This document shows, one piece after another, positions 1-64,000 of a DNA stretch of 64,000 nucleotides; within the stretch, counting starts at the first letter, position 1; every line of letters begins with the position of its first letter. The notes under the pieces are model-generated. The model saw only the letters and a list, made by a program, of their open reading frames with translations, ran no database searches and had not been told where the DNA came from. The DNA comes from a virus (Duplodnaviria > Heunggongvirae > Uroviricota > Caudoviricetes). Position numbers and translations under genes: made by a program. The DNA is taken from IMG/VR virus record IMGVR_UViG_2791355477_000007; one strand, 5' to 3'.

Positions 1-243
1 TTGTTTCAGTCTATTGTTGAGTTTTCTAAAGACATGTGTATTATTCTTGGTGGAACAATATCTACATCAGCAATGGTTGCATTAATTTTCGTTTTAGGAA
101 GTTTTATTGTACGAACAGTTTTGAACTTTCGATATGATAGGAAACAAAAAAGACAATTGAATATGATTCAAGCTACTCGTCCTTCAAATCTCATTAATTT
201 TAATGAGTATAAAAAAAGGAAAACGCTAAGGAAAATGGCGTAA
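1..243 (+). CDS. C-terminal part of a membrane protein (truncated by window start)
   Basis: ORF runs in from the left edge; hydrophobic helix (ILGGTISTSAMVALIFVLGSFIV) then basic tail; directly upstream of the SPFH gene. Confidence 0.3.
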   Translation: MFQSIVEFSKDMCIILGGTISTSAMVALIFVLGSFIVRTVLNFRYDRKQKRQLNMIQATRPSNLINFNEYKKRKTLRKMA

Positions 244-263
244 TGGAAGGAGTTTGAATAGTC

Positions 264-1244
264 ATGGGAATGATTATTACTGGCATTATTGGATTGATTG
301 TACTTGGTATTGTAATTTCTTCAATTAAAGTTGTTACAACTGGTCAAGTTTATATTGTAGAGAGGTTCGGTAAGTTCCATCGTCAATTAGAACCAGGGTG
401 GTATTTTATTATTCCATTTATTGATTTTGTTCGTGCAAAGGTTTCAACGAAACAACAAATTATTGATATTGAACCCCAGAAGGTTATTACTAAGGATAAT
501 GTATCAATACATATGGATAATGTGGTTTTCTTTAAAATTATGGATGCTAAAGCGGCCGTGTATAACATTGAGAATTATAGAGATGGAATCGTGTATTCCA
601 CCATTGCAAACGTTCGTAACATTGTAGGGGATATGGATTTAGATGATGTTTCTAAGAATCGTGATAAACTAAATGGCGATTTGCTAAATACAGTGGATAA
701 GATTACAGATAGTTATGGAGTTAAAATTTTATCTGTTGAAATTAACAACATCATTCCTCCTGCAAAAATTCAAGAGGCTATGGAACTTCAAATGCAAGCA
801 GAGCGCTTGCGAAGAGAAGGTATTTTAAAAGCTGAAGGAGAAAAAGAAGCTTCAATCTTGCGAGCTAAAGGTCATAAAGAAAGTCAAATCACAGAAGCAG
901 AGGGTAATAAATTAGCTCGTATTTTAAATGCAGAAGCAGAGAAAGAAGAGAGTATTCGTTTAGCAGAAGGTAAAAAAGAAGCGACTTTACTGAACGCAGA
1001 AGCACAGGCTAAATCAATCGAAATTGTTGCAGAAGCAGAAGCGAAAAAAATTGAAAAAATTAATACTGCTATTTCAAATACAGGAAATAGTGACACTGTA
1101 TTGAAATGGAAGCAAATTGAAGCAGTTAAAGAAATGGGATATGGTCCTGCAAACAAATTAATTGTTCCAACAGATATGATGAATAACTTAGGAACGATTG
1201 CTACAATTGCTGAAACTGTGCAGTTAACTAAAAAAGCAAGTTAG
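264..1244 (+). CDS. SPFH/band-7 (stomatin/flotillin-like) membrane protein
   Basis: N-terminal TM helix, then IVERFGKF...PGWYFIIPFID...Q.IDI core typical of SPFH domain; long Glu/Ala/Lys-rich EA-repeat coiled coil C-terminus; RBS GGAAGGAG upstream. Confidence 0.8.
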   Translation: MGMIITGIIGLIVLGIVISSIKVVTTGQVYIVERFGKFHRQLEPGWYFIIPFIDFVRAKVSTKQQIIDIEPQKVITKDNVSIHMDNVVFFKIMDAKAAVYNIENYRDGIVYSTIANVRNIVGDMDLDDVSKNRDKLNGDLLNTVDKITDSYGVKILSVEINNIIPPAKIQEAMELQMQAERLRREGILKAEGEKEASILRAKGHKESQITEAEGNKLARILNAEAEKEESIRLAEGKKEATLLNAEAQAKSIEIVAEAEAKKIEKINTAISNTGNSDTVLKWKQIEAVKEMGYGPANKLIVPTDMMNNLGTIATIAETVQLTKKAS

Positions 1245-1245
1245 T

Positions 1246-1275
1246 AAAAAGGAGCTATTATGGCTCCTTTTTATA
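1246..1275 (+). terminator. rho-independent terminator after SPFH gene
   Basis: hairpin AAAGGAGC-tattatg-GCTCCTTTTT followed by T-run. Confidence 0.6.
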
Positions 1276-1464
1276 TGTAAAATAATGCTTTTATATACAT
1301 AATAAGGTATACTAAAGAAGACGAGATACCCTATATCTTATCTTTTTGAATGCAGATGCCAATCTACTGGTATCTGCTTTTTTTATGCTTACGTTTAGAA
1401 ACTGGTAGATAAATATAATGGAAATAAAAAAGAGACATTCTATTGAATGTCCCTTTAATGCATA

Positions 1465-2556
1465 TTACTTAGCAAAGAATTTTGTGTAATGTTCTAAGCC
1501 AATTACGTTTTTGCGTTTTACTGATTCTAACTTAGTAGTACCAGAAGTTGTTGCGTATCCAATGTGATTGTAATCTTTTACGAATACTGCATGAATCCAT
1601 TTAGCGAAATCTTCATGTGAACAATTATCTTGCATTGCTTGTTTTGCAACGAAGATTAATGTTATAGATTTTGAAGCACCAAATGATTTTTTAACATGCT
1701 TTTCATCCATAAATTTGAATGATTCATTTAGATAGTTTGTAAGTTCTTTTAATTCATGAATGTCTTCTGTTTTGAAGGCATCTTGATTAAGGAACCCATC
1801 AATTGTTTTGCTATCTAAAGCAGTGTTATTTTTGGTTTTTAAAACACATAATGCTTTTAATAACATATCTGAATGATTATCATTTTTAAGACCACTCGCA
1901 CTAAATCCCGCTTGTGTAAATTCTAACTCCTTCATTTCCGCAATAGCATGAAGTAATTCATAAGACATCATAGCTTTACGGATTTGTGATGGTTTTAATG
2001 CTTGACCATTGTTCCATCTTTTAAATAGGTCAGCCTTTTTAGAATCATCTAAATCCTCGTAACTCTTAATATCCAGAATTAAAGCCATGATACGGTTTTG
2101 ATATTGTTCTGGTAAATCTTTAAAGAACATGCCACTAACGTCCATCTTCACTTCTTCACCTTCACTATCAAAACACTGTACAAATGAATCTTTAAGAGCG
2201 TAACGATTTCGAACATAGTCACGGATTGTTGTCAATCTTTGTTTTCCATCTAATACATTTCTGAATTTTTTCTTGCTTTTACGAATTGTTTGCGTCTTAA
2301 TTTCACCAATTGAAACTTCTTCTAAGATTGAAACAATTAGTAAAGATTTCTTTTCAACAGTCCAAACAGCATTACGTTGGATTGGGTCATTAAATAAGAA
2401 AACTGTTTGACGCTCCATAAATTGTGCAACTGACATTTCATCTTTTGTTGCATCGAAGCAAACAAAGTCAACTTTCATATCAGATGTACATTTGATAACA
2501 CGAACTTCCTTCTTAGTTTCTGTACCTTGTTCAATAATTGTTGTTGTGTTTGTCAT
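1465..2556 (-). CDS. DUF262 (ParB-like nuclease domain) protein
   Basis: 363 aa; N-terminal region with ...NAVW...LDGKQRLTT motif resembling the DGQQR signature of DUF262/ParB-like NTPase-nuclease domains; terminator hairpin downstream at ~1425-1455. Confidence 0.55.
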   Translation of the reverse strand: MTNTTTIIEQGTETKKEVRVIKCTSDMKVDFVCFDATKDEMSVAQFMERQTVFLFNDPIQRNAVWTVEKKSLLIVSILEEVSIGEIKTQTIRKSKKKFRNVLDGKQRLTTIRDYVRNRYALKDSFVQCFDSEGEEVKMDVSGMFFKDLPEQYQNRIMALILDIKSYEDLDDSKKADLFKRWNNGQALKPSQIRKAMMSYELLHAIAEMKELEFTQAGFSASGLKNDNHSDMLLKALCVLKTKNNTALDSKTIDGFLNQDAFKTEDIHELKELTNYLNESFKFMDEKHVKKSFGASKSITLIFVAKQAMQDNCSHEDFAKWIHAVFVKDYNHIGYATTSGTTKLESVKRKNVIGLEHYTKFFAK

Positions 2557-2792
2557 TATAATTCTCTCCCTGTTAAATAAATTAGTTAAATACCTGTTTT
2601 ATAAATTATCCTCATATTATATGCAGGAGATAAGAGTTTCATAATTTTATATGCATAAAAAATGGCTTACACCAAAAGAAATTTGTACTTTTTTAGAGAT
2701 ATAAAAAGGCACACAACCATCTATAATAGGTAGTTATTTATAAATTAGGTATTTTATTGCGTGAAATAAAGTTAGATAGGGAGTGTGTATAA

Positions 2793-3305
2793 ATGAAGGT
2801 GTATCATGTTTCTTTAGATAATAAGAAAACGAATGTATTTGCTCCAAGAGTTCCAAAGGACGAAATGCGATTGGCAGAAGAAGATAGTACCAGTGCCCGT
2901 TTTTGTGTCTCGACGACTATTGAAGGGTGTTTATCTGCGGTCCCTTGGGGTGGAGAATCATTAAGTTTACATGATAATAAAGTGATTACGGTTTATGAGT
3001 TTGATACAAATGATTTAGTGAATCAAGAGAATTTAATTGCTCCTTCGACACTATATCAAAAGGGTTTTGTTCCTGATGCGATGTATACGAGTGAACATTG
3101 GATTGTAAATGAATCTATACAGCCTAAAAATGTTTTTTGTATTGCAATAGATTCATATGAGGAAATAGTAGTTCCAGATGTTCCGTATGAAGATAGTTTG
3201 GTTTTAGAAACAGGTCTTGTAACGTTAGATGAGGTTTGGCAAGGAGATTTTGTCATGATTGAAAATATAAAATATCAACTATGTAAAGAAAAGAATGTAG
3301 CATAA
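2793..3305 (+). CDS. hypothetical protein (170 aa); paralog of N-terminal half of 12085..12819
   Basis: MKVYHVSLD..FAPRVP..CVSTTIEGCLSAVPWGG aligns with MSIFYHISMD..FVPRIP..CVSRTIDDCLSAIPSGG of the 12085 ORF; preceded by AGGTATTTT box. Confidence 0.5.
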   Translation: MKVYHVSLDNKKTNVFAPRVPKDEMRLAEEDSTSARFCVSTTIEGCLSAVPWGGESLSLHDNKVITVYEFDTNDLVNQENLIAPSTLYQKGFVPDAMYTSEHWIVNESIQPKNVFCIAIDSYEEIVVPDVPYEDSLVLETGLVTLDEVWQGDFVMIENIKYQLCKEKNVA

Positions 3306-3322
3306 TACATTCTTTTTTATTT
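3292..3322 (+). terminator. rho-independent terminator
   Basis: AGAATGTAgcataaTACATTCT hairpin + TTTTTT. Confidence 0.6.
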
Positions 3323-3351
3323 TGACTAAAGTCTAAAATATTTATATTTCA

Positions 3352-3381
3352 TTGACAATAGTAAATAAAATAATCTATAAT
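3352..3381 (+). promoter_or_regulatory. sigmaA-type promoter (TTGACA-18-TATAAT) upstream of pspA-like gene
   Basis: TTGACA at 3352, TATAAT at 3376, 18-bp spacer. Confidence 0.55.
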
Positions 3382-3425
3382 GTAACCATAGCAAGGAAAA
3401 ATACATATTTAGGAGTGTGATTGAA

Positions 3426-4142
3426 ATGGGTTTAGTAACTCGCTTTAAAAATGTTTGCAAGGGGTATTTCAATAAATGGCTTACAAAAGCAGAAGACCCT
3501 GAAGTGATGTTAGAGCAATTAATTGCAGAAAGCAAAACAAAGTATGAAAAAGTACAAATTGAAACTGCGAAAGCTATTTCCTCACGAGCAATGGTTTCAA
3601 AGGACTATGAAGCTCAATTGAAAAAATGTGAAGACTTAGTTGCAAAAGCGAAAGCATCTATTAAAGCAGGGAATGATAAACTTGCCACTGATTTCTTAGA
3701 GCAAAAGAAAGATGAAGAGGAAATTCTTCAAGAAATCAAATTGAGTTTAGAAACGGCCGAGAGACAAGAAGAGTCATTAAAAGATGAATTAAAACGTTTG
3801 ACAAAAGTAATGAAAAAAGCCGAAACGAAAAAACAATTACTTATTGCTAAGAATAACAGAGCACAAGCTCAAAAAACAGCTCAAGAGATTCGCCATGATT
3901 TAGATGGAGGAAACACTCTAACTGAAATTGGTAAAATCGAGAGAAAAATTGACGAGAAAGAATCTTTAATTTCTGCAAAAGAAGATGTTCACTCTATTAT
4001 TACAAAATCAGATGTAGAACGTGAATTTGAAGAAATTAAAGCAAATGAAGTAAGTGAAGAAATTCAAACTGAATTAGAAACTTTAAAAGCTCAAATGGCA
4101 AGTGAAGAGTCTAAAGAAGTTGCACTAACAAAAGAAGCATAA
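3426..4142 (+). CDS. pspA: PspA/IM30 family protein (phage-shock protein A / LiaH-like)
   Basis: MGLVTRFKNV...KAEDPEVMLEQLI..E matches PspA N-terminus MGIFSRF...KAEDP..; all-helical coiled coil ~240 aa; ATG 3426 preferred over GTG 3417 on RBS spacing (AGGAG at 3411). Confidence 0.8.
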   Translation: MGLVTRFKNVCKGYFNKWLTKAEDPEVMLEQLIAESKTKYEKVQIETAKAISSRAMVSKDYEAQLKKCEDLVAKAKASIKAGNDKLATDFLEQKKDEEEILQEIKLSLETAERQEESLKDELKRLTKVMKKAETKKQLLIAKNNRAQAQKTAQEIRHDLDGGNTLTEIGKIERKIDEKESLISAKEDVHSIITKSDVEREFEEIKANEVSEEIQTELETLKAQMASEESKEVALTKEA

Positions 4143-4159
4143 TTTAAAGAAAAACCTCT

Positions 4160-4195
4160 CTCTTATATAGTAGGAGGGAGGTTTTTTAAGGAGAG
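4160..4195 (+). terminator. terminator/attenuator after pspA
   Basis: CCTCTCTC..GGAGGGAGG hairpin (one G:U) followed by TTTTTT. Confidence 0.5.
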
Positions 4196-4201
4196 ATTTT
4201 A

Positions 4202-4585
4202 GTGCCAAATGAAAATATGATACTTGTAATTTTTTTCATTGGAATACCGATGTTTTCTCTATTGTTTTGCTTATTCCCGATTATAACGATAGTAGTAGCT
4301 TTGGGAATTTGTCTGCTATTTTCTATATGGTGTACGATTACAGATTCTTATATGGAAGTTAGTGATGTGAAAGAATCCATATCTAATAGATTAGACATAT
4401 CAACGGGCGAAATTCTCTTTGATTTAAACAAAAAGAACGCTACTTATTTGAGACCTGGAAACTATAGCGTGTTTACTTCAAAAGGAGAATTTATTCTGGA
4501 GTTAGGAATTGAGTATAACAACTTCTATTGGATTGAATTAAGCCAAGTATCGGATGTTAATTTCATAGATGAATTAAACATATGA
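4202..4585 (+). CDS. small membrane protein, paralog family member (type A)
   Basis: 2 N-terminal TM helices; C-terminal VFTSKGEF...ELSQVSDVNFIDEL motif shared across array; GTG start with AAGGAGAG RBS. Confidence 0.55.
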   Translation: MPNENMILVIFFIGIPMFSLLFCLFPIITIVVALGICLLFSIWCTITDSYMEVSDVKESISNRLDISTGEILFDLNKKNATYLRPGNYSVFTSKGEFILELGIEYNNFYWIELSQVSDVNFIDELNI

Positions 4586-4602
4586 GATAGGAGGGATAGG
4601 TA

Positions 4603-4983
4603 ATGGATGAAGAAGGAATTATAGGTTGTTTTGGTGTCTTAGCAATTTTAGGAGCATTATTCTACTGTTTCCCCATTATTATGGCTGTTATTACATTCAC
4701 GATTATAATAATTGGTGTTTGGACGGTTCACTCTGATTCTAAAGATAATAGAAAAAAGTTTCTTACTGATTTGCAATCTGAAATACCTCAGAAGCTTAGA
4801 ATTACAAAAGATGAAGTAATTTATGATTTCGGAGAAAAAGGTGAATCTTCATGGAAATACGAAGACTTTCGAATTTTTACTTCCAGAGGAGAATTCATTG
4901 TAAAGATTAAAGATGTAGATAAGAAAGATATTGAGTTAGAGCAAGTATCTGATGTTGATTTCATGAAGGAGTCGAAACAATAA
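4603..4983 (+). CDS. small membrane protein, paralog family (type A)
   Basis: TM N-term; FRIFTSRGEFIVKI...ELEQVSDVDFMKE. Confidence 0.6.
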   Translation: MDEEGIIGCFGVLAILGALFYCFPIIMAVITFTIIIIGVWTVHSDSKDNRKKFLTDLQSEIPQKLRITKDEVIYDFGEKGESSWKYEDFRIFTSRGEFIVKIKDVDKKDIELEQVSDVDFMKESKQ

Positions 4984-5357
4984 TGATAGCAGAAATTTTA
5001 ATGGTCTTTGGGCTCATAGTTGGGTTGATTATAGCTATTTCTCGTTTATCTCCTATAATTGGAATTATTTTCTTAATCATGCTATTGATTGGCATTGTCG
5101 TATTTAGTCATTACATACGAAAAGAAGAGCTTACAGAGTTAAAAGAAGTAATAGCTCATAACCTGTCAATTTCACAGAAAGAGATATTATTTGATGTTGA
5201 ACGAACGAGAAAATCTTTCTTAGGATGGAGAAAACTATATGTTTTTACATCAAAGGGAGAATTTGAAGTCAATATACATAGAGATAATGGTGAATGGGTA
5301 GGTATAGATTTGATTTCTATTTCAAATGTCGATTATATGAAAGAATTAAACTACTAA
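4983..5357 (+). CDS. small membrane protein, paralog family (type A)
   Basis: start overlaps previous stop (ATGA); YVFTSKGEFEV...ISNVDYMKEL. Confidence 0.6.
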   Translation: MIAEILMVFGLIVGLIIAISRLSPIIGIIFLIMLLIGIVVFSHYIRKEELTELKEVIAHNLSISQKEILFDVERTRKSFLGWRKLYVFTSKGEFEVNIHRDNGEWVGIDLISISNVDYMKELNY

Positions 5358-5478
5358 ACAAAATGAAGAGAGGTGTAAACATAATGGTTATGCGTTTTAT
5401 TGATGGATGTTTCAACAAAATATGTTTTTACATATTCTCTTCATTTTTATATGAATGAATTTTTAGAGAGGTGTCTAT

Positions 5479-5988
5479 ATGGATAAAAAGAATTATGAAA
5501 GTTTGTTCATGATGGGTCTGACAATTATGTCGATTATGGCTATAGTGGAAGAGAATTTTCAACGATATTTTATTATTTTATTGATATATATATGCTTCAT
5601 TACTATGATTCATTTCTTTCTTAATTATAAAAAATCTAAAACAAAAAATATGGTAGTCATTGAAGAATGCGTGAGAGAGAGTTTTACAAAATTAATAAAT
5701 GACTCCTATTATAAACTTTACGAAAATCAGCACCCTAAAGAAGTGGAAGAGAAATTCTTAGAGACAGTTAGAGCAATGAACATTATCATTCATCGAAACG
5801 GAGCATTGAATAAAAGCTCTTTCAAAGATAGATGCTTAAAAGGTTTTTACGAAGAAGACATCCGATTCTTTACAATGTTTGGAGAGTATACCTGTACTGT
5901 GAATGTATTAAAAGATGGATTAGGTGAACTGAAGAACCTCGACCAAATTTCTGATTTGGATTTTGATAAAGCGTTGAAAGGGATTTAA
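5479..5988 (+). CDS. small membrane protein, paralog family (divergent type B)
   Basis: TM N-term; ...CLKGFYEEDIRFFTMFGEYTCTVNV...ISDLDFDKAL. Confidence 0.5.
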   Translation: MDKKNYESLFMMGLTIMSIMAIVEENFQRYFIILLIYICFITMIHFFLNYKKSKTKNMVVIEECVRESFTKLINDSYYKLYENQHPKEVEEKFLETVRAMNIIIHRNGALNKSSFKDRCLKGFYEEDIRFFTMFGEYTCTVNVLKDGLGELKNLDQISDLDFDKALKGI

Positions 5989-6072
5989 AAATTGTAATAT
6001 TTATTTGTTTTTAGAATTTTTTAGAATTTATTCCTTAAAGTAGGAAGAAGGTTATGTAAAGGAGTTGAGGAT

Positions 6073-6531
6073 ATGTCTGATAACAATACTTCATCTATAC
6101 TATTCACGATGATAATTCCGCCTTTAGGGTTCATATTATTCTTGCTAAGACCTTCGTTGACAAAACTATATACAAACCATTTTACTGCATTTATTTTGGG
6201 GTTTATTGGTGTTGTCATGTGTATTATAGGAATCTCGCTTTATATTTACAAAATAGAATACAACCGTATTAAAAACAAAGATTTTGATAGAGTAAAAAAA
6301 ACTCTAACAAGGTACCTCAAAAAGAGTTTTGTATTAGTGGAAGAAGAAAAAGGATTAACAAAAAAGGATATCAATAAAAGATGTTTTACATCTTATCAAA
6401 CAAAATTCACTGTTTTTGTTCCCGATGGAGAACTCTTATGCACTGTAAACGTGAGTGAATATGACGTTGATGTTATGAAAGTAAAACGAGTATCAAAAAT
6501 GAATTTAAATAAAGAACTTTATGCGAGTTAA
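6073..6531 (+). CDS. small membrane protein, paralog family (type B)
   Basis: EYNRIKNKDFDRVKK..L.KRCF.SYQ..F.VFVPDGELLCTVNV signature. Confidence 0.6.
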   Translation: MSDNNTSSILFTMIIPPLGFILFLLRPSLTKLYTNHFTAFILGFIGVVMCIIGISLYIYKIEYNRIKNKDFDRVKKTLTRYLKKSFVLVEEEKGLTKKDINKRCFTSYQTKFTVFVPDGELLCTVNVSEYDVDVMKVKRVSKMNLNKELYAS

Positions 6532-6534
6532 TAT

Positions 6535-7032
6535 ATGCAGGAAATGGGTGAGAAGGCAATGTTTGATGCAGAGGTAGTAGAGAATCCATTTATTATTATA
6601 TTATTTATCGTGCTTGTTGGACTGTGTAAAGTCTTCTATGCCACAAATGCTTTCGCTTTCTATATTGTGATTACAGCTCTTCTTAGCATTATTTTAGGCA
6701 CGATATATTTTATTTACAAAAAAGAATACAACCGAATAAAACAAAGGGATATGGATAGAGTAAAAGCTACTTTGACGAGATTTCTCAGAACAAAGTATTC
6801 AACAATGTCCCAGATTAATAGTTTTTTTGTATTAATGGAAGAAGAGAAATATGTATCAAAAATAACTATTTTAAAAAGATGCTTTAAATCGTATCAACTA
6901 ACTTTAACAACGTTTATTCCAAGTGGAGAGCTTTTATGTTCTGTTACAGTGAGTGAAAACAAAGTTGATATTGATGAAGTAAGAGAAATTTCAATGTTAG
7001 ATTTAAAGAAAGAGCTGTATGTGAATAAGTAA
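6535..7032 (+). CDS. small membrane protein, paralog family (type B)
   Basis: EYNRIKQRDMDRVKA...KRCFKSYQL...PSGELLCSVTV. Confidence 0.6.
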   Translation: MQEMGEKAMFDAEVVENPFIIILFIVLVGLCKVFYATNAFAFYIVITALLSIILGTIYFIYKKEYNRIKQRDMDRVKATLTRFLRTKYSTMSQINSFFVLMEEEKYVSKITILKRCFKSYQLTLTTFIPSGELLCSVTVSENKVDIDEVREISMLDLKKELYVNK

Positions 7033-7058
7033 ATAGAGTATGTAAGGAAGTGATTTGG

Positions 7059-7553
7059 ATGTTTGATGATGAATCTAACGATTTATTAGTTTGTATAATG
7101 TTTGCACCAGTAGTTATTACGATTATAGCGTTTCTAATTATCTCTTTTGTACATATGTTTGTTAATTTCTATAATTCAAATATATTTTACTTTATAACAG
7201 GGGTTTCTGCTTTTGTTAGCTTAGTTGCAGGAAATGTGTATTGTCTTTACAAGAAAGAATATAACCGAATTAAAACAAATGATTTTAATCGAATAAAAGA
7301 AGAAATAAAAAAACATATTCGTAGTTGCTATGTAGAAAATACTTTTTGTTTAGTTGAAGAAAAAGAAGTTTCAAAAAGAGAAATTTTGAAAAGATGTTTT
7401 CGTACATACGAATTGTCGATTCATGTTTTTGCTCATCATGGAGAATTGGTTTATCAAACAAAGGTAAATAAAGATGAGGTATGGTTCAAAAACATAACGC
7501 AAGTTTCAAACGTGAATTTTGCAAAAGAATTTTATAAGAAATCAAAAATATAG
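7059..7553 (+). CDS. small membrane protein, paralog family (type B)
   Basis: EYNRIKTNDFNRIKE...KRCFRTYEL...HGELVYQTKV; ATG 7059 preferred (RBS AAGGAAG 7 nt upstream) over GTG 7050. Confidence 0.55.
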   Translation: MFDDESNDLLVCIMFAPVVITIIAFLIISFVHMFVNFYNSNIFYFITGVSAFVSLVAGNVYCLYKKEYNRIKTNDFNRIKEEIKKHIRSCYVENTFCLVEEKEVSKREILKRCFRTYELSIHVFAHHGELVYQTKVNKDEVWFKNITQVSNVNFAKEFYKKSKI

Positions 7554-7626
7554 GAATAGATACTTTATCAATTCCTATATAAATCCAAAAATATTTAAAG
7601 TTTAATAGTTTAAGGGAGGGCTTAAA

Positions 7627-8121
7627 ATGTGTGATAAGGAGTCGGAAGAACACTCTAATTCAAATTTATTCCTGTATGCACTTCTGCCTTTAATAGCGTT
7701 CTTGCTTCCATTTCTTAAGCCAGAGCTGAGTTCCGAGAACTTTATAAAATTCGTCAATACACTAATAGGTGTTCTTGTATTTGTGGTTGTATGTATCTCT
7801 ATAACCTTCTTGAGAAGAGAATATAACCGCATTAAAAGGAAAGATTTTGTTCGAATCAAGGAACAAGTTACACAGCATGTAAAAGAGCACTACTACTTAG
7901 GAATGCAAGACAGTTTTATTTTAATTGATAAGGAGAAAAATCTAACAAGAAAAGAAATCTTAAAAAGATGTTTTTCTACATATAAGGTAAAGATTCCTGT
8001 ATTTGCTCCAAGTGGAGAGTTTCTATATGAAGTGAAGGTTAATGAACAAGATGTAGAAATAATAAACTCTAAACGGGTATCACATGTTAGCTATGGTAGA
8101 GAGCTATATGTATATAAATAA
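7627..8121 (+). CDS. small membrane protein, paralog family (type B)
   Basis: EYNRIKRKDFVRIKE...KRCFSTYKV...PSGEFLYEVKV; RBS GGGAGGG. Confidence 0.6.
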   Translation: MCDKESEEHSNSNLFLYALLPLIAFLLPFLKPELSSENFIKFVNTLIGVLVFVVVCISITFLRREYNRIKRKDFVRIKEQVTQHVKEHYYLGMQDSFILIDKEKNLTRKEILKRCFSTYKVKIPVFAPSGEFLYEVKVNEQDVEIINSKRVSHVSYGRELYVYK

Positions 8122-8190
8122 ATGGGTATGTTAAAAATAAATATTTTTTTATATTAATAAAAAGATATGAAGAAGGAAGGAGATGTAGAA

Positions 8191-8688
8191 ATGTTTCATA
8201 AAGATGACCCAGAAGTAGTTTTAATGAAATATACAATTTTTTTGGGAATAGGATTAATCGTTTTCAACATCATAGTATGGGGTGTTTTATGGGTTACGAA
8301 TCTTGTTATGAATAATCTAACTGTAGTTATGTATGGAATTACAGGGATTGTTTTTATCGGAGTAGGTATTTCGATGTGTTTTATCAGGAAAGAATATGAC
8401 CGTATTACAAAATATGATTTTGACAGAGTTAAACGCTTATTAAGTCAGTATCTTAATGAAGAATATTTTAATGGCCAGAATAATAGTTTTATTTTAGTAG
8501 AAGAGGAAAAGGGAGTAACAAAGAAGGATTTTTTGAAGAGATGCTTTGCCACCTATCATATAGATTTAAAGGTGTTTGTTCCAGATGGAGAACTTTTATG
8601 TACTGTAAAGGTATATAAAGAAGGAATCCGAGTAAAAAATGTTAAGCGTCTTTCTCATATGAATTATAGAAAAGAATTTACGAAATAA
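8191..8688 (+). CDS. small membrane protein, paralog family (type B)
   Basis: EYDRITKYDFDRVKR...KRCFATYHI...PDGELLCTVKV; ATG 8191 has RBS GAAGGAAGGAG, upstream ATG 8167 lacks one. Confidence 0.55.
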   Translation: MFHKDDPEVVLMKYTIFLGIGLIVFNIIVWGVLWVTNLVMNNLTVVMYGITGIVFIGVGISMCFIRKEYDRITKYDFDRVKRLLSQYLNEEYFNGQNNSFILVEEEKGVTKKDFLKRCFATYHIDLKVFVPDGELLCTVKVYKEGIRVKNVKRLSHMNYRKEFTK

Positions 8689-8755
8689 ATACATATCCAA
8701 TAAATATTTTTGGGTTTATATAAGAATTGATAATAAATAAAAGGAGAGATTTTAA

Positions 8756-8938
8756 ATGTTTAAAGATGTAATTAAAAAAGTAGGTTCTATGCAAAATGTA
8801 ATTTCAGCTTCTTGTATCGGTGGTGGAGCAATTCTATTCAATTGGTTATTCCCTAAAATCACACTGTTTATCATTATCGGATTGTTAATTTTTAAGTATA
8901 ACGAACCAGTAAAAAAACGACTTTTTAAAGATAAATAA
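8756..8938 (+). CDS. small hydrophobic protein (60 aa)
   Basis: strong RBS AAAAGGAGAG; two predicted TM segments; inside paralog array. Confidence 0.4.
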   Translation: MFKDVIKKVGSMQNVISASCIGGGAILFNWLFPKITLFIIIGLLIFKYNEPVKKRLFKDK

Positions 8939-8952
8939 GAAAGGGAATTCAA

Positions 8953-9348
8953 ATGAAAACGAATAAAATTCAAATCGCAGTAGTAGTAGTTCCTTATTTT
9001 GTTTTATTAACAAAGTTTGTTATGAATCATAATATAGCAGGTTCTGTTATTTTGACCATATATGCTGTACTTATTTACAATTTCATCTCTTTATTTAAAT
9101 TAATTGATATGAAAGAGGTTAATTTTAAGAGAATTCATAGGAAATTAAAAAGTGTCATGAAGTTAAAAAATGATGATTGCATTGTAAAGTGTGACCAAAA
9201 GGTTCCTTTTATACATGTATTAATTGGAAAAGAACAATCTTACCTTTCAACATGCAATGTCTTAACCGCAAATGGGGAATTCACCATTTTAGTTGAGGTA
9301 ACACCAAAAGAAATTATTATTAAGCATAAAGAGTGTGTTCAGCAGTAG
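8953..9348 (+). CDS. small membrane protein, divergent member of paralog family
   Basis: TM N-term; C-term ...LTANGEFTILVEV... resembles GEF motif. Confidence 0.45.
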   Translation: MKTNKIQIAVVVVPYFVLLTKFVMNHNIAGSVILTIYAVLIYNFISLFKLIDMKEVNFKRIHRKLKSVMKLKNDDCIVKCDQKVPFIHVLIGKEQSYLSTCNVLTANGEFTILVEVTPKEIIIKHKECVQQ

Positions 9349-9367
9349 AAAAATGTGGAGGGGAATA

Positions 9368-9778
9368 ATGATGAATATAACATCTCATGTGGAAAATTCA
9401 AAATATGTCTTATTAGGAATATTGGGGGGTATCACATTTTTTGCGGTTGTTATTCGCCCTCTCTTTTATTTAGTCCCTGTATATATGAAGTATATAAAGA
9501 ATAGAAAAGTAGAGGCAGAGAAAAGAATTGTAACAGTTAAAGAATATGTTTCAAAATGCTTTGGGGTAGAACAAGAATCAATAGTCGTAGAATGTTTAGA
9601 AAATAAATCGACTTCTAAGTTAAAGGGATTTTATGAATATATGACAAAGAAAGCAGAATCATATCGTGTGTTTTGTGAGCATGGAGAATTTATTTTCAAA
9701 ATGGACATGTATGATGGTAATACAAAACTTACTGATGCCAAAATGGTATCTGATACAAATTTCAAAGATGCATTATAA
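9368..9778 (+). CDS. small membrane protein, divergent member of paralog family
   Basis: RBS GGAGGGG before ATGATG; YRVFCEHGEFIFKM...MVSDTNFKDAL. Confidence 0.5.
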   Translation: MMNITSHVENSKYVLLGILGGITFFAVVIRPLFYLVPVYMKYIKNRKVEAEKRIVTVKEYVSKCFGVEQESIVVECLENKSTSKLKGFYEYMTKKAESYRVFCEHGEFIFKMDMYDGNTKLTDAKMVSDTNFKDAL

Positions 9779-9816
9779 AGAGTGTCTGATTAATGGAAAT
9801 GTGAGGTGTAAATAAC

Positions 9817-10194
9817 ATGTATAGAAAAGAATTTATTTGTAGTGTAATAGGTTTTTTGTTTGCTATAATTGGCTCTATTTTGAACATGAATATCTTTTCT
9901 GGTGGTGTTCTTTTTATTTCATTATTAGGGGTTATATATATTTATAAAAAAAAGCTAAAAGGAGAGTCCATCATAGCTGATAGAGTAGTGAAAGCTCGTA
10001 TTTATGAAAAGTTTTATTCTCCTATATATGCTCCTGAAGGAAAAACAGTCCTATTCGAAAAATCGTTAGAAAATACATATCGAATTTTTACAAAAAAAGG
10101 GGAGTATGTACTCACTATACATTCTTCGGCACAAGGAATTGGCTATGAGTATAAGAAAGTATCAGATGTAGATTATTTCAAAGAAATTTCGTGA
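9817..10194 (+). CDS. small membrane protein, paralog family (type A)
   Basis: YRIFTKKGEYVLTI...KKVSDVDYFKEIS. Confidence 0.6.
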   Translation: MYRKEFICSVIGFLFAIIGSILNMNIFSGGVLFISLLGVIYIYKKKLKGESIIADRVVKARIYEKFYSPIYAPEGKTVLFEKSLENTYRIFTKKGEYVLTIHSSAQGIGYEYKKVSDVDYFKEIS

Positions 10195-10226
10195 TGGAAG
10201 CAAAATAATAAAGGGGTGAAAAAAGG

Positions 10227-10613
10227 ATGAGCAAGGCTAAGTATCTATTGGTAGGTTTAATTTTTGTTTTTGGAATATATATATACCCATACGTTGATGA
10301 GCTTGGTGTTTTAATCGGTGTTGCAGTTTTTGTATATTTTATTTTGTATGATTTAAAAACATTTATTGAAAAGATAGATGATAAGAACAAAGATATCGGA
10401 TTGAGGGAATCACTTCATATAGTCTTTTCTGCTCCTAAATATGCTCCTGAAGGAAAAAAGGTCATTATTGAATTTGTTAAAAAAGATGAGTATCGAGTTT
10501 ATACAAAAAAAGGAGATTACTCCATTGTTATTGAGCGAGGGGAAGAAGATGCAATACTGAATATGAAAAAGGAAAAATTATCAGACGTAGATTTCTTCAA
10601 AGAAGTATTTTGA
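10227..10613 (+). CDS. small membrane protein, paralog family (type A)
   Basis: PKYAPEGKKVII...YRVYTKKGDYSIVI...KLSDVDFFKEVF. Confidence 0.6.
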   Translation: MSKAKYLLVGLIFVFGIYIYPYVDELGVLIGVAVFVYFILYDLKTFIEKIDDKNKDIGLRESLHIVFSAPKYAPEGKKVIIEFVKKDEYRVYTKKGDYSIVIERGEEDAILNMKKEKLSDVDFFKEVF

Positions 10614-10634
10614 TTTTATTAAGAAAACTATGTT

Positions 10635-11027
10635 ATGAAGGGACTGATAAAGGTGAAGTATCTACTATTAGGAATTTTTATCTTTTCAATTTATAGATTT
10701 CCATCTTTCGATAATTTCAATATCTTAATTGGCTCATTTTTGTTTGTTGTTTTTATTGTATATGATGTTGTCAATATGAAGTTAAAAAGAGAAGAACTAA
10801 ATGAGGATGAGCGATTAAGAAAGATGATTTATAGAAATTTTCCTGCTCCTGAGTTTGCACCAGAAGGGAAACAGGTAATTATTGACCGTTTAACATCAGA
10901 TGAGTACCAAGTATATACAACAAAAGGAGCCTATTCTTTTATTGCTGTGAGAGGACCATTTGATTTAATTGTTGATATAAAGGAAGAAAAGCTGTCAGAC
11001 ATAGATTTTTCCAAAGTAATAGCTTGA
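10635..11027 (+). CDS. small membrane protein, paralog family (type A)
   Basis: PEFAPEGKQVII...YQVYTTKGAYSF...KLSDIDFSKVIA. Confidence 0.6.
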   Translation: MKGLIKVKYLLLGIFIFSIYRFPSFDNFNILIGSFLFVVFIVYDVVNMKLKREELNEDERLRKMIYRNFPAPEFAPEGKQVIIDRLTSDEYQVYTTKGAYSFIAVRGPFDLIVDIKEEKLSDIDFSKVIA

Positions 11028-11031
11028 ATTG

Positions 11032-11150
11032 TGTAAAGAAAAGAATGTAGCATCATGCATTCTTTTTTTATTTTGACTATAATTTATTTTATTTTTATTT
11101 CATTGACAATAGTAAATGAAATATTTATAATGATAACCATATCAATGGTC
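11032..11150 (+). repeat. direct repeat DR2 (partner of 3282..3390)
   Basis: see DR1; includes hairpin+T-run and TTGACA-17-TATAAT. Confidence 0.7.
11103..11131 (+). promoter_or_regulatory. sigmaA-type promoter inside DR2
   Basis: TTGACA 11103, TATAAT 11126, 17-bp spacer. Confidence 0.5.
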
Positions 11151-11185
11151 AAATATAAATGGATTGACAAGGAAGTGAGATATAG

Positions 11186-11389
11186 ATGAATGTGCATATC
11201 GAATATTTCATTAAGTGTTTGACAGAAATTTTAGAAAAAGATTTAAAAGAACATGCAGTAGATGTTCCAAATATGATTCAACAGTCTATTTTTTATGAAT
11301 TGATAAAAGAAGAGCCTTTATTTGCAACGCATTATCCACCCGAATATTGGTCTGATGAAATTTATAAAGAGCAAATTGAAAGGAAGTAG
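11186..11389 (+). CDS. hypothetical small cytoplasmic protein (67 aa)
   Basis: ORF with RBS GGAAGTGAG; no TM; no recognisable motif. Confidence 0.4.
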   Translation: MNVHIEYFIKCLTEILEKDLKEHAVDVPNMIQQSIFYELIKEEPLFATHYPPEYWSDEIYKEQIERK

Positions 11390-11393
11390 CGAT

Positions 11394-11840
11394 ATGGATA
11401 GATATAATGTATTGAGATTTTGCATTCCTATTATGGGCGGGCTTATGTTTCCACTTGTGGTGTTTTTTGATAATCCAATAATATCTTTGGGAATTATCAT
11501 GGGTATTCTATTAATTAGTTTTGCGTTCCATTTGGTTTTGAAAATCCATAAAATCAAGTACGAAGATTTGGAAAGAGCTGAAAAGTGTATTTGTTATGAG
11601 CTTGGTTTCCTTATGCTTGATAAAGAAGGATTCTCTATATCAGTGATAAATAGAGAAACTAAACTTAATGTAATCACTTTACTAAAGAGATGTTTTTTCA
11701 GTTCCTGTGAAAACTACAGTGTTTACACATCTATGGGAGAAGTGAAGGTAAGTGTTATGATTTACGATGAGATTGCTTTTATTGATGAAATGGATTTTAT
11801 ATCAAATGTTAATTATGAAGAACTTTTAAACGTAAGTTAG
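11394..11840 (+). CDS. small membrane protein, paralog family (type B, divergent)
   Basis: ATG 11394 with RBS AAGGAAG; ...LLKRCFFSSCENYSVYTSMGEVKVSV...ISNVNYEELL. Confidence 0.5.
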   Translation: MDRYNVLRFCIPIMGGLMFPLVVFFDNPIISLGIIMGILLISFAFHLVLKIHKIKYEDLERAEKCICYELGFLMLDKEGFSISVINRETKLNVITLLKRCFFSSCENYSVYTSMGEVKVSVMIYDEIAFIDEMDFISNVNYEELLNVS

Positions 11841-12084
11841 GAAGATAACTTTAGACTTCTTGTTATTACAAAAACGTTCGCATTATTATGAACAGCAATT
11901 TGTTATGTGAAAAACTTGTATGTTATTTTAAAATATTTTCTACATGGTTTATCCTATTTATTTTTTACAGAAAAACTATATGTTGTATACGAAATATAAT
12001 AAAAAAACGCTCCTGGCATAAAATACTATGTTATTACAAATCAGGTATTTTATGAATTTATTTAAAAAGGGGAGCGTTTTTATT

Positions 12085-12819
12085 ATGTCTATTTTTTATC
12101 ACATTTCAATGGATTTACAGCATTCAGGAGAGTTTGTACCAAGAATTCCATCTTGTCGTCATCAAGACAAAGAGGACGATGTGACAAACCGCATATGTGT
12201 GAGTAGAACGATTGATGATTGTCTTTCAGCTATACCAAGCGGAGGGGCACATTTAGAGGAGTTAAACATTGAACAAAGAGGATATTATAAAGTATTTAAA
12301 ATTGATACAGAAAAATTAGGTATCGAGGATTCAGATATTGTTTCATCGGATGTTTTATATCAAGAAGATTTAGTAAGAGATGCTGAAGTGACAAATGAGC
12401 ATTGGATTTTAAAAGGATTTCAGGTAGCTAAAGAGGATTCTTATATAATAAAGCTGATTGCTTGGGAAGAGTCTTCTAAAGATATTGTGCCAGAATTTAT
12501 TTATCGAATGGCAGAAGAACAGTATGGAGGAGATTATGTTAAGGCATACACTGACCATTTCAACGGCTATATGCCTTGCTCTACGTTTATAGTCGATGCA
12601 GGTTATGTAAAGGAATTTGTAAATGCAGGGATGACTTTGAGTTTTTATTTTGATACAGAGGAAGAGAAGGAGTATTTACTGTCTAAGTTTCAATTAGATA
12701 AAAGAATACATATCTCATATCAAGACATGGATACGATATCTATTTGCATAAAAGAAGATATGTCATGTGAAGAGTTATTTACTCAACACCTTCAATTCTT
12801 AAAGAATAATTTATTATAG
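12085..12819 (+). CDS. hypothetical protein; N-terminal half paralogous to 2793..3305
   Basis: internal ATG 12085 preferred (RBS GGGGAG, AGGTATTTT box 35 nt upstream); alignment with 170-aa protein. Confidence 0.5.
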   Translation: MSIFYHISMDLQHSGEFVPRIPSCRHQDKEDDVTNRICVSRTIDDCLSAIPSGGAHLEELNIEQRGYYKVFKIDTEKLGIEDSDIVSSDVLYQEDLVRDAEVTNEHWILKGFQVAKEDSYIIKLIAWEESSKDIVPEFIYRMAEEQYGGDYVKAYTDHFNGYMPCSTFIVDAGYVKEFVNAGMTLSFYFDTEEEKEYLLSKFQLDKRIHISYQDMDTISICIKEDMSCEELFTQHLQFLKNNLL

Positions 12820-12821
12820 GA

Positions 12822-13217
12822 GTGTTAGAAATGAAACTGCAAAAACCACTTAAAACAGTTAAAGTATGTATTCTATTATTAACTTGTTCATCTTTTTTGT
12901 TCGGTTGTGAGCATACAGTTAGAACAGAAGAAAATGTGATAGGACAAGTAGTAGATAGACAAATAGAAAAAGTGAAAATTGAAGGCGACTGCACTCAGAT
13001 TCCGATTGGGGATACTGGTGTTTTTATGCCAATTTGTGATGATGATAAAGAAGAAGAGCATTTTAATGTAACAGTTCAAGCCCATGGAATTACTACAATT
13101 CTTAATGATAAATCAATGTTTGAGAGCAAAGAGAAAGAACTTCCTGTTATTTATATAAAAGAAGTAGGGGAAGAATCAAACAAAGTCTATGATGAGCGGT
13201 TAATATTACCTTATTAA
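12822..13217 (+). CDS. putative lipoprotein
   Basis: signal peptide with lipobox LFGC (…CSSFLFGCEH); start abuts previous stop. Confidence 0.55.
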   Translation: MLEMKLQKPLKTVKVCILLLTCSSFLFGCEHTVRTEENVIGQVVDRQIEKVKIEGDCTQIPIGDTGVFMPICDDDKEEEHFNVTVQAHGITTILNDKSMFESKEKELPVIYIKEVGEESNKVYDERLILPY

Positions 13218-13392
13218 TGAAGAGAGCGAGTGTAAACTTGCTCTCTTTTATTTTGTTATTACAAATAAATACTCTGTTAAAAGATAAGTAATGTATATAT
13301 ATAAATTATAAGAAGATGAATTGTACTTTTGAACAGTTCAAAGAGCAGTGGATTAAATACTCACTGCTCTTTGAATATTTAATTGATATGAC

Positions 13393-14763
13393 TTATACCT
13401 GAATTGGTACATCAATTTTAGCTCTTGCTACGCAAACCCCTTGTTTAACTATATAACATTCAACAAAGTGTTCACCGTTAAAAGATGTACATTCTTTAAG
13501 TGTTTCTGAATTGGTTTTAATAATTTGTCCTCTTACACAGTTTCTTTCTTTCGCTACATCCCCACGGTTTTTAACTTTCCAATACACATGATATGGTTTT
13601 GTAACGTAATTGTCTTTTATATAAAAATCCAATTGTTTGCTGATTGGTAAATGCAGACCTCTTTCTAACCAATCATTTAAAAAATAAGGTCGAAAACCAT
13701 CCTGTGTAATGCGACAGTCTAAAGATAAGTGGTACTGAATATTTACAGGGAACATATATTCAATAAATTCCTCAGACTCGTTGTATAGTCTACTCTCTGT
13801 AGAAGCATAAGATTTGCTTACAGCCGAATTTGTTTCTTTTTCTTGTTCTAATTGTTTTTCCCAATATTCATGATTAAAGAACTCTTGCCATGCTTTAATT
13901 GCTTGTTCGGGTGTACAACCTTCCTCAAACAAAACTTCCAACTTTCCTAAATAAGTTGTTAATCTTCTTTCTAATCTGTCCAACCGAACATCATCTTTTT
14001 GAATTAATTTAAGGCTTTGCTCTTCATCAGTGGGGTTATTTACCTCTTTATCTATGGTCAATCTATCTCTTACTGCAACTAATGTATGATAAAACATTTC
14101 ATCTATGCGTGTTTCAGCTTGAAAACATTCGTTGAGAAGTACGGATTGAACTAAACCACCAGGCATTTCCCATTTAGGTCTGGATTTACAAAACATTTTC
14201 AACAGTCTTGCTACAATACGAAGGTTATAATTCTTCTTTTTATTTTCATTATTAAACCACTTGGTAATACTTCTTGGGTCTCTTGGCCGCCATTCGCTTC
14301 CGCAATGTTCGTATTTATATTCACCATATTCGTCTTTATATCTTCGATAAATAGCAAAATCAATGTGATAGCCCTCTTCATAAACAATTCGTACACAGTT
14401 TGTTTTTGCTGTAGGTGGTTCTTTAAATTGTTTACATTTCTTTTTCAGTGCGGTTACTACCATATTCTTTGTTGCGGTTGTTCCTTCAGGTAAGTTGTCC
14501 TTATCAAAAATGATAGCAACATCAATATCGTAATCTTTACTTTCATTTTGCACAACTGTAGACATAGCTACGCTTCCCTGAACAACGGTATCTACAATTG
14601 AATAATTTGTTTTCTTTTCCTCGTTGTATTCTTTTAATCCATCTTTTAATCTATCAAGATTCGATGTTCTAAGCTTAAATAATCGATTTTTTTCTTTACC
14701 TTGTAACACAACATGTTTTTTGTAAAACGTCATAAGCTTGTTATTTAAGTCGTACATAAGCAT
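13393..14763 (-). CDS. CBASS cGAS/DncV-like nucleotidyltransferase (CD-NTase)
   Basis: pol-beta NTase signature QGSVAMSTVVQNESKDYDIDVAII (GS...DxD) and downstream HIDFAIY third acidic residue; 456 aa; co-oriented and 6 nt from a multi-TM effector-like gene. Confidence 0.7.
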   Translation of the reverse strand: MLMYDLNNKLMTFYKKHVVLQGKEKNRLFKLRTSNLDRLKDGLKEYNEEKKTNYSIVDTVVQGSVAMSTVVQNESKDYDIDVAIIFDKDNLPEGTTATKNMVVTALKKKCKQFKEPPTAKTNCVRIVYEEGYHIDFAIYRRYKDEYGEYKYEHCGSEWRPRDPRSITKWFNNENKKKNYNLRIVARLLKMFCKSRPKWEMPGGLVQSVLLNECFQAETRIDEMFYHTLVAVRDRLTIDKEVNNPTDEEQSLKLIQKDDVRLDRLERRLTTYLGKLEVLFEEGCTPEQAIKAWQEFFNHEYWEKQLEQEKETNSAVSKSYASTESRLYNESEEFIEYMFPVNIQYHLSLDCRITQDGFRPYFLNDWLERGLHLPISKQLDFYIKDNYVTKPYHVYWKVKNRGDVAKERNCVRGQIIKTNSETLKECTSFNGEHFVECYIVKQGVCVARAKIDVPIQV

Positions 14764-14769
14764 CCTCCA

Positions 14770-15861
14770 TTAAGCTTGAATGTATTTACCTTTCTCGTCA
14801 CCGTTAAGAACAATGCCCCAAGGATATTTTTTTGGGGTATGCATATCAAAGAAGTAGCAGATAACTTGTGCCATTCTATAATTTTCAATTCTTTTTCCTA
14901 TTTCTAATGCTAAACAACTTTGACTGGAACAAACCAAATGAACTTTTGTTGCTCCAATTTCTTCAATCGTATCCATGATAGTTTTTACATAATCTTTAAG
15001 TTGATTTGTATAGCGTATTTTATTATCATCTGGTGTATCTACTGCCAGTTTCACAACATCTACGCCTTCAAACTGAGTTAATTGAGCATCCTTAATTTCT
15101 TTTGTGACAGAAATAGATAATACCACTTCTATTGCATTTGGATTTAAATGATTCAAATCTGTTTTAACCTCTAAAGCAGAGTATCCATTACCTTCTTTTA
15201 ACTCGTAGAATTTTTCAGTTTCTATTTTGTCGAACTCGAAATAATGGTCTATTTTTTCTCTTTGTAAATACGTTCCTGCTAATGCTACAAACGGGATAGG
15301 AGCGATACCTGTGTAACCTCTTTTAAACTCTTTACTTTCATCTTTAAAGGAAGTTATTTTTTCTTTCAGCATATTAGCGATATCTTTTGTAGTAGTAGGA
15401 TTTATACCTTTTTTATAGGTTTGAATGAAATCAATTTCTCTTTCTTTGAATTCAAATGTTCCTAAACCTAAATCACGATTATGTCCTTCAATTCTTTTAT
15501 CAAAATAACCGTTGATGTTTAAAATGAATATTCTATTTTTAATATATCTCCAGAAGTAAATTCCTGCTACGAATAATAGTGCACCGACAATAAGTTGAAG
15601 AACATTAGGTTCGGACATTTCTTTTGTAATAGCGATGGATTCTTTCGCTGTTTCGCTATTTTTTAAGATTGATAGGGTTTGGAGTGGTTTGTCCCAGGGA
15701 GAACCAAAAGCACTGACAACTAAAGAAAGACCCGTTGTAATTAACAAGGAGGATAAGCTTTGTTCTTTATTTTGGCTTGAAAACTGTTTGATTACAAACA
15801 AACCTCCAATACCAATAATAGCAATAACTAAAATGATAATAAAAATAGCCAATATTTTCAC
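14770..15861 (-). CDS. CBASS effector candidate: 3-TM N-terminus + ~250-aa C-terminal sensor-like domain (TM-SAVED-like?)
   Basis: three N-terminal hydrophobic helices then soluble domain; operonic with CD-NTase; SAVED assignment is inference from architecture only. Confidence 0.5.
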   Translation of the reverse strand: MKILAIFIIILVIAIIGIGGLFVIKQFSSQNKEQSLSSLLITTGLSLVVSAFGSPWDKPLQTLSILKNSETAKESIAITKEMSEPNVLQLIVGALLFVAGIYFWRYIKNRIFILNINGYFDKRIEGHNRDLGLGTFEFKEREIDFIQTYKKGINPTTTKDIANMLKEKITSFKDESKEFKRGYTGIAPIPFVALAGTYLQREKIDHYFEFDKIETEKFYELKEGNGYSALEVKTDLNHLNPNAIEVVLSISVTKEIKDAQLTQFEGVDVVKLAVDTPDDNKIRYTNQLKDYVKTIMDTIEEIGATKVHLVCSSQSCLALEIGKRIENYRMAQVICYFFDMHTPKKYPWGIVLNGDEKGKYIQA

Positions 15862-16126
15862 GCTCCTTAACCGTATTTGAATAGGAAATAAAAACCGTCA
15901 TCTTCTTATCATAAGGAGAATTGACTATATTTTGCAATTGTTTAACCTCTAAAAATTAAAATAAAAGGATATAATATAGTTTTTTTTAATAGAAGACGAA
16001 CTATGAAGGGAAATATGTATGCTGACAGAGATTTTATTGAATGAATGAAGTATTGGAATAGTATAATCATAGGAATATAAAAAAACAGGTATTTAAATAA
16101 ATTTAATGTAAAAGGGGCTATTTAAA

Positions 16127-16897
16127 ATGAATTTAGATGGAATGAAAGAATTAATTAAACAAAGTGCAATGAAAAGAAAACAAATGTTTACAGAATTGAA
16201 GGAACCTTGGGAAGTTGTTACGTTGTATTACGGAACAACAAGTAAAAAATTGAATGATATTTTACAACATGGAATTACTCCTCAAAATGGTGTACCTTCA
16301 CATCCTGAGTTGGTTTATTTAACAACAAAATGGCATTATTGGTACGCTTTCCAGGAAAATAAAAAATCATTAATTGCAACTGTAGGAAAAGAACGATATG
16401 AATCAGAGTCTATTACTTCTCTTTGGAATGAAACAGGTGACTTTCCAATTTATATTTCTTTAGAAGTGCCAAAAGAAATATTGGTATTAGATGAAAATGT
16501 GGTTCATCAATTAGATATTAAAGAGAAAATTCAAAATGGCGATATTGAAAGCCCAGATGATATTTCGTTAGAGGATTGTTTAGAACATGGCATGGTAGCT
16601 TCGATTGATACGATTAAACCTTGGTATATAGATGAGGTTAACATTATTGGTAGTGAAGAATATAGGGATGATTTGTTAGATGGAGCATATGGAGAAGAAG
16701 CGAATCTTTGGTTTAAAGGATTTGGGATTGGCTCAATAACTGCTGATTCATTAAATTTATATGAGCAAGTAGCTTATGGTAATTTAGTGAAAGTTGTGGT
16801 GTTTTCTCCAATTATTGAAGATAATCCTAAAATAAAAAGTATTTATATTAAAGACGAGAAATTACAAATTGACTTTGATTGGAATTGGTTTAAGTGA
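16127..16897 (+). CDS. hypothetical protein with Tpt1/KptA-like HGT NAD-binding motif (ART-fold candidate); paralog of 17071..17850
   Basis: LYYGTTSKKLNDILQHGITPQNG...ELVYLTT resembles KptA [29 protein letters not shown]; ~60% identical to next gene. Confidence 0.4.
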   Translation: MNLDGMKELIKQSAMKRKQMFTELKEPWEVVTLYYGTTSKKLNDILQHGITPQNGVPSHPELVYLTTKWHYWYAFQENKKSLIATVGKERYESESITSLWNETGDFPIYISLEVPKEILVLDENVVHQLDIKEKIQNGDIESPDDISLEDCLEHGMVASIDTIKPWYIDEVNIIGSEEYRDDLLDGAYGEEANLWFKGFGIGSITADSLNLYEQVAYGNLVKVVVFSPIIEDNPKIKSIYIKDEKLQIDFDWNWFK

Positions 16898-17070
16898 ATT
16901 AGCATAATAAATGCATAAATAAAAATAAAACTACCTAATTAATTTGATAATAGGTAGTTTTATTTTGTGTAATTATGATTAGAATGAAGAATATAGATGA
17001 TGTAGTATAATGTTATAAACATAACAAAACAGGTATTTTTAAAAATGCGATATAAAAGGAGCTATTTATA

Positions 17071-17850
17071 ATGAATTTAGAAGAAATGAAAGAACGAATC
17101 AAACAAAATGCGGTAAAAAAGAAACAGTCATTTACCGAAGTAGAAGAGCCCTGGGACACGATTACTCTATATCACGGAACGACAACTAAAAGATTAAATG
17201 AGATTTTAAAACATGGAATTACATCTCGAAATCAAAATGAAATAAATAATTTTACTCATGTGCCTTCAAATCCTGAGTTGGTGTATTTATCAATAAAATG
17301 GCATTATTGGTACGCTTTTCATGCGAACAAGGAGTCACTCATTAATCAAGTAGGGAAAGAACGTTACGAATCTGAATCTATCACTTCACTTTGGAACGAG
17401 ACTGGAGATTTTCCAGTTTATATTGTTTGTGAAGTACCTAAAGAATTATTGGTACTGGATGAAGATGTAGTCTATCAGTGGGGGATTAAAACGAAAATTA
17501 AGAATGGAGAAATAGAAGGACCAGATGATATCTCAATAGAAGAATGCTTACAACAAGGAACAATCGCTTCACTTGATACGATTATTCCTTTATATATGAA
17601 TGAGATTATTATTATTGGTAGTGAAGAATATAGAGAAGAACTATTAGGTGGGATGTATGGTGTAGAGGCAGGAAAATGGTTCCATGGATTTGGAATTGGT
17701 TCTCTTACTGCTGATTCATTAAGCGTACATGAAATCATGAAGTATAGTAAATTTCTTCATATACTGCCTGTTGAACCTATTCCAGAGCAAAATAAGTCTA
17801 TTAAACGGATTTATATTGAAGAGGAAGAATTACAGGTTGAATTTGAATGA
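17071..17850 (+). CDS. hypothetical protein with Tpt1/KptA-like HGT motif; paralog of 16127..16897
   Basis: LYHGTTTKRLNEILKHGITSRN...ELVYLSI; own AAACAGGTATTT box and RBS. Confidence 0.4.
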   Translation: MNLEEMKERIKQNAVKKKQSFTEVEEPWDTITLYHGTTTKRLNEILKHGITSRNQNEINNFTHVPSNPELVYLSIKWHYWYAFHANKESLINQVGKERYESESITSLWNETGDFPVYIVCEVPKELLVLDEDVVYQWGIKTKIKNGEIEGPDDISIEECLQQGTIASLDTIIPLYMNEIIIIGSEEYREELLGGMYGVEAGKWFHGFGIGSLTADSLSVHEIMKYSKFLHILPVEPIPEQNKSIKRIYIEEEELQVEFE

Positions 17851-18056
17851 TAGAGAATCTGAATTAGGTATCCTTTCACAAGGTTCTACGATATAATAAA
17901 TATATATCTGTTCTATATTTTTTGTGGAGCATCCATCATTATTTGATGGGTGTTTTTTTATAAGCTCGAACCATTTTGGTCTATCTATATAGATGAAATA
18001 TGGATAAAATGAAATTGTAGAGCTAACAACCTTTTATAAAAAGAATATTAATAGGG

Positions 18057-18725
18057 GTAAGTGTTATTAAATTTAGGTATCATCATACTCTAATTATATA
18101 TGAACTTCATGTTATTAGAACATGTTTGCAAATTCGTCAAACAGAAGTTAATTACTTATAAAGAACTAATTGTTATTAAAAGTAGGGAGTCTTGTCTTTA
18201 TCTATTATATAAAACTATATGTTATTAAAAGAACGGTTCTTTCTTAATTAATTTATATTGAACTATATGTTGTTAAAAGAATAATAAATTGAGGAGAAAG
18301 ATTTGGATGAATATTAGGCAGTTAAAAGAAAAAGAAGTTACAATGAATGCTTTGAATGGATTTGCTAATCGGACTAAAAAAGCAATAAAGCATTTGAAAA
18401 AGGAAAATGCCCCAAATTTAGTTGTGGAGACTCTTGTAGACCAAATAGAGATTGCAAAGAGATTAGCAGGAGAATTAAAAAATGAAATCTCAGAAGACAT
18501 CAAAGAAAGAGCACTCCAGAGAATTAATTACGGTGATATAACTGAAGTGAAGTTTGTTCCAGAAAATTAAAGTGTTTGAAAAATATAAAGAACTCAATGT
18601 TATTGAAACCTGCCATTTAAATGGAAGTAGTAGTTGGTAATTTATCGTTCGAACTATTTGTTATTAGCATTATAAGGACGCCTTTATTTAGCAAAAACTT
18701 ATAAAAAACTATATGTTATCTATTA
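18057..18725 (+). repeat. array A of degenerate 19-bp repeats (rAACTwwwTGTTATTrrAA), 8 units, interrupted by a small ORF
   Basis: units at ~18057,18102,18162,18211,18260,18589,18651,18706; spacing 45-62 bp; preceded by AAGCTCGAACCATTTTGGTCTATCTATATA at 17963. Confidence 0.7.
18305..18570 (+). CDS. hypothetical small protein embedded in repeat array A
   Basis: RBS GAGGAG 8 nt before ATG 18305; helical, Lys/Glu-rich. Confidence 0.35.
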
Positions 18726-18943
18726 TTTATTATGAACAATGGCTATTGTAGTCATTGTTTTTATTTTGTTTTTTATTCTCTTATGTATCCGATATAACTT
18801 GCTTATAATATATAGATTTAATGAAAAAGGAGTGATAATTTCACAATGTAAAAAAGTTATGTTTTTAAAAAGGATTTTTATTGTTCTGTATCAATTATAT
18901 GTATGTAGTTGATTTGCTTTTTATTTTAAAGAGGTGATATTGT

Positions 18944-19726
18944 ATGGTTACAGGAATTGGTATTTTTACAGGGTTATTTAAAGTTGGTAGTTTTATAGCA
19001 AAGTTTAAATGGATTGTTCCGATATGTTTCTTAGTATATTCATTGTATTTGAGTTGGTTTAAGACATCAGTTTATGAAGAATTAACTCATAATTTGCGAA
19101 AAACTTGGTATTTTTTATTGATTTTTGCGATGGGAATTCATTTTAATGCGGTAGGTTTTAATGCAAAAGATTGGCAGGACTATCTATTGTATGTTTCTAT
19201 TTTTGTATTTGTAGATTTGGCAATTTTTCAAACACCACGAATATCAAAAATATGGGGAACCGAATTAACAGCCATTGAGAAAAATAATAAAGATTTAACG
19301 AAAACGATTGAGATGGGCAAAGCAAGAGACGCAAATTTCTCAGCAGTAATTAGAAGTATGAATCCTAATTACTTTAAGCAGGTGGATATGAATACTTCAG
19401 CTAAATACTTGAATTCTTTAGGTAGCATTATGAATTTGTATGCTAATTTATGCGATTATAAAATTGATGTTTATCAAAACAATAACCCGCAAGTATTGAT
19501 GCAACAATTAACGACTCAATATGGAATAAAGATTTCACAAGAGCAGTATGATGAGTTGAATGTTGAAAAAGGGGTGTTGCAACCAGAGACGAATATGGTA
19601 ATGGTAGCAACATCTATTGTCGAAAACATTGTAATCGTAGTAACAAGTCAAAAAAGTATAATGCTTGATAATGACATATCGAATGTATATGACCTTGCTA
19701 TTATTCATAGTTGGTTAAAAAAATAA
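18944..19726 (+). CDS. hypothetical membrane protein (260 aa)
   Basis: 4-5 N-terminal TM helices, soluble C-terminal half; RBS AGAGGTGA. Confidence 0.5.
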   Translation: MVTGIGIFTGLFKVGSFIAKFKWIVPICFLVYSLYLSWFKTSVYEELTHNLRKTWYFLLIFAMGIHFNAVGFNAKDWQDYLLYVSIFVFVDLAIFQTPRISKIWGTELTAIEKNNKDLTKTIEMGKARDANFSAVIRSMNPNYFKQVDMNTSAKYLNSLGSIMNLYANLCDYKIDVYQNNNPQVLMQQLTTQYGIKISQEQYDELNVEKGVLQPETNMVMVATSIVENIVIVVTSQKSIMLDNDISNVYDLAIIHSWLKK

Positions 19727-19767
19727 CTATATGATAGAATAATGGTAAAGGAAGTGGAGGAGATATT

Positions 19768-19947
19768 ATGAACAAAATGATGGTTATTGAAAACGAAAAA
19801 CAAATAAGAGATTCAAAAACAGAAAATATTCCCTTCTTTTTAAGCAAGGACCCAAACTGTGAGGTTGTTCAAATCCCAACGGCTTTACATACTCAACAAT
19901 TATTAACTGAAAATAAACGTTTGTTTAGCAAACTTAGAAGACGATAA
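19768..19947 (+). CDS. hypothetical small protein (59 aa, below ORF-track cutoff)
   Basis: RBS GGAGGAG; followed by hairpin AAAGCATGGttattCCATGCTTTTTT terminator 19947-19972. Confidence 0.3.
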   Translation: MNKMMVIENEKQIRDSKTENIPFFLSKDPNCEVVQIPTALHTQQLLTENKRLFSKLRRR

Positions 19948-20021
19948 AAGCATGGTTATTCCATGCTTTTTTCTTTAACATATTTTCGATTATCTAAATG
20001 AATAAAGGGAGCTGATTAAAT

Positions 20022-20315
20022 ATGGATTCACGGAAAGATTATCAATTCACTGAGAATGAATTCTTTTTCTTATCTAAAGTAAAACAGCATCCAGTGTTGT
20101 CACTTTTATTAAAAGAAAAACCACAAGTATTAATTCAAATACTTGAGAAATCTGTTCAGGAAGAGATATTTGATAAATTACCTGGGTTCAATTATCCTGA
20201 TTATATTCAAAAAGAGAAATTGGAAGTAATGGATGTACCTATGGCTAAATACACAAGAGAATTAATAGAAAAACAAGAAAAGGCTATTGATAAGCTAAAA
20301 GATGGCAATAGATGA
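20022..20315 (+). CDS. hypothetical protein (97 aa)
   Basis: RBS AAAGGGAG; no recognisable motif. Confidence 0.4.
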   Translation: MDSRKDYQFTENEFFFLSKVKQHPVLSLLLKEKPQVLIQILEKSVQEEIFDKLPGFNYPDYIQKEKLEVMDVPMAKYTRELIEKQEKAIDKLKDGNR

Positions 20316-20600
20316 AAAATTAATTTATATATGATATAGAAGGTGATAGGATGGAGAAAAAGTTTAAAAGTAATCTTTTGAAGGAGAAGCCTGTGACGTA
20401 TGCACCACACCTTAAAAATTCCCCTTCAAAAACGAAAGAATTAATTGATGAGATAAAAGTTGAAATATTAAAGATGAAAAACAAATAGCAAAGGGGCTTT
20501 TACATGAGAAAAGAGCCTCTGAAAATTTGGGGGCTCGAACCGTTTTGCTATATACAAATTTATTCTATTTCTGTAATCTAAAAGAAAGATGAAATTGTAT

Positions 20601-20840
20601 AAAGCTAAATGTTATTATAAATGTCTAAGTAAATTTTATATTTAGAATGAACTTATTGTTATTAATACTATGTATAGAAACTGTTTACTTATCAATTTTC
20701 ATCGTTTAAAAACAACTAATTGTTATTGAAATATGCACGAGAGCACACTCTGATATCTCTTATGAAGAACTTATTGTTATTAGGATGTTCGTGATTCAGT
20801 TCCGTATTCAAAATTATAAAACTTAATGTTATGAACATAA
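20601..20840 (+). repeat. array B of degenerate 19-bp repeats, 5 units
   Basis: units at 20601,20649,20713,20766,20818; preceded by GGGGGCTCGAACCGTTTTGCTATATAC at 20529; last unit extends into palindrome GTTATGAACATAAC. Confidence 0.7.
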
Positions 20841-20953
20841 CTTCTTGCTAAGAGCAAGGAGTTTTCTTTTTTTTATAACCCAAACCACAAAAGTCTATAA
20901 TAAATAAATTTATAAAATAGGTATTCATTTGAATTTATTTAGGAGGATGTAAC

Positions 20954-21508
20954 GTGGAAATGGTGTCATATATTAGTCTTATTTTTATTCTAATATGCAA
21001 AGTGTTCTTTGCAAGTAAATGTATCGTGCTTATTCATGAATTAGGTCATGCATTTTTTGTTTTCATTACAGGTAATCAAATCACTGCTATTCAAATAGGA
21101 GGAGAGAAAAAACTCTTTACTATCGGTAAACTGCAATTTCTTATAGGAGCAGGAGGACGTTGTTATTTTGAAATTGCAGATGCAAATAAAAGGAAGTATT
21201 TAATGAAAAACATTATCTCTATGGGTGGTGTTTTATTTACATTCATTTTGACAATCGTTTTAGTCGGAACAGATTCTTTTGATTTTTATCATTTTGCAAA
21301 AGGGATGATAAAAGGAGATATTACTTTTATAGAGTGTTTGGTAATGTTTGGTTTCTTAGATTTAAGAAACATCATACCGAAAACGTTTATAAATAACGAG
21401 GTTGTATATCAAACAGACGGGCATAAAGTCATACAAGACACAAAGTCTTACTTCAAACAGAGAAGGATTAGAAGACTACAAAAGAATATTATGAACTTAA
21501 TAAAATGA
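20954..21508 (+). CDS. small polytopic membrane protein with HExxH (HELGH) motif, metalloprotease-like; paralog of 39461..39946
   Basis: IHELGHAFFV in first TM region; 4 TM; AGGTATTC box and AGGAGG RBS upstream. Confidence 0.45.
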   Translation: MEMVSYISLIFILICKVFFASKCIVLIHELGHAFFVFITGNQITAIQIGGEKKLFTIGKLQFLIGAGGRCYFEIADANKRKYLMKNIISMGGVLFTFILTIVLVGTDSFDFYHFAKGMIKGDITFIECLVMFGFLDLRNIIPKTFINNEVVYQTDGHKVIQDTKSYFKQRRIRRLQKNIMNLIK

Positions 21509-21509
21509 A

Positions 21510-21548
21510 GAAGAACACGAAAAATCCCACTATGTTCTTCTTTTTTGT
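21510..21548 (+). terminator. rho-independent terminator
   Basis: AAGAAGAACA..TGTTCTTCTT hairpin + TTTTTT. Confidence 0.55.
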
Positions 21549-21775
21549 CCCATAAACAGTGAATTTCATGTGAAACAGAGCTATTTTAGCTACCTAAACA
21601 TGCGAAATAGAGAGAGTCATGGAAAACAACGGGTGTTTTCATAAAATGAGGCCATCTTTTTTCACTTCAATATAGACGTAATTACTATAAGGGAAGACGA
21701 GCGAATTAGGTACACAGACCTTAACTGTGTATGTAATAGTCTTCTATTACTTATAGAAAACAGGAGGTGTAACGT

Positions 21776-21844
21776 ATGTTGTATACATTAGTAGGGTTGA
21801 TTTTAATTGCTTTGTGTCTGTGGGAATTGTTAAGAAGCTTCTAA
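21776..21844 (+). CDS. candidate 22-aa hydrophobic peptide (MLYTLVGLILIALCLWELLRSF)
   Basis: strong RBS CAGGAGGTG 7 nt before ATG in otherwise non-coding 470-bp gap; single TM-length peptide. Confidence 0.3.
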   Translation: MLYTLVGLILIALCLWELLRSF

Positions 21845-21974
21845 GAGTATAGTGTTTTAGTAGAAGAACCAGTATCTATATAGGTATTGGTTCTTTGCTA
21901 TGTAATTGTCTATAAATCTATTAGAGTAAGAAAAAAGACACCTTATAAAGTGTCTTTCCCCTGTATATCAATAA

Positions 21975-22322
21975 TTACTGCATGTGTTTTGTTAAATGAC
22001 CAGAATATTTAACTTTCCACCAATCATCGTGTTTACCCCAATGCTCAACAGACTCCTTGTATATTTTCCCAGAATAGCCATCTTTCGTTACAGAGAACAC
22101 TTTAGGTATATCAGCGGCCATTATATACTCTTTCTTTGTGTAGTATCTATATTCAGTGTGTAGTCTTTGGGGAGCTAAAGTAGATATTGTAGACTCAAAC
22201 TGAATTTGTGAGTTTAATTGAGGTAAAAGTGGTGATGTAGTAACCTCTTCTGCACTGGAAACGCTCGCAATACCAAAAGACAATCCTAACGTTGAAGCAA
22301 CAGCGATAATCTTTTTAAACAT
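21975..22322 (-). CDS. secreted hypothetical protein
   Basis: signal peptide MFKKIIAVASTLGLSFGIASVSSA. Confidence 0.5.
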   Translation of the reverse strand: MFKKIIAVASTLGLSFGIASVSSAEEVTTSPLLPQLNSQIQFESTISTLAPQRLHTEYRYYTKKEYIMAADIPKVFSVTKDGYSGKIYKESVEHWGKHDDWWKVKYSGHLTKHMQ

Positions 22323-22540
22323 TGTAAAATAATACCTCCTTTGGGATATGTTGATGTACCCTCAGGTTAACATCGGCTGTCATATTGGTAAATTGATAAA
22401 ATATTTACAAAATATTCCTAATATTAACTCTTTTTATTATCGTTATGATGATTAGGCAAAATGAGTATCATTGTGTAAAAGAATGAATTGAGATGATTAT
22501 GTTCATAATGAGAAAAATGTTGATTGAATGAGGTGTCTTT

Positions 22541-22765
22541 ATGAGTGCAGAAGAAATGAAAGAAAACTTACAACCGTATGTGATTGAAAATATGAGAAGG
22601 ATTGCCTTTTTAAAGAAGCAATTAAAAGCAAATAAAGAAAATAAACCTGAAGCAAAAAGGATAAGAATGATGATAGAAGCAGAAGTAGAGCGATTAGAGT
22701 GTAAGGATTTCTTGGTTCGTTTAAGTTATGCCATGGAAGAAGCATCGAAGGAAATGGACGGATAA
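22541..22765 (+). CDS. hypothetical small helical protein (74 aa)
   Basis: RBS GAGGTG; immediately followed by the conserved GGGGGTCGAACC element and array C. Confidence 0.35.
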   Translation: MSAEEMKENLQPYVIENMRRIAFLKKQLKANKENKPEAKRIRMMIEAEVERLECKDFLVRLSYAMEEASKEMDG

Positions 22766-22853
22766 TTTTTAGGGGGTCGAACCGTTTATCTATATGCAAG
22801 GAGTTATTGTGGGTGTAAAATGATAAATATCAAGATGGTAAATGGCAGTTAAT

Positions 22854-23437
22854 GAAAACTTTTTGTTATTATAAGCAAGGAACTGGCAGTATTCTTGAAG
22901 TTTGTATAAGGAACTAAATGTTATTAAAAAATGAAAAGTACAATAGTAACCATATCAGCAAATAAACAATTATATAGAACTATATGTTATTGAAATAACG
23001 TTTTTCGTATCGTATGAGTACATTTTAAAGTTAAAACTTATTGTTATTAGAATTAACAACAAATGAGACGATGCCCAATGTACAAAGAACTTACTGTTAT
23101 TAAAAAGTTAAAGCATAAACGAAAGAGTTAGCCATCTTATTAGTTGTAGAACTATATGTTATTGGAATCTTATTCCTTCATCTCTTAAGATAAATTATGA
23201 ATAAACTGAGTGTTATTAAAACGTTAAAGAGTAAACGATGGAATTAGTAATGGTACTAATAGATTAACTAATTGTTATTAAGATATACTGAAACCACCCG
23301 AAAAATATATAGAACTAAGTGTTATTAGAATTCTGCATCCAAGGGCATGAATATTCTATTAAATTAAACTAATTGTTATTGAAATACGTCTCTTTTTATG
23401 CGTATGACATTTGAAGTTGAACTATATGTTATAAAAA
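22854..23437 (+). repeat. array C of degenerate 19-bp repeats, 11 units, abutting 3' end of integrase gene
   Basis: units at 22854,22910,22975,23030,23085,23148,23203,23262,23312,23365,23419; invariant AACT..TGTTAT; inter-unit sequences pairwise similar (e.g. units 5/7 and 3/10). Confidence 0.75.
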
Positions 23438-23462
23438 AGAATGAGCAGAGTGAATTCTCTGC

Positions 23463-24629
23463 TCATTTTAATTCTGCCATTAATTCATTTATATCCATCC
23501 CTAACTTATCTGCAAGTTGCTCCAGTTTAGATAATTGAATGGAATCATTACTTGTCTTTTTTTTCGTGTATTCATAATCAAACTGCTTCATGGATTCGGA
23601 GACACGTTCTTGAGAAGGGTCCGCATAAAACCTTCGAGTTGTTTCCGCAGAGCCGTGTCCGAGTACCTGTGCAGTCAAATACATATCCTGATAAGTATTG
23701 TAATGATTTGTTCCAAATGTACGTCTAAAAACATGGGGTGTTATCTTTATATCTAAACCACTACGAACTCTATATTTCTCCAACATTAAACGAACTGTTC
23801 TTTCATTCATCCGTTTTTTATGAAGGGAAACAAATAGGGCCTTTGCATCTTCTTTTTTTACATCGGTTAATTTCTTTCTCTCCACAAGATAATCTGTTAA
23901 ATCATCAAGAATCCTTCCTGGCATCGGGATAGCTTGTTCATCTCCACCCTTTCGAATGACAACAAGCATCTGCTTTTCTATATATACATCATCTATATCC
24001 AACTGAACCAATTCGGATACTCGAATACCTGTGTAAGCCATAGTTAATACCATAATGTAATCTCTAAATTTAACCTTTTTATGAAAATTTTCTTTTCTTG
24101 AGTTTTCGATATGTACATCTTCTACAATTGTTTTGAAGAATCGTTCAATATCTCCAGGACTTAATCTATTTTTAATTTTCGCTTTGGTAGGTACTTTCAT
24201 TTCTATACCTGCTGTTACATCTTTGGATAATCGCTTTTGCTTAAATAAATACCCAAAAAACTTATGTAAAGTAGCAAGTTTTCTTGATTTCCCACTGGAT
24301 GTATTCGTGAATTCTTGTGTGGTTTCTTTACCTTTTGAAGTGAAAAAGGTTTTTGAATAATGTGTTAAGTAATCCATAAAATCAATAATATCTCTATCTC
24401 GTAAAGAATCTAAATCTACTGTTGTAATATCCCTGGTATGGCTTGCTGAAACTTTGTTATCGAGCAGAAGAAAATCAAAAAATAGATTCAGGTCTTTAGC
24501 ATATTCGATACGAGTGTTTAATTCTTTTGATGTTTCTAATGAATAAATGAAGTCCACTGCACAGTCAGGAAGAGAGAGGAGCTTTTTTCGTAATTTCTCT
24601 TGACGTTTAATTTCAATATCCTTCTTCAT
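23463..24629 (-). CDS. tyrosine site-specific recombinase/integrase
   Basis: box I AYTGIRVSELVQLDIDDV; box II HVFRRTF...LGHGSAETTRRFY (R-H-R-Y catalytic residues). Confidence 0.85.
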   Translation of the reverse strand: MKKDIEIKRQEKLRKKLLSLPDCAVDFIYSLETSKELNTRIEYAKDLNLFFDFLLLDNKVSASHTRDITTVDLDSLRDRDIIDFMDYLTHYSKTFFTSKGKETTQEFTNTSSGKSRKLATLHKFFGYLFKQKRLSKDVTAGIEMKVPTKAKIKNRLSPGDIERFFKTIVEDVHIENSRKENFHKKVKFRDYIMVLTMAYTGIRVSELVQLDIDDVYIEKQMLVVIRKGGDEQAIPMPGRILDDLTDYLVERKKLTDVKKEDAKALFVSLHKKRMNERTVRLMLEKYRVRSGLDIKITPHVFRRTFGTNHYNTYQDMYLTAQVLGHGSAETTRRFYADPSQERVSESMKQFDYEYTKKKTSNDSIQLSKLEQLADKLGMDINELMAELK

Positions 24630-25239
24630 GTTTAAACCTCCTCAGGTTATAGAATGCTTCTATTTGAAACAAAACCTTTTTTTAGAATTGTAAGTCCATA
24701 AAAAATCTCTTTTCGTATTACGAAATAGTAGGGAAGAGAATCTTTTAATATCGAGTGAATAAAAATACTTAATAAATGCATTTTCTTACAGAATGTTCGG
24801 GGTTTATATTTTTAAAAGTGAATAAAAATAAATAACACCGAAGTTGATAGAAGGGAGGAGACCTCCAAAATTCACGCCATATTAAAAAGATGACGACTCT
24901 ATTTTTCTATCTCATAAAAAGATTCAAAAATAGGGAGGGCTTAATTCATACATTTCTCATGTGTAACATTTATCGTTATGTTCATAACTTTTAAAAGTTA
25001 AACATCTGAGAAAATTCTTTCCCAACACTAATATACAATAGAAGTGTGGAAAAAACAAGAACTAATGTTCGATTTATTCCGAAAAATACTATTTTCGACA
25101 TATTTTTACAATAGTTGATAATAAAAATAGAGACTCCTTTAGAATCTCTATGAAATTATTTGTGTAGATGCTCGTAGAGGAAGTAGTGTATCCATTTACG
25201 TTTTAAATGAGGTTACATATACGATTAAAAAGGGTTGTC

Positions 25240-25677
25240 TTATTCAATCGGTTGCAATTGAACCCAATGGTCCCATGAATAGTGTTGTACATGTTTGTAA
25301 GGTGCTGTATGTACTGGAAGGATAGATAGCTTTTGAATAGAGTGATTGGGGAAAAATTGAGCTAATGTTAAATCTACATAAAATTCCTCTCCGATAAGAA
25401 TCCAAGTGTGATGTTGTTGAGATACATACCCTTCACAAATGCGAATAGTATTAAGTGCAGATTCTTTATTTTCAATTGCCGATGCTAATTTATATAAGAT
25501 ATACATTGTTGCTTGTCTGCAAGCTAAATGAGTTGCTTCTGCATAGGGGACGGATGTACTTCTCTGACACTGTGTAAGAAATTCATCTATATCTATTACA
25601 GAGAGTATTTGTGTGTATATAGGGTTTTGCCTGATTTGAACATCATGAATGTAAATAAATTCGTTTAGAAAATCCAT
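25240..25677 (-). CDS. hypothetical protein (145 aa)
   Basis: ORF + terminator hairpin ATAGAGAcTCCTTTagaaTCTCTAT downstream at ~25125. Confidence 0.4.
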   Translation of the reverse strand: MDFLNEFIYIHDVQIRQNPIYTQILSVIDIDEFLTQCQRSTSVPYAEATHLACRQATMYILYKLASAIENKESALNTIRICEGYVSQQHHTWILIGEEFYVDLTLAQFFPNHSIQKLSILPVHTAPYKHVQHYSWDHWVQLQPIE

Positions 25678-25873
25678 TTGTATCTCCTTTAAAAAGAGGT
25701 TTTATATGTAAGTATTCCCAAGTTAAAAAAAATAAATTCTATCTGTTCAGAAATATAATTCCTAATATTCCCAAAATACAGATAAATATTTCTACAGTTG
25801 TAATATATTAACATTAAAGTAAATTATGTTACAGTTGATATGTAAGTTATAAAACTATCAAGGGGGAATTAGT

Positions 25874-26218
25874 ATGTTTAAGAAATTAGTAGTTGGAACA
25901 TTAGCAACTGGTATCGTATTAACGGGAGGAATTGGTTCTGCATCGGCAAGTACAGAAGGTGTAGAGAATACAAAACAAGTGGCACCAATTGCACAAAAAA
26001 TTAAATTAGAAACAAACTACTCATCAACTAACAATCAGTATGGTTTCACTTATACTTGGGACTCAAATCGCCAAGTTTATAAAACTTATGATTTCTATAG
26101 ACATGATGGTGTGTTTGCGAGCTATTTTGAGAGCGAAGGAATCAAATGGTACTTCAAAGGGAAAGTTAGAGACTTACCAGGTGGCGGTGCATTAGGTCAT
26201 TATGAAGGTAAAAAATAA
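25874..26218 (+). CDS. secreted hypothetical protein
   Basis: signal peptide MFKKLVVGTLATGIVLTGGIGSASA; RBS AAGGGGGAA; hairpin terminator 26229-26256. Confidence 0.5.
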   Translation: MFKKLVVGTLATGIVLTGGIGSASASTEGVENTKQVAPIAQKIKLETNYSSTNNQYGFTYTWDSNRQVYKTYDFYRHDGVFASYFESEGIKWYFKGKVRDLPGGGALGHYEGKK

Positions 26219-26311
26219 AGTTTGATAAAAAAGACACTCAATTGAGTGTCTTTTCGTGACTTGAACCACTTTTAATAATATAAATTTCATTTTAGTCTAT
26301 ATATGAAGATT

Positions 26312-26806
26312 TTAAACTTCATTACCTTCAGAAATAAGTTTTACATATAACTCTTTCCAAAGTGATAGTAATTTGTCATCATCCATATCTGAGGGTAACT
26401 CAATTCGATAACCTTTTTGTAAATAGCAATCGACATTATCATGAAAATTAAGTTTTAATTTTGTAGCAACTGATTGAACACGTTTTTTTCTTTCTATATC
26501 TTCAGTTTCCTTGAACACCAGAACAGGAGCAAAACTAAACTTAGCATGAGTATGTTCTGATTTTATTCCTGAACAAGAAGATAATGTTTGAAATCCTTTT
26601 TGATTTAAAGATTGAACGATAGGGGCAATGCTTTTATCTATTAGTCCAATGCCATCTACATGTACTGCATCTCCACCTTGATATAAACCTAATAGTAAAT
26701 CAATAAAATCCTCATCTGTATTCGGTGGAGCTTGATTCTTTAGTTCTTTGGCATATTCTTTTACTTGTTCCATAGACTCAAATATATCTTTATTGGCCAT
26801 AATCAA
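26312..26806 (-). CDS. hypothetical protein (164 aa)
   Basis: ORF in a 10-gene co-directional cluster; no motif recognised. Confidence 0.4.
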   Translation of the reverse strand: MIMANKDIFESMEQVKEYAKELKNQAPPNTDEDFIDLLLGLYQGGDAVHVDGIGLIDKSIAPIVQSLNQKGFQTLSSCSGIKSEHTHAKFSFAPVLVFKETEDIERKKRVQSVATKLKLNFHDNVDCYLQKGYRIELPSDMDDDKLLSLWKELYVKLISEGNEV

Positions 26807-26843
26807 ACTCCTTTCTATGAAATAGATAAAAAACTAAGTGCGT

Positions 26844-27119
26844 TTATAATTGATTTCGGAAAGCTTCATTCTTTGTTATAACTTTTATATCTATTATTTC
26901 TCCAATTAATGATTCGATTTTATCGTCTATTTTATTAGCAGAAATAACTTTTACTGTAATAGGGTTCGTATTCTCATCTGTTTGTATATCCCAAATTATC
27001 CCTGGAGCAGAGTACATCTCAGCAGTTAATTTCATAATACCTACCGCAAGTTTATCAGGATTTTCAAATCCAGAAATAGTGTATTCAATTCCCTCAACAT
27101 TTTTCACTATTTGATTCAC
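26844..27119 (-). CDS. hypothetical protein (91 aa)
   Basis: ORF, cluster member. Confidence 0.35.
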   Translation of the reverse strand: MNQIVKNVEGIEYTISGFENPDKLAVGIMKLTAEMYSAPGIIWDIQTDENTNPITVKVISANKIDDKIESLIGEIIDIKVITKNEAFRNQL

Positions 27120-27191
27120 CTCATAACTTTTTACTTAACACGATTTCTCATAAAATCATATCACATCTCATAAATTATGTGGTAATGCTAT

Positions 27192-27818
27192 TTAATAGGG
27201 CGTTTGCTTCGTATTACCTGGTTTATCTGTCGGATGCATGTAACCTTGTTTAAGGTCAGGAATCACTTCATATAAGTCTTCTGCATCGTTTAGTAGTTCT
27301 TCAATTTTAGGGATTTGCAATTCTCTCATTCTTGAATAAAAATCTTTATCTATCTGAACAAAAGAGTAATAGCCTCTATTATCTTTAATTCTATATAATA
27401 CGTTGTAAACTTTAAAAGCACGATTTCTATCTTCAGCATCAGGATAAGGGATGATATCTTTAATTGATTCCTCAATTTCCTCCACACGCGTCTTCATTTC
27501 TTGTAAGCGATTAGGTTCCCAATGACTTAAGTCATTTTCCTTTGGGTCTAAAACGCTATTTGTATCCATATGGAAAGGGCTATTTTTATCATTTTCTTCA
27601 CAGGTTTCACAATGGAAGCTTACAATATGAACGTCCTTAATAGCGTAGTCTTTCCAAATTCTTCGATAAATCTCTTGAATAACTGCTTGTGGAAGAACTT
27701 CCTGTGTACTGCATTCTACAGAATAACCGTGGTTTTCACCGATTCTTTTTGCTGTTTTACCAATAAATGATTCCCAGGTTACCAGTAGAGTGTTTAATTC
27801 TTTTTCATTGCATTCCAT
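27192..27818 (-). CDS. hypothetical protein (208 aa)
   Basis: ORF, cluster member; Cys pairs (CETCEEN) maybe metal-binding. Confidence 0.4.
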   Translation of the reverse strand: MECNEKELNTLLVTWESFIGKTAKRIGENHGYSVECSTQEVLPQAVIQEIYRRIWKDYAIKDVHIVSFHCETCEENDKNSPFHMDTNSVLDPKENDLSHWEPNRLQEMKTRVEEIEESIKDIIPYPDAEDRNRAFKVYNVLYRIKDNRGYYSFVQIDKDFYSRMRELQIPKIEELLNDAEDLYEVIPDLKQGYMHPTDKPGNTKQTPY

Positions 27819-27845
27819 AGTAGAACTACCTCATTTCTATGTATC

Positions 27846-28121
27846 TTATAGTTTCTTTAGTAATTTCATTAATTTCTCTTTTAATAATTCAGTGGAAGCA
27901 GAACTATCATCATACCAACCATTTACATCGCCTTCATCATAAATCTCATACTGTTTTAAATCATTCGTATCTACAATGTGATAGAAATCAAATTTCTGAA
28001 TCCATTCGTTCATTTTTACTTCGAATTCTTTTATGGTACTAAATGCAAATAAAAAATCATTGAACCCACCAGAAGGGAAGCTTTTATTAAACGCAAATAG
28101 CATAAAACGTTTTTGTTCCAT
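27846..28121 (-). CDS. hypothetical protein (91 aa)
   Basis: ORF, cluster member. Confidence 0.35.
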   Translation of the reverse strand: MEQKRFMLFAFNKSFPSGGFNDFLFAFSTIKEFEVKMNEWIQKFDFYHIVDTNDLKQYEIYDEGDVNGWYDDSSASTELLKEKLMKLLKKL

Positions 28122-28147
28122 GTTTCTTAACTCCTTATTTTTTCAAG

Positions 28148-28252
28148 ATTGAATTATTTCTTTTTGCTTTACAGGATTTACAGAACTTACACAGACGAGT
28201 TTTTGATTCCTTATCCGTATAATTGCCTTTACATATTGCACAAATCTTCATA
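28148..28252 (-). CDS. candidate 34-aa zinc-ribbon peptide (MKICAICKGNYTDKESKTRLCKFCKSCKAKRNNSIL)
   Basis: CxxC...CxxCxxC spacing; fills the gap between two ORFs of the same strand; below ORF-track cutoff. Confidence 0.3.
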
Positions 28253-28323
28253 TCTGCACCTCATTAGATAAAGAAAGAGACATTTGTATTGAGAATCAAC
28301 CGATAAATGTCTCTTTCTTATAA

Positions 28324-28701
28324 TTAATTGGTTAAATTGCTTATTTCTTTAGGTAAGTCATGATTTTCAGTATTATTGCCTATAATTTCGAATCGGTCCG
28401 CTAAATCATTTAAATAAAAGTAACTTTGATATCCTTTTACTTTAACAGCCATAAAAGCACCTTTATCCTCTCGAAAAACAACTTTTCTTAATTCTCCACG
28501 CCAATAAAATAAATCACCATTATATGCTTCTTTACTATTTTTATCATTGATTCCTGTATATTGTCCCATAGAACCTAATTCGCACTCAATAGGAGTTGAA
28601 TTGGTATACAGAAGAGCTTTATCATCACTAACTTTCCATCCATAACCATAATGCCAACTGTTGGTTTCTAAAGAGAATCCTCTAAATTTAGGCTGATTCA
28701 A
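28324..28701 (-). CDS. YopX-like phage protein
   Basis: N-terminal PKFRGF... and C-terminal FEIIGNNTEN resemble YopX family (SPbeta) KFRAW.../IIGNI.ENPEL signatures. Confidence 0.45.
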   Translation of the reverse strand: MNQPKFRGFSLETNSWHYGYGWKVSDDKALLYTNSTPIECELGSMGQYTGINDKNSKEAYNGDLFYWRGELRKVVFREDKGAFMAVKVKGYQSYFYLNDLADRFEIIGNNTENHDLPKEISNLTN

Positions 28702-28769
28702 TGCATTTCCTCCTAATCATTAGTTTATGAAATATTTTTCACTTAACTATTGAATTGTTATAGAATTTA

Positions 28770-29495
28770 CTATTTGTTATTGAGCTTCTTGTACAGCATT
28801 TCCTGTGTTTTTGATGCTCCATGTGGATTTTGCCCTGCTTGATTATAAGAAGGATGGTTTGGATGTGCATCAATTAGGTCATTGTAAATTTTACGGCCAT
28901 CGTTTGGCACACAGACAGTCCCGACATATTCATAGGTTGGAAGAGCTTTTCCGAATGCTCTTGTCTCAGAATTAGGTCGTTTCATGTTCTCTATCATAAG
29001 TTCTGTTAGTAACTCTCGTTGTTTTTGCATGTCAGTGATTTTTTGTTCATGAATCATTTCTCGTGCTTGCAAGTCTGCAACAAAGGTACTGCCATCGAAT
29101 AGATACTCATCCTTATAGACTAACCAACAGTGATGAACAGGACGACTTCCTGATAAAAGCCAACCTACATATGTTTTTAAATCTTCTTGGGGAATACCTG
29201 ATTCTAAAAGACCTGCATATACTCGTTCTGTATTTCGATAGCAATATCCAGTCATTAGCTCTTGTTCATCAAAAGCCTTCTTAATCGTCTCAAAATGCTC
29301 GACTTCAGGTGTTAATGGTTTTGTATTAGCGAAACAGAAGAAAGCAATTGTACGCTTATTAGTGAGGGGATACAATTTAGATGGAACTGTTACATTCCCT
29401 TCACGAGATTTAATCATTATTTTATCTTTACGAACCTTTAAATAAGGTGCGTATTGTTCTAAGAATTCTTGTGTAGAAGCATTTAATTGAATCAT
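28770..29495 (-). CDS. hypothetical protein (241 aa)
   Basis: ORF, cluster member. Confidence 0.4.
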   Translation of the reverse strand: MIQLNASTQEFLEQYAPYLKVRKDKIMIKSREGNVTVPSKLYPLTNKRTIAFFCFANTKPLTPEVEHFETIKKAFDEQELMTGYCYRNTERVYAGLLESGIPQEDLKTYVGWLLSGSRPVHHCWLVYKDEYLFDGSTFVADLQAREMIHEQKITDMQKQRELLTELMIENMKRPNSETRAFGKALPTYEYVGTVCVPNDGRKIYNDLIDAHPNHPSYNQAGQNPHGASKTQEMLYKKLNNK

Positions 29496-29547
29496 GTCAT
29501 AATCCTTTCTAAAAGAGGGTTATTTTATTTTTATGATTTAATTCGAA

Positions 29548-29895
29548 TTACTTACGGTTAATCTTTATTTGAATCTCCAATTGGTCACCAATTTGAAGTG
29601 CATTTATGTTCATTTGTTTTAGTAATTCATCCATCATTCGCATATCAAGTAAATGATACGTTGTTTTTGTACTTTGGTCAAAGGTTCTACCATCTTTTAA
29701 ATTCGGTATATTCCCGACCTGTATGTGTAGATTCACAATGTTTGAAGATGGCTCCATATAAAATCGTCTTTCAGGAAATTGAGCACTTATCTTTGAAAGG
29801 GGATCAAGTGCAGTTAGATAAGATAAATTATCTGCAATTATTGTTTTGTCAGTTTTTGTTTCTTCCATTACTCTATATCGCGTATCAGTTTCCAT
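29548..29895 (-). CDS. hypothetical protein (115 aa)
   Basis: ORF, cluster member. Confidence 0.35.
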   Translation of the reverse strand: METDTRYRVMEETKTDKTIIADNLSYLTALDPLSKISAQFPERRFYMEPSSNIVNLHIQVGNIPNLKDGRTFDQSTKTTYHLLDMRMMDELLKQMNINALQIGDQLEIQIKINRK

Positions 29896-29899
29896 AATC

Positions 29900-30118
29900 T
29901 CATCTTATTTCTTTAACAAATAGCAGAAGTAGTAGCGTAAAGAATACGCATCCTGCAATCAATACAATACGAACCTTGTTATTAGGTGTAATTCTTTTAA
30001 TATCTATATCTATTATCATAAGAACAAGTAAAATCGTGGCGATTGCATAAATCATCCACATTAAAAATGGATATTGGGTACTAATAAAATGATGAACAGT
30101 GTGAATGAATGGAATCAT
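29900..30118 (-). CDS. small membrane protein (72 aa)
   Basis: two TM helices; 4-nt gap to neighbours. Confidence 0.4.
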   Translation of the reverse strand: MIPFIHTVHHFISTQYPFLMWMIYAIATILLVLMIIDIDIKRITPNNKVRIVLIAGCVFFTLLLLLFVKEIR

Positions 30119-30120
30119 GT

Positions 30121-30543
30121 TTAATACTCCATTTCTTGTTGAATAGCAATACTTTCAAAACCATCATGACATTTAATTCTCCAACGACATCCAGTAGGAA
30201 TCGCTACAATTTCGAATGGATTTACTTTTTCTTCTAATAAATAGTCATAGTCATTACTGGCATCGGCTCCAAGCGTTCTAATAACATCAATGACATCTGT
30301 ATTTGTACGGAAAGCAATATCATTTTCTTTATGTTTGAACCAGTTAATATGATAGCCTTCGTTCACATATCCAAACTTTGTTCCTGGAGTCTTATAAATA
30401 ATATCTACATTAGCATCTAAAGGTTTATGCTCCTCGGTAAAAGTAGTACAAGACCAGTTTCGTTCTTTCATTAACCATTGCACAGCTTCTGAAGAAAGAG
30501 AAAACACACCATACTTTCTATATAGCACAATTTCTTTGCTCAC
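30121..30543 (-). CDS. hypothetical protein (140 aa), first gene of minus-strand cluster
   Basis: ORF; TTAACTATAGTTTACA box 25 nt upstream. Confidence 0.4.
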   Translation of the reverse strand: MSKEIVLYRKYGVFSLSSEAVQWLMKERNWSCTTFTEEHKPLDANVDIIYKTPGTKFGYVNEGYHINWFKHKENDIAFRTNTDVIDVIRTLGADASNDYDYLLEEKVNPFEIVAIPTGCRWRIKCHDGFESIAIQQEMEY

Positions 30544-30766
30544 GTTCTATCACCTCATGTTTTTCATTAACTATAGTTTACATTAATAATTAAATCTTGT
30601 AAAATATAATTTACTTATAGTTTTCAAAAACCATGTGAATAAGGAGAGAATGAAGTTTTAGTCTTTTAATGCAATCTTGAATATTGTATTTTGTGCTCAT
30701 CTATAATGAATAGATATATAAATAACAGGTGAATTTCAAATTCGTATAAAACAAGGAGAGAATAAA

Positions 30767-31288
30767 ATGACAAAATTAAAAGAACTACAATTCGTAACAA
30801 CAAATGGAGACAATATTGGACTTATTACAGATATTGATGTTTCTTTACATGCTAACGACACAGAAATTTATGTATTTGATGAAGAAACAGATGAAGATTT
30901 TGGAGGAATAGTTGTAAAGGAGAAAACTGTTCGATTATTAACTGAAGAAGAAATTCAAGAACGATTAGGAAACATTAAATGTGATTATAAAAAATATGCA
31001 TATTTCATTATTGGCTTAAATAATATGAACAAACTTGAGAAATATCATATTCCAGAAAATGAATTTGTTCAACAAGCTCGAATAGATTCTACATATTTCT
31101 TGGAAGGATTCAAAACAACACAAAGTGATTTACTAAAACATAATGGAAAATCATTTACTGTTTTAAGAATGCTAACAAAGGAAGAAGCTGACCTTGAAGA
31201 TGTTGGTAGAATGTATAAAATCCAATTATCTTCAGGAGAAATCTTAGATGCTTTTGAAGATGAGATTGTAATATTCCCATCAAAATAA
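30767..31288 (+). CDS. hypothetical protein (173 aa)
   Basis: AACAGGTGAATTT box + RBS AAGGAGAG upstream. Confidence 0.4.
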   Translation: MTKLKELQFVTTNGDNIGLITDIDVSLHANDTEIYVFDEETDEDFGGIVVKEKTVRLLTEEEIQERLGNIKCDYKKYAYFIIGLNNMNKLEKYHIPENEFVQQARIDSTYFLEGFKTTQSDLLKHNGKSFTVLRMLTKEEADLEDVGRMYKIQLSSGEILDAFEDEIVIFPSK

Positions 31289-31364
31289 GTCCTTATTAGG
31301 ATGATATTTGATACAAAATCAAGACAATGATTCATTTTAAGTATAAACACAGGAGGATTTTATA

Positions 31365-31781
31365 ATGATTGATTTTAAAGAGAAATTATCGGAAGATGCA
31401 GATGTTTCAGTGGAGGTATTTGAAAAGTTTCATACATTTTTAGAGAATGATTTATTTGGAGAACTACCAGAAGGAACAATTGTTGAATTGAGTTGTGCAT
31501 ACACAACGCTAAGTTATCTGAATGTAAGGTATATTGTTCGTATTCCAAATCAGGCAGTTTTGAGTTTAATAGTGTTGGGCTTTAAATCGTTTACTGGAGG
31601 AGAACGCTTTATTCATACTGATTTTTTAAGAGGCGATTGTGCAATTGTAAATCATGCTGTAAATAAAACATTATGGGGTGTTAATGTTTTTGAAGGAGAA
31701 TTCCAGGACTATAAAGCGATTTTATACAATCAAATAATTCCGTTGTGCGAGAAGTATAAATATCAAGCATTGCAAAAGTAA
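31365..31781 (+). CDS. hypothetical protein (138 aa)
   Basis: RBS AGGAGGA. Confidence 0.4.
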   Translation: MIDFKEKLSEDADVSVEVFEKFHTFLENDLFGELPEGTIVELSCAYTTLSYLNVRYIVRIPNQAVLSLIVLGFKSFTGGERFIHTDFLRGDCAIVNHAVNKTLWGVNVFEGEFQDYKAILYNQIIPLCEKYKYQALQK

Positions 31782-31880
31782 GACATTGATTCATTTCAGT
31801 GTCTTTTTTTATGTCTGTTGGAATGAAACTGTATCACTATGTTGATAATGATGAATAGTAGCTATTAAGGAGATGTAACT

Positions 31881-32195
31881 ATGTGGTCAAAAGAAGAAAT
31901 CATCGTAAGTTTAGAAAACCATGAGGTTGTGAAGTGGAAACTGGCTCAGTACCTGAATCTTGAGAAGCCATGGAATAAATACAAGCGAGATGAATTTGCT
32001 TTATTGTTATCACAAGAATCTTTGCAAAACGAATCGCTTAGAGATATATTGGTGAATGCCAGAAAACAACGATTAGCACATGAGGAATTAGAGAAATTGT
32101 ATTTCATAGACCATAATACAAATCCACCAATCAAAAGAAACATAGATTGGGTAATGGCATTACAGAAATATAAAAAAGAAACCAAACGATGTTAA
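31881..32195 (+). CDS. hypothetical protein (104 aa)
   Basis: RBS AAGGAGATG. Confidence 0.4.
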   Translation: MWSKEEIIVSLENHEVVKWKLAQYLNLEKPWNKYKRDEFALLLSQESLQNESLRDILVNARKQRLAHEELEKLYFIDHNTNPPIKRNIDWVMALQKYKKETKRC

Positions 32196-32529
32196 ATTCA
32201 TTTCTTTTTGTCGTCTCAAAACGATAAGTATTCTTTACTTAATGAGATATACACCTATTTATTCCGAAAAGTTACGTTTTCGGAATAAATAAAAAATCGA
32301 TAAAAACAATCATAATCCCTCCTCTTTTTGATTATAAACTTTTCATGTTGAATTTTTAGGGTTTTGATAAAGTTATCCAATCTGCAAATATTTAACCTTG
32401 GATTGTTTGTTCGTGAAGTTGATTGTTAAACGATGGTTGAATTTATGCTTTGTATATAAAAAAGACCTCAACAAGAGGTCTAAATGTTTTTGATAATAGA
32501 TAATTATGTATGTAAGCAATATCCTCAAT

Positions 32530-33024
32530 TTACTTTACGAATATATACTGCATATTTGTGACTCTGTGATTCACCCAATTATTATAATTGTTTTCATTTC
32601 CAAAAGAGATTTCTTGAAAACCTTCTTTTGCTTCTTTACATAGTTCTTTATTTTGATAATTGGAAAATACGCTATATTTTTTGTAGGTTAAATCTTTATC
32701 CTGTAAATATAAGATAACTTCATCCATGAATGCTTCTAATTTCTTTTTGTTTTTAAAGTTTTTAATTAGCAGGTCCATCTGAACATTTAATCGTAAAGAG
32801 TGAATGTCATTAGCAAATGGTATAATATATTTTTCTATTTTTTCATCATAGTAAGTTAACAGATTACATCCATCATTTTTATGGACATCATAATACACAT
32901 TTGATGCAGTTATAAATAAATTCATATGTTTATTTAATGTTATGCCAATGTTTGGTTTTAATCCATCGTATATATTTAATTGTTTTTGACATTTACCATT
33001 TCCGTTCCAGTAAATGTTTTTCAT
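32530..33024 (-). CDS. hypothetical protein, tandem paralog 1 of 2
   Basis: ~55% identical to 33143..33640 (NGKCQK...NIG.T.N..MNLFITAS.VYYDV...WVNHRV); own AAACAGGTATT box. Confidence 0.45.
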   Translation of the reverse strand: MKNIYWNGNGKCQKQLNIYDGLKPNIGITLNKHMNLFITASNVYYDVHKNDGCNLLTYYDEKIEKYIIPFANDIHSLRLNVQMDLLIKNFKNKKKLEAFMDEVILYLQDKDLTYKKYSVFSNYQNKELCKEAKEGFQEISFGNENNYNNWVNHRVTNMQYIFVK

Positions 33025-33142
33025 ATGAACTCTCTCCCTTTTTGCTCACTCATTAGTTTTAATGAATACCTGTCTGTTAATTATCTGTTCTTATTATATA
33101 ATAAATAAAAAAATAAGCCCTATAAAGAGCTTATTTCATAAC

Positions 33143-33640
33143 TTATTCTACCCATGTGAATTTCCAATTGTCTACTCGATGATTTACCCAATCATCGTAA
33201 TCTTCTTGTAGACCAAAAGTTACTTCTGAAAGGCCTTCTTTCATATTCTTTGATAACTCTTCTTTTTCATTACTAAAGAATACTCGGAATACTTCAAAAT
33301 TCAAATCCTTGTCTTGTAAATATAAAATAACTTCATCCATAAACGCTTCTAATTTCTTTTCATTCTTGAAGTTTCTAATCAGTGTTTTCATTTGAACGTT
33401 TAATCGTAAAGATTTAATATCATCAGCAAAGGGCATAATATATTCCCTTATTTTTTCCTCATAGCAATCGGCAAGATTACATCCACCATTGTTGTAAACA
33501 TCATAATACACGCTACTTGCAGTAATGAATAAGTTCATATATTGATTGGATGTCATTCCGATATTCGGCATTAATCCATCAAGTTTATCCAATTCCTTTT
33601 GATATTTACCATTTCTATTCCAATAAGTGTTTTCCATCAT
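33143..33640 (-). CDS. hypothetical protein, tandem paralog 2 of 2
   Basis: see previous; flanking intergenic regions also duplicated (AAAATAAGCCCTA.AGAGCTTATTT terminator). Confidence 0.45.
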   Translation of the reverse strand: MMENTYWNRNGKYQKELDKLDGLMPNIGMTSNQYMNLFITASSVYYDVYNNGGCNLADCYEEKIREYIMPFADDIKSLRLNVQMKTLIRNFKNEKKLEAFMDEVILYLQDKDLNFEVFRVFFSNEKEELSKNMKEGLSEVTFGLQEDYDDWVNHRVDNWKFTWVE

Positions 33641-33754
33641 AATTCTCTCCCTTTTAATTAATTGATTTTAATCAATACCTGTTTTATCATATCTCCGTAT
33701 TATATGCATAATAAAATAAAAAATAAGCCCTAATAGAGAGCTTATTTATAAAAT

Positions 33755-34225
33755 CTATAATTCTTGTCTAACATAAACCTTTTTCATTTCTGCTACAATG
33801 CAGATATTAGATTCAGAAATTGCTCCTGTAAAACATCCCGCAGTTGTGAAAGAGATTTTTTGATTATTTTCATCGTATGTACCATCTTCATTTAATTCAA
33901 TTGCAAGAATTCGATTTTCATAGGAAGTTGTTCGATTTCCAACCGTAAAATAAGGTAGAGATTCTTTTACATTCAATATTAGGTATTGTCTTTGACCACG
34001 AGATTCATCGTTATTGGGCTCTCCATGTACAAAATCATATTTTCCTAAAAACTTTTCATAAACCCATTCATTACTATACTGACCAACATATATAATGCCA
34101 TCTTTAGTATTACCTTTAATGAAATCATCAGATGTTACAACTTGTCCTTCTTTTAATTTTGTATTCATTAGATTACACTTCCCTTCTCTTCTCTTTTTAA
34201 GCAAATACAGATGGTTAACGAGCAT
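33755..34225 (-). CDS. hypothetical protein (156 aa), operon gene 3
   Basis: start overlaps stop of upstream gene. Confidence 0.4.
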   Translation of the reverse strand: MLVNHLYLLKKRREGKCNLMNTKLKEGQVVTSDDFIKGNTKDGIIYVGQYSNEWVYEKFLGKYDFVHGEPNNDESRGQRQYLILNVKESLPYFTVGNRTTSYENRILAIELNEDGTYDENNQKISFTTAGCFTGAISESNICIVAEMKKVYVRQEL

Positions 34226-34754
34226 CTGCTATATGTTCCTGAATAGGTTGTAATTCACCGACAAACTGAAAGGTTTTCATAATGAATTCATCTAAATACT
34301 CTCTTGTAATACCATTGAACTGACCTACCCCTCCTTTATGTAAATACATAAGCTGAATAAATGCCTCATGTAGATGATTGTATTTCCCCTTTAATATAAT
34401 TGAAAGAGTTAGCCAGTGTTCCCCTATGCCACATGGATAGAATGTATTATCCGTTACATCAATTACCCCACGTCTATTATCTGTTTCAATCTGTTTCTGC
34501 TCTTTATAGTAGTCCGTAACTAAAGAAGGATTACCCGCCAATTCCATTCCTTGTGTCATTGCTTTATTAATAAAGACTTGTAAAAAGTCTTTAGTTTTTT
34601 CATCAGTAAATTCAACTCCATATTCTAAAGCGATTTCGCTAAAAATATCATTGGCCACTTTTTCTTCATAGAGCATAAAAGCTTCTTTTAATTGTTCTTC
34701 AGTTAGACCACGAATTGGTTTTTGTTCACGTTTGAAAAATGTAGTTGTTGTCAT
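34215..34754 (-). CDS. hypothetical protein (179 aa), operon gene 2
   Basis: 4-nt overlap with gene 1. Confidence 0.4.
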   Translation of the reverse strand: MTTTTFFKREQKPIRGLTEEQLKEAFMLYEEKVANDIFSEIALEYGVEFTDEKTKDFLQVFINKAMTQGMELAGNPSLVTDYYKEQKQIETDNRRGVIDVTDNTFYPCGIGEHWLTLSIILKGKYNHLHEAFIQLMYLHKGGVGQFNGITREYLDEFIMKTFQFVGELQPIQEHIADAR

Positions 34755-35041
34755 GAATAACGCTCTCTCTTCTGTTTGATTTTACTGACCTTGATTTCGT
34801 TTCCTTTATTATCTTCTACAATTAAATGTTCTCCAGGATAAAGACTCCTTAATGCTAAGTCAAATCCTGTTTCTCCCACTTCACAAGCTTGCATAACTTG
34901 TAGGTCTTTTAATATATTGATACATTCCTCTATTGAACCTGCTTTTTTAACTGATAGTTCTGTATGGATTCCGAATGACATATCAATTGCCTCCCTGCTC
35001 TTTCTTATTTTTATTCTTTTGGGAGGTGTTTGTTTCCACAC
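34751..35041 (-). CDS. hypothetical protein (96 aa or shorter), operon gene 1
   Basis: likely true start at internal MSFGIH (GGAGG RBS). Confidence 0.35.
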   Translation of the reverse strand: MWKQTPPKRIKIRKSREAIDMSFGIHTELSVKKAGSIEECINILKDLQVMQACEVGETGFDLALRSLYPGEHLIVEDNKGNEIKVSKIKQKRERYS

Positions 35042-35164
35042 GTTTAAAACAATCTTTTAATTGCCCCACTAATTTACTTTTAAATCCCTTAAAATCCATT
35101 GTGCATCCTCCTATTTCAATTTATAAATCATGAGAGTTTATAAAACTCATAGGGTTTAATACAT

Positions 35165-35641
35165 TTAAGCCCCTATGCCCTCTCCTATAAACTTGAATTT
35201 TCCACGACAATTTCTGTGAACATACTTTTTTTCATACCCTTTCATTCGAGCATGTATGGTTTCTCCGCATTTTTTACACTCGTAGCAATATACTTTCCCT
35301 TTAAATTCATATGTTCGAGTTCTTGAAGAGCCAACCCTTGCTAATTCTTGTTTGAAATAAGTATCTTTATCCCTAAAGGGTTTTCCTTGTATAAAACAAG
35401 CATAATGGACCAATTCATGCTTTAAAACGTCAATAATAATATCTTTTTCTTGATGAATTATAAGGTTTTTAGACAAGCGAATTACTTTAGGAACTCTCTC
35501 TTTTACGCTTTTCACATAAAACACTCCAAAAGTAGATGTCATTTTAGAACTAATTTCAATATTTATGGTTAATGGAAGTCCATATTCTTCTTGTAAAAAG
35601 TCTTTTGCAATTGCGCTTAATTCTTCTACTGAGAATTTCAT
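35165..35641 (-). CDS. SprT-like zinc metalloprotease domain protein
   Basis: HELVHYACF (HExxH) followed by C-terminal zinc ribbon YECKKCGE...HRNCRGKF; paralog of next gene. Confidence 0.6.
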   Translation of the reverse strand: MKFSVEELSAIAKDFLQEEYGLPLTINIEISSKMTSTFGVFYVKSVKERVPKVIRLSKNLIIHQEKDIIIDVLKHELVHYACFIQGKPFRDKDTYFKQELARVGSSRTRTYEFKGKVYCYECKKCGETIHARMKGYEKKYVHRNCRGKFKFIGEGIGA

Positions 35642-35675
35642 GTCTTTCCCCTCTCTTCTCTATTAATAATCAATT

Positions 35676-36164
35676 CTATTTCAAGATTCCTTCCTCTATA
35701 AAACGAAATTGTCCATTGCAATGATTATGAAGATATTTCTTTTCAAAATGTTTCATTCGGTGAAAAAAGGAGTACCCACATTTTTTGCATTCATAATAAT
35801 ATACAATTCCTTTATAAGGATATTTTTTTGATTCTAATACCCCTAATCGTTGTAGTTCTTGCTTAAAGTAAGAGCTACCATCTGTATAGGGCTTTCCATT
35901 TACAAAACAGGCATAATGAATCAATTCATGCTTTAAAATATCGAAAATGGCTTCCTTCTCATGGTATAAGAGTAGATTCTCAGATAACCGAATCACTTTA
36001 GGTGTACGTTCTCCTGTATACTCGTTTATTTCACCATAAAAAATCCCGAATCTACGAGTCATTCTTTTCGATATTTCGATATTTACCACAAAAGAAATAT
36101 CATATTCTTTTCTCAAGAATTCTTTTGCAAAGTCGGTTAGTTTTCCTATTGATATTTTCATCAA
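35676..36164 (-). CDS. SprT-like zinc metalloprotease domain protein
   Basis: HELIHYACF + YECKKCGY...HNHCNGQF. Confidence 0.6.
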   Translation of the reverse strand: MMKISIGKLTDFAKEFLRKEYDISFVVNIEISKRMTRRFGIFYGEINEYTGERTPKVIRLSENLLLYHEKEAIFDILKHELIHYACFVNGKPYTDGSSYFKQELQRLGVLESKKYPYKGIVYYYECKKCGYSFFHRMKHFEKKYLHNHCNGQFRFIEEGILK

Positions 36165-36300
36165 TCAAATACAACCCCTGTCTATGTATTACACATTTAT
36201 AGTAAAATATATTTTACCTTAAGTCAACAAATGTCTTGTTCTCTATCTTTCTTGTGGTAAAATAACGTATAGAATTTAGTAAATGAAGGGGTTTTTACGG

Positions 36301-36609
36301 ATGTTTTATTTTGGAATCTCAGAAAAAGAAGGATGGTACTATACATCTACGTTTAATGTGTACCAAAAAGTAAACCAGGATGTATATTGCTATGTGAGTC
36401 AATATTTTGGCTATTAAACGGTTCAATTATATGAACGTGGCACAACAGGTCTATGTACATTAGAAGCACGTTCTAAAGGTGATATTGATGCTCTATTTGC
36501 ATTAGGTGAACAATGGCTGTCAGAGCATAAAGATTGGGATGGAGAAAAATTAAAAAACAGCCCGTACTCGATTTCACAAATGGAATGGAGAGAGAACTGT
36601 TGGGTCTAA
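36301..36609 (+). pseudogene. ~102-codon reading frame interrupted by a single in-frame TAA (codon 39)
   Basis: MFYFGISEKEGWYY...YFGY*TVQLYERGTTGL...MEWRENCWV: same frame continues for 64 codons past the stop; RBS GAAGGGG upstream. Confidence 0.35.
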
Positions 36610-36613
36610 TAAA

Positions 36614-37109
36614 TTTCAATAACAAATAAGTGTAATGTAAATATTCAAGAAAATAAGCTGTACATACGTTTTTATAACATTTAGTTTTTTATAGATGATA
36701 TCTAACAAGCCTGGTGTTTCAATAACAGGAAGTTCTTTTTATATGGTAGTAAATAATACTTTAAATTCTTTGTAATAACAAAAAAGTTTTTCAGGATGAA
36801 TCATATACTTAAATTAATAACATCATCTCTTTTAATAATAAATATTTTGTTTTTGATGTGATGGTTTTACATCTATTTAATAACATATAGTTCTCTTTAT
36901 AAATAGGTATACTATACCTTAAGCATAATTTGATAACATGTAGTTCTTTTAAAAAAAGTATTGTAGTAACTGACCCAAAATTTTAATAACAGGAAGTTCT
37001 TTTTAAAATAAAATTTGACATTATACTGAAACTTTGAAATAACATTAGTTTCGCTTTTTTAGTGATTTAGGGTTAAAATTCAAATATTTTATTCCAATAA
37101 CACCTTATC
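36614..37109 (-). repeat. array D of the same 19-bp repeat family, inverted orientation, ~11 units
   Basis: plus-strand reads TTTCAATAACAnnnAGTTC etc. at ~36614,36668,36718,36768,36812,36880,36928,36985,37037,37093. Confidence 0.7.
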
Positions 37110-37395
37110 TTACATCATTTTTTAATAATAATTCATTCAGTTTTTTCTTGAATATTTCAATTTCCGAATCACTTTTTACCATATTATCAATATCATAATT
37201 AACAATAAACTCTTTAACCTGATTATCAAATAAAATTCCTGAGCTGTATTTATTCTTGAACCATTCCTTTTGTTTTAATATATAAAACTTTTTCTTAAAT
37301 ATTTTTTGTTTCTTGGAAGGGATTAAAAGAAAAAGTTGTCCTATTGCTCCTCCTATAAATTCAATCATTGCCCTCAACATCCTTTCTTCTATCAT
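37105..37395 (-). CDS. hypothetical protein (96 aa)
   Basis: ORF; TTGACTATAGTTAAC box at 37604 lies ~210 bp upstream of its start. Confidence 0.35.
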   Translation of the reverse strand: MIEERMLRAMIEFIGGAIGQLFLLIPSKKQKIFKKKFYILKQKEWFKNKYSSGILFDNQVKEFIVNYDIDNMVKSDSEIEIFKKKLNELLLKNDVR

Positions 37396-37683
37396 TACTA
37401 TTGAATCAATAAAATACTTATCTATATTATAGTGAGTATTCTTTCGCAGTATGTTCTTTCTTTTTGTTCTTAAAAGATTTTCATTCCTACATGAAATCTT
37501 GAATTGCTACGGCTGTTTGAGCATGGTATTCAATCATGTCTCGTTGTACACTGCTCATCGGTACATCCCTTTTACATTAAGTAACTACATAATAACACAT
37601 TTATTGACTATAGTTAACATAAAAATAAAATTGTAATTTTTGAAATGAAAAAAGAGAATCTACAATAGATTCCCTTTTTTGTC

Positions 37684-38523
37684 TTATGGTCGAACTTCTC
37701 TTTCTAATCGTTCAATTTGGTCAATTGGTAAATCTGTCATTTCAGCAACATCACTTATTGACATGGCTTTATATTTTTTTAAGAGTTTTTTTGCTATTTC
37801 TCTCTTTTCTCCATTAATTTGAGTTTTAGTATCAGAGAGGAATTTTTCACGCAAATCATACATCCGTTTTGTTTCCTCATCTGCACTCAAGCGTTTTAAT
37901 TTGCTTTCAGCTTTGGCAATCGTTTTATCCATTTCAATTACCTCCTCTAAAGTTTTCTCAGGAACATCTTCTTGTAAAAAGAGTAGCCATCTATGAAGGT
38001 TATTATTCAAGTCAGCAGTATACTTCTTAAACTTAGGATACTCAATGAAATGAATTTCTAATAGCTCTGTAAGAAGTGTTTTTTCTTGACTCTCAAATAA
38101 TTGATACTTGGAATGAAAATTATTGATTGGTAGCATATCGAAATTAAGAATATTAATTGCTATGGTTTTTGTTAAAGTAGTATAATCTTCGCCCTTTTTA
38201 AAGTTCTCTGTATAGAGTTTCGACCAATAAAACAGAGTTCTTTCAATCATATTGTGTTGATTCGATAATTGGACTTCAATATTAATCTTTTCTTTTGTTT
38301 GGGACATAGTAGCCTTGATATCAAGAATGCCTTGTTTGTCGTTAATATTTTCAATACTTAATTTTTCTGATTCTATAAGTAAGTCAGTTACTTCAAATCC
38401 TAATAATGCTGTTAAAAAGCCCTCTAAAAAATCTAAACTATCTTCTTCCCCAAAAAGCTTCTTAAAAATAACATCATTTAGTGGTTTTAATCTTACTGTC
38501 ATATTGCACTTCCCTATATTCAT
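37684..38523 (-). CDS. Rpn/YhgA-like PD-(D/E)XK nuclease family putative transposase
   Basis: N-terminus RLKPLNDVIFKKLFGEE and overall layout typical of B. cereus-group Rpn paralogs; paralog of 50934..51788. Confidence 0.75.
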   Translation of the reverse strand: MNIGKCNMTVRLKPLNDVIFKKLFGEEDSLDFLEGFLTALLGFEVTDLLIESEKLSIENINDKQGILDIKATMSQTKEKINIEVQLSNQHNMIERTLFYWSKLYTENFKKGEDYTTLTKTIAINILNFDMLPINNFHSKYQLFESQEKTLLTELLEIHFIEYPKFKKYTADLNNNLHRWLLFLQEDVPEKTLEEVIEMDKTIAKAESKLKRLSADEETKRMYDLREKFLSDTKTQINGEKREIAKKLLKKYKAMSISDVAEMTDLPIDQIERLEREVRP

Positions 38524-38711
38524 TATAGTGATTTTTCGCGAATAGAGCTACTTTATTAATCAAAAGTTTAAGTTATAAAAGGTGTACATTTCAATATACT
38601 ACTTACAATTGTATTACTCATCCGAGTGAAAGAAAAGTCCATTATATTAAAGAGATGAAATAAAAAAAGAGAACCTACAATAGATTCTCCCTGTTTTCGT
38701 TAGAATAATGA

Positions 38712-39137
38712 CTAATTCTCTTTGTTGTTATATTTCTCATCTGTATATGCTATGTATTCTTCGCTCGTTAAATTAGATTCTGCATCGGGAGCACTTAAAT
38801 GTTGAGTAAAATGTAATTTGTACTCTCCTGAAGTTCTCATTTTTATATACGTCTTAATAGTAATAGTATCTCTAAAAATATCGTCTCCTTTAGTATCAAC
38901 AACTACCTTAATCTGTACGCCATTTGGCAACGTAATATCTTCCCCTGTTGATTTTATCTGATTATCCATTGAATGATATTCGGAATAAGGCATAAATACA
39001 GCAATGGGCTCGTTATTCTTCATAATAACTTTCGTTTCTTTCTTGTTAATAATATCTGTTATTTTCTTTTTAAAATCCGTTAGACTGATAATTAATTGAT
39101 GTAGGTTAGGTATTTTCATGATTCCATCTCCGTTCAA
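38712..39137 (-). CDS. hypothetical protein (141 aa)
   Basis: ORF with RBS GGAGATGG. Confidence 0.4.
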   Translation of the reverse strand: MNGDGIMKIPNLHQLIISLTDFKKKITDIINKKETKVIMKNNEPIAVFMPYSEYHSMDNQIKSTGEDITLPNGVQIKVVVDTKGDDIFRDTITIKTYIKMRTSGEYKLHFTQHLSAPDAESNLTSEEYIAYTDEKYNNKEN

Positions 39138-39460
39138 TATGATAATTATATACTATCACAAAAACAGAACTAAAAACAACTCTAAATTTAGTATTAAATT
39201 AAGTGTATAATTTACAACTTAATTTAATAATCATTGAGAATGTTTTAAAGAACAGGAAAAGTGTTTCAAATCAAAATAAAAACCCCGTTCATATATGAAG
39301 ACGGGGTTTCTTGTTTATTTTCCTATCTTAATCTTACTCCTTTTTTAGAGAGATATGTTTTTTTGACGTTAGATTTATCAGAATAACATTCCTGTTATAT
39401 AATATAAGAATGTATAAAAGTAGGTATTCGAAACGAATTAAATTTAGGAGGAGATTTTAT

Positions 39461-39946
39461 ATGACGTATGTATTTTTAGGTGTATTATGTTTCATAAAAG
39501 GTTTAATAGCTTTGTACCTCACTACATTTATTCATGAATTAGGTCATGCGTGTATGGTATTGCTAAATAAAGGAACAATTGCAGAATTTGAAATGGGTTC
39601 AGGTAAAAATATATTTCGAATTAAAAAATTTACACTTTCTTGGGGTTTCAAAGGAAGATGCAGATATGATGTACCTAAGAATACGCATCCATTAAAACAA
39701 ATCATTATATCTTTGGGTGGTGTAATGTTTACATTACTAACAGCCATTGTATTGATTGCGTATACGGAAGTGAATATATTTGAAAATCTATTAAAATTTA
39801 AGCTTTCATTTACAGAGTGGATGCTTATAACATGTCTTACAGATATAACAAATTTGCGACCACATAAGTTTATTCGTAGAGGTAAAGAAAGCAAAACAGA
39901 TGGACTACAGGTAGTAGAGTATTTCTCTCTTCTTATGAAAAAATGA
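39461..39946 (+). CDS. small polytopic membrane protein with HELGH motif (paralog of 20954..21508)
   Basis: IHELGHACMV; RBS AGGAGGAG before ATG 39461; AGGTATTC box upstream; hairpin terminator 39955-39990. Confidence 0.45.
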   Translation: MTYVFLGVLCFIKGLIALYLTTFIHELGHACMVLLNKGTIAEFEMGSGKNIFRIKKFTLSWGFKGRCRYDVPKNTHPLKQIIISLGGVMFTLLTAIVLIAYTEVNIFENLLKFKLSFTEWMLITCLTDITNLRPHKFIRRGKESKTDGLQVVEYFSLLMKK

Positions 39947-40343
39947 GCAACAACAAAAGAACAGTATGAATACTGTTCTTTTCTCTATCAATTTATCATC
40001 ACTCTTTTACAAGTTCGACTTTTTGCTCTACTGGATTCAACTGTCTCTCACTTAGGAATACATAAAATTCAGCAAAATGTTTCTTATGAGTAGAGATAAA
40101 GATTACTTTTATCTTTTCTTCTTTTGACTTTACTTCTAATTCTTTTGGTAGTGTTTTTTTCTGCTACTTCAATGTTTTCAATTGTTTTTTCCAAAATCCC
40201 CGAAATGGGGGAATTAACTATTAATTTTATTATGAATTAAGCTTATTCCCCTGAGGGATGGGCAAAGTTATCCTAAATAGATTTCCTGGTTATAAAATAA
40301 AACAGATTCCATAAAGGCCCCATCTTATCATTTACATATTATC

Positions 40344-40559
40344 CTACTTTTTTTCTTCTTTGTAATTCAACGCAATCTCTACTATCTCTTCGGGTGTTAA
40401 GTCTCTAAAATCCCAAAAGATTAAGTCACTTGGAGCTGGGTGAGGTACATTCTCTTTTAAGATATCAATATACTTACTACCCAACTCATCTGGCAATTTA
40501 GGGTCACATATTTGTTCTACAAGTTTAATAAGCTCTTCTTTAGTCATTTTACTATTCAT
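40344..40559 (-). CDS. colicin/pyocin DNase-type immunity protein (Im-like)
   Basis: 71 aa; ...ENVPHPAPSDLIFWDF...TPEEIVEIALNYK parallels colicin E9 immunity ...THHPDGTDLIYYP...SPEGIVKEIKEW; immediately downstream of HNH DNase toxin. Confidence 0.65.
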   Translation of the reverse strand: MNSKMTKEELIKLVEQICDPKLPDELGSKYIDILKENVPHPAPSDLIFWDFRDLTPEEIVEIALNYKEEKK

Positions 40560-40578
40560 GTTATCTTCCCCCTATAAT

Positions 40579-41883
40579 TTATAGCCCTTTTTTCCCAAAA
40601 TGATAAGAAGGATCTAATATGGTTTGATGAGTCTTAGGAGATACAATGATTAAGTTATCAAGGTTATAGACATCGCCACCTTGATGAATGGGTTGTTTGT
40701 GGTGTAAGACATATACTTTGTGTTCTCCATATTGCTGTGATTCTGGAGTATAAGGTGCTTTACCTTCCATCATCCTCATCTTGTTCATGCGATTAAATTC
40801 TTCCGCATAACTTGATTCAGCAACGGTTTTCCAAAACTCTTTTCTAAATTCATCAAACGAACTAAATTCTCTTCCTATTAATTTTTCTCGAACTTCTTGT
40901 GGAATAACACCAATAGCACCATCATTGTACATTAGCTTTTTTTGAGTACCTAAACTCCGTTCAAGGTTAAAACTTGAAGTCACTGCACCTGGTGTATTTC
41001 TTTTTACTGCACTTGAAGTTTTTGCAAACCAATATGTATCTAAAGGCTTAATAGTATCTATTTTATAATTCATCTTACCATAGGCATAAGCAGTTTCCAA
41101 ACGACTTCCTAATTGAAATTCAGACATAGAAGGTAAACTTCTTCCCCATCTCGCACCATTTCCTACAGCACCAGTACCCCTTGTAACAAGTCCCAAAAAT
41201 GCTAAAGTAGTCGCTCCGTATGCTATCGATTCTGTGATACTTTCTGCATTTCCATATTCTATGTTCTCTACATACCAATCTGACATAACATTTCGCATAG
41301 CATGCATCTCTTGGAATTCCTCGTCCCACTTATGTTTTAATGTTCCAATAGGATTCTTCCTCATATCTTTAATAAATTCGTATTTATCTCTAAATTCCTC
41401 TTGCGTATCATCAATAGAACTCTCCACAAAGTCCCTAAGTCCATATTTTGCATCTTCCATTGCGTCCATTGGATTGTCAACTAAGTGTCCGAAAAAGCCG
41501 GAGGTTTGTTTCCACGCTTTTTTTAACGGATTAAAAATAGTGTCCCCTGTAGCTCTCCCGCTTCCTCGCAGAAAGGCGTCTGATAGATTACTGAGTAGAT
41601 TGAAATTCCCATACGCTTTTTCATCAACTTCACGGAATGTTCTTGCCGATTTCTTTAGTTCGAGTTCAGTATGATGTAAATGCTTAACTAAATCATCCAT
41701 ACTCCTCTTTTTTGAAAAAAATTCATCGAAAAACCGTTGATTCGCCATCCCTTCCCAAGACATCTGTAATTCGAACGTGACTTGTAAAAGTTCTCGAATT
41801 ACTCTTTCCATATCTTCTCTATTTCGTGACATGGAATTCGCAGATGCTTCTAATTTATCTGGGTCAACACGTACTTGTCCCAA
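40579..41883 (-). CDS. polymorphic toxin: WXG100/LXG-like N-terminal secretion domain + C-terminal colicin-E9-type HNH DNase
   Basis: N-term helical with SWEGMA (W-x-G) motif; C-term YVLHHKQPIHQGGDVYNLDNLIIVSPKTHQTI matches colicin DNase HNH motif (HH..P...GG.VYD.DN....TP..H). Confidence 0.7.
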   Translation of the reverse strand: MGQVRVDPDKLEASANSMSRNREDMERVIRELLQVTFELQMSWEGMANQRFFDEFFSKKRSMDDLVKHLHHTELELKKSARTFREVDEKAYGNFNLLSNLSDAFLRGSGRATGDTIFNPLKKAWKQTSGFFGHLVDNPMDAMEDAKYGLRDFVESSIDDTQEEFRDKYEFIKDMRKNPIGTLKHKWDEEFQEMHAMRNVMSDWYVENIEYGNAESITESIAYGATTLAFLGLVTRGTGAVGNGARWGRSLPSMSEFQLGSRLETAYAYGKMNYKIDTIKPLDTYWFAKTSSAVKRNTPGAVTSSFNLERSLGTQKKLMYNDGAIGVIPQEVREKLIGREFSSFDEFRKEFWKTVAESSYAEEFNRMNKMRMMEGKAPYTPESQQYGEHKVYVLHHKQPIHQGGDVYNLDNLIIVSPKTHQTILDPSYHFGKKGL

Positions 41884-42172
41884 TTAATTTCCTCCCTTCA
41901 TTTTTATGTATAAAACTTCCAGTATAATTATAGCAAATTTATAGGGTTGGGATTCGTAAATATGTACTTTTTGACATGATGTATAAATTTCTAATGAATC
42001 AAGCTAAATCCCCTGTTTCGGGTATTTGGACAAAAACACCCTCGTAAGGGATTGATTTAAAATCTTTTTTGTTAATCGAATACCATAATAGATATATCTT
42101 TTATTCGTTATCTACTGTTTCAAACGCCATCTTTACCATTGTAAAATCTCCAGGTTGCGAATCAAATAAATA

Positions 42173-42721
42173 TTATTTAGATTTAAGACCTTCAAGTATA
42201 TCAACTAATTTAAATTTCCAATACATCTTCGTTTTCCACGTGATTTCAAATCTTTTCTTTATGTGAATCATAGCAACTTCATTTGTATCTTTTATAACTT
42301 CTTTTACATTATCTATTTCATAAAACATATATATAAAAGTCGTAATAATAATTAATTCTTCCCTATTCATATCCTTCATTTCTAACTCCTGTAATGGTTC
42401 TTTTTCCATTGCAGAATCACGAATTAACTTTTTTGAAAATTCATAAGCTAATTTCCTGTTTAACTCTATTGAGTCTTTATTTTTACTTATTATTTTGCGA
42501 TATATATGTATAGGTATATACAACTGGTTACCAATCCTACTTATTAAATCAAAAATCAAAATTGGTCCCCTATCTTTCAATTCTTTTTTAAAGTCCTGCT
42601 TTATCTTTTGTTTAAGCGATTTCTCACTTACATTTTGTATTTTTTGTGTATAGTCGTTCAATATATTCAATAGTGTTTTTACTTGATTTACTTCTTCCTC
42701 GGTGGTGAGTATCCAGTACAT
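42173..42721 (-). CDS. hypothetical helical protein (182 aa)
   Basis: ORF upstream of toxin gene, same strand. Confidence 0.4.
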   Translation of the reverse strand: MYWILTTEEEVNQVKTLLNILNDYTQKIQNVSEKSLKQKIKQDFKKELKDRGPILIFDLISRIGNQLYIPIHIYRKIISKNKDSIELNRKLAYEFSKKLIRDSAMEKEPLQELEMKDMNREELIIITTFIYMFYEIDNVKEVIKDTNEVAMIHIKKRFEITWKTKMYWKFKLVDILEGLKSK

Positions 42722-42968
42722 AACATATCCCTTCCTTTCATGGTCATATTTTCGTATGTAGTATTATATTTGCTACAGCTACATGTCATAAAAAAGAAAC
42801 GTTCGAGAAGGAAAAGACGTTATAACTACTCGGATTTTATTGAGGTTTCGTTAGAGGAAGATGAAGTAATTGCAGATGTTCCATTTGAAGCTGTATATCT
42901 GTAAGAATTAATAAAGGGGAATTTAAATTACACAATAAAAGACAAGTAATGATTACTTGTCTTTCTTA

Positions 42969-43538
42969 TTACTCCCATTCTCTCATTTTTCTCAACTCTT
43001 TTATACGAAGCTCCTTTCCTTTTTCAAGCCCTTCTTTAAATCCTCGCTGATAGGCTGTTTGGAATCCTATTGTTCGATGCTCTTCATTAGCTTTTTTATA
43101 ACCCTCTTCAACCTTTTTCATGAAAAGATTTTGAACTAATTCAGGGTAATTTTCATTTTTAATTTCATTTAGAAGTGATTTTTCACCTTCAATAACACCT
43201 TTGTTATAATTTTCTTTTGCAACTCTCTGCACATCTTCTTTTGTATAGAATGTTTTCTCTTCATTTTTTACAAATCGTTGCTTCTTTACTGAGTCATCAT
43301 TGTTCTTAAATTGATAGGAAAGTATATGGAGAGTAACAAGATTAGTATAATTGAGTGAGTCAAGTCTGTTTATAATGTCTTGAATAATAGATACTCTTGC
43401 TTGCTCTATATTCTTTATCCCATCTCGTGCAGAAACAGCCATCAAACTCGACATAAGTATAGTAGTTCGAATTTCCTCTTCAAATGGAGAAAGTATTTCA
43501 TTAGCTTGTTCTATAAATTCATTGTTTTCCTGTGTCAT
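42969..43538 (-). CDS. hypothetical protein, paralog of 43578..44324
   Basis: shared MTQ.NN.F.EQA.E.L.PFE.E...TILMSSLM N-term and GFQ.AYQRG...GKELRIKELRKMREW C-term. Confidence 0.45.
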   Translation of the reverse strand: MTQENNEFIEQANEILSPFEEEIRTTILMSSLMAVSARDGIKNIEQARVSIIQDIINRLDSLNYTNLVTLHILSYQFKNNDDSVKKQRFVKNEEKTFYTKEDVQRVAKENYNKGVIEGEKSLLNEIKNENYPELVQNLFMKKVEEGYKKANEEHRTIGFQTAYQRGFKEGLEKGKELRIKELRKMREWE

Positions 43539-43577
43539 TATCCGCTACCTCCGATATATTAATTACTCAATTATGTC

Positions 43578-44324
43578 TTAATTCCATTCTCTCATTTTTC
43601 TTAGTTCTTTAATGCGTAGTTCTTTTCCTTTTTCAAATCCATCTTTAAATCCTTTTGTATACTCATCTTTCTGGGACAATTGCATGGGTGAGTTTATAAT
43701 CGTTCCCCCTTTTTCAGAAATTCCCTTTTCATATCCTCGTTGATACGCTTTTTGAAATCCTACGGTTCTAAATTCTTCATTAGCTTTTTCATAGCCTTCA
43801 TCAAACTTTTTCATGAATAACTTTTCTACAAGTTTAGGATAGTCTCCATTTTTAATCTCATTCAGCAGTTCTTTCCTTCCTTCTATTACTCCCTTTTTAA
43901 AAGAGGTTCCCTTTAAACTCTCTTTATTTTGAATAGAAAAGATATCTTTTTTTATTTCCTTACCATTATTAATATATTCTCTCCCTTTGTTATAATTTTC
44001 TTTTGCTATCCTTTTCATCTCATCTTTTGTATAAAATGTCTTTTCATTTGTTTGAGTATTCTTTCGAGTTTTCACTGAAGCAAAGTTCTTATTTAATTGA
44101 GAAGTAAGTGAATAAATCGTAATAAGGTTTGTGTATGTAAGGTTGTCAAACATTTTGAAAATTTCTTGCATGACAAACATTCTTGCTTGTTCCATATCAT
44201 CAATCCCATTTTGAGCGAAAACATTCATCAAACTTGACATAAGTATGGTAGCCTTTGCCTCATCTTCAAAAGGAACAAGCATCTCATCTGCTTGCTCCAT
44301 GAATTTATTATTTTGTTGAGTCAT
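43578..44324 (-). CDS. hypothetical protein, paralog of 42969..43538
   Basis: see previous. Confidence 0.45.
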   Translation of the reverse strand: MTQQNNKFMEQADEMLVPFEDEAKATILMSSLMNVFAQNGIDDMEQARMFVMQEIFKMFDNLTYTNLITIYSLTSQLNKNFASVKTRKNTQTNEKTFYTKDEMKRIAKENYNKGREYINNGKEIKKDIFSIQNKESLKGTSFKKGVIEGRKELLNEIKNGDYPKLVEKLFMKKFDEGYEKANEEFRTVGFQKAYQRGYEKGISEKGGTIINSPMQLSQKDEYTKGFKDGFEKGKELRIKELRKMREWN

Positions 44325-44542
44325 TACACCGATACCTCCAATAATTATAGGCCATTTTATTATTTATCCATTGTAACATAGAGAAAATCTTTGTAAGCTT
44401 ATTGCTAATGTTTATTTTGTTTTTTATTATAATTACGGTAAATGAAATTTTATATATTCTTAAAATAAAAGAACATATGAATTATCTGTGATAACTACAA
44501 AAATGCAGAGTATTTAAAAATTCAAATACTCTGCATCATCTA

Positions 44543-44776
44543 TCAGAAGGCTAATCTATATATTCCAAACCCTATTGCAACTACTCCGCATATTATCGGA
44601 ACAATATGCTTCTTCTTTGACTGCTCATAAACTCTTAAACCTCCATTAATCATATTCACTCCTAAAACTAAAAAGAAAATACTGAAGTAAAATGGATTTA
44701 AACCTGATGGAATAATTAACAATATTATTGCTACTAAACTTATATAGTGAATTCGCTTAATAAGCTTCTCGTTCAT
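44543..44776 (-). CDS. small membrane protein (77 aa)
   Basis: two TM helices. Confidence 0.4.
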   Translation of the reverse strand: MNEKLIKRIHYISLVAIILLIIPSGLNPFYFSIFFLVLGVNMINGGLRVYEQSKKKHIVPIICGVVAIGFGIYRLAF

Positions 44777-44896
44777 TTAAGACCCTCCTTTACTATTCTA
44801 AATCCAATTATAACAAATTATTTAAAAAATTCCAAAAAAATGGTAGATTAATATTGGAAGATATTGTATAGTATTACTTGAAAGGGAGGTATTAAT

Positions 44897-45613
44897 TTGA
44901 AAATAAAGAAAGTATTAGCTAACACTACTGTCGCTACTATGCTTTTGGGAAGCTTTGCAACTGTTGCGAGTGCAGAAGAAAATGTTGGGAATATTCAAAA
45001 CCAAACTAACACCTCATCTCAGAAAAACTTTATTCCTCTTCCACCAAAAAACAATGATGACATTGGTGATAAGGGAACGTTCACAGTTGAAGGAATTGAT
45101 TACAATTATGAATTCAAGGAGGATTTAGGCAAAGGAATCCGAGAATTTGCTTTTGGTGAAGGAGAGGAACGAAAAGTAGCCCTTTATGACATGAACAAGG
45201 GCGAAATTACTCTTGACGGTCAATTAATTGCAAACAATGTAGTTACTAAAAAAAGAATTACGGCACTACCACAGCTTAATGATTTTACAATTGGTTCAGA
45301 TAAAGGTGGCGGTGTCTATGACTTTAAGTATTATGATGAAGGTTCATTTAACGTCATTTCAGCTACAGCAGTCACATTAGGGGCAATCCTAATTGCTACA
45401 GTTTTTAAGAAAAATCCTGGTAAAACAGCTGGTGTAACAATAGCGGCGGGAATATTGTCGGCCGTTTCTTCAAACAACTTCACTCTTCGTTGGAATTTAT
45501 ATCACTATAAGAGTTCAAAGAAGACTTGGTATCAAGACAGCATTAACTTCTATAAAGGTTTAACTGGAAATAACAGAGTATATAATGTTACACATTATTA
45601 CGGGGTTTTATAA
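44897..45613 (+). CDS. secreted/cell-surface hypothetical protein
   Basis: signal peptide ...TVASAEE, internal hydrophobic segment near C-terminus; RBS AAAGGGAGG; terminator 45619-45651. Confidence 0.5.
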   Translation: MKIKKVLANTTVATMLLGSFATVASAEENVGNIQNQTNTSSQKNFIPLPPKNNDDIGDKGTFTVEGIDYNYEFKEDLGKGIREFAFGEGEERKVALYDMNKGEITLDGQLIANNVVTKKRITALPQLNDFTIGSDKGGGVYDFKYYDEGSFNVISATAVTLGAILIATVFKKNPGKTAGVTIAAGILSAVSSNNFTLRWNLYHYKSSKKTWYQDSINFYKGLTGNNRVYNVTHYYGVL

Positions 45614-45808
45614 ACTCTAAAAAAGACACTGGCTTGTTTCCAGTGTCTTTAATTATTTGTATAATCAACTATATAAATTGTAGAAGTTAATGTCATAAAT
45701 TATCAAATGTAATTGTAATAAAAAAGATGAAGACCATAAACATCCAAGTTTAATTTCTCCATCAGTTACTTGTTAACATAATAATTTTATTAATACATAT
45801 ACCCTCAA

Positions 45809-46210
45809 TTAAGAGCATGATAAGTACGTTTCTTTTTGATGAATACGATTTGGTAAAATCCAAAGATTTATTTCTTTTATGTACTCAATCCCAAATTCCA
45901 ATAATCTTTTCTTGTTTTCAACTTCATTCTCTATCCATTGTATTCCATTGTTTATACAATACCTTTCTACTTCTTTATTATTTAATGAATACTGCTTTAA
46001 GCACATAATAAAAGGTTGTAATTCCTTCTCTGCTCCTTTCTTATCCTTGAAACGATAATCCAATAACCAGGATTCAATTACATGCATTATCATAGGATAT
46101 GTAGCAAGTGGCACATTCCCTTTTATACGATACTCATATATTTCTTCATTTTTCACAATTTCAATCATGTTTCTCTGAAAATAGTCAGACACATACATTC
46201 CCCCAATCAT
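45809..46210 (-). CDS. hypothetical protein (133 aa)
   Basis: ORF. Confidence 0.4.
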   Translation of the reverse strand: MIGGMYVSDYFQRNMIEIVKNEEIYEYRIKGNVPLATYPMIMHVIESWLLDYRFKDKKGAEKELQPFIMCLKQYSLNNKEVERYCINNGIQWIENEVENKKRLLEFGIEYIKEINLWILPNRIHQKETYLSCS

Positions 46211-46356
46211 AAATTTGATAGACTATTTTACGCATTTTTTCTTAATAAATTTACTGTTTTATAAGAAAAAGCTCTCTAAAGAGAGAACTTTTTATCTTTT
46301 GGTGCAAATAAGTAATAATCAGCCTTAATAGTAGAGTTTACATCTTGCGTGATTTG

Positions 46357-46641
46357 TTATGCATTTAGCTCTGAAATATCTACTAAATCTGATATCAAGA
46401 TTGGTCCATCTTCCAAAGTGATAGATTCATACATTCCAAATTTCGCAAATTCACCTTCTGGATGAATATCACATTCATCTCTCCAAACATCGAAAGAATG
46501 TTTTTTTTGTAATGTTGGTTTCACTCTCCATACGGAAGTATAATTAAACCCTCCCTTGGTAATATATCGACATCCACTTAAATAGAAATATTGCAATTCT
46601 ATAGTCTCTGCTTTTGTTAAAGCTTTACCTAATTTATTCAT
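46357..46641 (-). CDS. hypothetical protein, paralog of 46783..47058
   Basis: shared ...IELQYFYLSGCRY(I/L)TK...W(R/T)... pattern. Confidence 0.4.
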   Translation of the reverse strand: MNKLGKALTKAETIELQYFYLSGCRYITKGGFNYTSVWRVKPTLQKKHSFDVWRDECDIHPEGEFAKFGMYESITLEDGPILISDLVDISELNA

Positions 46642-46782
46642 GTGTACATTCTCCTTTATAAATCATAATTTCTTATACCTGGTTTTATATTATCTATACA
46701 TTATATTAATAGTTTGCATCTAATATAAAAAAACAGACAACATTTGTTCTCTGTTTTTACATTATGTATTTATTATTTACAA

Positions 46783-47058
46783 TTATTTAATACCTCGCAC
46801 ATCTACAATCTCATTAATAGCGATAGGAGCATCTTCCCACTTCGTAAAGTTGTAATCTCCGTGTGTAGGGCGACACCAATCCCCTTCATACGATACTCCT
46901 TCTTGCACTGTCCAGAAGCTTCCTTTTGCTAATTTAAATCGTTTAGGAAGATTTCTCCACAACTTTACTTTCCCATTTTGTTCTTTTGTAAGATAACGAA
47001 AACCCTCTAAATATAAATAAGACAATTCGATTTCTTCTTTTTTTGAAATACACCCCAT
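46783..47058 (-). CDS. hypothetical protein, paralog of 46357..46641
   Basis: see previous. Confidence 0.4.
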   Translation of the reverse strand: MGCISKKEEIELSYLYLEGFRYLTKEQNGKVKLWRNLPKRFKLAKGSFWTVQEGVSYEGDWCRPTHGDYNFTKWEDAPIAINEIVDVRGIK

Positions 47059-47103
47059 ATAATCTAAATACTCAATACCTGCATTTCGATTCTTAGTAAC
47101 AGA

Positions 47104-47379
47104 TTATTTTTTTTCTTTTTCTCTTTTAGGAATAATCTCAAACTTCATTGCTCCAATACCTTCAAAATATTCAACAGGATATGTTTTTTCTTCTACTTCA
47201 TCATCATCATTAATACGAATAATTGTAAGCTCAGTCGATGTCACCGATTTAACTAATGCGTTATGTACCTTTTCTGAAGAGCTAATACATTGAGACGGTT
47301 CAATGAGATAGATAAGTTTCCCTGGATAGAGTGGTGCTGTATCAAAAATAGTTGCTTGTTTTAAGAACTCACTTTGCAT
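47104..47379 (-). CDS. hypothetical protein (91 aa)
   Basis: ORF. Confidence 0.35.
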   Translation of the reverse strand: MQSEFLKQATIFDTAPLYPGKLIYLIEPSQCISSSEKVHNALVKSVTSTELTIIRINDDDEVEEKTYPVEYFEGIGAMKFEIIPKREKEKK

Positions 47380-47412
47380 TTCATACTCTCCCTTCTATAC
47401 ATTCAAACGTTC

Positions 47413-48114
47413 TTAAAAGTTAACGACCTCATTTAATGCGTTTTCCAGTTGTTTTCTTAAGCTTTTATATTTTTGAATAGAATCATCTTGTTCATCGTCT
47501 AATATTTGATTAGCATACATTACAATTTGTCGTCTTAGACCCGCCAATTCTATAGACATCTTATAAATTTCAAAATTAATTATCCCTTCATAGAGAAGGT
47601 CTTTATCTTCAGTATCTTTCCAATCTGGATAATATTTTTTATTTCCTCTGTAGAACCTATATTCTTCTCCACATTTTAAAATTGTATATTCTTGCTCATC
47701 ATTTAAAACATAGTGACCTGCATAATAATTAGGGTCATCTTCTATTTGTTCGCTACTTGAACCTACTAATGAGCCACCTTGTAAGGATGGTTGGATATAA
47801 TACAATACTTTTTTCAAGATGTTAATTATTTTTTCATTTGATAGCTCTTCTTTTTCATATTCGTAAATTCGATATACTGATTTATCAAAAACGAAGCTTT
47901 TATATAGAAAATCATAATGTAATCTTAAAGATACATACTGCCTTACCTCTTCCGACAAGTGTAATAGACATAATGTAAGAGTTCCTTTTTCATGATTATT
48001 GTCAACGATTGTTACAGGGTAATTTGCAAAACTGGAATTTGCTGTGATAACTCCATATTTTCCGTCCAATGGATGATTTTTATAATTATCTTCTTTTAAG
48101 TTAAATGGTATCAT
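47413..48114 (-). CDS. hypothetical protein (233 aa)
   Basis: ORF. Confidence 0.4.
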   Translation of the reverse strand: MIPFNLKEDNYKNHPLDGKYGVITANSSFANYPVTIVDNNHEKGTLTLCLLHLSEEVRQYVSLRLHYDFLYKSFVFDKSVYRIYEYEKEELSNEKIINILKKVLYYIQPSLQGGSLVGSSSEQIEDDPNYYAGHYVLNDEQEYTILKCGEEYRFYRGNKKYYPDWKDTEDKDLLYEGIINFEIYKMSIELAGLRRQIVMYANQILDDEQDDSIQKYKSLRKQLENALNEVVNF

Positions 48115-48143
48115 TCAGTTAATCCTCCATATTTATATATTCT

Positions 48144-48437
48144 TTAGATAGTTTTTCTAAATTTTTCCTTTCTATCTTTTTCTACTTCAGACATTTCAAC
48201 ATAAATATCCATAAGTTCTTTAATATCCATGTTTTGTTTTTCTTCTTTATACGACTTCCAAATTGAATCACTATGATTTAACCCATATGTATACCAAATC
48301 GCTTCTGCCTCCATGAGTGATATGAATAAGCCTTGTTCTCGAAAGTCTTTCTGAATCGCTCGTTTTTCTTCATCTTGCAGGAAAACTATTGCATTCATCA
48401 TTTCTCTAAAATAAATTTGGGTTTTAACAAATCCCAT
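48144..48437 (-). CDS. hypothetical protein (97 aa)
   Basis: ORF. Confidence 0.35.
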   Translation of the reverse strand: MGFVKTQIYFREMMNAIVFLQDEEKRAIQKDFREQGLFISLMEAEAIWYTYGLNHSDSIWKSYKEEKQNMDIKELMDIYVEMSEVEKDRKEKFRKTI

Positions 48438-48455
48438 TAAGACTCACTTCCTTCT

Positions 48456-48797
48456 TCATTCATTTGAAGTTTTAACAGCAGTAACCTGTAATGAGTATCC
48501 AATCGTTGTAATTTCACTTAATCGAAACTTTAATTGGTCACCTGCTTGTAGAGAGGTATGGCTCTTACAAATTTCAACAATGCTTAATTTTTCAATAGGT
48601 GCAGAATGAATTCCCATCACTTTGAAGGCTTGTTTTTCTTGAAAGACTACATTTACTATTTCTACATCACTATGCTCTGAAATAACTTTGACAGTATCTC
48701 CTACACAAATAGGATGACCATTGAGATAAACTTCTGTTTCTTCTCCGACTAATCCGTGAAAAATATCATTTTGCATAAGTACCAATTGATTATTCAT
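48456..48797 (-). CDS. hypothetical protein (113 aa)
   Basis: ORF. Confidence 0.35.
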   Translation of the reverse strand: MNNQLVLMQNDIFHGLVGEETEVYLNGHPICVGDTVKVISEHSDVEIVNVVFQEKQAFKVMGIHSAPIEKLSIVEICKSHTSLQAGDQLKFRLSEITTIGYSLQVTAVKTSNE

Positions 48798-48810
48798 ATC
48801 TCAATATCTC

Positions 48811-49242
48811 CTATTCTTGGATTTCTTTCTTTTCACTCGGGTTTGATTCTGCTACTAACTTTCTCATAGCATCCACATGGTCTACTTGTAATTGAATTCT
48901 GTTATTTATCTCTGATTCTTTTTCCTTAACAAGACATAATAATTCAGAACTCTTTAATAAAGAGTCTTTTAAACTCTTTTCTCCTAAAAATTCTCTTAGT
49001 AATTTAAATAACAATTTATACTGATAATAAATCTGTTTATCTACAGTTATGTCGTAAATTGCATCACCTATAGAATCCACTTCCTCATCATCTGCTTGGT
49101 TCCTTAATGCATATAGCTTACTCATAGCAAATAACTGTTGTCGCTCCACTGTAGATAGGTGTTCATAGCTATCAGGATTATCTATAAGGTTCTTTGCAAA
49201 TTCTAAAATCTTCTCTTGCATTGACGACACCCGTTTACTCAT
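48811..49242 (-). CDS. hypothetical helical protein (143 aa)
   Basis: ORF. Confidence 0.4.
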   Translation of the reverse strand: MSKRVSSMQEKILEFAKNLIDNPDSYEHLSTVERQQLFAMSKLYALRNQADDEEVDSIGDAIYDITVDKQIYYQYKLLFKLLREFLGEKSLKDSLLKSSELLCLVKEKESEINNRIQLQVDHVDAMRKLVAESNPSEKKEIQE

Positions 49243-49297
49243 ATGTATACCCCCTAAAAGAAAGAGTCCCTAAAAGGAACCCTTCTTAATTATTTGT

Positions 49298-50242
49298 TTA
49301 GCAGTATTTAGGCTTATAGAAGTCGATTCTCATTTCTGGAATGTTAAACATTGCCCCTGATTCAGCACTTGGTAAGTGTTTATTTACCTGATACATCTTC
49401 GCATCAATAGAATCAATAAAATGTAGTAAAAGTGCCTCTTTTACTTTTGGTACAACAGGTGAACCCCACTCCAATTGCCCATGATGACTAAGAACCATAT
49501 GTGATAGTAGCATTGGTACTTCACTGTTCTTGTCCAACTTTTCTTCTTGAATAAGCTTTACAACTGTTTTATGAATAGCTGTATCCATAATAGCAATATG
49601 ACCTCGCAAATTACCTTCTACTGAGTAAGCGGGATTTAGGGGATTCTCAATTTCAATTAATTTCCCTAAATCATGCAGAATAATACTTGCACAAAGTAAG
49701 TCTTCATTTGCTCCATATATTTTAGCTAATTGCTTGGCTGATAGTAACATCGTGTACACATGATATCCCAAGCCACCAACAACCTCATGGTGAAATTTCT
49801 TGGCCGCAACATGGTCGTAGAATTTTTCTTTACATGGTTCAAAGATTGTCTTTGTAATTAATTTAATCTCTTTATCTTTCATGTTCTCAATTGTTGATTC
49901 AATTTCAGCACGAATGATATCTCCATCCATAGCAACAGTTTCAACTAAATCACCTTTATCAAATTCCGTGGATTCTTTAATCGTTGATAGTTTAACTTGC
50001 AATTTATCTCCATATTCTGTAACAACACCTGTTAAATGAGCAACTGGAAAATCTTTTTCAAAAAGAGTACGAAGTTCTTCCGTAATGGACCAACAAATCG
50101 TTTCTAATGAACCTGTTTTATTTGCTAAGTTGAATTTAAAATACGGATTCTTATTTTGTGCAATAGACTCATTTAAATTTTTTAATAAAAACACACCATT
50201 AATTCTGTCACCTTTTTTTAATTTGCTTAGATTTACTACCAT
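49298..50242 (-). CDS. YhaM-like 3'-5' exonuclease (OB-fold + HD domain)
   Basis: 314 aa as B. subtilis YhaM; AAKKFHHEVVGGLGYHV / LLCASIILHDLGKL / SVEGNLRGHIAIM parallel YhaM AATKNHHEFVSGLAFHV / LLYAGIILHDLGKV / TVEGNLLGHISIM; divergent so probably an accessory paralog. Confidence 0.75.
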   Translation of the reverse strand: MVVNLSKLKKGDRINGVFLLKNLNESIAQNKNPYFKFNLANKTGSLETICWSITEELRTLFEKDFPVAHLTGVVTEYGDKLQVKLSTIKESTEFDKGDLVETVAMDGDIIRAEIESTIENMKDKEIKLITKTIFEPCKEKFYDHVAAKKFHHEVVGGLGYHVYTMLLSAKQLAKIYGANEDLLCASIILHDLGKLIEIENPLNPAYSVEGNLRGHIAIMDTAIHKTVVKLIQEEKLDKNSEVPMLLSHMVLSHHGQLEWGSPVVPKVKEALLLHFIDSIDAKMYQVNKHLPSAESGAMFNIPEMRIDFYKPKYC

Positions 50243-50440
50243 TTAATTTGCAACCCCTTTTTATTTCGATTCTTTTTCTATTGACTATAGTATATAACAT
50301 GAATTCCGTTTAGTAAATTATTTTTTGTAAAAATACACAATAAAAAAGAAGAGATACAATCCCTTCTTTAAAAGAATAGTTGTTTTTTGCACGACATAAT
50401 CAATTCAACTCATTCTTCAACTCTTTCAAAACATCCATTT

Positions 50441-50848
50441 CTAATTCTGTATAGTAAGTATCTCTTCTAATGACAGTTTTTTTGCCAACATACTCTTTGC
50501 GACTTTAATTGCTATTTGTTCTCTACCTATTTTCCTACTAATTTCTATACCCATTCTTATGCCTTCTTCTTCCGCACCTTCCATCCGTGTTCTCTGGTCT
50601 GATAAATATTTATCCCTTAATTCGATGGACCTTTTCAATTCATTAACAAAAGGTTCTTCTAAAACATAACCCTTATCATTTAAGAAACTCTTTATAACTC
50701 TTTCTATCATTTCTGAATCCGACTCGATTAATAGAATAATAGTCTCTTTTTGTAGCCCCGTTGTTTTAGATACATCCTTTACGTTCGTTGTTCTTTTTAG
50801 TAATTCTATTGCCTCTTGTACCTTATTTGCATTCTTCATATCCAACAC
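50441..50848 (-). CDS. small protein carrying the Rpn C-terminal module only
   Basis: ELRDKYLSDQRTRMEGA...IAIKVAKSML matches C-terminus of Rpn paralogs (ELREKHLSDEKTRIEGA...AIEIAKSLL); lacks nuclease core. Confidence 0.4.
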   Translation of the reverse strand: MLDMKNANKVQEAIELLKRTTNVKDVSKTTGLQKETIILLIESDSEMIERVIKSFLNDKGYVLEEPFVNELKRSIELRDKYLSDQRTRMEGAEEEGIRMGIEISRKIGREQIAIKVAKSMLAKKLSLEEILTIQN

Positions 50849-50933
50849 CTTCCTTTTACATTATTTTACCATTATTGATGCGGGCAAAAAATAAAACCTA
50901 CTCAGTAATTGAGTAGGTTTACATAAAAACTTC

Positions 50934-51788
50934 TTAAACTTGTTTCTTTATCGCCTCAATAGCTTCCGCTGATAACCCTGTATGCTTTGAAATTTCTGAT
51001 ACAGGTAATACGTCTAAAAGACTTTTTGCTATTTCTATTGCTTTTTCTTCCTTACCTTCTTCCTTTGATTCTGCTCTCGCACCTTCAATACGAGTCTTTT
51101 CATCTGATAAATGTTTTTCACGCAACTCATATTCTCTCTTTACTTCATCGTCTGCACTTAGATAATTTAATTTGTTATCTGCTTTATTAATTAATCCATC
51201 CATTCCTCGTAACACCTCCAATTCCTCGGTAGGTACATCCTCTTTCAAGAACAATAACCATCTGTGAAGTGGGTTTGAATAATCTTTATTCTCTATTTTA
51301 TCAAACTTAGGCAATTCTATGAAATGAATTTCCAATAAATCAGTTAACATACATTTTTCAGTATCCTCATACAAATGGAACGTTGAACGATATGATTCTA
51401 ACTCCAACATTTCAAATCCTAACAAATTGATGGTAATTGTTTTGGATAATTCTTTGAAGTTTTGTCCTGACTTGAAGTTTTCTGTGTATAGTTTAGACCA
51501 ATAAAATAAAGTTCGATGAACCATATTATACTGATTAAGCAGTTGAACTTCTACATTAATCTTTTCCTTTTTACTTGTAATAGCTTTAATATCCAAAATA
51601 CCTTGTTTCTCTACTAAGGATTCCTTTGTAAGCTTTTCTTCTCTTACTTCAATATCTTCAATACGGAACGATACAATTGAATTTAAAAATCCAATTAACA
51701 AGTCTTTATCCGTGTTTTCACCAAAAATCTTTTTAAAAATAAAATCATTTAGTGGTTTTAATCTCTTTGCTCCAACGAACTGTTCCAT
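50934..51788 (-). CDS. Rpn/YhgA-like PD-(D/E)XK nuclease family putative transposase
   Basis: RLKPLNDFIFKKIFGEN N-terminus; ~50% identical to 37684..38523. Confidence 0.75.
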   Translation of the reverse strand: MEQFVGAKRLKPLNDFIFKKIFGENTDKDLLIGFLNSIVSFRIEDIEVREEKLTKESLVEKQGILDIKAITSKKEKINVEVQLLNQYNMVHRTLFYWSKLYTENFKSGQNFKELSKTITINLLGFEMLELESYRSTFHLYEDTEKCMLTDLLEIHFIELPKFDKIENKDYSNPLHRWLLFLKEDVPTEELEVLRGMDGLINKADNKLNYLSADDEVKREYELREKHLSDEKTRIEGARAESKEEGKEEKAIEIAKSLLDVLPVSEISKHTGLSAEAIEAIKKQV

Positions 51789-51865
51789 TCTCTATTTCTC
51801 CCTTTTTAAAAGTTATCTTCATAACTTTGTAATGTGTGTAAGAAAAGCCAAATCAAAGATTCGGC

Positions 51866-52708
51866 TTAATTTTCATATTTAATTCCTCGAATATAATCTA
51901 CAGCTTTTTGTGCTTGGGCACTTGCTTGTACAATTAAACGAGAATCACCTTTTAATGCTCCTAACCAACCTTTTAAATATGACGCACTGTTTTCAAATGT
52001 ACTATTATCAATACCTGCAATTGCAGATAGCATAGATGCACCAAGTTCAGCAACAAGCTCCTCTTTGGAATATACTTCATCACCAAAGTTAGCCTGTTCT
52101 ACGATACCTGCTCGATTCAAGCGACTTTTATGACCTGTTGAATGAACCAATTCATGAAAACATGTAGAATAAAACTCATCTACATTCGGAAAATGTTTCA
52201 TTGGTGGTACATTTACGACATCCATTGATGGGCGATAGAATGCCGAACCAGGATTATAAGTCATATCTGGTTTATTCATAAAGTCTTCAATTAATTTTTC
52301 AGCTTCTGCTACAGGGTCATGCTCAAAAGATTCATTTACTCGCTTACTTTCTATCCCCTCACATTGCGTATTAATTTCATAAACTCTGTAGTAACGTAAT
52401 AATGGATATGTGTCCTCTTCATTTTCTTCATCTTTCTTTCCCTTTTTCTTAATCCATTTCCATAATACTGCGATACTATATTTCTTACCTTCTCCTTCTT
52501 TAATTCTTCCACCTGCTTCTTTAATTTGTTTATACGTTGCATATTCCCCACTTGATAATAAAAATTGATTAATACCACGATAAGGAGTTTGCGTTTTCCA
52601 ATTCACTGCAACCGCTTCGCCTACCCAAGGTTTTCTCCAAGGAATTGTACCTTCTTCTAACTTTTTAATAATATTTTCTGTTACAACATCATATACTGCT
52701 TCACTCAT
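51866..52708 (-). CDS. ArdC-like antirestriction protein (ArdC N-domain + zincin HExxH)
   Basis: N-term ...LEEGTIPWRKPW (ArdC_N IPW motif); C-term FHELVHSTGH zincin motif. Confidence 0.65.
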   Translation of the reverse strand: MSEAVYDVVTENIIKKLEEGTIPWRKPWVGEAVAVNWKTQTPYRGINQFLLSSGEYATYKQIKEAGGRIKEGEGKKYSIAVLWKWIKKKGKKDEENEEDTYPLLRYYRVYEINTQCEGIESKRVNESFEHDPVAEAEKLIEDFMNKPDMTYNPGSAFYRPSMDVVNVPPMKHFPNVDEFYSTCFHELVHSTGHKSRLNRAGIVEQANFGDEVYSKEELVAELGASMLSAIAGIDNSTFENSASYLKGWLGALKGDSRLIVQASAQAQKAVDYIRGIKYEN

Positions 52709-52834
52709 AATAAGAATCCACCTTTTTAATAAATTTTTTAAATTACCTGTTTTATATATTCCATTTATTTTAGATTCTAAGAATCCTACTTATTCGTTGT
52801 TGGTAAAAATGACATAAAAAAACCACCTATAATA

Positions 52835-54085
52835 TTAGGCGGTTTTAGTCAATTCTATTTGCTCGAATTCATCTATAAAAATGGAATCCCAAGCTTCTTC
52901 ATATATACTAAACTTACTTCTTCTTCCTGTTGCCAATGAAACGCCTTGTGCATCTTCTCTAATATCTTCAATAGGAATAATCCAAGTGTTATACTCAGCT
53001 CCATTTGACACAAGATACAACACATAATCACAGCTTTGTTCATTGATATCTTTTATCTTCCCGTTTTTTAATACTGTTTCATTTTCATAAATTTCTTTGT
53101 TTTTTCGTTGTGTTTGTACATATGTAAAACTTGCTCTGCCTTTTTCATTTGCATTCGCATATTTAATTAAGATTCTCTTTCCACAAACTTCTAAGTCATG
53201 TCTTCTATGCTTTATCTTTTCAACCTCAGGGTAAATTTTCTTTAACTTATTAAAAATATAATTCATATCTTTATTTTGTAGCTTTTTCGAGTAGCTTTTC
53301 TTGTTTAACTTTTTATAATATAAATCTTGATATGTATAGCCCTTCGCAATATACTTTTGAAATGTGGATTTGGAAATGCCAAAATAAGCAGACCATTCAT
53401 TTATTGATTTAAGCTCACCATTTAGCTCTAAGAATTTTCGAGGACGCTTCCTGATACAACCACAGCTTTGTTTCAACTTCCTAAACAACTGACTTTCACT
53501 TGCGAAAGTTTTCTTTCCACAATCACACTGGCATTCAAATAAAGTTCTGCCATCTTTATAGACTGAATGAAATCCTAACACTTCCAAACGAGAATATTTC
53601 TTTCCAACAAGTTTTTTTTCTTTCTCATTTAAATCTACTTTCGTGTATTTCTTACCTCTTTCTTTTCTATGTTGTTTCCTACATTCAAGACATCCGATTT
53701 TTAATCGTCTAAGATTTGACCATCTCACTTCTTTGATTCCATGTGTTTTACATTTGAATTTTATAAATTGCTCTTTACCCGTATATGTTTTTGTTAATAA
53801 TTCGTACCCAGACTTTTCAATCTTTTCTTTTATTTCATCAATAATAAAAATTTGCTTTGTACCTATTGGTACCCCTTTTTCTTTTTTTCTCCTAAATTGA
53901 TTTCGGCATTCGGAACAACCAACGTCTACACGTCTAAAGTTCCCCCATTCCACCTCTTTAACTCCGTGCAACTTACATCTAAATTTTATAGGCTGTCTAT
54001 TATTTTTATATACTTTTGTTAACAATTCGTACCCAGACTCTTCAAATTTCGCCTTAATTTCCTCGATTGTAATTTTTCTATACAA
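52835..54085 (-). CDS. Cys-rich modular protein, paralog of 54645..55838 (duplicated ~55-aa zinc-ribbon-like modules + HTH-like segment + C-terminal domain)
   Basis: two repeats of GYELLTK.Y.....IKF.C..HG.KEV.W.N.RR...GC.ECR, then CQCDCGK...SCGCIRK, then helix-turn-helix-like NEWSAYFGISKSTFQKYI. Confidence 0.45.
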   Translation of the reverse strand: MYRKITIEEIKAKFEESGYELLTKVYKNNRQPIKFRCKLHGVKEVEWGNFRRVDVGCSECRNQFRRKKEKGVPIGTKQIFIIDEIKEKIEKSGYELLTKTYTGKEQFIKFKCKTHGIKEVRWSNLRRLKIGCLECRKQHRKERGKKYTKVDLNEKEKKLVGKKYSRLEVLGFHSVYKDGRTLFECQCDCGKKTFASESQLFRKLKQSCGCIRKRPRKFLELNGELKSINEWSAYFGISKSTFQKYIAKGYTYQDLYYKKLNKKSYSKKLQNKDMNYIFNKLKKIYPEVEKIKHRRHDLEVCGKRILIKYANANEKGRASFTYVQTQRKNKEIYENETVLKNGKIKDINEQSCDYVLYLVSNGAEYNTWIIPIEDIREDAQGVSLATGRRSKFSIYEEAWDSIFIDEFEQIELTKTA

Positions 54086-54133
54086 ATTGAATCATCCTTT
54101 ATTTTAAATTATAAAGTTGATTTTACTATTTTT

Positions 54134-54147
54134 ATTAACTATAGTCA
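54134..54147 (-). promoter_or_regulatory. TTGACTATAGTTAA box (minus-strand reading) in promoter of 52835..54085
   Basis: 14-bp near-palindrome; -35-like TTGACT; one of 5 copies in window. Confidence 0.35.
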
Positions 54148-54238
54148 ATGTAAATTCGGATTGTTTTTCATCCTCATTTTCATCACAATAAAAAAGACCA
54201 TTTAGTATAATAACTAAACGGTCTACCTTCTTACCCTA

Positions 54239-54550
54239 TTAAAATCCAAAAATATACTTCATACGCTGACTTACACCCCAATGAATATCTTCCAATGGTG
54301 TTTTTCTCGCTCTTTGTTCAAATCCATTAAACACCATTTCTTTGGAACCATTAAAGATACGATAAGCAATTATAGGTTTGTCATATTCTTCTTCTTCTGT
54401 TCCTTCAGATATTTGAACCATAATACCACCTAAATTATCTTTATAAGCAATATTGAACCCATTTTTAGTAGGCTCATATTCCCAATTATCCCCCAGATTT
54501 CTTCTTAATTGTCCTGCATTTGATAATTCGATTAAACCATATAAAGTCAT
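54239..54550 (-). CDS. hypothetical protein (103 aa)
   Basis: ORF between the two Cys-rich paralogs. Confidence 0.4.
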   Translation of the reverse strand: MTLYGLIELSNAGQLRRNLGDNWEYEPTKNGFNIAYKDNLGGIMVQISEGTEEEEYDKPIIAYRIFNGSKEMVFNGFEQRARKTPLEDIHWGVSQRMKYIFGF

Positions 54551-54644
54551 ATAAATTCTCCTTTGAAATAATTTTTAAAAATACCTTTTTTATATATTGT
54601 TTATATATTATAGGTGGTATATACAATATATATAAATGTAATTC

Positions 54645-55838
54645 TTAAATTATATTCCAGTTTTCTCTATAACTATCATATTTCCCATTTCTGTAAGGAG
54701 AGAAAGAAATAGATTGTAACTCATCACTTATTCGATGCGTTGGAATTATCCAACAGTCATACCTTCCTTTATTGTCTACAACAAATATGATATGGGAATA
54801 AGACATATGATACTGCTTGCGTATTCGTCCATTGGCTAATACAATTTCATTATCATATAACTCCCCATTTCTTCTGGGGGTTTGCGTTAAGTTAAAACAT
54901 CCTTTGTTATTGCTATTTCCAATTGCATATTTAATAAGAACCTTTTGTTCGTTTAGAATCAGACAATTTTGTTTTGCTATATTAGTACACTCAAATGCTT
55001 TATTGAACTCTTTTAATTTGTCTTTAATATGTAATATCACTTTTTCCTTATCTGTTTGGTTTTTATATAATCCATTACAGGTAGTTCTTAATTCTTCATA
55101 ATCATAACCTTGTGATAATAATTGCTTTAATTTTTTTTGACTTAATTTGAAGTATTGTGCCCATTCTTTCATCATTAAAGATTCGCCATTTAATGTAATA
55201 CGCTCTTTTTTGCTTTCTTTCCTTATACATCCACAGCTCCGAGTGTTTTCAGATTCAAGTTTAAATCGAGTCGTAATTACTTCTTTACCACAAGTGCATC
55301 TGCATAAGAATTTTGTTGGTTTTTTCTTTTCCATCGAATGAATTTTTATAACCAATAAACGAGAAAATCTTTCCCCTACGATGTGCTTATCCTTCTCATT
55401 GAGCTTTGTACGTTTAATATCCATGTTCTTGTTTGTTCTTTCTTTCGAACAATCCTTACAACCTATCTTAGACCTTCTAAAATTCGCCCATGTTGTAACT
55501 TGTTCTTTATGTACTGGACAATCAAAAACTAATTCTTGTTTATTATTTATGTATATTTTAGTTTTCAATTGATATCCTCTATTGCTAAACGCTTTGTCTA
55601 CAACTTCCCATCTAACAGTCTTTCCCTTACATTCATGACAACCCATATTTCTAATAAACTTACCCCAGGTTGTTTCCAATGTTCCATGATTGGAACAAAT
55701 GAATTTTAATGGGCTTTTACGGTCAATATAGCGATTTGTAAGCAATCTTAAACCCTGCTCATTGAATTTCTTTCGAATAAATTTTATATTTGGAACCGCA
55801 GTTCCTTTTTCTAATTGAATACTCATTGCCTCTGTCAT
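54645..55838 (-). CDS. Cys-rich modular protein, paralog of 52835..54085
   Basis: same duplicated C..HG...W..F.....GC..C module, CRCTCGK...SCGCIRK, HTH-like MKEWAQYFKLSQKKLKQLL. Confidence 0.45.
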   Translation of the reverse strand: MTEAMSIQLEKGTAVPNIKFIRKKFNEQGLRLLTNRYIDRKSPLKFICSNHGTLETTWGKFIRNMGCHECKGKTVRWEVVDKAFSNRGYQLKTKIYINNKQELVFDCPVHKEQVTTWANFRRSKIGCKDCSKERTNKNMDIKRTKLNEKDKHIVGERFSRLLVIKIHSMEKKKPTKFLCRCTCGKEVITTRFKLESENTRSCGCIRKESKKERITLNGESLMMKEWAQYFKLSQKKLKQLLSQGYDYEELRTTCNGLYKNQTDKEKVILHIKDKLKEFNKAFECTNIAKQNCLILNEQKVLIKYAIGNSNNKGCFNLTQTPRRNGELYDNEIVLANGRIRKQYHMSYSHIIFVVDNKGRYDCWIIPTHRISDELQSISFSPYRNGKYDSYRENWNII

Positions 55839-55985
55839 TTTAAACCCCTATATTTATTCAAATCATTAATCATAAACCTAATAAACTATTGTATTATAGC
55901 AAAATTCTCACTTCATCACATCTATTTTTCATAAACAAAAGATAGATACAACAAACGTATCTACCTCTTAGTAATATATATCTTA

Positions 55986-56468
55986 TTACAAAAATTCTCG
56001 GACTGAATTTTCCATTGAAAAAATCTCAAGGATTGAATAATTTTTCTGAGAAATATTTACACCATACTCTGGTTTTGATGTTTGCCCAGGCTTAGTATAT
56101 CCTCTATCAACAAAAACACCATTAGGTTCAGACCATGCTTCTGCGGGTATCAGAAAAACATCTGGAAATCTCCCATGTTCAAAAACCAATAATGCAAGAT
56201 ATAAATGTTTATTGGTTATATCAAATTTGGTTTTCTCCATGTAGACATAGCCCATACCCCTTATTGATTTTACCTGAATTTCTTTAAAATTACCTTTTTT
56301 ATCTTTTACAATAAAATCTATTCCGTGGTCATCAATTTCTGGAGAGTATACCTGTAGTCCATATGATGCAAACTCCATTTTTGCAAAATATTCGCCATAT
56401 CTCCCTATTTGTAATTTCTCTAATTTTTCCCAATGTAAGTTCGGCATTCGCATTTCCCCTTTGCTCAT
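55986..56468 (-). CDS. hypothetical protein with PD-(D/E)XK-like motif
   Basis: ...DDHGIDFIVKDKKGNFKEIQVKS fits D-x(n)-E-x-K restriction-endonuclease-fold pattern; weak. Confidence 0.35.
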   Translation of the reverse strand: MSKGEMRMPNLHWEKLEKLQIGRYGEYFAKMEFASYGLQVYSPEIDDHGIDFIVKDKKGNFKEIQVKSIRGMGYVYMEKTKFDITNKHLYLALLVFEHGRFPDVFLIPAEAWSEPNGVFVDRGYTKPGQTSKPEYGVNISQKNYSILEIFSMENSVREFL

Positions 56469-56577
56469 CCTTTAGTTATCATCATAACATTTTGAATAAT
56501 ATTAGATAAAGTATATATAATATATAGATTTTATAAATTGGCATTTCACAAGAAATGAACTTTAGGAGGAATTATAC

Positions 56578-56814
56578 ATGATGATGGTATTAATTAAACA
56601 CGAACTGGATACAGTAGCGAGAAAAGTGTCTCTAAATGATGCTTTTTTAGAAGCCTTAGAATGGTCAGGAAATCCTACATCTGACATCGAAAAGCAAGAA
56701 GATGACTTACTTCAATATCTAAAGAAACATCCTCAATTTATTCATAAAATTGAAGATGGATATAAGATTCAAGTCTTAATAGGTTGGAATTATGAAGTGC
56801 AGACACAAGCATAA
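56578..56814 (+). CDS. hypothetical protein (78 aa)
   Basis: RBS AGGAGGAA. Confidence 0.4.
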   Translation: MMMVLIKHELDTVARKVSLNDAFLEALEWSGNPTSDIEKQEDDLLQYLKKHPQFIHKIEDGYKIQVLIGWNYEVQTQA

Positions 56815-56848
56815 AAAAAAGCAGTGAACTTAATCACTGCTTTTTTTC
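56814..56848. terminator. bidirectional terminator between convergent genes
   Basis: AAAAAAAAGCAGTGAacttaaTCACTGCTTTTTTT. Confidence 0.6.
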
Positions 56849-56851
56849 TTA

Positions 56852-58429
56852 TTACATCAGTTTACTTAATTCTAACCCTAAAGCACTAATATTACGTTGA
56901 CCATTGAAATAGTGGATATGAACGTCCTTATCTTTAACATTACTTAGTGCTTTTCTATAAATGGCATGATTTGAATGGGATGTCTCAAAACACACAATAT
57001 CCATGTTGCTTAAGAATGATAAATCAATTCCTTTTTCATCAGGTAGAATCGTTCGAATACCAGGATAAACTTGCTTGATTCGTTGATGCCAGTTTTGATG
57101 GCCACCGACAATTGCAATTCTTGCATTTTCTAATTGAGCAGAATAATCTTCTTCTACCATATCTTCTTGCTCTATTTGTTCTTGCTCTTTAAATACATAT
57201 TCTCTTAATGAAATTACTTCTTTACGAAGCATTTCATCTTCTTTTACTGTTTCTTCTTTTTCTTTTAATTTACGTTCTAATTCTTTAATATACGCCTCTT
57301 GTTCAGAGATTTTGTCATTCAGTTCTTTTTCTCTTGATTCGAATTCTTTTTCTTTTTTCGTTAATTCGATTACTTTTTCATTCGCAAGCTTTTCTTTTTC
57401 AATGGCTTGATATAAAGCAGAGTCATCTTTATTTAGATACTCGTCTCTTAGCTCCTTATATTGTTTCGCCATCATACAAATTAATAACGATGCACTCAAA
57501 TAAAAAGTAAAATCTTCATCGGTCAAACGTCCTCTGTCTTTTGAAGCGGAAAACATTTGATAAATATCAATGTATTCTTCTCTTGTAATTTCAGTTGTAG
57601 CATAAAAATTCATATCATTTAGATTTTGTAAACGCAATACACCACTTAAAGGTTTAATGTATCTATACATACCTCTCTTATACAATTCATTAAACAGTTC
57701 ATTTGGTGCCATTCTTTTTAAAGGCTTTTCTTTACTTAATTCCTTAAGTAATTTATCCTCCATTTTCACAATCATGTCATCTATATTTTCAACTTTTCCA
57801 AATTTACATCCTGTCACTTCTTGAAACTTGGATAATGCAGGAATCTGGTTTTTTGCTCTACCTTCTAACATTTCTTTATCAGTTACGGCTATAGAATTGA
57901 TATTTACAACAACATTCCTGAAGTGTTCTTGAATCTCCATACTACGCCAATTTATTTGTTTCTTCTCATATAAGTACATTACACAAGAAATGACTAATAA
58001 CAATTTAGACTCAGATAAATAGGAATCACTTCTTCCTCTGTAAAAGTCCACAAAATGATTGATATTAAAGGTTGGATTTCTTTCTACATAATCACTAAGT
58101 CTCTTATATCCTTTCTTAATGAACTTTCGTAAAAAGGCATCCCCCTCACCCTTCTCTTCATACCAAGCATATAGAGCTAAAGCTTCTCTCATCTTTTTCT
58201 CTTCTATTGCTGTATATGTTGAAAATAAAGGATTTTCATAAAAGCGACTGTTTTTGTATGCAATCATGCAATCCTGTTGATTTTCTTTATATAAAGATGC
58301 TAACTCTTCCTCTAATTCCTTATGCACTGCGATACTTGCAACTGTATATACGACAAGAATTTCATTAACATCTATTTCTTTATCACCATTATTATTTCTT
58401 ATTATTACCCGTAAATCTGTATTCGTCAT
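56852..58429 (-). CDS. large hypothetical protein (525 aa) with central coiled coil and conserved C-terminal ~90-aa domain
   Basis: EKEKLANEKVIELTKKEKEFESREKELNDKISEQEAYIKELERKLKEKEE heptad-like; C-term IAIVGGHQNWH...DIVCFETSHSNH. Confidence 0.45.
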   Translation of the reverse strand: MTNTDLRVIIRNNNGDKEIDVNEILVVYTVASIAVHKELEEELASLYKENQQDCMIAYKNSRFYENPLFSTYTAIEEKKMREALALYAWYEEKGEGDAFLRKFIKKGYKRLSDYVERNPTFNINHFVDFYRGRSDSYLSESKLLLVISCVMYLYEKKQINWRSMEIQEHFRNVVVNINSIAVTDKEMLEGRAKNQIPALSKFQEVTGCKFGKVENIDDMIVKMEDKLLKELSKEKPLKRMAPNELFNELYKRGMYRYIKPLSGVLRLQNLNDMNFYATTEITREEYIDIYQMFSASKDRGRLTDEDFTFYLSASLLICMMAKQYKELRDEYLNKDDSALYQAIEKEKLANEKVIELTKKEKEFESREKELNDKISEQEAYIKELERKLKEKEETVKEDEMLRKEVISLREYVFKEQEQIEQEDMVEEDYSAQLENARIAIVGGHQNWHQRIKQVYPGIRTILPDEKGIDLSFLSNMDIVCFETSHSNHAIYRKALSNVKDKDVHIHYFNGQRNISALGLELSKLM

Positions 58430-58566
58430 AAAATAACCTCCACTAATTTCCTAAGCAAGTACAATTTATTTAACTATATTATATAACAAAAAAAGACTTT
58501 TGTAAAAAATAATTTACTAAAGTCTTTTAAATCAGTTTAAAACTACCTATCAAATTATGTATAAAA

Positions 58567-58890
58567 CTACTTATCGCAATCAATGGTTCCGTCTGATTTA
58601 TATATCGGATTCATTGTCACCCCTGCTGAACCTGATGATTTTGTATAGGTATACACATATTTACAGGATGTTTTTTTATCCTGTAAAATTGTGATTTCTG
58701 ACAAATTGCTTTTCTCTTCAAATGGAACATCATTCTGTTCTAAAATCTGCATTCTTGAATCTTTCTTAAAATCAGGTTTCTTATTTAACTCAGCAAAAAT
58801 GTCTTTATGTTCTGGTTTTTTTGGCGATTGTGGAGTCATGCATCCTGCCAATAGCACGATTGGAATTAATAAAACAAAGATTTTCTTCAT
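58567..58890 (-). CDS. putative lipoprotein (107 aa)
   Basis: MKKIFVLLIPIVLLAGC lipobox. Confidence 0.55.
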   Translation of the reverse strand: MKKIFVLLIPIVLLAGCMTPQSPKKPEHKDIFAELNKKPDFKKDSRMQILEQNDVPFEEKSNLSEITILQDKKTSCKYVYTYTKSSGSAGVTMNPIYKSDGTIDCDK

Positions 58891-59033
58891 ACTATCACAC
58901 CCTTATCTAACAGATTATATTTAATTTTAGATATATATATCTTATATAAGAATGCTTTAGGTGTTCGACCTTGCTCTATCATTTTTTTATATAAAAAAGC
59001 TCTCATATTGTCTGAGAACTTCATGAAAATTGT

Positions 59034-59741
59034 TTATTTAGCCTGTAAATACCCTGCTTCTCTCATCGTTATCGGACGCAAATCTATTAGCTCTGGTGCA
59101 TCTTCTGTATTCTCTTGTTTAAAATCAGCGAAATAGATATTATCCTTTGTTTTTACGATGAATCCTGTTTGTTGACTGGATTTATTCATCATAAAATCAT
59201 CTACCGAGATTCCAAGCTCTTTTGAAACCAAGTCCTGCCGAATATCCGCATTTGTTTGGGCAGTAATTATTTCATTTTTTGATAAATTATAAAGCCATAA
59301 CATAGTACATAGAATTCCTATAATAAACAAGACAGAAGTACCAATCGAAATCATTATTTTTTTAAACTTATTTTCTTTTGGGGGAGTTGCTTTGTTGATA
59401 ATTGTTACATTTGATAAATCAGTAGGTTTTCTGGGATATGCCTTCGACAACGCTAACATCTCTTCTTCTGTCGTCTCATGATTTACTAAAAATTTACTTT
59501 TAGCCTCTTTAAAAAATGTAATCTCAGACTCATCTGTGGCACATTGCATTAACTCATTAAACATCTGATAAGAAAAATCTCTACCTTGCTCCTTTTGAAC
59601 CTCCTGTACCACTTGTTGCATTTCTTCAAGCGAATATGTATTTTCCATAAAAAATTCTTTTAATTTATCTTGATTGCTTGTATTGAAAAAATCTTTTACC
59701 GCTTCTTTCGCTTTTTGGAATCGTTCGTTTGTTGGACTCAT
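59034..59741 (-). CDS. hypothetical single-TM protein (235 aa)
   Basis: central TM helix SIGTSVLFIIGILCTMLWLY. Confidence 0.4.
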   Translation of the reverse strand: MSPTNERFQKAKEAVKDFFNTSNQDKLKEFFMENTYSLEEMQQVVQEVQKEQGRDFSYQMFNELMQCATDESEITFFKEAKSKFLVNHETTEEEMLALSKAYPRKPTDLSNVTIINKATPPKENKFKKIMISIGTSVLFIIGILCTMLWLYNLSKNEIITAQTNADIRQDLVSKELGISVDDFMMNKSSQQTGFIVKTKDNIYFADFKQENTEDAPELIDLRPITMREAGYLQAK

Positions 59742-59747
59742 ACGTTA

Positions 59748-60077
59748 TTACTCCTCTTCTAATACATTGGGATATTGCCTCATCATTTCATTCATCTCTT
59801 CTTTTGTTAACCCTTCTGATTTTAGCCAATCATTCATATACTCATTTAACTGTTCACGAGTTTTCTTATCGGTTACATCCTTCATAGGTAACGGGATAAT
59901 TCTATAAGCAGTAACTTGTCTGTATTCTCTCGATACCTCCTCAAAAATAGCCAGTCTATCTACCTTGCTATAATCATGCTCTTGAAGGAATTCTTGTAAA
60001 CTCTCCTTATCTTTTGTTCTAAAATACTCCTGCATTTTACGTTTCAACATTATTTTTTTCTCATTTATTGTTTTCAT
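59748..60077 (-). CDS. hypothetical protein (109 aa)
   Basis: N-term resembles that of 59034..59741 (E..K...LQEF..E..YS). Confidence 0.35.
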   Translation of the reverse strand: MKTINEKKIMLKRKMQEYFRTKDKESLQEFLQEHDYSKVDRLAIFEEVSREYRQVTAYRIIPLPMKDVTDKKTREQLNEYMNDWLKSEGLTKEEMNEMMRQYPNVLEEE

Positions 60078-60111
60078 TCGTTGTAAATCCCTTCATCTTT
60101 TTATTTTGTTT

Positions 60112-60597
60112 TTACGAATCCTTACTTTCAGTTAGAATTTTATCAATCCTGACGACTTTATACTTTAAGTAATCTTCATACTTTAGAAACACTGACAATG
60201 TTTCGTTATTTACTTTTACTCGATACATTTTTATTCCTTTTAGCGTACCTTCCTCATTGTCATCCATCTGTAGTTTGTCTTCCTGAACGTTTAATGCGTT
60301 TGCAATGACTTCTCGCTTCGTCTTCTCTACAAGGTTCATTCTCTCTTGAAATAATTCTTTTCCCGTTATCAATGAGTAACCCATCGTTCCTAATACAATA
60401 ATCGCACCCAGACTAACTATCATAAGGCTCCATGTGGCATATAGAGAAATATAATCTGGACCTGGACGCCAATTACATTGAAAATATTCCTTTTTAATAA
60501 AATAAAGAATTGTTGTGAGTATAATAGGGATTACAAATAATCCGATTGCACATACAAATACTTCTATATCTTTGTAATATTCCATACTACATTTCAT
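60112..60597 (-). CDS. hypothetical membrane protein (161 aa)
   Basis: 2 TM helices. Confidence 0.4.
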   Translation of the reverse strand: MKCSMEYYKDIEVFVCAIGLFVIPIILTTILYFIKKEYFQCNWRPGPDYISLYATWSLMIVSLGAIIVLGTMGYSLITGKELFQERMNLVEKTKREVIANALNVQEDKLQMDDNEEGTLKGIKMYRVKVNNETLSVFLKYEDYLKYKVVRIDKILTESKDS

Positions 60598-60991
60598 CTC
60601 CCTTATGCTCTATAACTAATAAGAATAAATAATCATCCCATCCTTGTATGAAAAGTTCGAAACGGCTTTCCTCTTCTGTAAAAGACTGAATTATGATATT
60701 TGCATACGCTTCCATCTCATCTAATTCTTCTGATTCATCAATATATGCTCCATATCTGTGATTCTGTTCACTTGTATACGGTTTCCACGGTAAAACGATT
60801 AATTCATCTCTATGAATGGAAACCTTACTGAAAGTAATCCCTTCACTCATCTCCATATGTAATGTTTGAGAATGAATCTTTCTACCCTCTAACATAGGAT
60901 GTTTTAATATTCGATTTAACAATTCCGATGTTTGTTGCATTCTTTTTTTCACTTCCTTCATCAATTTCGTTTCATAAAATATAGTATACAT
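60587..60991 (-). CDS. hypothetical protein (134 aa)
   Basis: 11-nt overlap with downstream gene; TTGACTATAGTTAA box at 61005 in divergent promoter region. Confidence 0.4.
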   Translation of the reverse strand: MYTIFYETKLMKEVKKRMQQTSELLNRILKHPMLEGRKIHSQTLHMEMSEGITFSKVSIHRDELIVLPWKPYTSEQNHRYGAYIDESEELDEMEAYANIIIQSFTEEESRFELFIQGWDDYLFLLVIEHKGDEM

Positions 60992-61072
60992 TAAAATTTA
61001 TATATTGACTATAGTTAATAAAAGTTGTAAGATATGTTCATACGAAACACGAAAACTTAATAGGAGTGACTG

Positions 61073-61864
61073 TTGATGTTACAAAATATCTTATCAACTT
61101 ATGCGTCTTTCTTTGATTTACATATGTGGAAAGAAGTATTAAGTGACCCTGTAGCCTGGGGCTTAATTGGTAGTTTAGTTCTTTTGGAAGGATTACTTTC
61201 TGCGGATAACGCATTAGTATTAGCCGTTATGGTAAGACATTTACCTGAAGAGCAACGAAAGAAAGCATTAATGTACGGATTATGGGGAGCTTATATCTTC
61301 CGATTTATTGCAATTGGATTAGGTACTTACTTAGTCAAATTTACGATTGTAAAAGTATTTGGAGCACTTTACTTACTTTGGTTATCGTTTAAATTCTTTA
61401 AAGAACGATATATCGACAAAAAAGGTGCAGATAATCCTGAGGATGAAGCCGTAGATGTAAAAGATGGTTTCTTAGCTCGTTATATTGGTGTATTCTGGGC
61501 AACAGTAGCAACAGTAGAGTTAATGGATATCTCATTCTCTGTAGATAGTATCTTAGCTTCATTTGCCGTAAGTAACGAAGTATGGGTACTGTTTATGGGT
61601 GGTGTTTTAGGAATTCTAATGATGCGTGGTATCGCAGGAGTGTTTATTACTATCATTGATAAAATTCCTGAATTAGAAACAACTGCATATGTATTAATTG
61701 CATTCATTGGTTTAAAGATGCTATTAAGTATTGACCAAATCGGTATTGAAATTAATCATACAGCATTCTTCTCTGTAATTATCTTAGCGTTTGTAGGAAC
61801 ATTCATTATTCACTACTTACGAAAAGGTAAATCAGGTGCAAATGAAGAAAAGAAATCAGCGTAA
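61073..61864 (+). CDS. TerC family integral membrane protein
   Basis: LSADNALVLAVMV and later repeat of the motif region typical of TerC/YkoY family; 7-8 TM; terminator hairpin 61872-61916. Confidence 0.75.
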   Translation: MMLQNILSTYASFFDLHMWKEVLSDPVAWGLIGSLVLLEGLLSADNALVLAVMVRHLPEEQRKKALMYGLWGAYIFRFIAIGLGTYLVKFTIVKVFGALYLLWLSFKFFKERYIDKKGADNPEDEAVDVKDGFLARYIGVFWATVATVELMDISFSVDSILASFAVSNEVWVLFMGGVLGILMMRGIAGVFITIIDKIPELETTAYVLIAFIGLKMLLSIDQIGIEINHTAFFSVIILAFVGTFIIHYLRKGKSGANEEKKSA

Positions 61865-62025
61865 TAATCTAAATAGAGTTCAATTGAGTATATCTTCAAT
61901 TTGAACTCTATTTTTATACATTTACACAGTGAACTTTACTTGTTACAATGTTAACCATATTCACATAACTAAATATTTTATTTTAAATTGCTAAGTTTAT
62001 ATGTTGGAAAGGTGGAAATATAATA

Positions 62026-62316
62026 ATGGAAAATGCAATCATCATTGAAAAAATGATTCAACATATCCGACAATACGCTAAAGAAAGAGCGGAATCTGTT
62101 TCAAGAGGTGCTGAAACTCCACATCTCTCAGGACTTCTTCTTCAAAAATATGGTCGTGGAGTAATAGATACTATAAATGAACTTTATTCGACTCCAAGGG
62201 CTTCTGATGAAATATACAAAATTTTAGATGCAGAGACAGCAAAAATTGACCCAGAATGGAAGCTTCATAACAAGCAGAGATGGTCTGGTCATCCCGCAGA
62301 TATATGCATAAAATAA
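62026..62316 (+). CDS. hypothetical protein (96 aa)
   Basis: RBS AAAGGTGGAAA; terminator 62314-62351. Confidence 0.4.
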   Translation: MENAIIIEKMIQHIRQYAKERAESVSRGAETPHLSGLLLQKYGRGVIDTINELYSTPRASDEIYKILDAETAKIDPEWKLHNKQRWSGHPADICIK

Positions 62317-62440
62317 AAAGAGCCCCAATATGGTCGGTGGGCTCTTTTTATTTTGGTAGGTTTTTATAATGATGAAAGAATTTATCAAAGTGATTAATCT
62401 CTACACTCTATATTTTATCATGTGAGCATTTTAATTCAAT

Positions 62441-62776
62441 TCAAATAACGTTCGAGGTAGTGTCTATATGTCCTTGGTTATAATGATTTACAATTAATTC
62501 TCCCATACCACCATTCATTTCTCCTATCCAAATCATAATCTCTTGCAGTTCCTTTGTGTCAGAGACCATATACTTCAATCCATATACCGCTAATTTCCCA
62601 ATGTTTCTTCTATGTTCAAATCCTATAAACTTTAATTCATTTATTAATTTTATAGATAACCCTTTTCTTTTTTCATTAAATTTTTGACCTTTAATAAAGG
62701 GAGTATACACCTTTATTATTTCATCCACTAATACATACAAACCTTGTACTTCATCAGTAGTAGAAATTTGCAACAT
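62441..62776 (-). CDS. hypothetical protein (111 aa)
   Basis: ORF. Confidence 0.35.
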   Translation of the reverse strand: MLQISTTDEVQGLYVLVDEIIKVYTPFIKGQKFNEKRKGLSIKLINELKFIGFEHRRNIGKLAVYGLKYMVSDTKELQEIMIWIGEMNGGMGELIVNHYNQGHIDTTSNVI

Positions 62777-62953
62777 ACATTTATCCCCTCCACAGTCTTA
62801 TATGTATATTATAAACAAATCCACGTCAAAATCAAACGTACGTTCTTTTTGGTAGATATAAAAAAACACAAAGAATGATTCTCTGTGTTTAAAAATTTTT
62901 AGTTTAATGCCAATTCAACATCTTCACCCTTATTATTTATAATAAATAACTAA

Positions 62954-63505
62954 TTATTTTGCGAAAAATCCTGGTAAGAAATCTGTTAATCCATTAGAAG
63001 TCGGATTCGGACCATAAAAACCAAATCGACTTTCAATTACCTCCCCTGATGGATTAAATACTTGATATCCATATACTTGACCTTTTAGATAGTAATCATA
63101 TTGTTTTACTTCTTTCATTAATTCCTGAACAATTTCCTGTTTTAGTACTTTTGATACTCGATTCACTTGATATCTGGTACGAATCATTTCTCTATTAACA
63201 TAAATATATCCTATGTGTCTTGCTAATTCAGTATATTGCACAACACTTATTTCAAGTGTACGACCTTCATGCAGATAGATGGGTAAGATAACCGCATTTT
63301 TATCGTTTATTTCATTTTTAAAATCTGCTTCCGTTTCAAAAGAATGTTCATCACCTAATGTATTCTTTTTATCAAAGCATACAATTCTTCCTAAATTCCC
63401 TCTTTTTTCTCGTGGATTTATAGCTTCTGCATCACCACAAATCGCTACCTTTTCACCGTTGAACTCCATTTGCATACCTTCATATAAATAATAACCTGTC
63501 ATCAC
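62954..63505 (-). CDS. hypothetical protein (183 aa)
   Basis: AAAACAGGTATTTT box 35 nt upstream (minus strand). Confidence 0.4.
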   Translation of the reverse strand: MMTGYYLYEGMQMEFNGEKVAICGDAEAINPREKRGNLGRIVCFDKKNTLGDEHSFETEADFKNEINDKNAVILPIYLHEGRTLEISVVQYTELARHIGYIYVNREMIRTRYQVNRVSKVLKQEIVQELMKEVKQYDYYLKGQVYGYQVFNPSGEVIESRFGFYGPNPTSNGLTDFLPGFFAK

Positions 63506-63805
63506 GAAAACACTCCTCTTTAATCATTTCAAATGTAAAATACCTGTTTTATATATTCGTATTATCATATGGCATTCAAAAAGAGGAAATTCAATAAAAA
63601 AGAAAAGCCGAGACAATTTATCTCAGCTTTCATGACCCTAATATTAGGGTGTTCTTATTTTATATTAATAACATTACGCTTACTTTTCTATCTATCCTTT
63701 ATAAGCTCTCATGCCATAATCCCAAAAACATGAACGTGAATTATTATACCGAATATCATTTAAGCTAAATTCTACTCTTAGAAAGGATTCTAATACAGTA
63801 TAAAA

Positions 63806-64000
63806 TCAATCTGATAATACCAAACGATTATAATCCTCGCCTTTTTGCAGAAATTCATCTTCTCTTAATTTAATATTGATTGTACCCATAATATTCAACT
63901 TTCGATTTACACTAAATTGAATAACACTATCTCGTTCTTCCATCCAGTTATTTAATTTTTCTACAACATCTTTGTCATACACGTTTAACTCATTCATCAT
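63806..64000 (-). CDS. hypothetical protein, N-terminal part beyond window
   Basis: ORF open to right edge. Confidence 0.3.
   Translation of the reverse strand: MMNELNVYDKDVVEKLNNWMEERDSVIQFSVNRKLNIMGTINIKLREDEFLQKGEDYNRLVLSD

Follow-up and report, generated by a model that had tools for sequence, protein, structure and literature searches.

CRISPR-Cas systems that lack an adaptation module, together with orphan cas operons and orphan arrays, are known from mobile elements, and the study describing them raised overlooked arrays in general terms (Pinilla-Redondo et al., PMC9071438). Mini-arrays encoding crRNA-like regulators (bioRxiv 10.1101/2023.03.03.530964) and RNA anti-CRISPRs that mimic repeats (PMC10651486) have also been reported. 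Repeated elements of another kind are bound by the SPbeta repressor MrpR/YopR/SroF, an integrase-fold protein that recognizes an asymmetric AT-rich box, SPBRE (PMC10516654; bioRxiv 10.1101/2025.11.27.690993). Finally, type I (I-B-like) loci of Clostridia, for example those of Paeniclostridium hominis NSJ-45 (L013) and of the metagenome contig OLNJ01001257.1 (L061), carry a single array of ~98%-identical repeats with 35-37-nt spacers directly after cas5.

Here we document the arrays of an apparently orphan cas operon for one plasmid family. The stretch of DNA analyzed, 64,000 nt in length and hereafter called the window, was 100% identical to part of the Bacillus thuringiensis Bt407 megaplasmid BTB_502p (NC_018878.1, 501,911 bp), and its positions convert as BTB_502p record position = 231353 - window position. 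We propose that one of its repeat arrays, array D, is a CRISPR array, with the minus strand as sense strand, of the plasmid's type I Cas6/Cascade system, a full explanation to which, working from sequence, we assign a probability of roughly 0.78. Like the systems in PMC9071438, that of BTB_502p is plasmid-borne, has no annotated adaptation module and has a cas operon without an adjacent array; unlike theirs, its operon is only apparently orphan, in that arrays exist, with a degeneracy that probably hides them from standard repeat finders. The Clostridia loci share its repeat core (AACUnnnUGUUAUU) with an A-rich tag of 8 nt and its order of cas genes; their Cas6 is 45-47% identical in sequence, their Cas3 likewise has a C-terminal HD domain, and no cas1 or cas2 is visible beside the operon there either. 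BTB_502p differs from them in having eight small arrays with more divergent repeats and shorter spacers, which cluster at the plasmid terminus at distances from the cas genes of up to 240 kb.

Array D and its surroundings

On the plus strand, array D carries the motif TTTyAATAACAnnnAGTTy ten times, eight good units and two degenerate ones as judged by sequence reading and motif scans (Table 1). An earlier note on this DNA had put the number at about 11; the repeat array itself held up, while the count was slightly generous. Successive units were 55, 48, 53, 60, 45, 53, 53, 53, and 57 bp apart. As in CRISPR arrays, these are short direct repeats, with ~22-27 nt conserved per unit, that alternate with unique spacers.

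The neighborhood was as previously described, in that the array lies between a disrupted ORF and a small minus-strand ORF and has an Rpn-family gene close by. The small ORF (87 aa) had no match in a Pfam search; its homologues range in length between 54 and 105 aa, so that it may represent leader sequence instead of a real gene. A candidate promoter further upstream in the sense direction could drive both this ORF and array D. The nine-nucleotide leader element GCTCGAACC, which precedes other arrays in the window, was not found near array D in a motif search, as the earlier note had stated; upstream of array D there are the ORF and a consensus promoter match, and no recognizable leader element. 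A tRNA scan was empty.

Table 1. Positions of the arrays and associated features, in window coordinates except where marked as record (NC_018878.1).
Feature	Position	Strand	Remarks
Array D, proposed CRISPR array	36614..37112	(-), crRNA sense	10 repeat units; spacers ~19-34 nt
AATAACA starts in array D	36618, 36673, 36721, 36774, 36834, 36879, 36932, 36985, 37038, 37095	(+)	
Array D cores 1-5	36614-36635, 36669-36690, 36717-36738, 36770-36791, 36830-36851	(+)	core 5 (unit at 36834) degenerate
Array D cores 6-8	36875-36896, 36928-36949, 36981-37002	(+)	
Array D cores 9-10	37034-37055, 37091-37112	(+)	core 9 (unit at 37038) lacks one base of the variable loop triplet; core 10 (unit at 37095) degenerate, overlaps ORF stop codon
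87-aa ORF	37105..37368	(-)	directly upstream of array D in sense direction; stop overlaps first degenerate repeat
Candidate sigma-70-type promoter	37589..37617	(-)	TTAACT-17-TATTAT with upstream TG; consensus match only
Pseudo-ORF flanking array D	36301-36609		
Rpn-type gene	37684-38523		PDDEXK_2, PF12784, E 2e-55
Second Rpn gene	50934-51788		no array
Array C, proposed CRISPR array	22853..23437	(+) sense	11 repeats; motif on minus strand at 22857-23433; ends at hairpin shared with convergent recombinase gene
Array B, proposed CRISPR array	20599..20837	(+) sense	5 repeats; motif on minus strand at 20603-20833
Array A2, proposed CRISPR array	18587..18724	(+) sense	3 repeats; motif on minus strand at 18591-18720
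Array A1, proposed CRISPR array	18099..18278	(+) sense	4 repeats; motif on minus strand at 18103-18274
Weak array "0"	11850..12039	(+)	4 degenerate repeats, PWM 12.9-15.9 bits; motif on minus strand at 11854-12035
Conserved leader element of array A1	17964..17972	(+)	GCTCGAACC within ~30 conserved nt; upstream of array A1
Leader equivalents of GCTCGAACC	20533-20541, 22775-22783		arrays B and C, the latter with 1 mismatch
Intrinsic terminator	20839..20863	(+)	immediately after last repeat of array B
Intrinsic terminator	18734-18760	sense strand	after array A2; similar to that of array B
Xer-like tyrosine recombinase	23463..24629	(-)	388 aa; adjoins array C, at plasmid GC-skew maximum
2-unit mini-array	record 25.7 kb		PWM scan
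2-unit mini-array	record 442.9 kb		PWM scan; just 3′ of cas3
Cas6 gene of BTB_502p	record 437638-438288		

One repeat family in eight array loci

Within the window, the 14-nt core AATAACANNNAGTT occurred 34 times with at most one mismatch, compared with 5.7 +/- 2.3 (maximum 12) in shuffled sequences, and the matches were clustered. In total, 36-38 units were present, separated by unique sequence. In an alignment of 36 units only ~22 bp were conserved (TTTT-AATAACA-NNN-AGTT-C/T-TTT), while the remaining ~31 bp per unit were unconstrained. Motif scans placed the units of array D on the plus strand and those of all other arrays on the minus strand, bearing out the claim that array D is an inverted member of one repeat family with arrays A to C. 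The earlier count of four arrays in both orientations was sound as to shared motif and orientations, and the arrays are better counted as six.

We built a PWM from the units and scanned the whole 501,911-bp plasmid at a threshold of >=17 bits, a check that the earlier note had named. Sites at or above the threshold were confined to the window arrays, an isolated site at ~13.1 kb of the window and two mini-arrays of two units each. The mini-array at 25.7 kb is textbook in form, with the near-identical repeats expected of CRISPR arrays: a 35-nt spacer separates two identical 30-nt repeats (GTATAAAGGGAACTAAGTGTTATTAGAAAA), and ~66 nt further on there is a third, degenerate one. The mini-array 3′ of cas3 was conserved in a plasmid that encodes a Cas6 of 81% identity. 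The plasmid thus carries eight array loci, six around the replication terminus and the two mini-arrays elsewhere. In all eight, the sense strand was the strand of the upstream flanking genes, and array D is inverted because the RNA-sense strand of each array matches its upstream neighbor genes.

Additionally, arrays A1, B, and C each follow a conserved element of ~30 nt, GG(G/C)TCGAACCnTTT..TATAT. The terminators that follow arrays A2 and B lie on the sense strand, an observation that indirectly supports transcription of these arrays.

The plasmid cas operon and its canonical relatives

BTB_502p encodes type I cas genes, specifically Cas6 (PF01881), a 460-aa Cas8-like protein, Cas7/DevR (TIGR01875, PF01905), a Cas5a-like protein, and Cas3, a helicase with a C-terminal HD domain, such that effector genes are present on the same plasmid as the arrays. 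The operon is 240 kb from the window, and a plasmid-wide search found no array adjacent to it and no canonical array elsewhere on the plasmid. No cas1, cas2, or cas4 was annotated on the 502-kb plasmid (gene annotation only, from a PLSDB gene table that is incomplete). Among solved structures, those closest to the plasmid Cas6 were of archaeal-type Cas6 proteins (5YI6, 3PKM), and its family is otherwise very rare, comprising six clusters in 5.8 billion proteins. The operon has been kept on contigs of ~0.3-0.5 Mb in at least six assemblies, and in assembly GCA_025518105.1 it co-occurs with the integrase and arrays.

The link between motif and operon came from a blind DNA-pattern scan for two motif copies 31-52 bp apart in 185,579 species, with one genome each, and in metagenomes. 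Most matches were single and attributable to chance, and no Bacillus genome was among them; several multi-copy loci were canonical CRISPR arrays. In one, from P. hominis (L013), the repeat GTTAATATAAAACTATATGTTATTTAAAT occurs 16 times at a period of 65-68 bp, while the arrays of L061 and a third locus, L095, share the repeat GTTAATATCAAACTAAGTGTTATTAAAAC. The core AACUnnnUGUUAUU and an A-rich tag are common to the window repeats and to those of all three loci. In the two loci for which flanks were examined, L013 and L061, the arrays directly follow cas3-cas6-cas8-cas7(DevR)-cas5 operons, and the BTB_502p Cas6 aligned over its full length with the Cas6 orthologues encoded there, at 47% (L013, E 2e-74) and 45% identity (L061, E 1e-71). 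Since these arrays lie beside operons of the same gene order with Cas6 proteins of such identity, the window motif is the cognate repeat of that Cas6 family. That array D is a CRISPR array belonging to the type I system of the plasmid is well supported.

Repeat anatomy and predicted processing

Read in the RNA sense, as the reverse complement, the unit is (G)UAUAAAG-AAC-UnnnU-GUU-AUURAAAn. Of 31 units, 26-31 kept its AAC, U, UGUU, and AUU segments and 22-28 the RAAA that follows, while the loop triplet was free. After GUU, the units continue with AUU(G/A)(A/G)AA and then a free base, and conservation stops 7-8 nt past GUU. The repeats of the canonical relatives end exactly 8 nt past GUU, where unit conservation also stops, that of P. 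hominis with ATTTAAAT. AAC and GUU can be paired in a putative 3-bp stem that would place the free triplet in a 5-nt loop; as the stem is invariant across units, covariation lends this predicted hairpin no support.

In systems of types I-A, I-B, and III, Cas6 cuts a minimal hairpin at its 3′ base, which leaves an 8-nt tag of the AUUGAAAC/G type. The layout of the unit fits that of a Cas6-processed CRISPR repeat ending in a predicted 8-nt tag of this type. The steps given next, from transcription through Cas6 cleavage to loading, are inferred, as is any part that the arrays play in interference or regulation. Array D would be transcribed from the minus strand into RNA whose repeats take the form given above. 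The plasmid Cas6 would recognize the 3-bp AAC/GUU hairpin, the loop triplet being free to vary, and would cut at its 3′ base, so leaving the 8-nt tag AUURAAAn on the downstream spacer. The resulting crRNAs would be loaded into the plasmid's Cas8-Cas7(DevR)-Cas5 complex, which would be able to recruit Cas3. The repeats appear to have drifted everywhere but in hairpin and tag, and the spacers are short and irregular.

If this reading is correct, BTB_502p would provide a concrete case of arrays likely to escape finders that depend on repeat identity. The apparently array-less cas operon of the ~500-kb Bacillus cereus-group megaplasmids would become part of a complete CRISPR-Cas system with ~40 candidate guides. 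Moreover, the divergence of >40 repeat copies would amount to something like a mutational scan for this Cas6/Cascade family, in which the positions that matter, as judged from natural divergence, would be the AAC/GUU stem, the flanking U's, and the 8-nt tag.

Drift, conservation, and the case for relic arrays

The near identity and regularity of canonical CRISPR arrays were not found among the window repeats. No two of the 31 window repeats were identical, and their mean pairwise identity was 66% over 27 nt, versus 98% in the P. hominis array. Unit periods ranged from 45 to 66 bp (median 54, SD 5.4), versus 65-68 bp there, and spacers were ~16-37 nt long (median ~25-28), versus 35-37 nt in the canonical relatives and 35 nt in the plasmid's own 25.7-kb mini-array. 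A search of Rfam gave no match to a CRISPR-DR family, with nothing at the gathering threshold or at E values up to 10.

Because no cas1 or cas2 is annotated on the plasmid, the repeats are probably not homogenized by spacer acquisition. The heterogeneity is most simply explained if, without repeat duplication by Cas1-Cas2, the repeats are free to drift at all positions other than those required by Cas6 and Cascade. The same degeneracy, the short and irregular spacers, the missing cas1/cas2 annotation, the lack of protospacers (see below), and the broken cores at 36834, 37038, and 37095 and in the 11.9-kb array would also be expected of relics, that is, of once canonical arrays that have decayed and are no longer processed or used. 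Against this, 11 core positions were kept in 26-31 of 31 units, with flanks, loop, and spacers free, a selective sparing of hairpin and tag that would not result from random decay. The same pattern of conservation was present in plasmids only ~75-89% identical at the DNA level, where the unit at 36834, degenerate in the window, was intact in one relative (L187). The cas operon is, furthermore, intact and kept on large contigs in at least six assemblies, and leaders and terminators have been retained. We therefore regard a purely relic state as unlikely. Rather, purifying selection on hairpin and tag, together with the intact, conserved operon and the retained leaders and terminators, suggests on balance that array D is functional.

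Spacer turnover, targets, and possible regulatory roles

Related plasmids, in which the flanking genes had 75-89% DNA identity, carried arrays at the same positions with the repeat core kept and with mosaic spacer content. Seven of the 19 spacers of arrays A to C in Bt407 were also found in one relative (L181) and a single one in another (L029), and array B, with five units in Bt407, had 11 in the latter. The array D homologue in L187 had 12 units, namely the ten of the window and two extra, leader-proximal ones; the spacers common to both differed by a few substitutions each, and one by an indel of ~12 nt. Short, irregular spacers and turnover without local cas1/cas2 raise the questions of how the arrays are built and whether they serve cleavage or binding only.

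Searches for targets gave no protospacer in phage or plasmid collections or in IMG/VR. BLAST of the spacers of all six window arrays against 50,697 phage records and 72,556 plasmids returned matches at chance level only, and exact scans of IMG/VR with four spacers returned none. When the plasmid itself was searched, the sole match was an exact one of 17 nt between the first spacer of array C and record positions 284125-284141, inside a plasmid membrane-protein gene and next to the repeat-like sequence TGTTATTGAAA; this match is marginal (E ~0.02 after multiple testing).

These results bear on a second alternative, namely that the arrays encode repeat-derived decoy or regulatory RNAs, either RNA anti-CRISPR-like mimics that titrate a host Cas6 or Cascade or crRNA-like, short-spacer guides through which Cascade would bind plasmid or host genes and leave them uncut. 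The short spacers would suit such guides, given that truncated spacers are described, in an account of type I-B (PMC10551041), as turning it from cleavage to repression. The lack of foreign protospacers in phage and plasmid records, the 17-nt self-match, and the conserved mini-array beside cas3 point the same way, and mobile elements are known to carry both repeat mimics and crRNA-like regulators (PMC10651486; bioRxiv 10.1101/2023.03.03.530964), with degenerate or solitary repeat units on or near cas loci, as here. The two mini-arrays of BTB_502p, one at 25.7 kb and the other 3′ of cas3, match this format. Arrays C and D, in contrast, have 10-11 units, larger than the regulatory mini-arrays described, along with unique spacers and cognate effector genes on the same replicon; the complete set of these, including Cas3, makes a pure decoy role unnecessary, and a single, marginal self-match was found. 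This alternative appears quite improbable as the explanation of array D. A further reading would be a functional CRISPR variant without local adaptation genes in which selection keeps hairpin and tag and in which short spacers may bind targets without licensing Cas3, thereby acting as CRISPRi-like regulators or as guides in plasmid competition; we put this forward tentatively and consider it rather doubtful. Were it true, many "orphan" plasmid cas operons might have cryptic arrays of this kind that finders dependent on repeat identity miss.

DNA-binding sites, neighboring genes, and the plasmid terminus

The earlier note had implied that the sites bind a protein and might be associated with genes for Rpn, HELGH (SprT-like), or recombinases; this view is not supported, the motif being the cognate repeat of a Cas6/type I operon on the same plasmid. 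Association with Rpn genes was rejected, given that the second Rpn paralogue has no array and that arrays adjoin unrelated genes. Nor did the association with the recombinase survive: at the loci of its homologues on megaplasmids of Paenibacillus and Aneurinibacillus (L026-L028, 54-60% identity), motif and arrays were absent and there was no room for an array.

A broader form of this idea, that the polar arrays consist of sites bound by protein on double-stranded DNA, such as a Ter-like fork trap, accessory or operator sites of the adjacent Xer-like recombinase, or MrpR/SroF-type operators, is very improbable. It draws on the position of the arrays, which flank the cumulative GC-skew maximum (record ~200-208 kb; minimum ~455-460 kb), where gene orientation converges, on the mirrored polarity of array D relative to the five other window arrays, on the ~30 bp that separate array C from the recombinase stop codon, on the asymmetry of the ~22-bp site with its free central triplet, and on the binding of integrase-fold repressors to asymmetric AT-rich boxes of 15-26 bp (PMC10516654; bioRxiv 10.1101/2025.11.27.690993). 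However, the mirrored polarity simply follows co-orientation with transcription, spacings of 45-66 bp give no helical phasing, the two mini-arrays, of which one is next to cas3, are distant from the terminus, and no DNA-binding domain was found in neighboring ORFs (Pfam scans of 30 flanking ORFs). Binding sites would, moreover, leave unexplained the homology to real CRISPR repeats that accompany orthologous Cas6 proteins elsewhere, as well as the leaders, terminators, and spacer turnover.

In the case of SPBRE, the likeness is that of an AT-rich, asymmetric, repeated intergenic element beside a gene of the tyrosine-recombinase fold, in a neighborhood with SPbeta-like genes (YopX). SPBRE sites, however, are located at individual promoters, not in 53-bp arrays, and MrpR lacks the catalytic residues that the window recombinase retains (Pfam Phage_integrase, E 3.6e-29; R, K, HxxR, H, and Y all present in an alignment to XerD), the homologues of which are without arrays. 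Operators of the MrpR-SroF type were thus ruled out by the retained catalytic residues and the lack of co-occurrence of site and protein, and the recombinase, rejected as a binder of the repeats, is not part of the CRISPR system.

Several further candidates were set aside. Integron attC or Xer/dif-like sites were rejected on the grounds that the unit is only weakly palindromic, that all units are direct repeats, and that the recombinase family lacks arrays elsewhere. Promoter arrays were likewise discarded, as the unit fits no sigma-70 geometry and promoter-like matches were not enriched, and so was a structured RNA or single-stranded DNA element, both strands of array D being less structured than shuffled sequences (z +1.4 and +2.0). 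A Ter-like fork trap or KOPS-like polarity was dropped in view of gene co-orientation, the distant mini-arrays, and the homology to CRISPR repeats; no RTP- or Tus-like gene was annotated on the plasmid (annotation only). The geometry of a fork trap, with polar sites in opposed orientation flanking the terminus, is present nonetheless, and is equally explained by co-orientation of the arrays with transcription.

Mini-arrays and a spacer self-match on the megaplasmid

Outside the window, we identified two mini-arrays of two units each that carry the same repeat as the candidate CRISPR arrays within it. One comprised perfectly identical 30-nt repeats flanking a 35-nt spacer, and the other was located between cas3 and a methyltransferase gene, overlapped the ribosome-binding site of the latter, and was retained in a related plasmid. 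The two mini-arrays may represent crRNA-like regulators.

The first spacer of array C, the candidate array that abuts a tyrosine recombinase gene, had a 17-nt exact match on the same plasmid, outside the window and within a hypothetical membrane-protein gene (E about 0.02 after multiple testing). The match site was immediately adjoined by a repeat-like TGTTATTGAAA. This match could have arisen by chance, or the site could be a self-target or the sequence from which the spacer was derived.

Features of the window and of plasmid NC_018878.1
Feature	Window position	Record position
Two-unit mini-array		25701-25830
Two-unit mini-array		442858-442940
Array C, first spacer	~22876-22904	
17-nt match to that spacer		284125-284141
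Disrupted ORF (plus strand)	36301-36609	
Tandem SprT-like genes	35165-36164	
Rpn/PDDEXK_2, first paralogue	37684-38523	
Rpn/PDDEXK_2, second paralogue	50934-51788	
LXG/WXG100-type toxin and immunity genes	40579-41883	
CBASS-type pair	13393-15861	
Second CBASS-type pair		233.8-236.3 kb
SpoIISA and small downstream ORF	18944-19947	
Another SpoIISA gene		468.5 kb
Xer-like recombinase	23463-24629	206724-207890
Small-ORF run	3417-13217	
Small-gene run		140-190 kb

Gene neighbourhoods of the arrays

The earlier note had proposed an association of the arrays with Rpn genes; only the first of the two Rpn/PDDEXK_2 paralogues lies near an array, while the second does not, and the association therefore fails. 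At L187, a related plasmid locus carrying a homologue of array D, the counterpart of the disrupted ORF next to array D appears intact (102 aa), so that in Bt407 this ORF has probably become a pseudogene only recently. Two tandem SprT-like (HExxH) genes lie downstream of array D, and the window also encodes a secreted LXG/WXG100-type toxin with an adjoining bacteriocin-immunity gene. A SpoIISA toxin gene was located between arrays A2 and B, and both CBASS-type defence pairs consisted of a DncV-like nucleotidyltransferase and a SAVED-domain effector.

The Xer-like tyrosine recombinase retains its catalytic residues and sits exactly at the cumulative GC-skew maximum of the plasmid, where gene orientation also converges, marking a putative replication terminus. 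Homologues with 54-60% identity were present in megaplasmids of Paenibacillus, Brevibacillus, and Aneurinibacillus, with more remote ones (~52%) in contigs of Clostridium perfringens and Exiguobacterium, and were often accompanied by a conserved 145-aa neighbour. The recombinase may constitute a megaplasmid dimer-resolution system. The replichores of this 502-kb plasmid are organised in a chromosome-like manner, showing pronounced strand bias and GC skew, and it is rich in housekeeping-type genes (dnaE, gyrase subunits, secA, clpX, ligA, recG, recJ, obgE, and those for ribosomal proteins L21 and L27).

Finally, we noted runs of small same-strand ORFs, which may be immunity or anti-defence genes. 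The run in the window comprised ~20 ORFs, mostly of 125-175 aa and separated by very short gaps, none of three of which matched in a Pfam scan, and that elsewhere on the plasmid was an unbroken series of ~100 small hypothetical genes.
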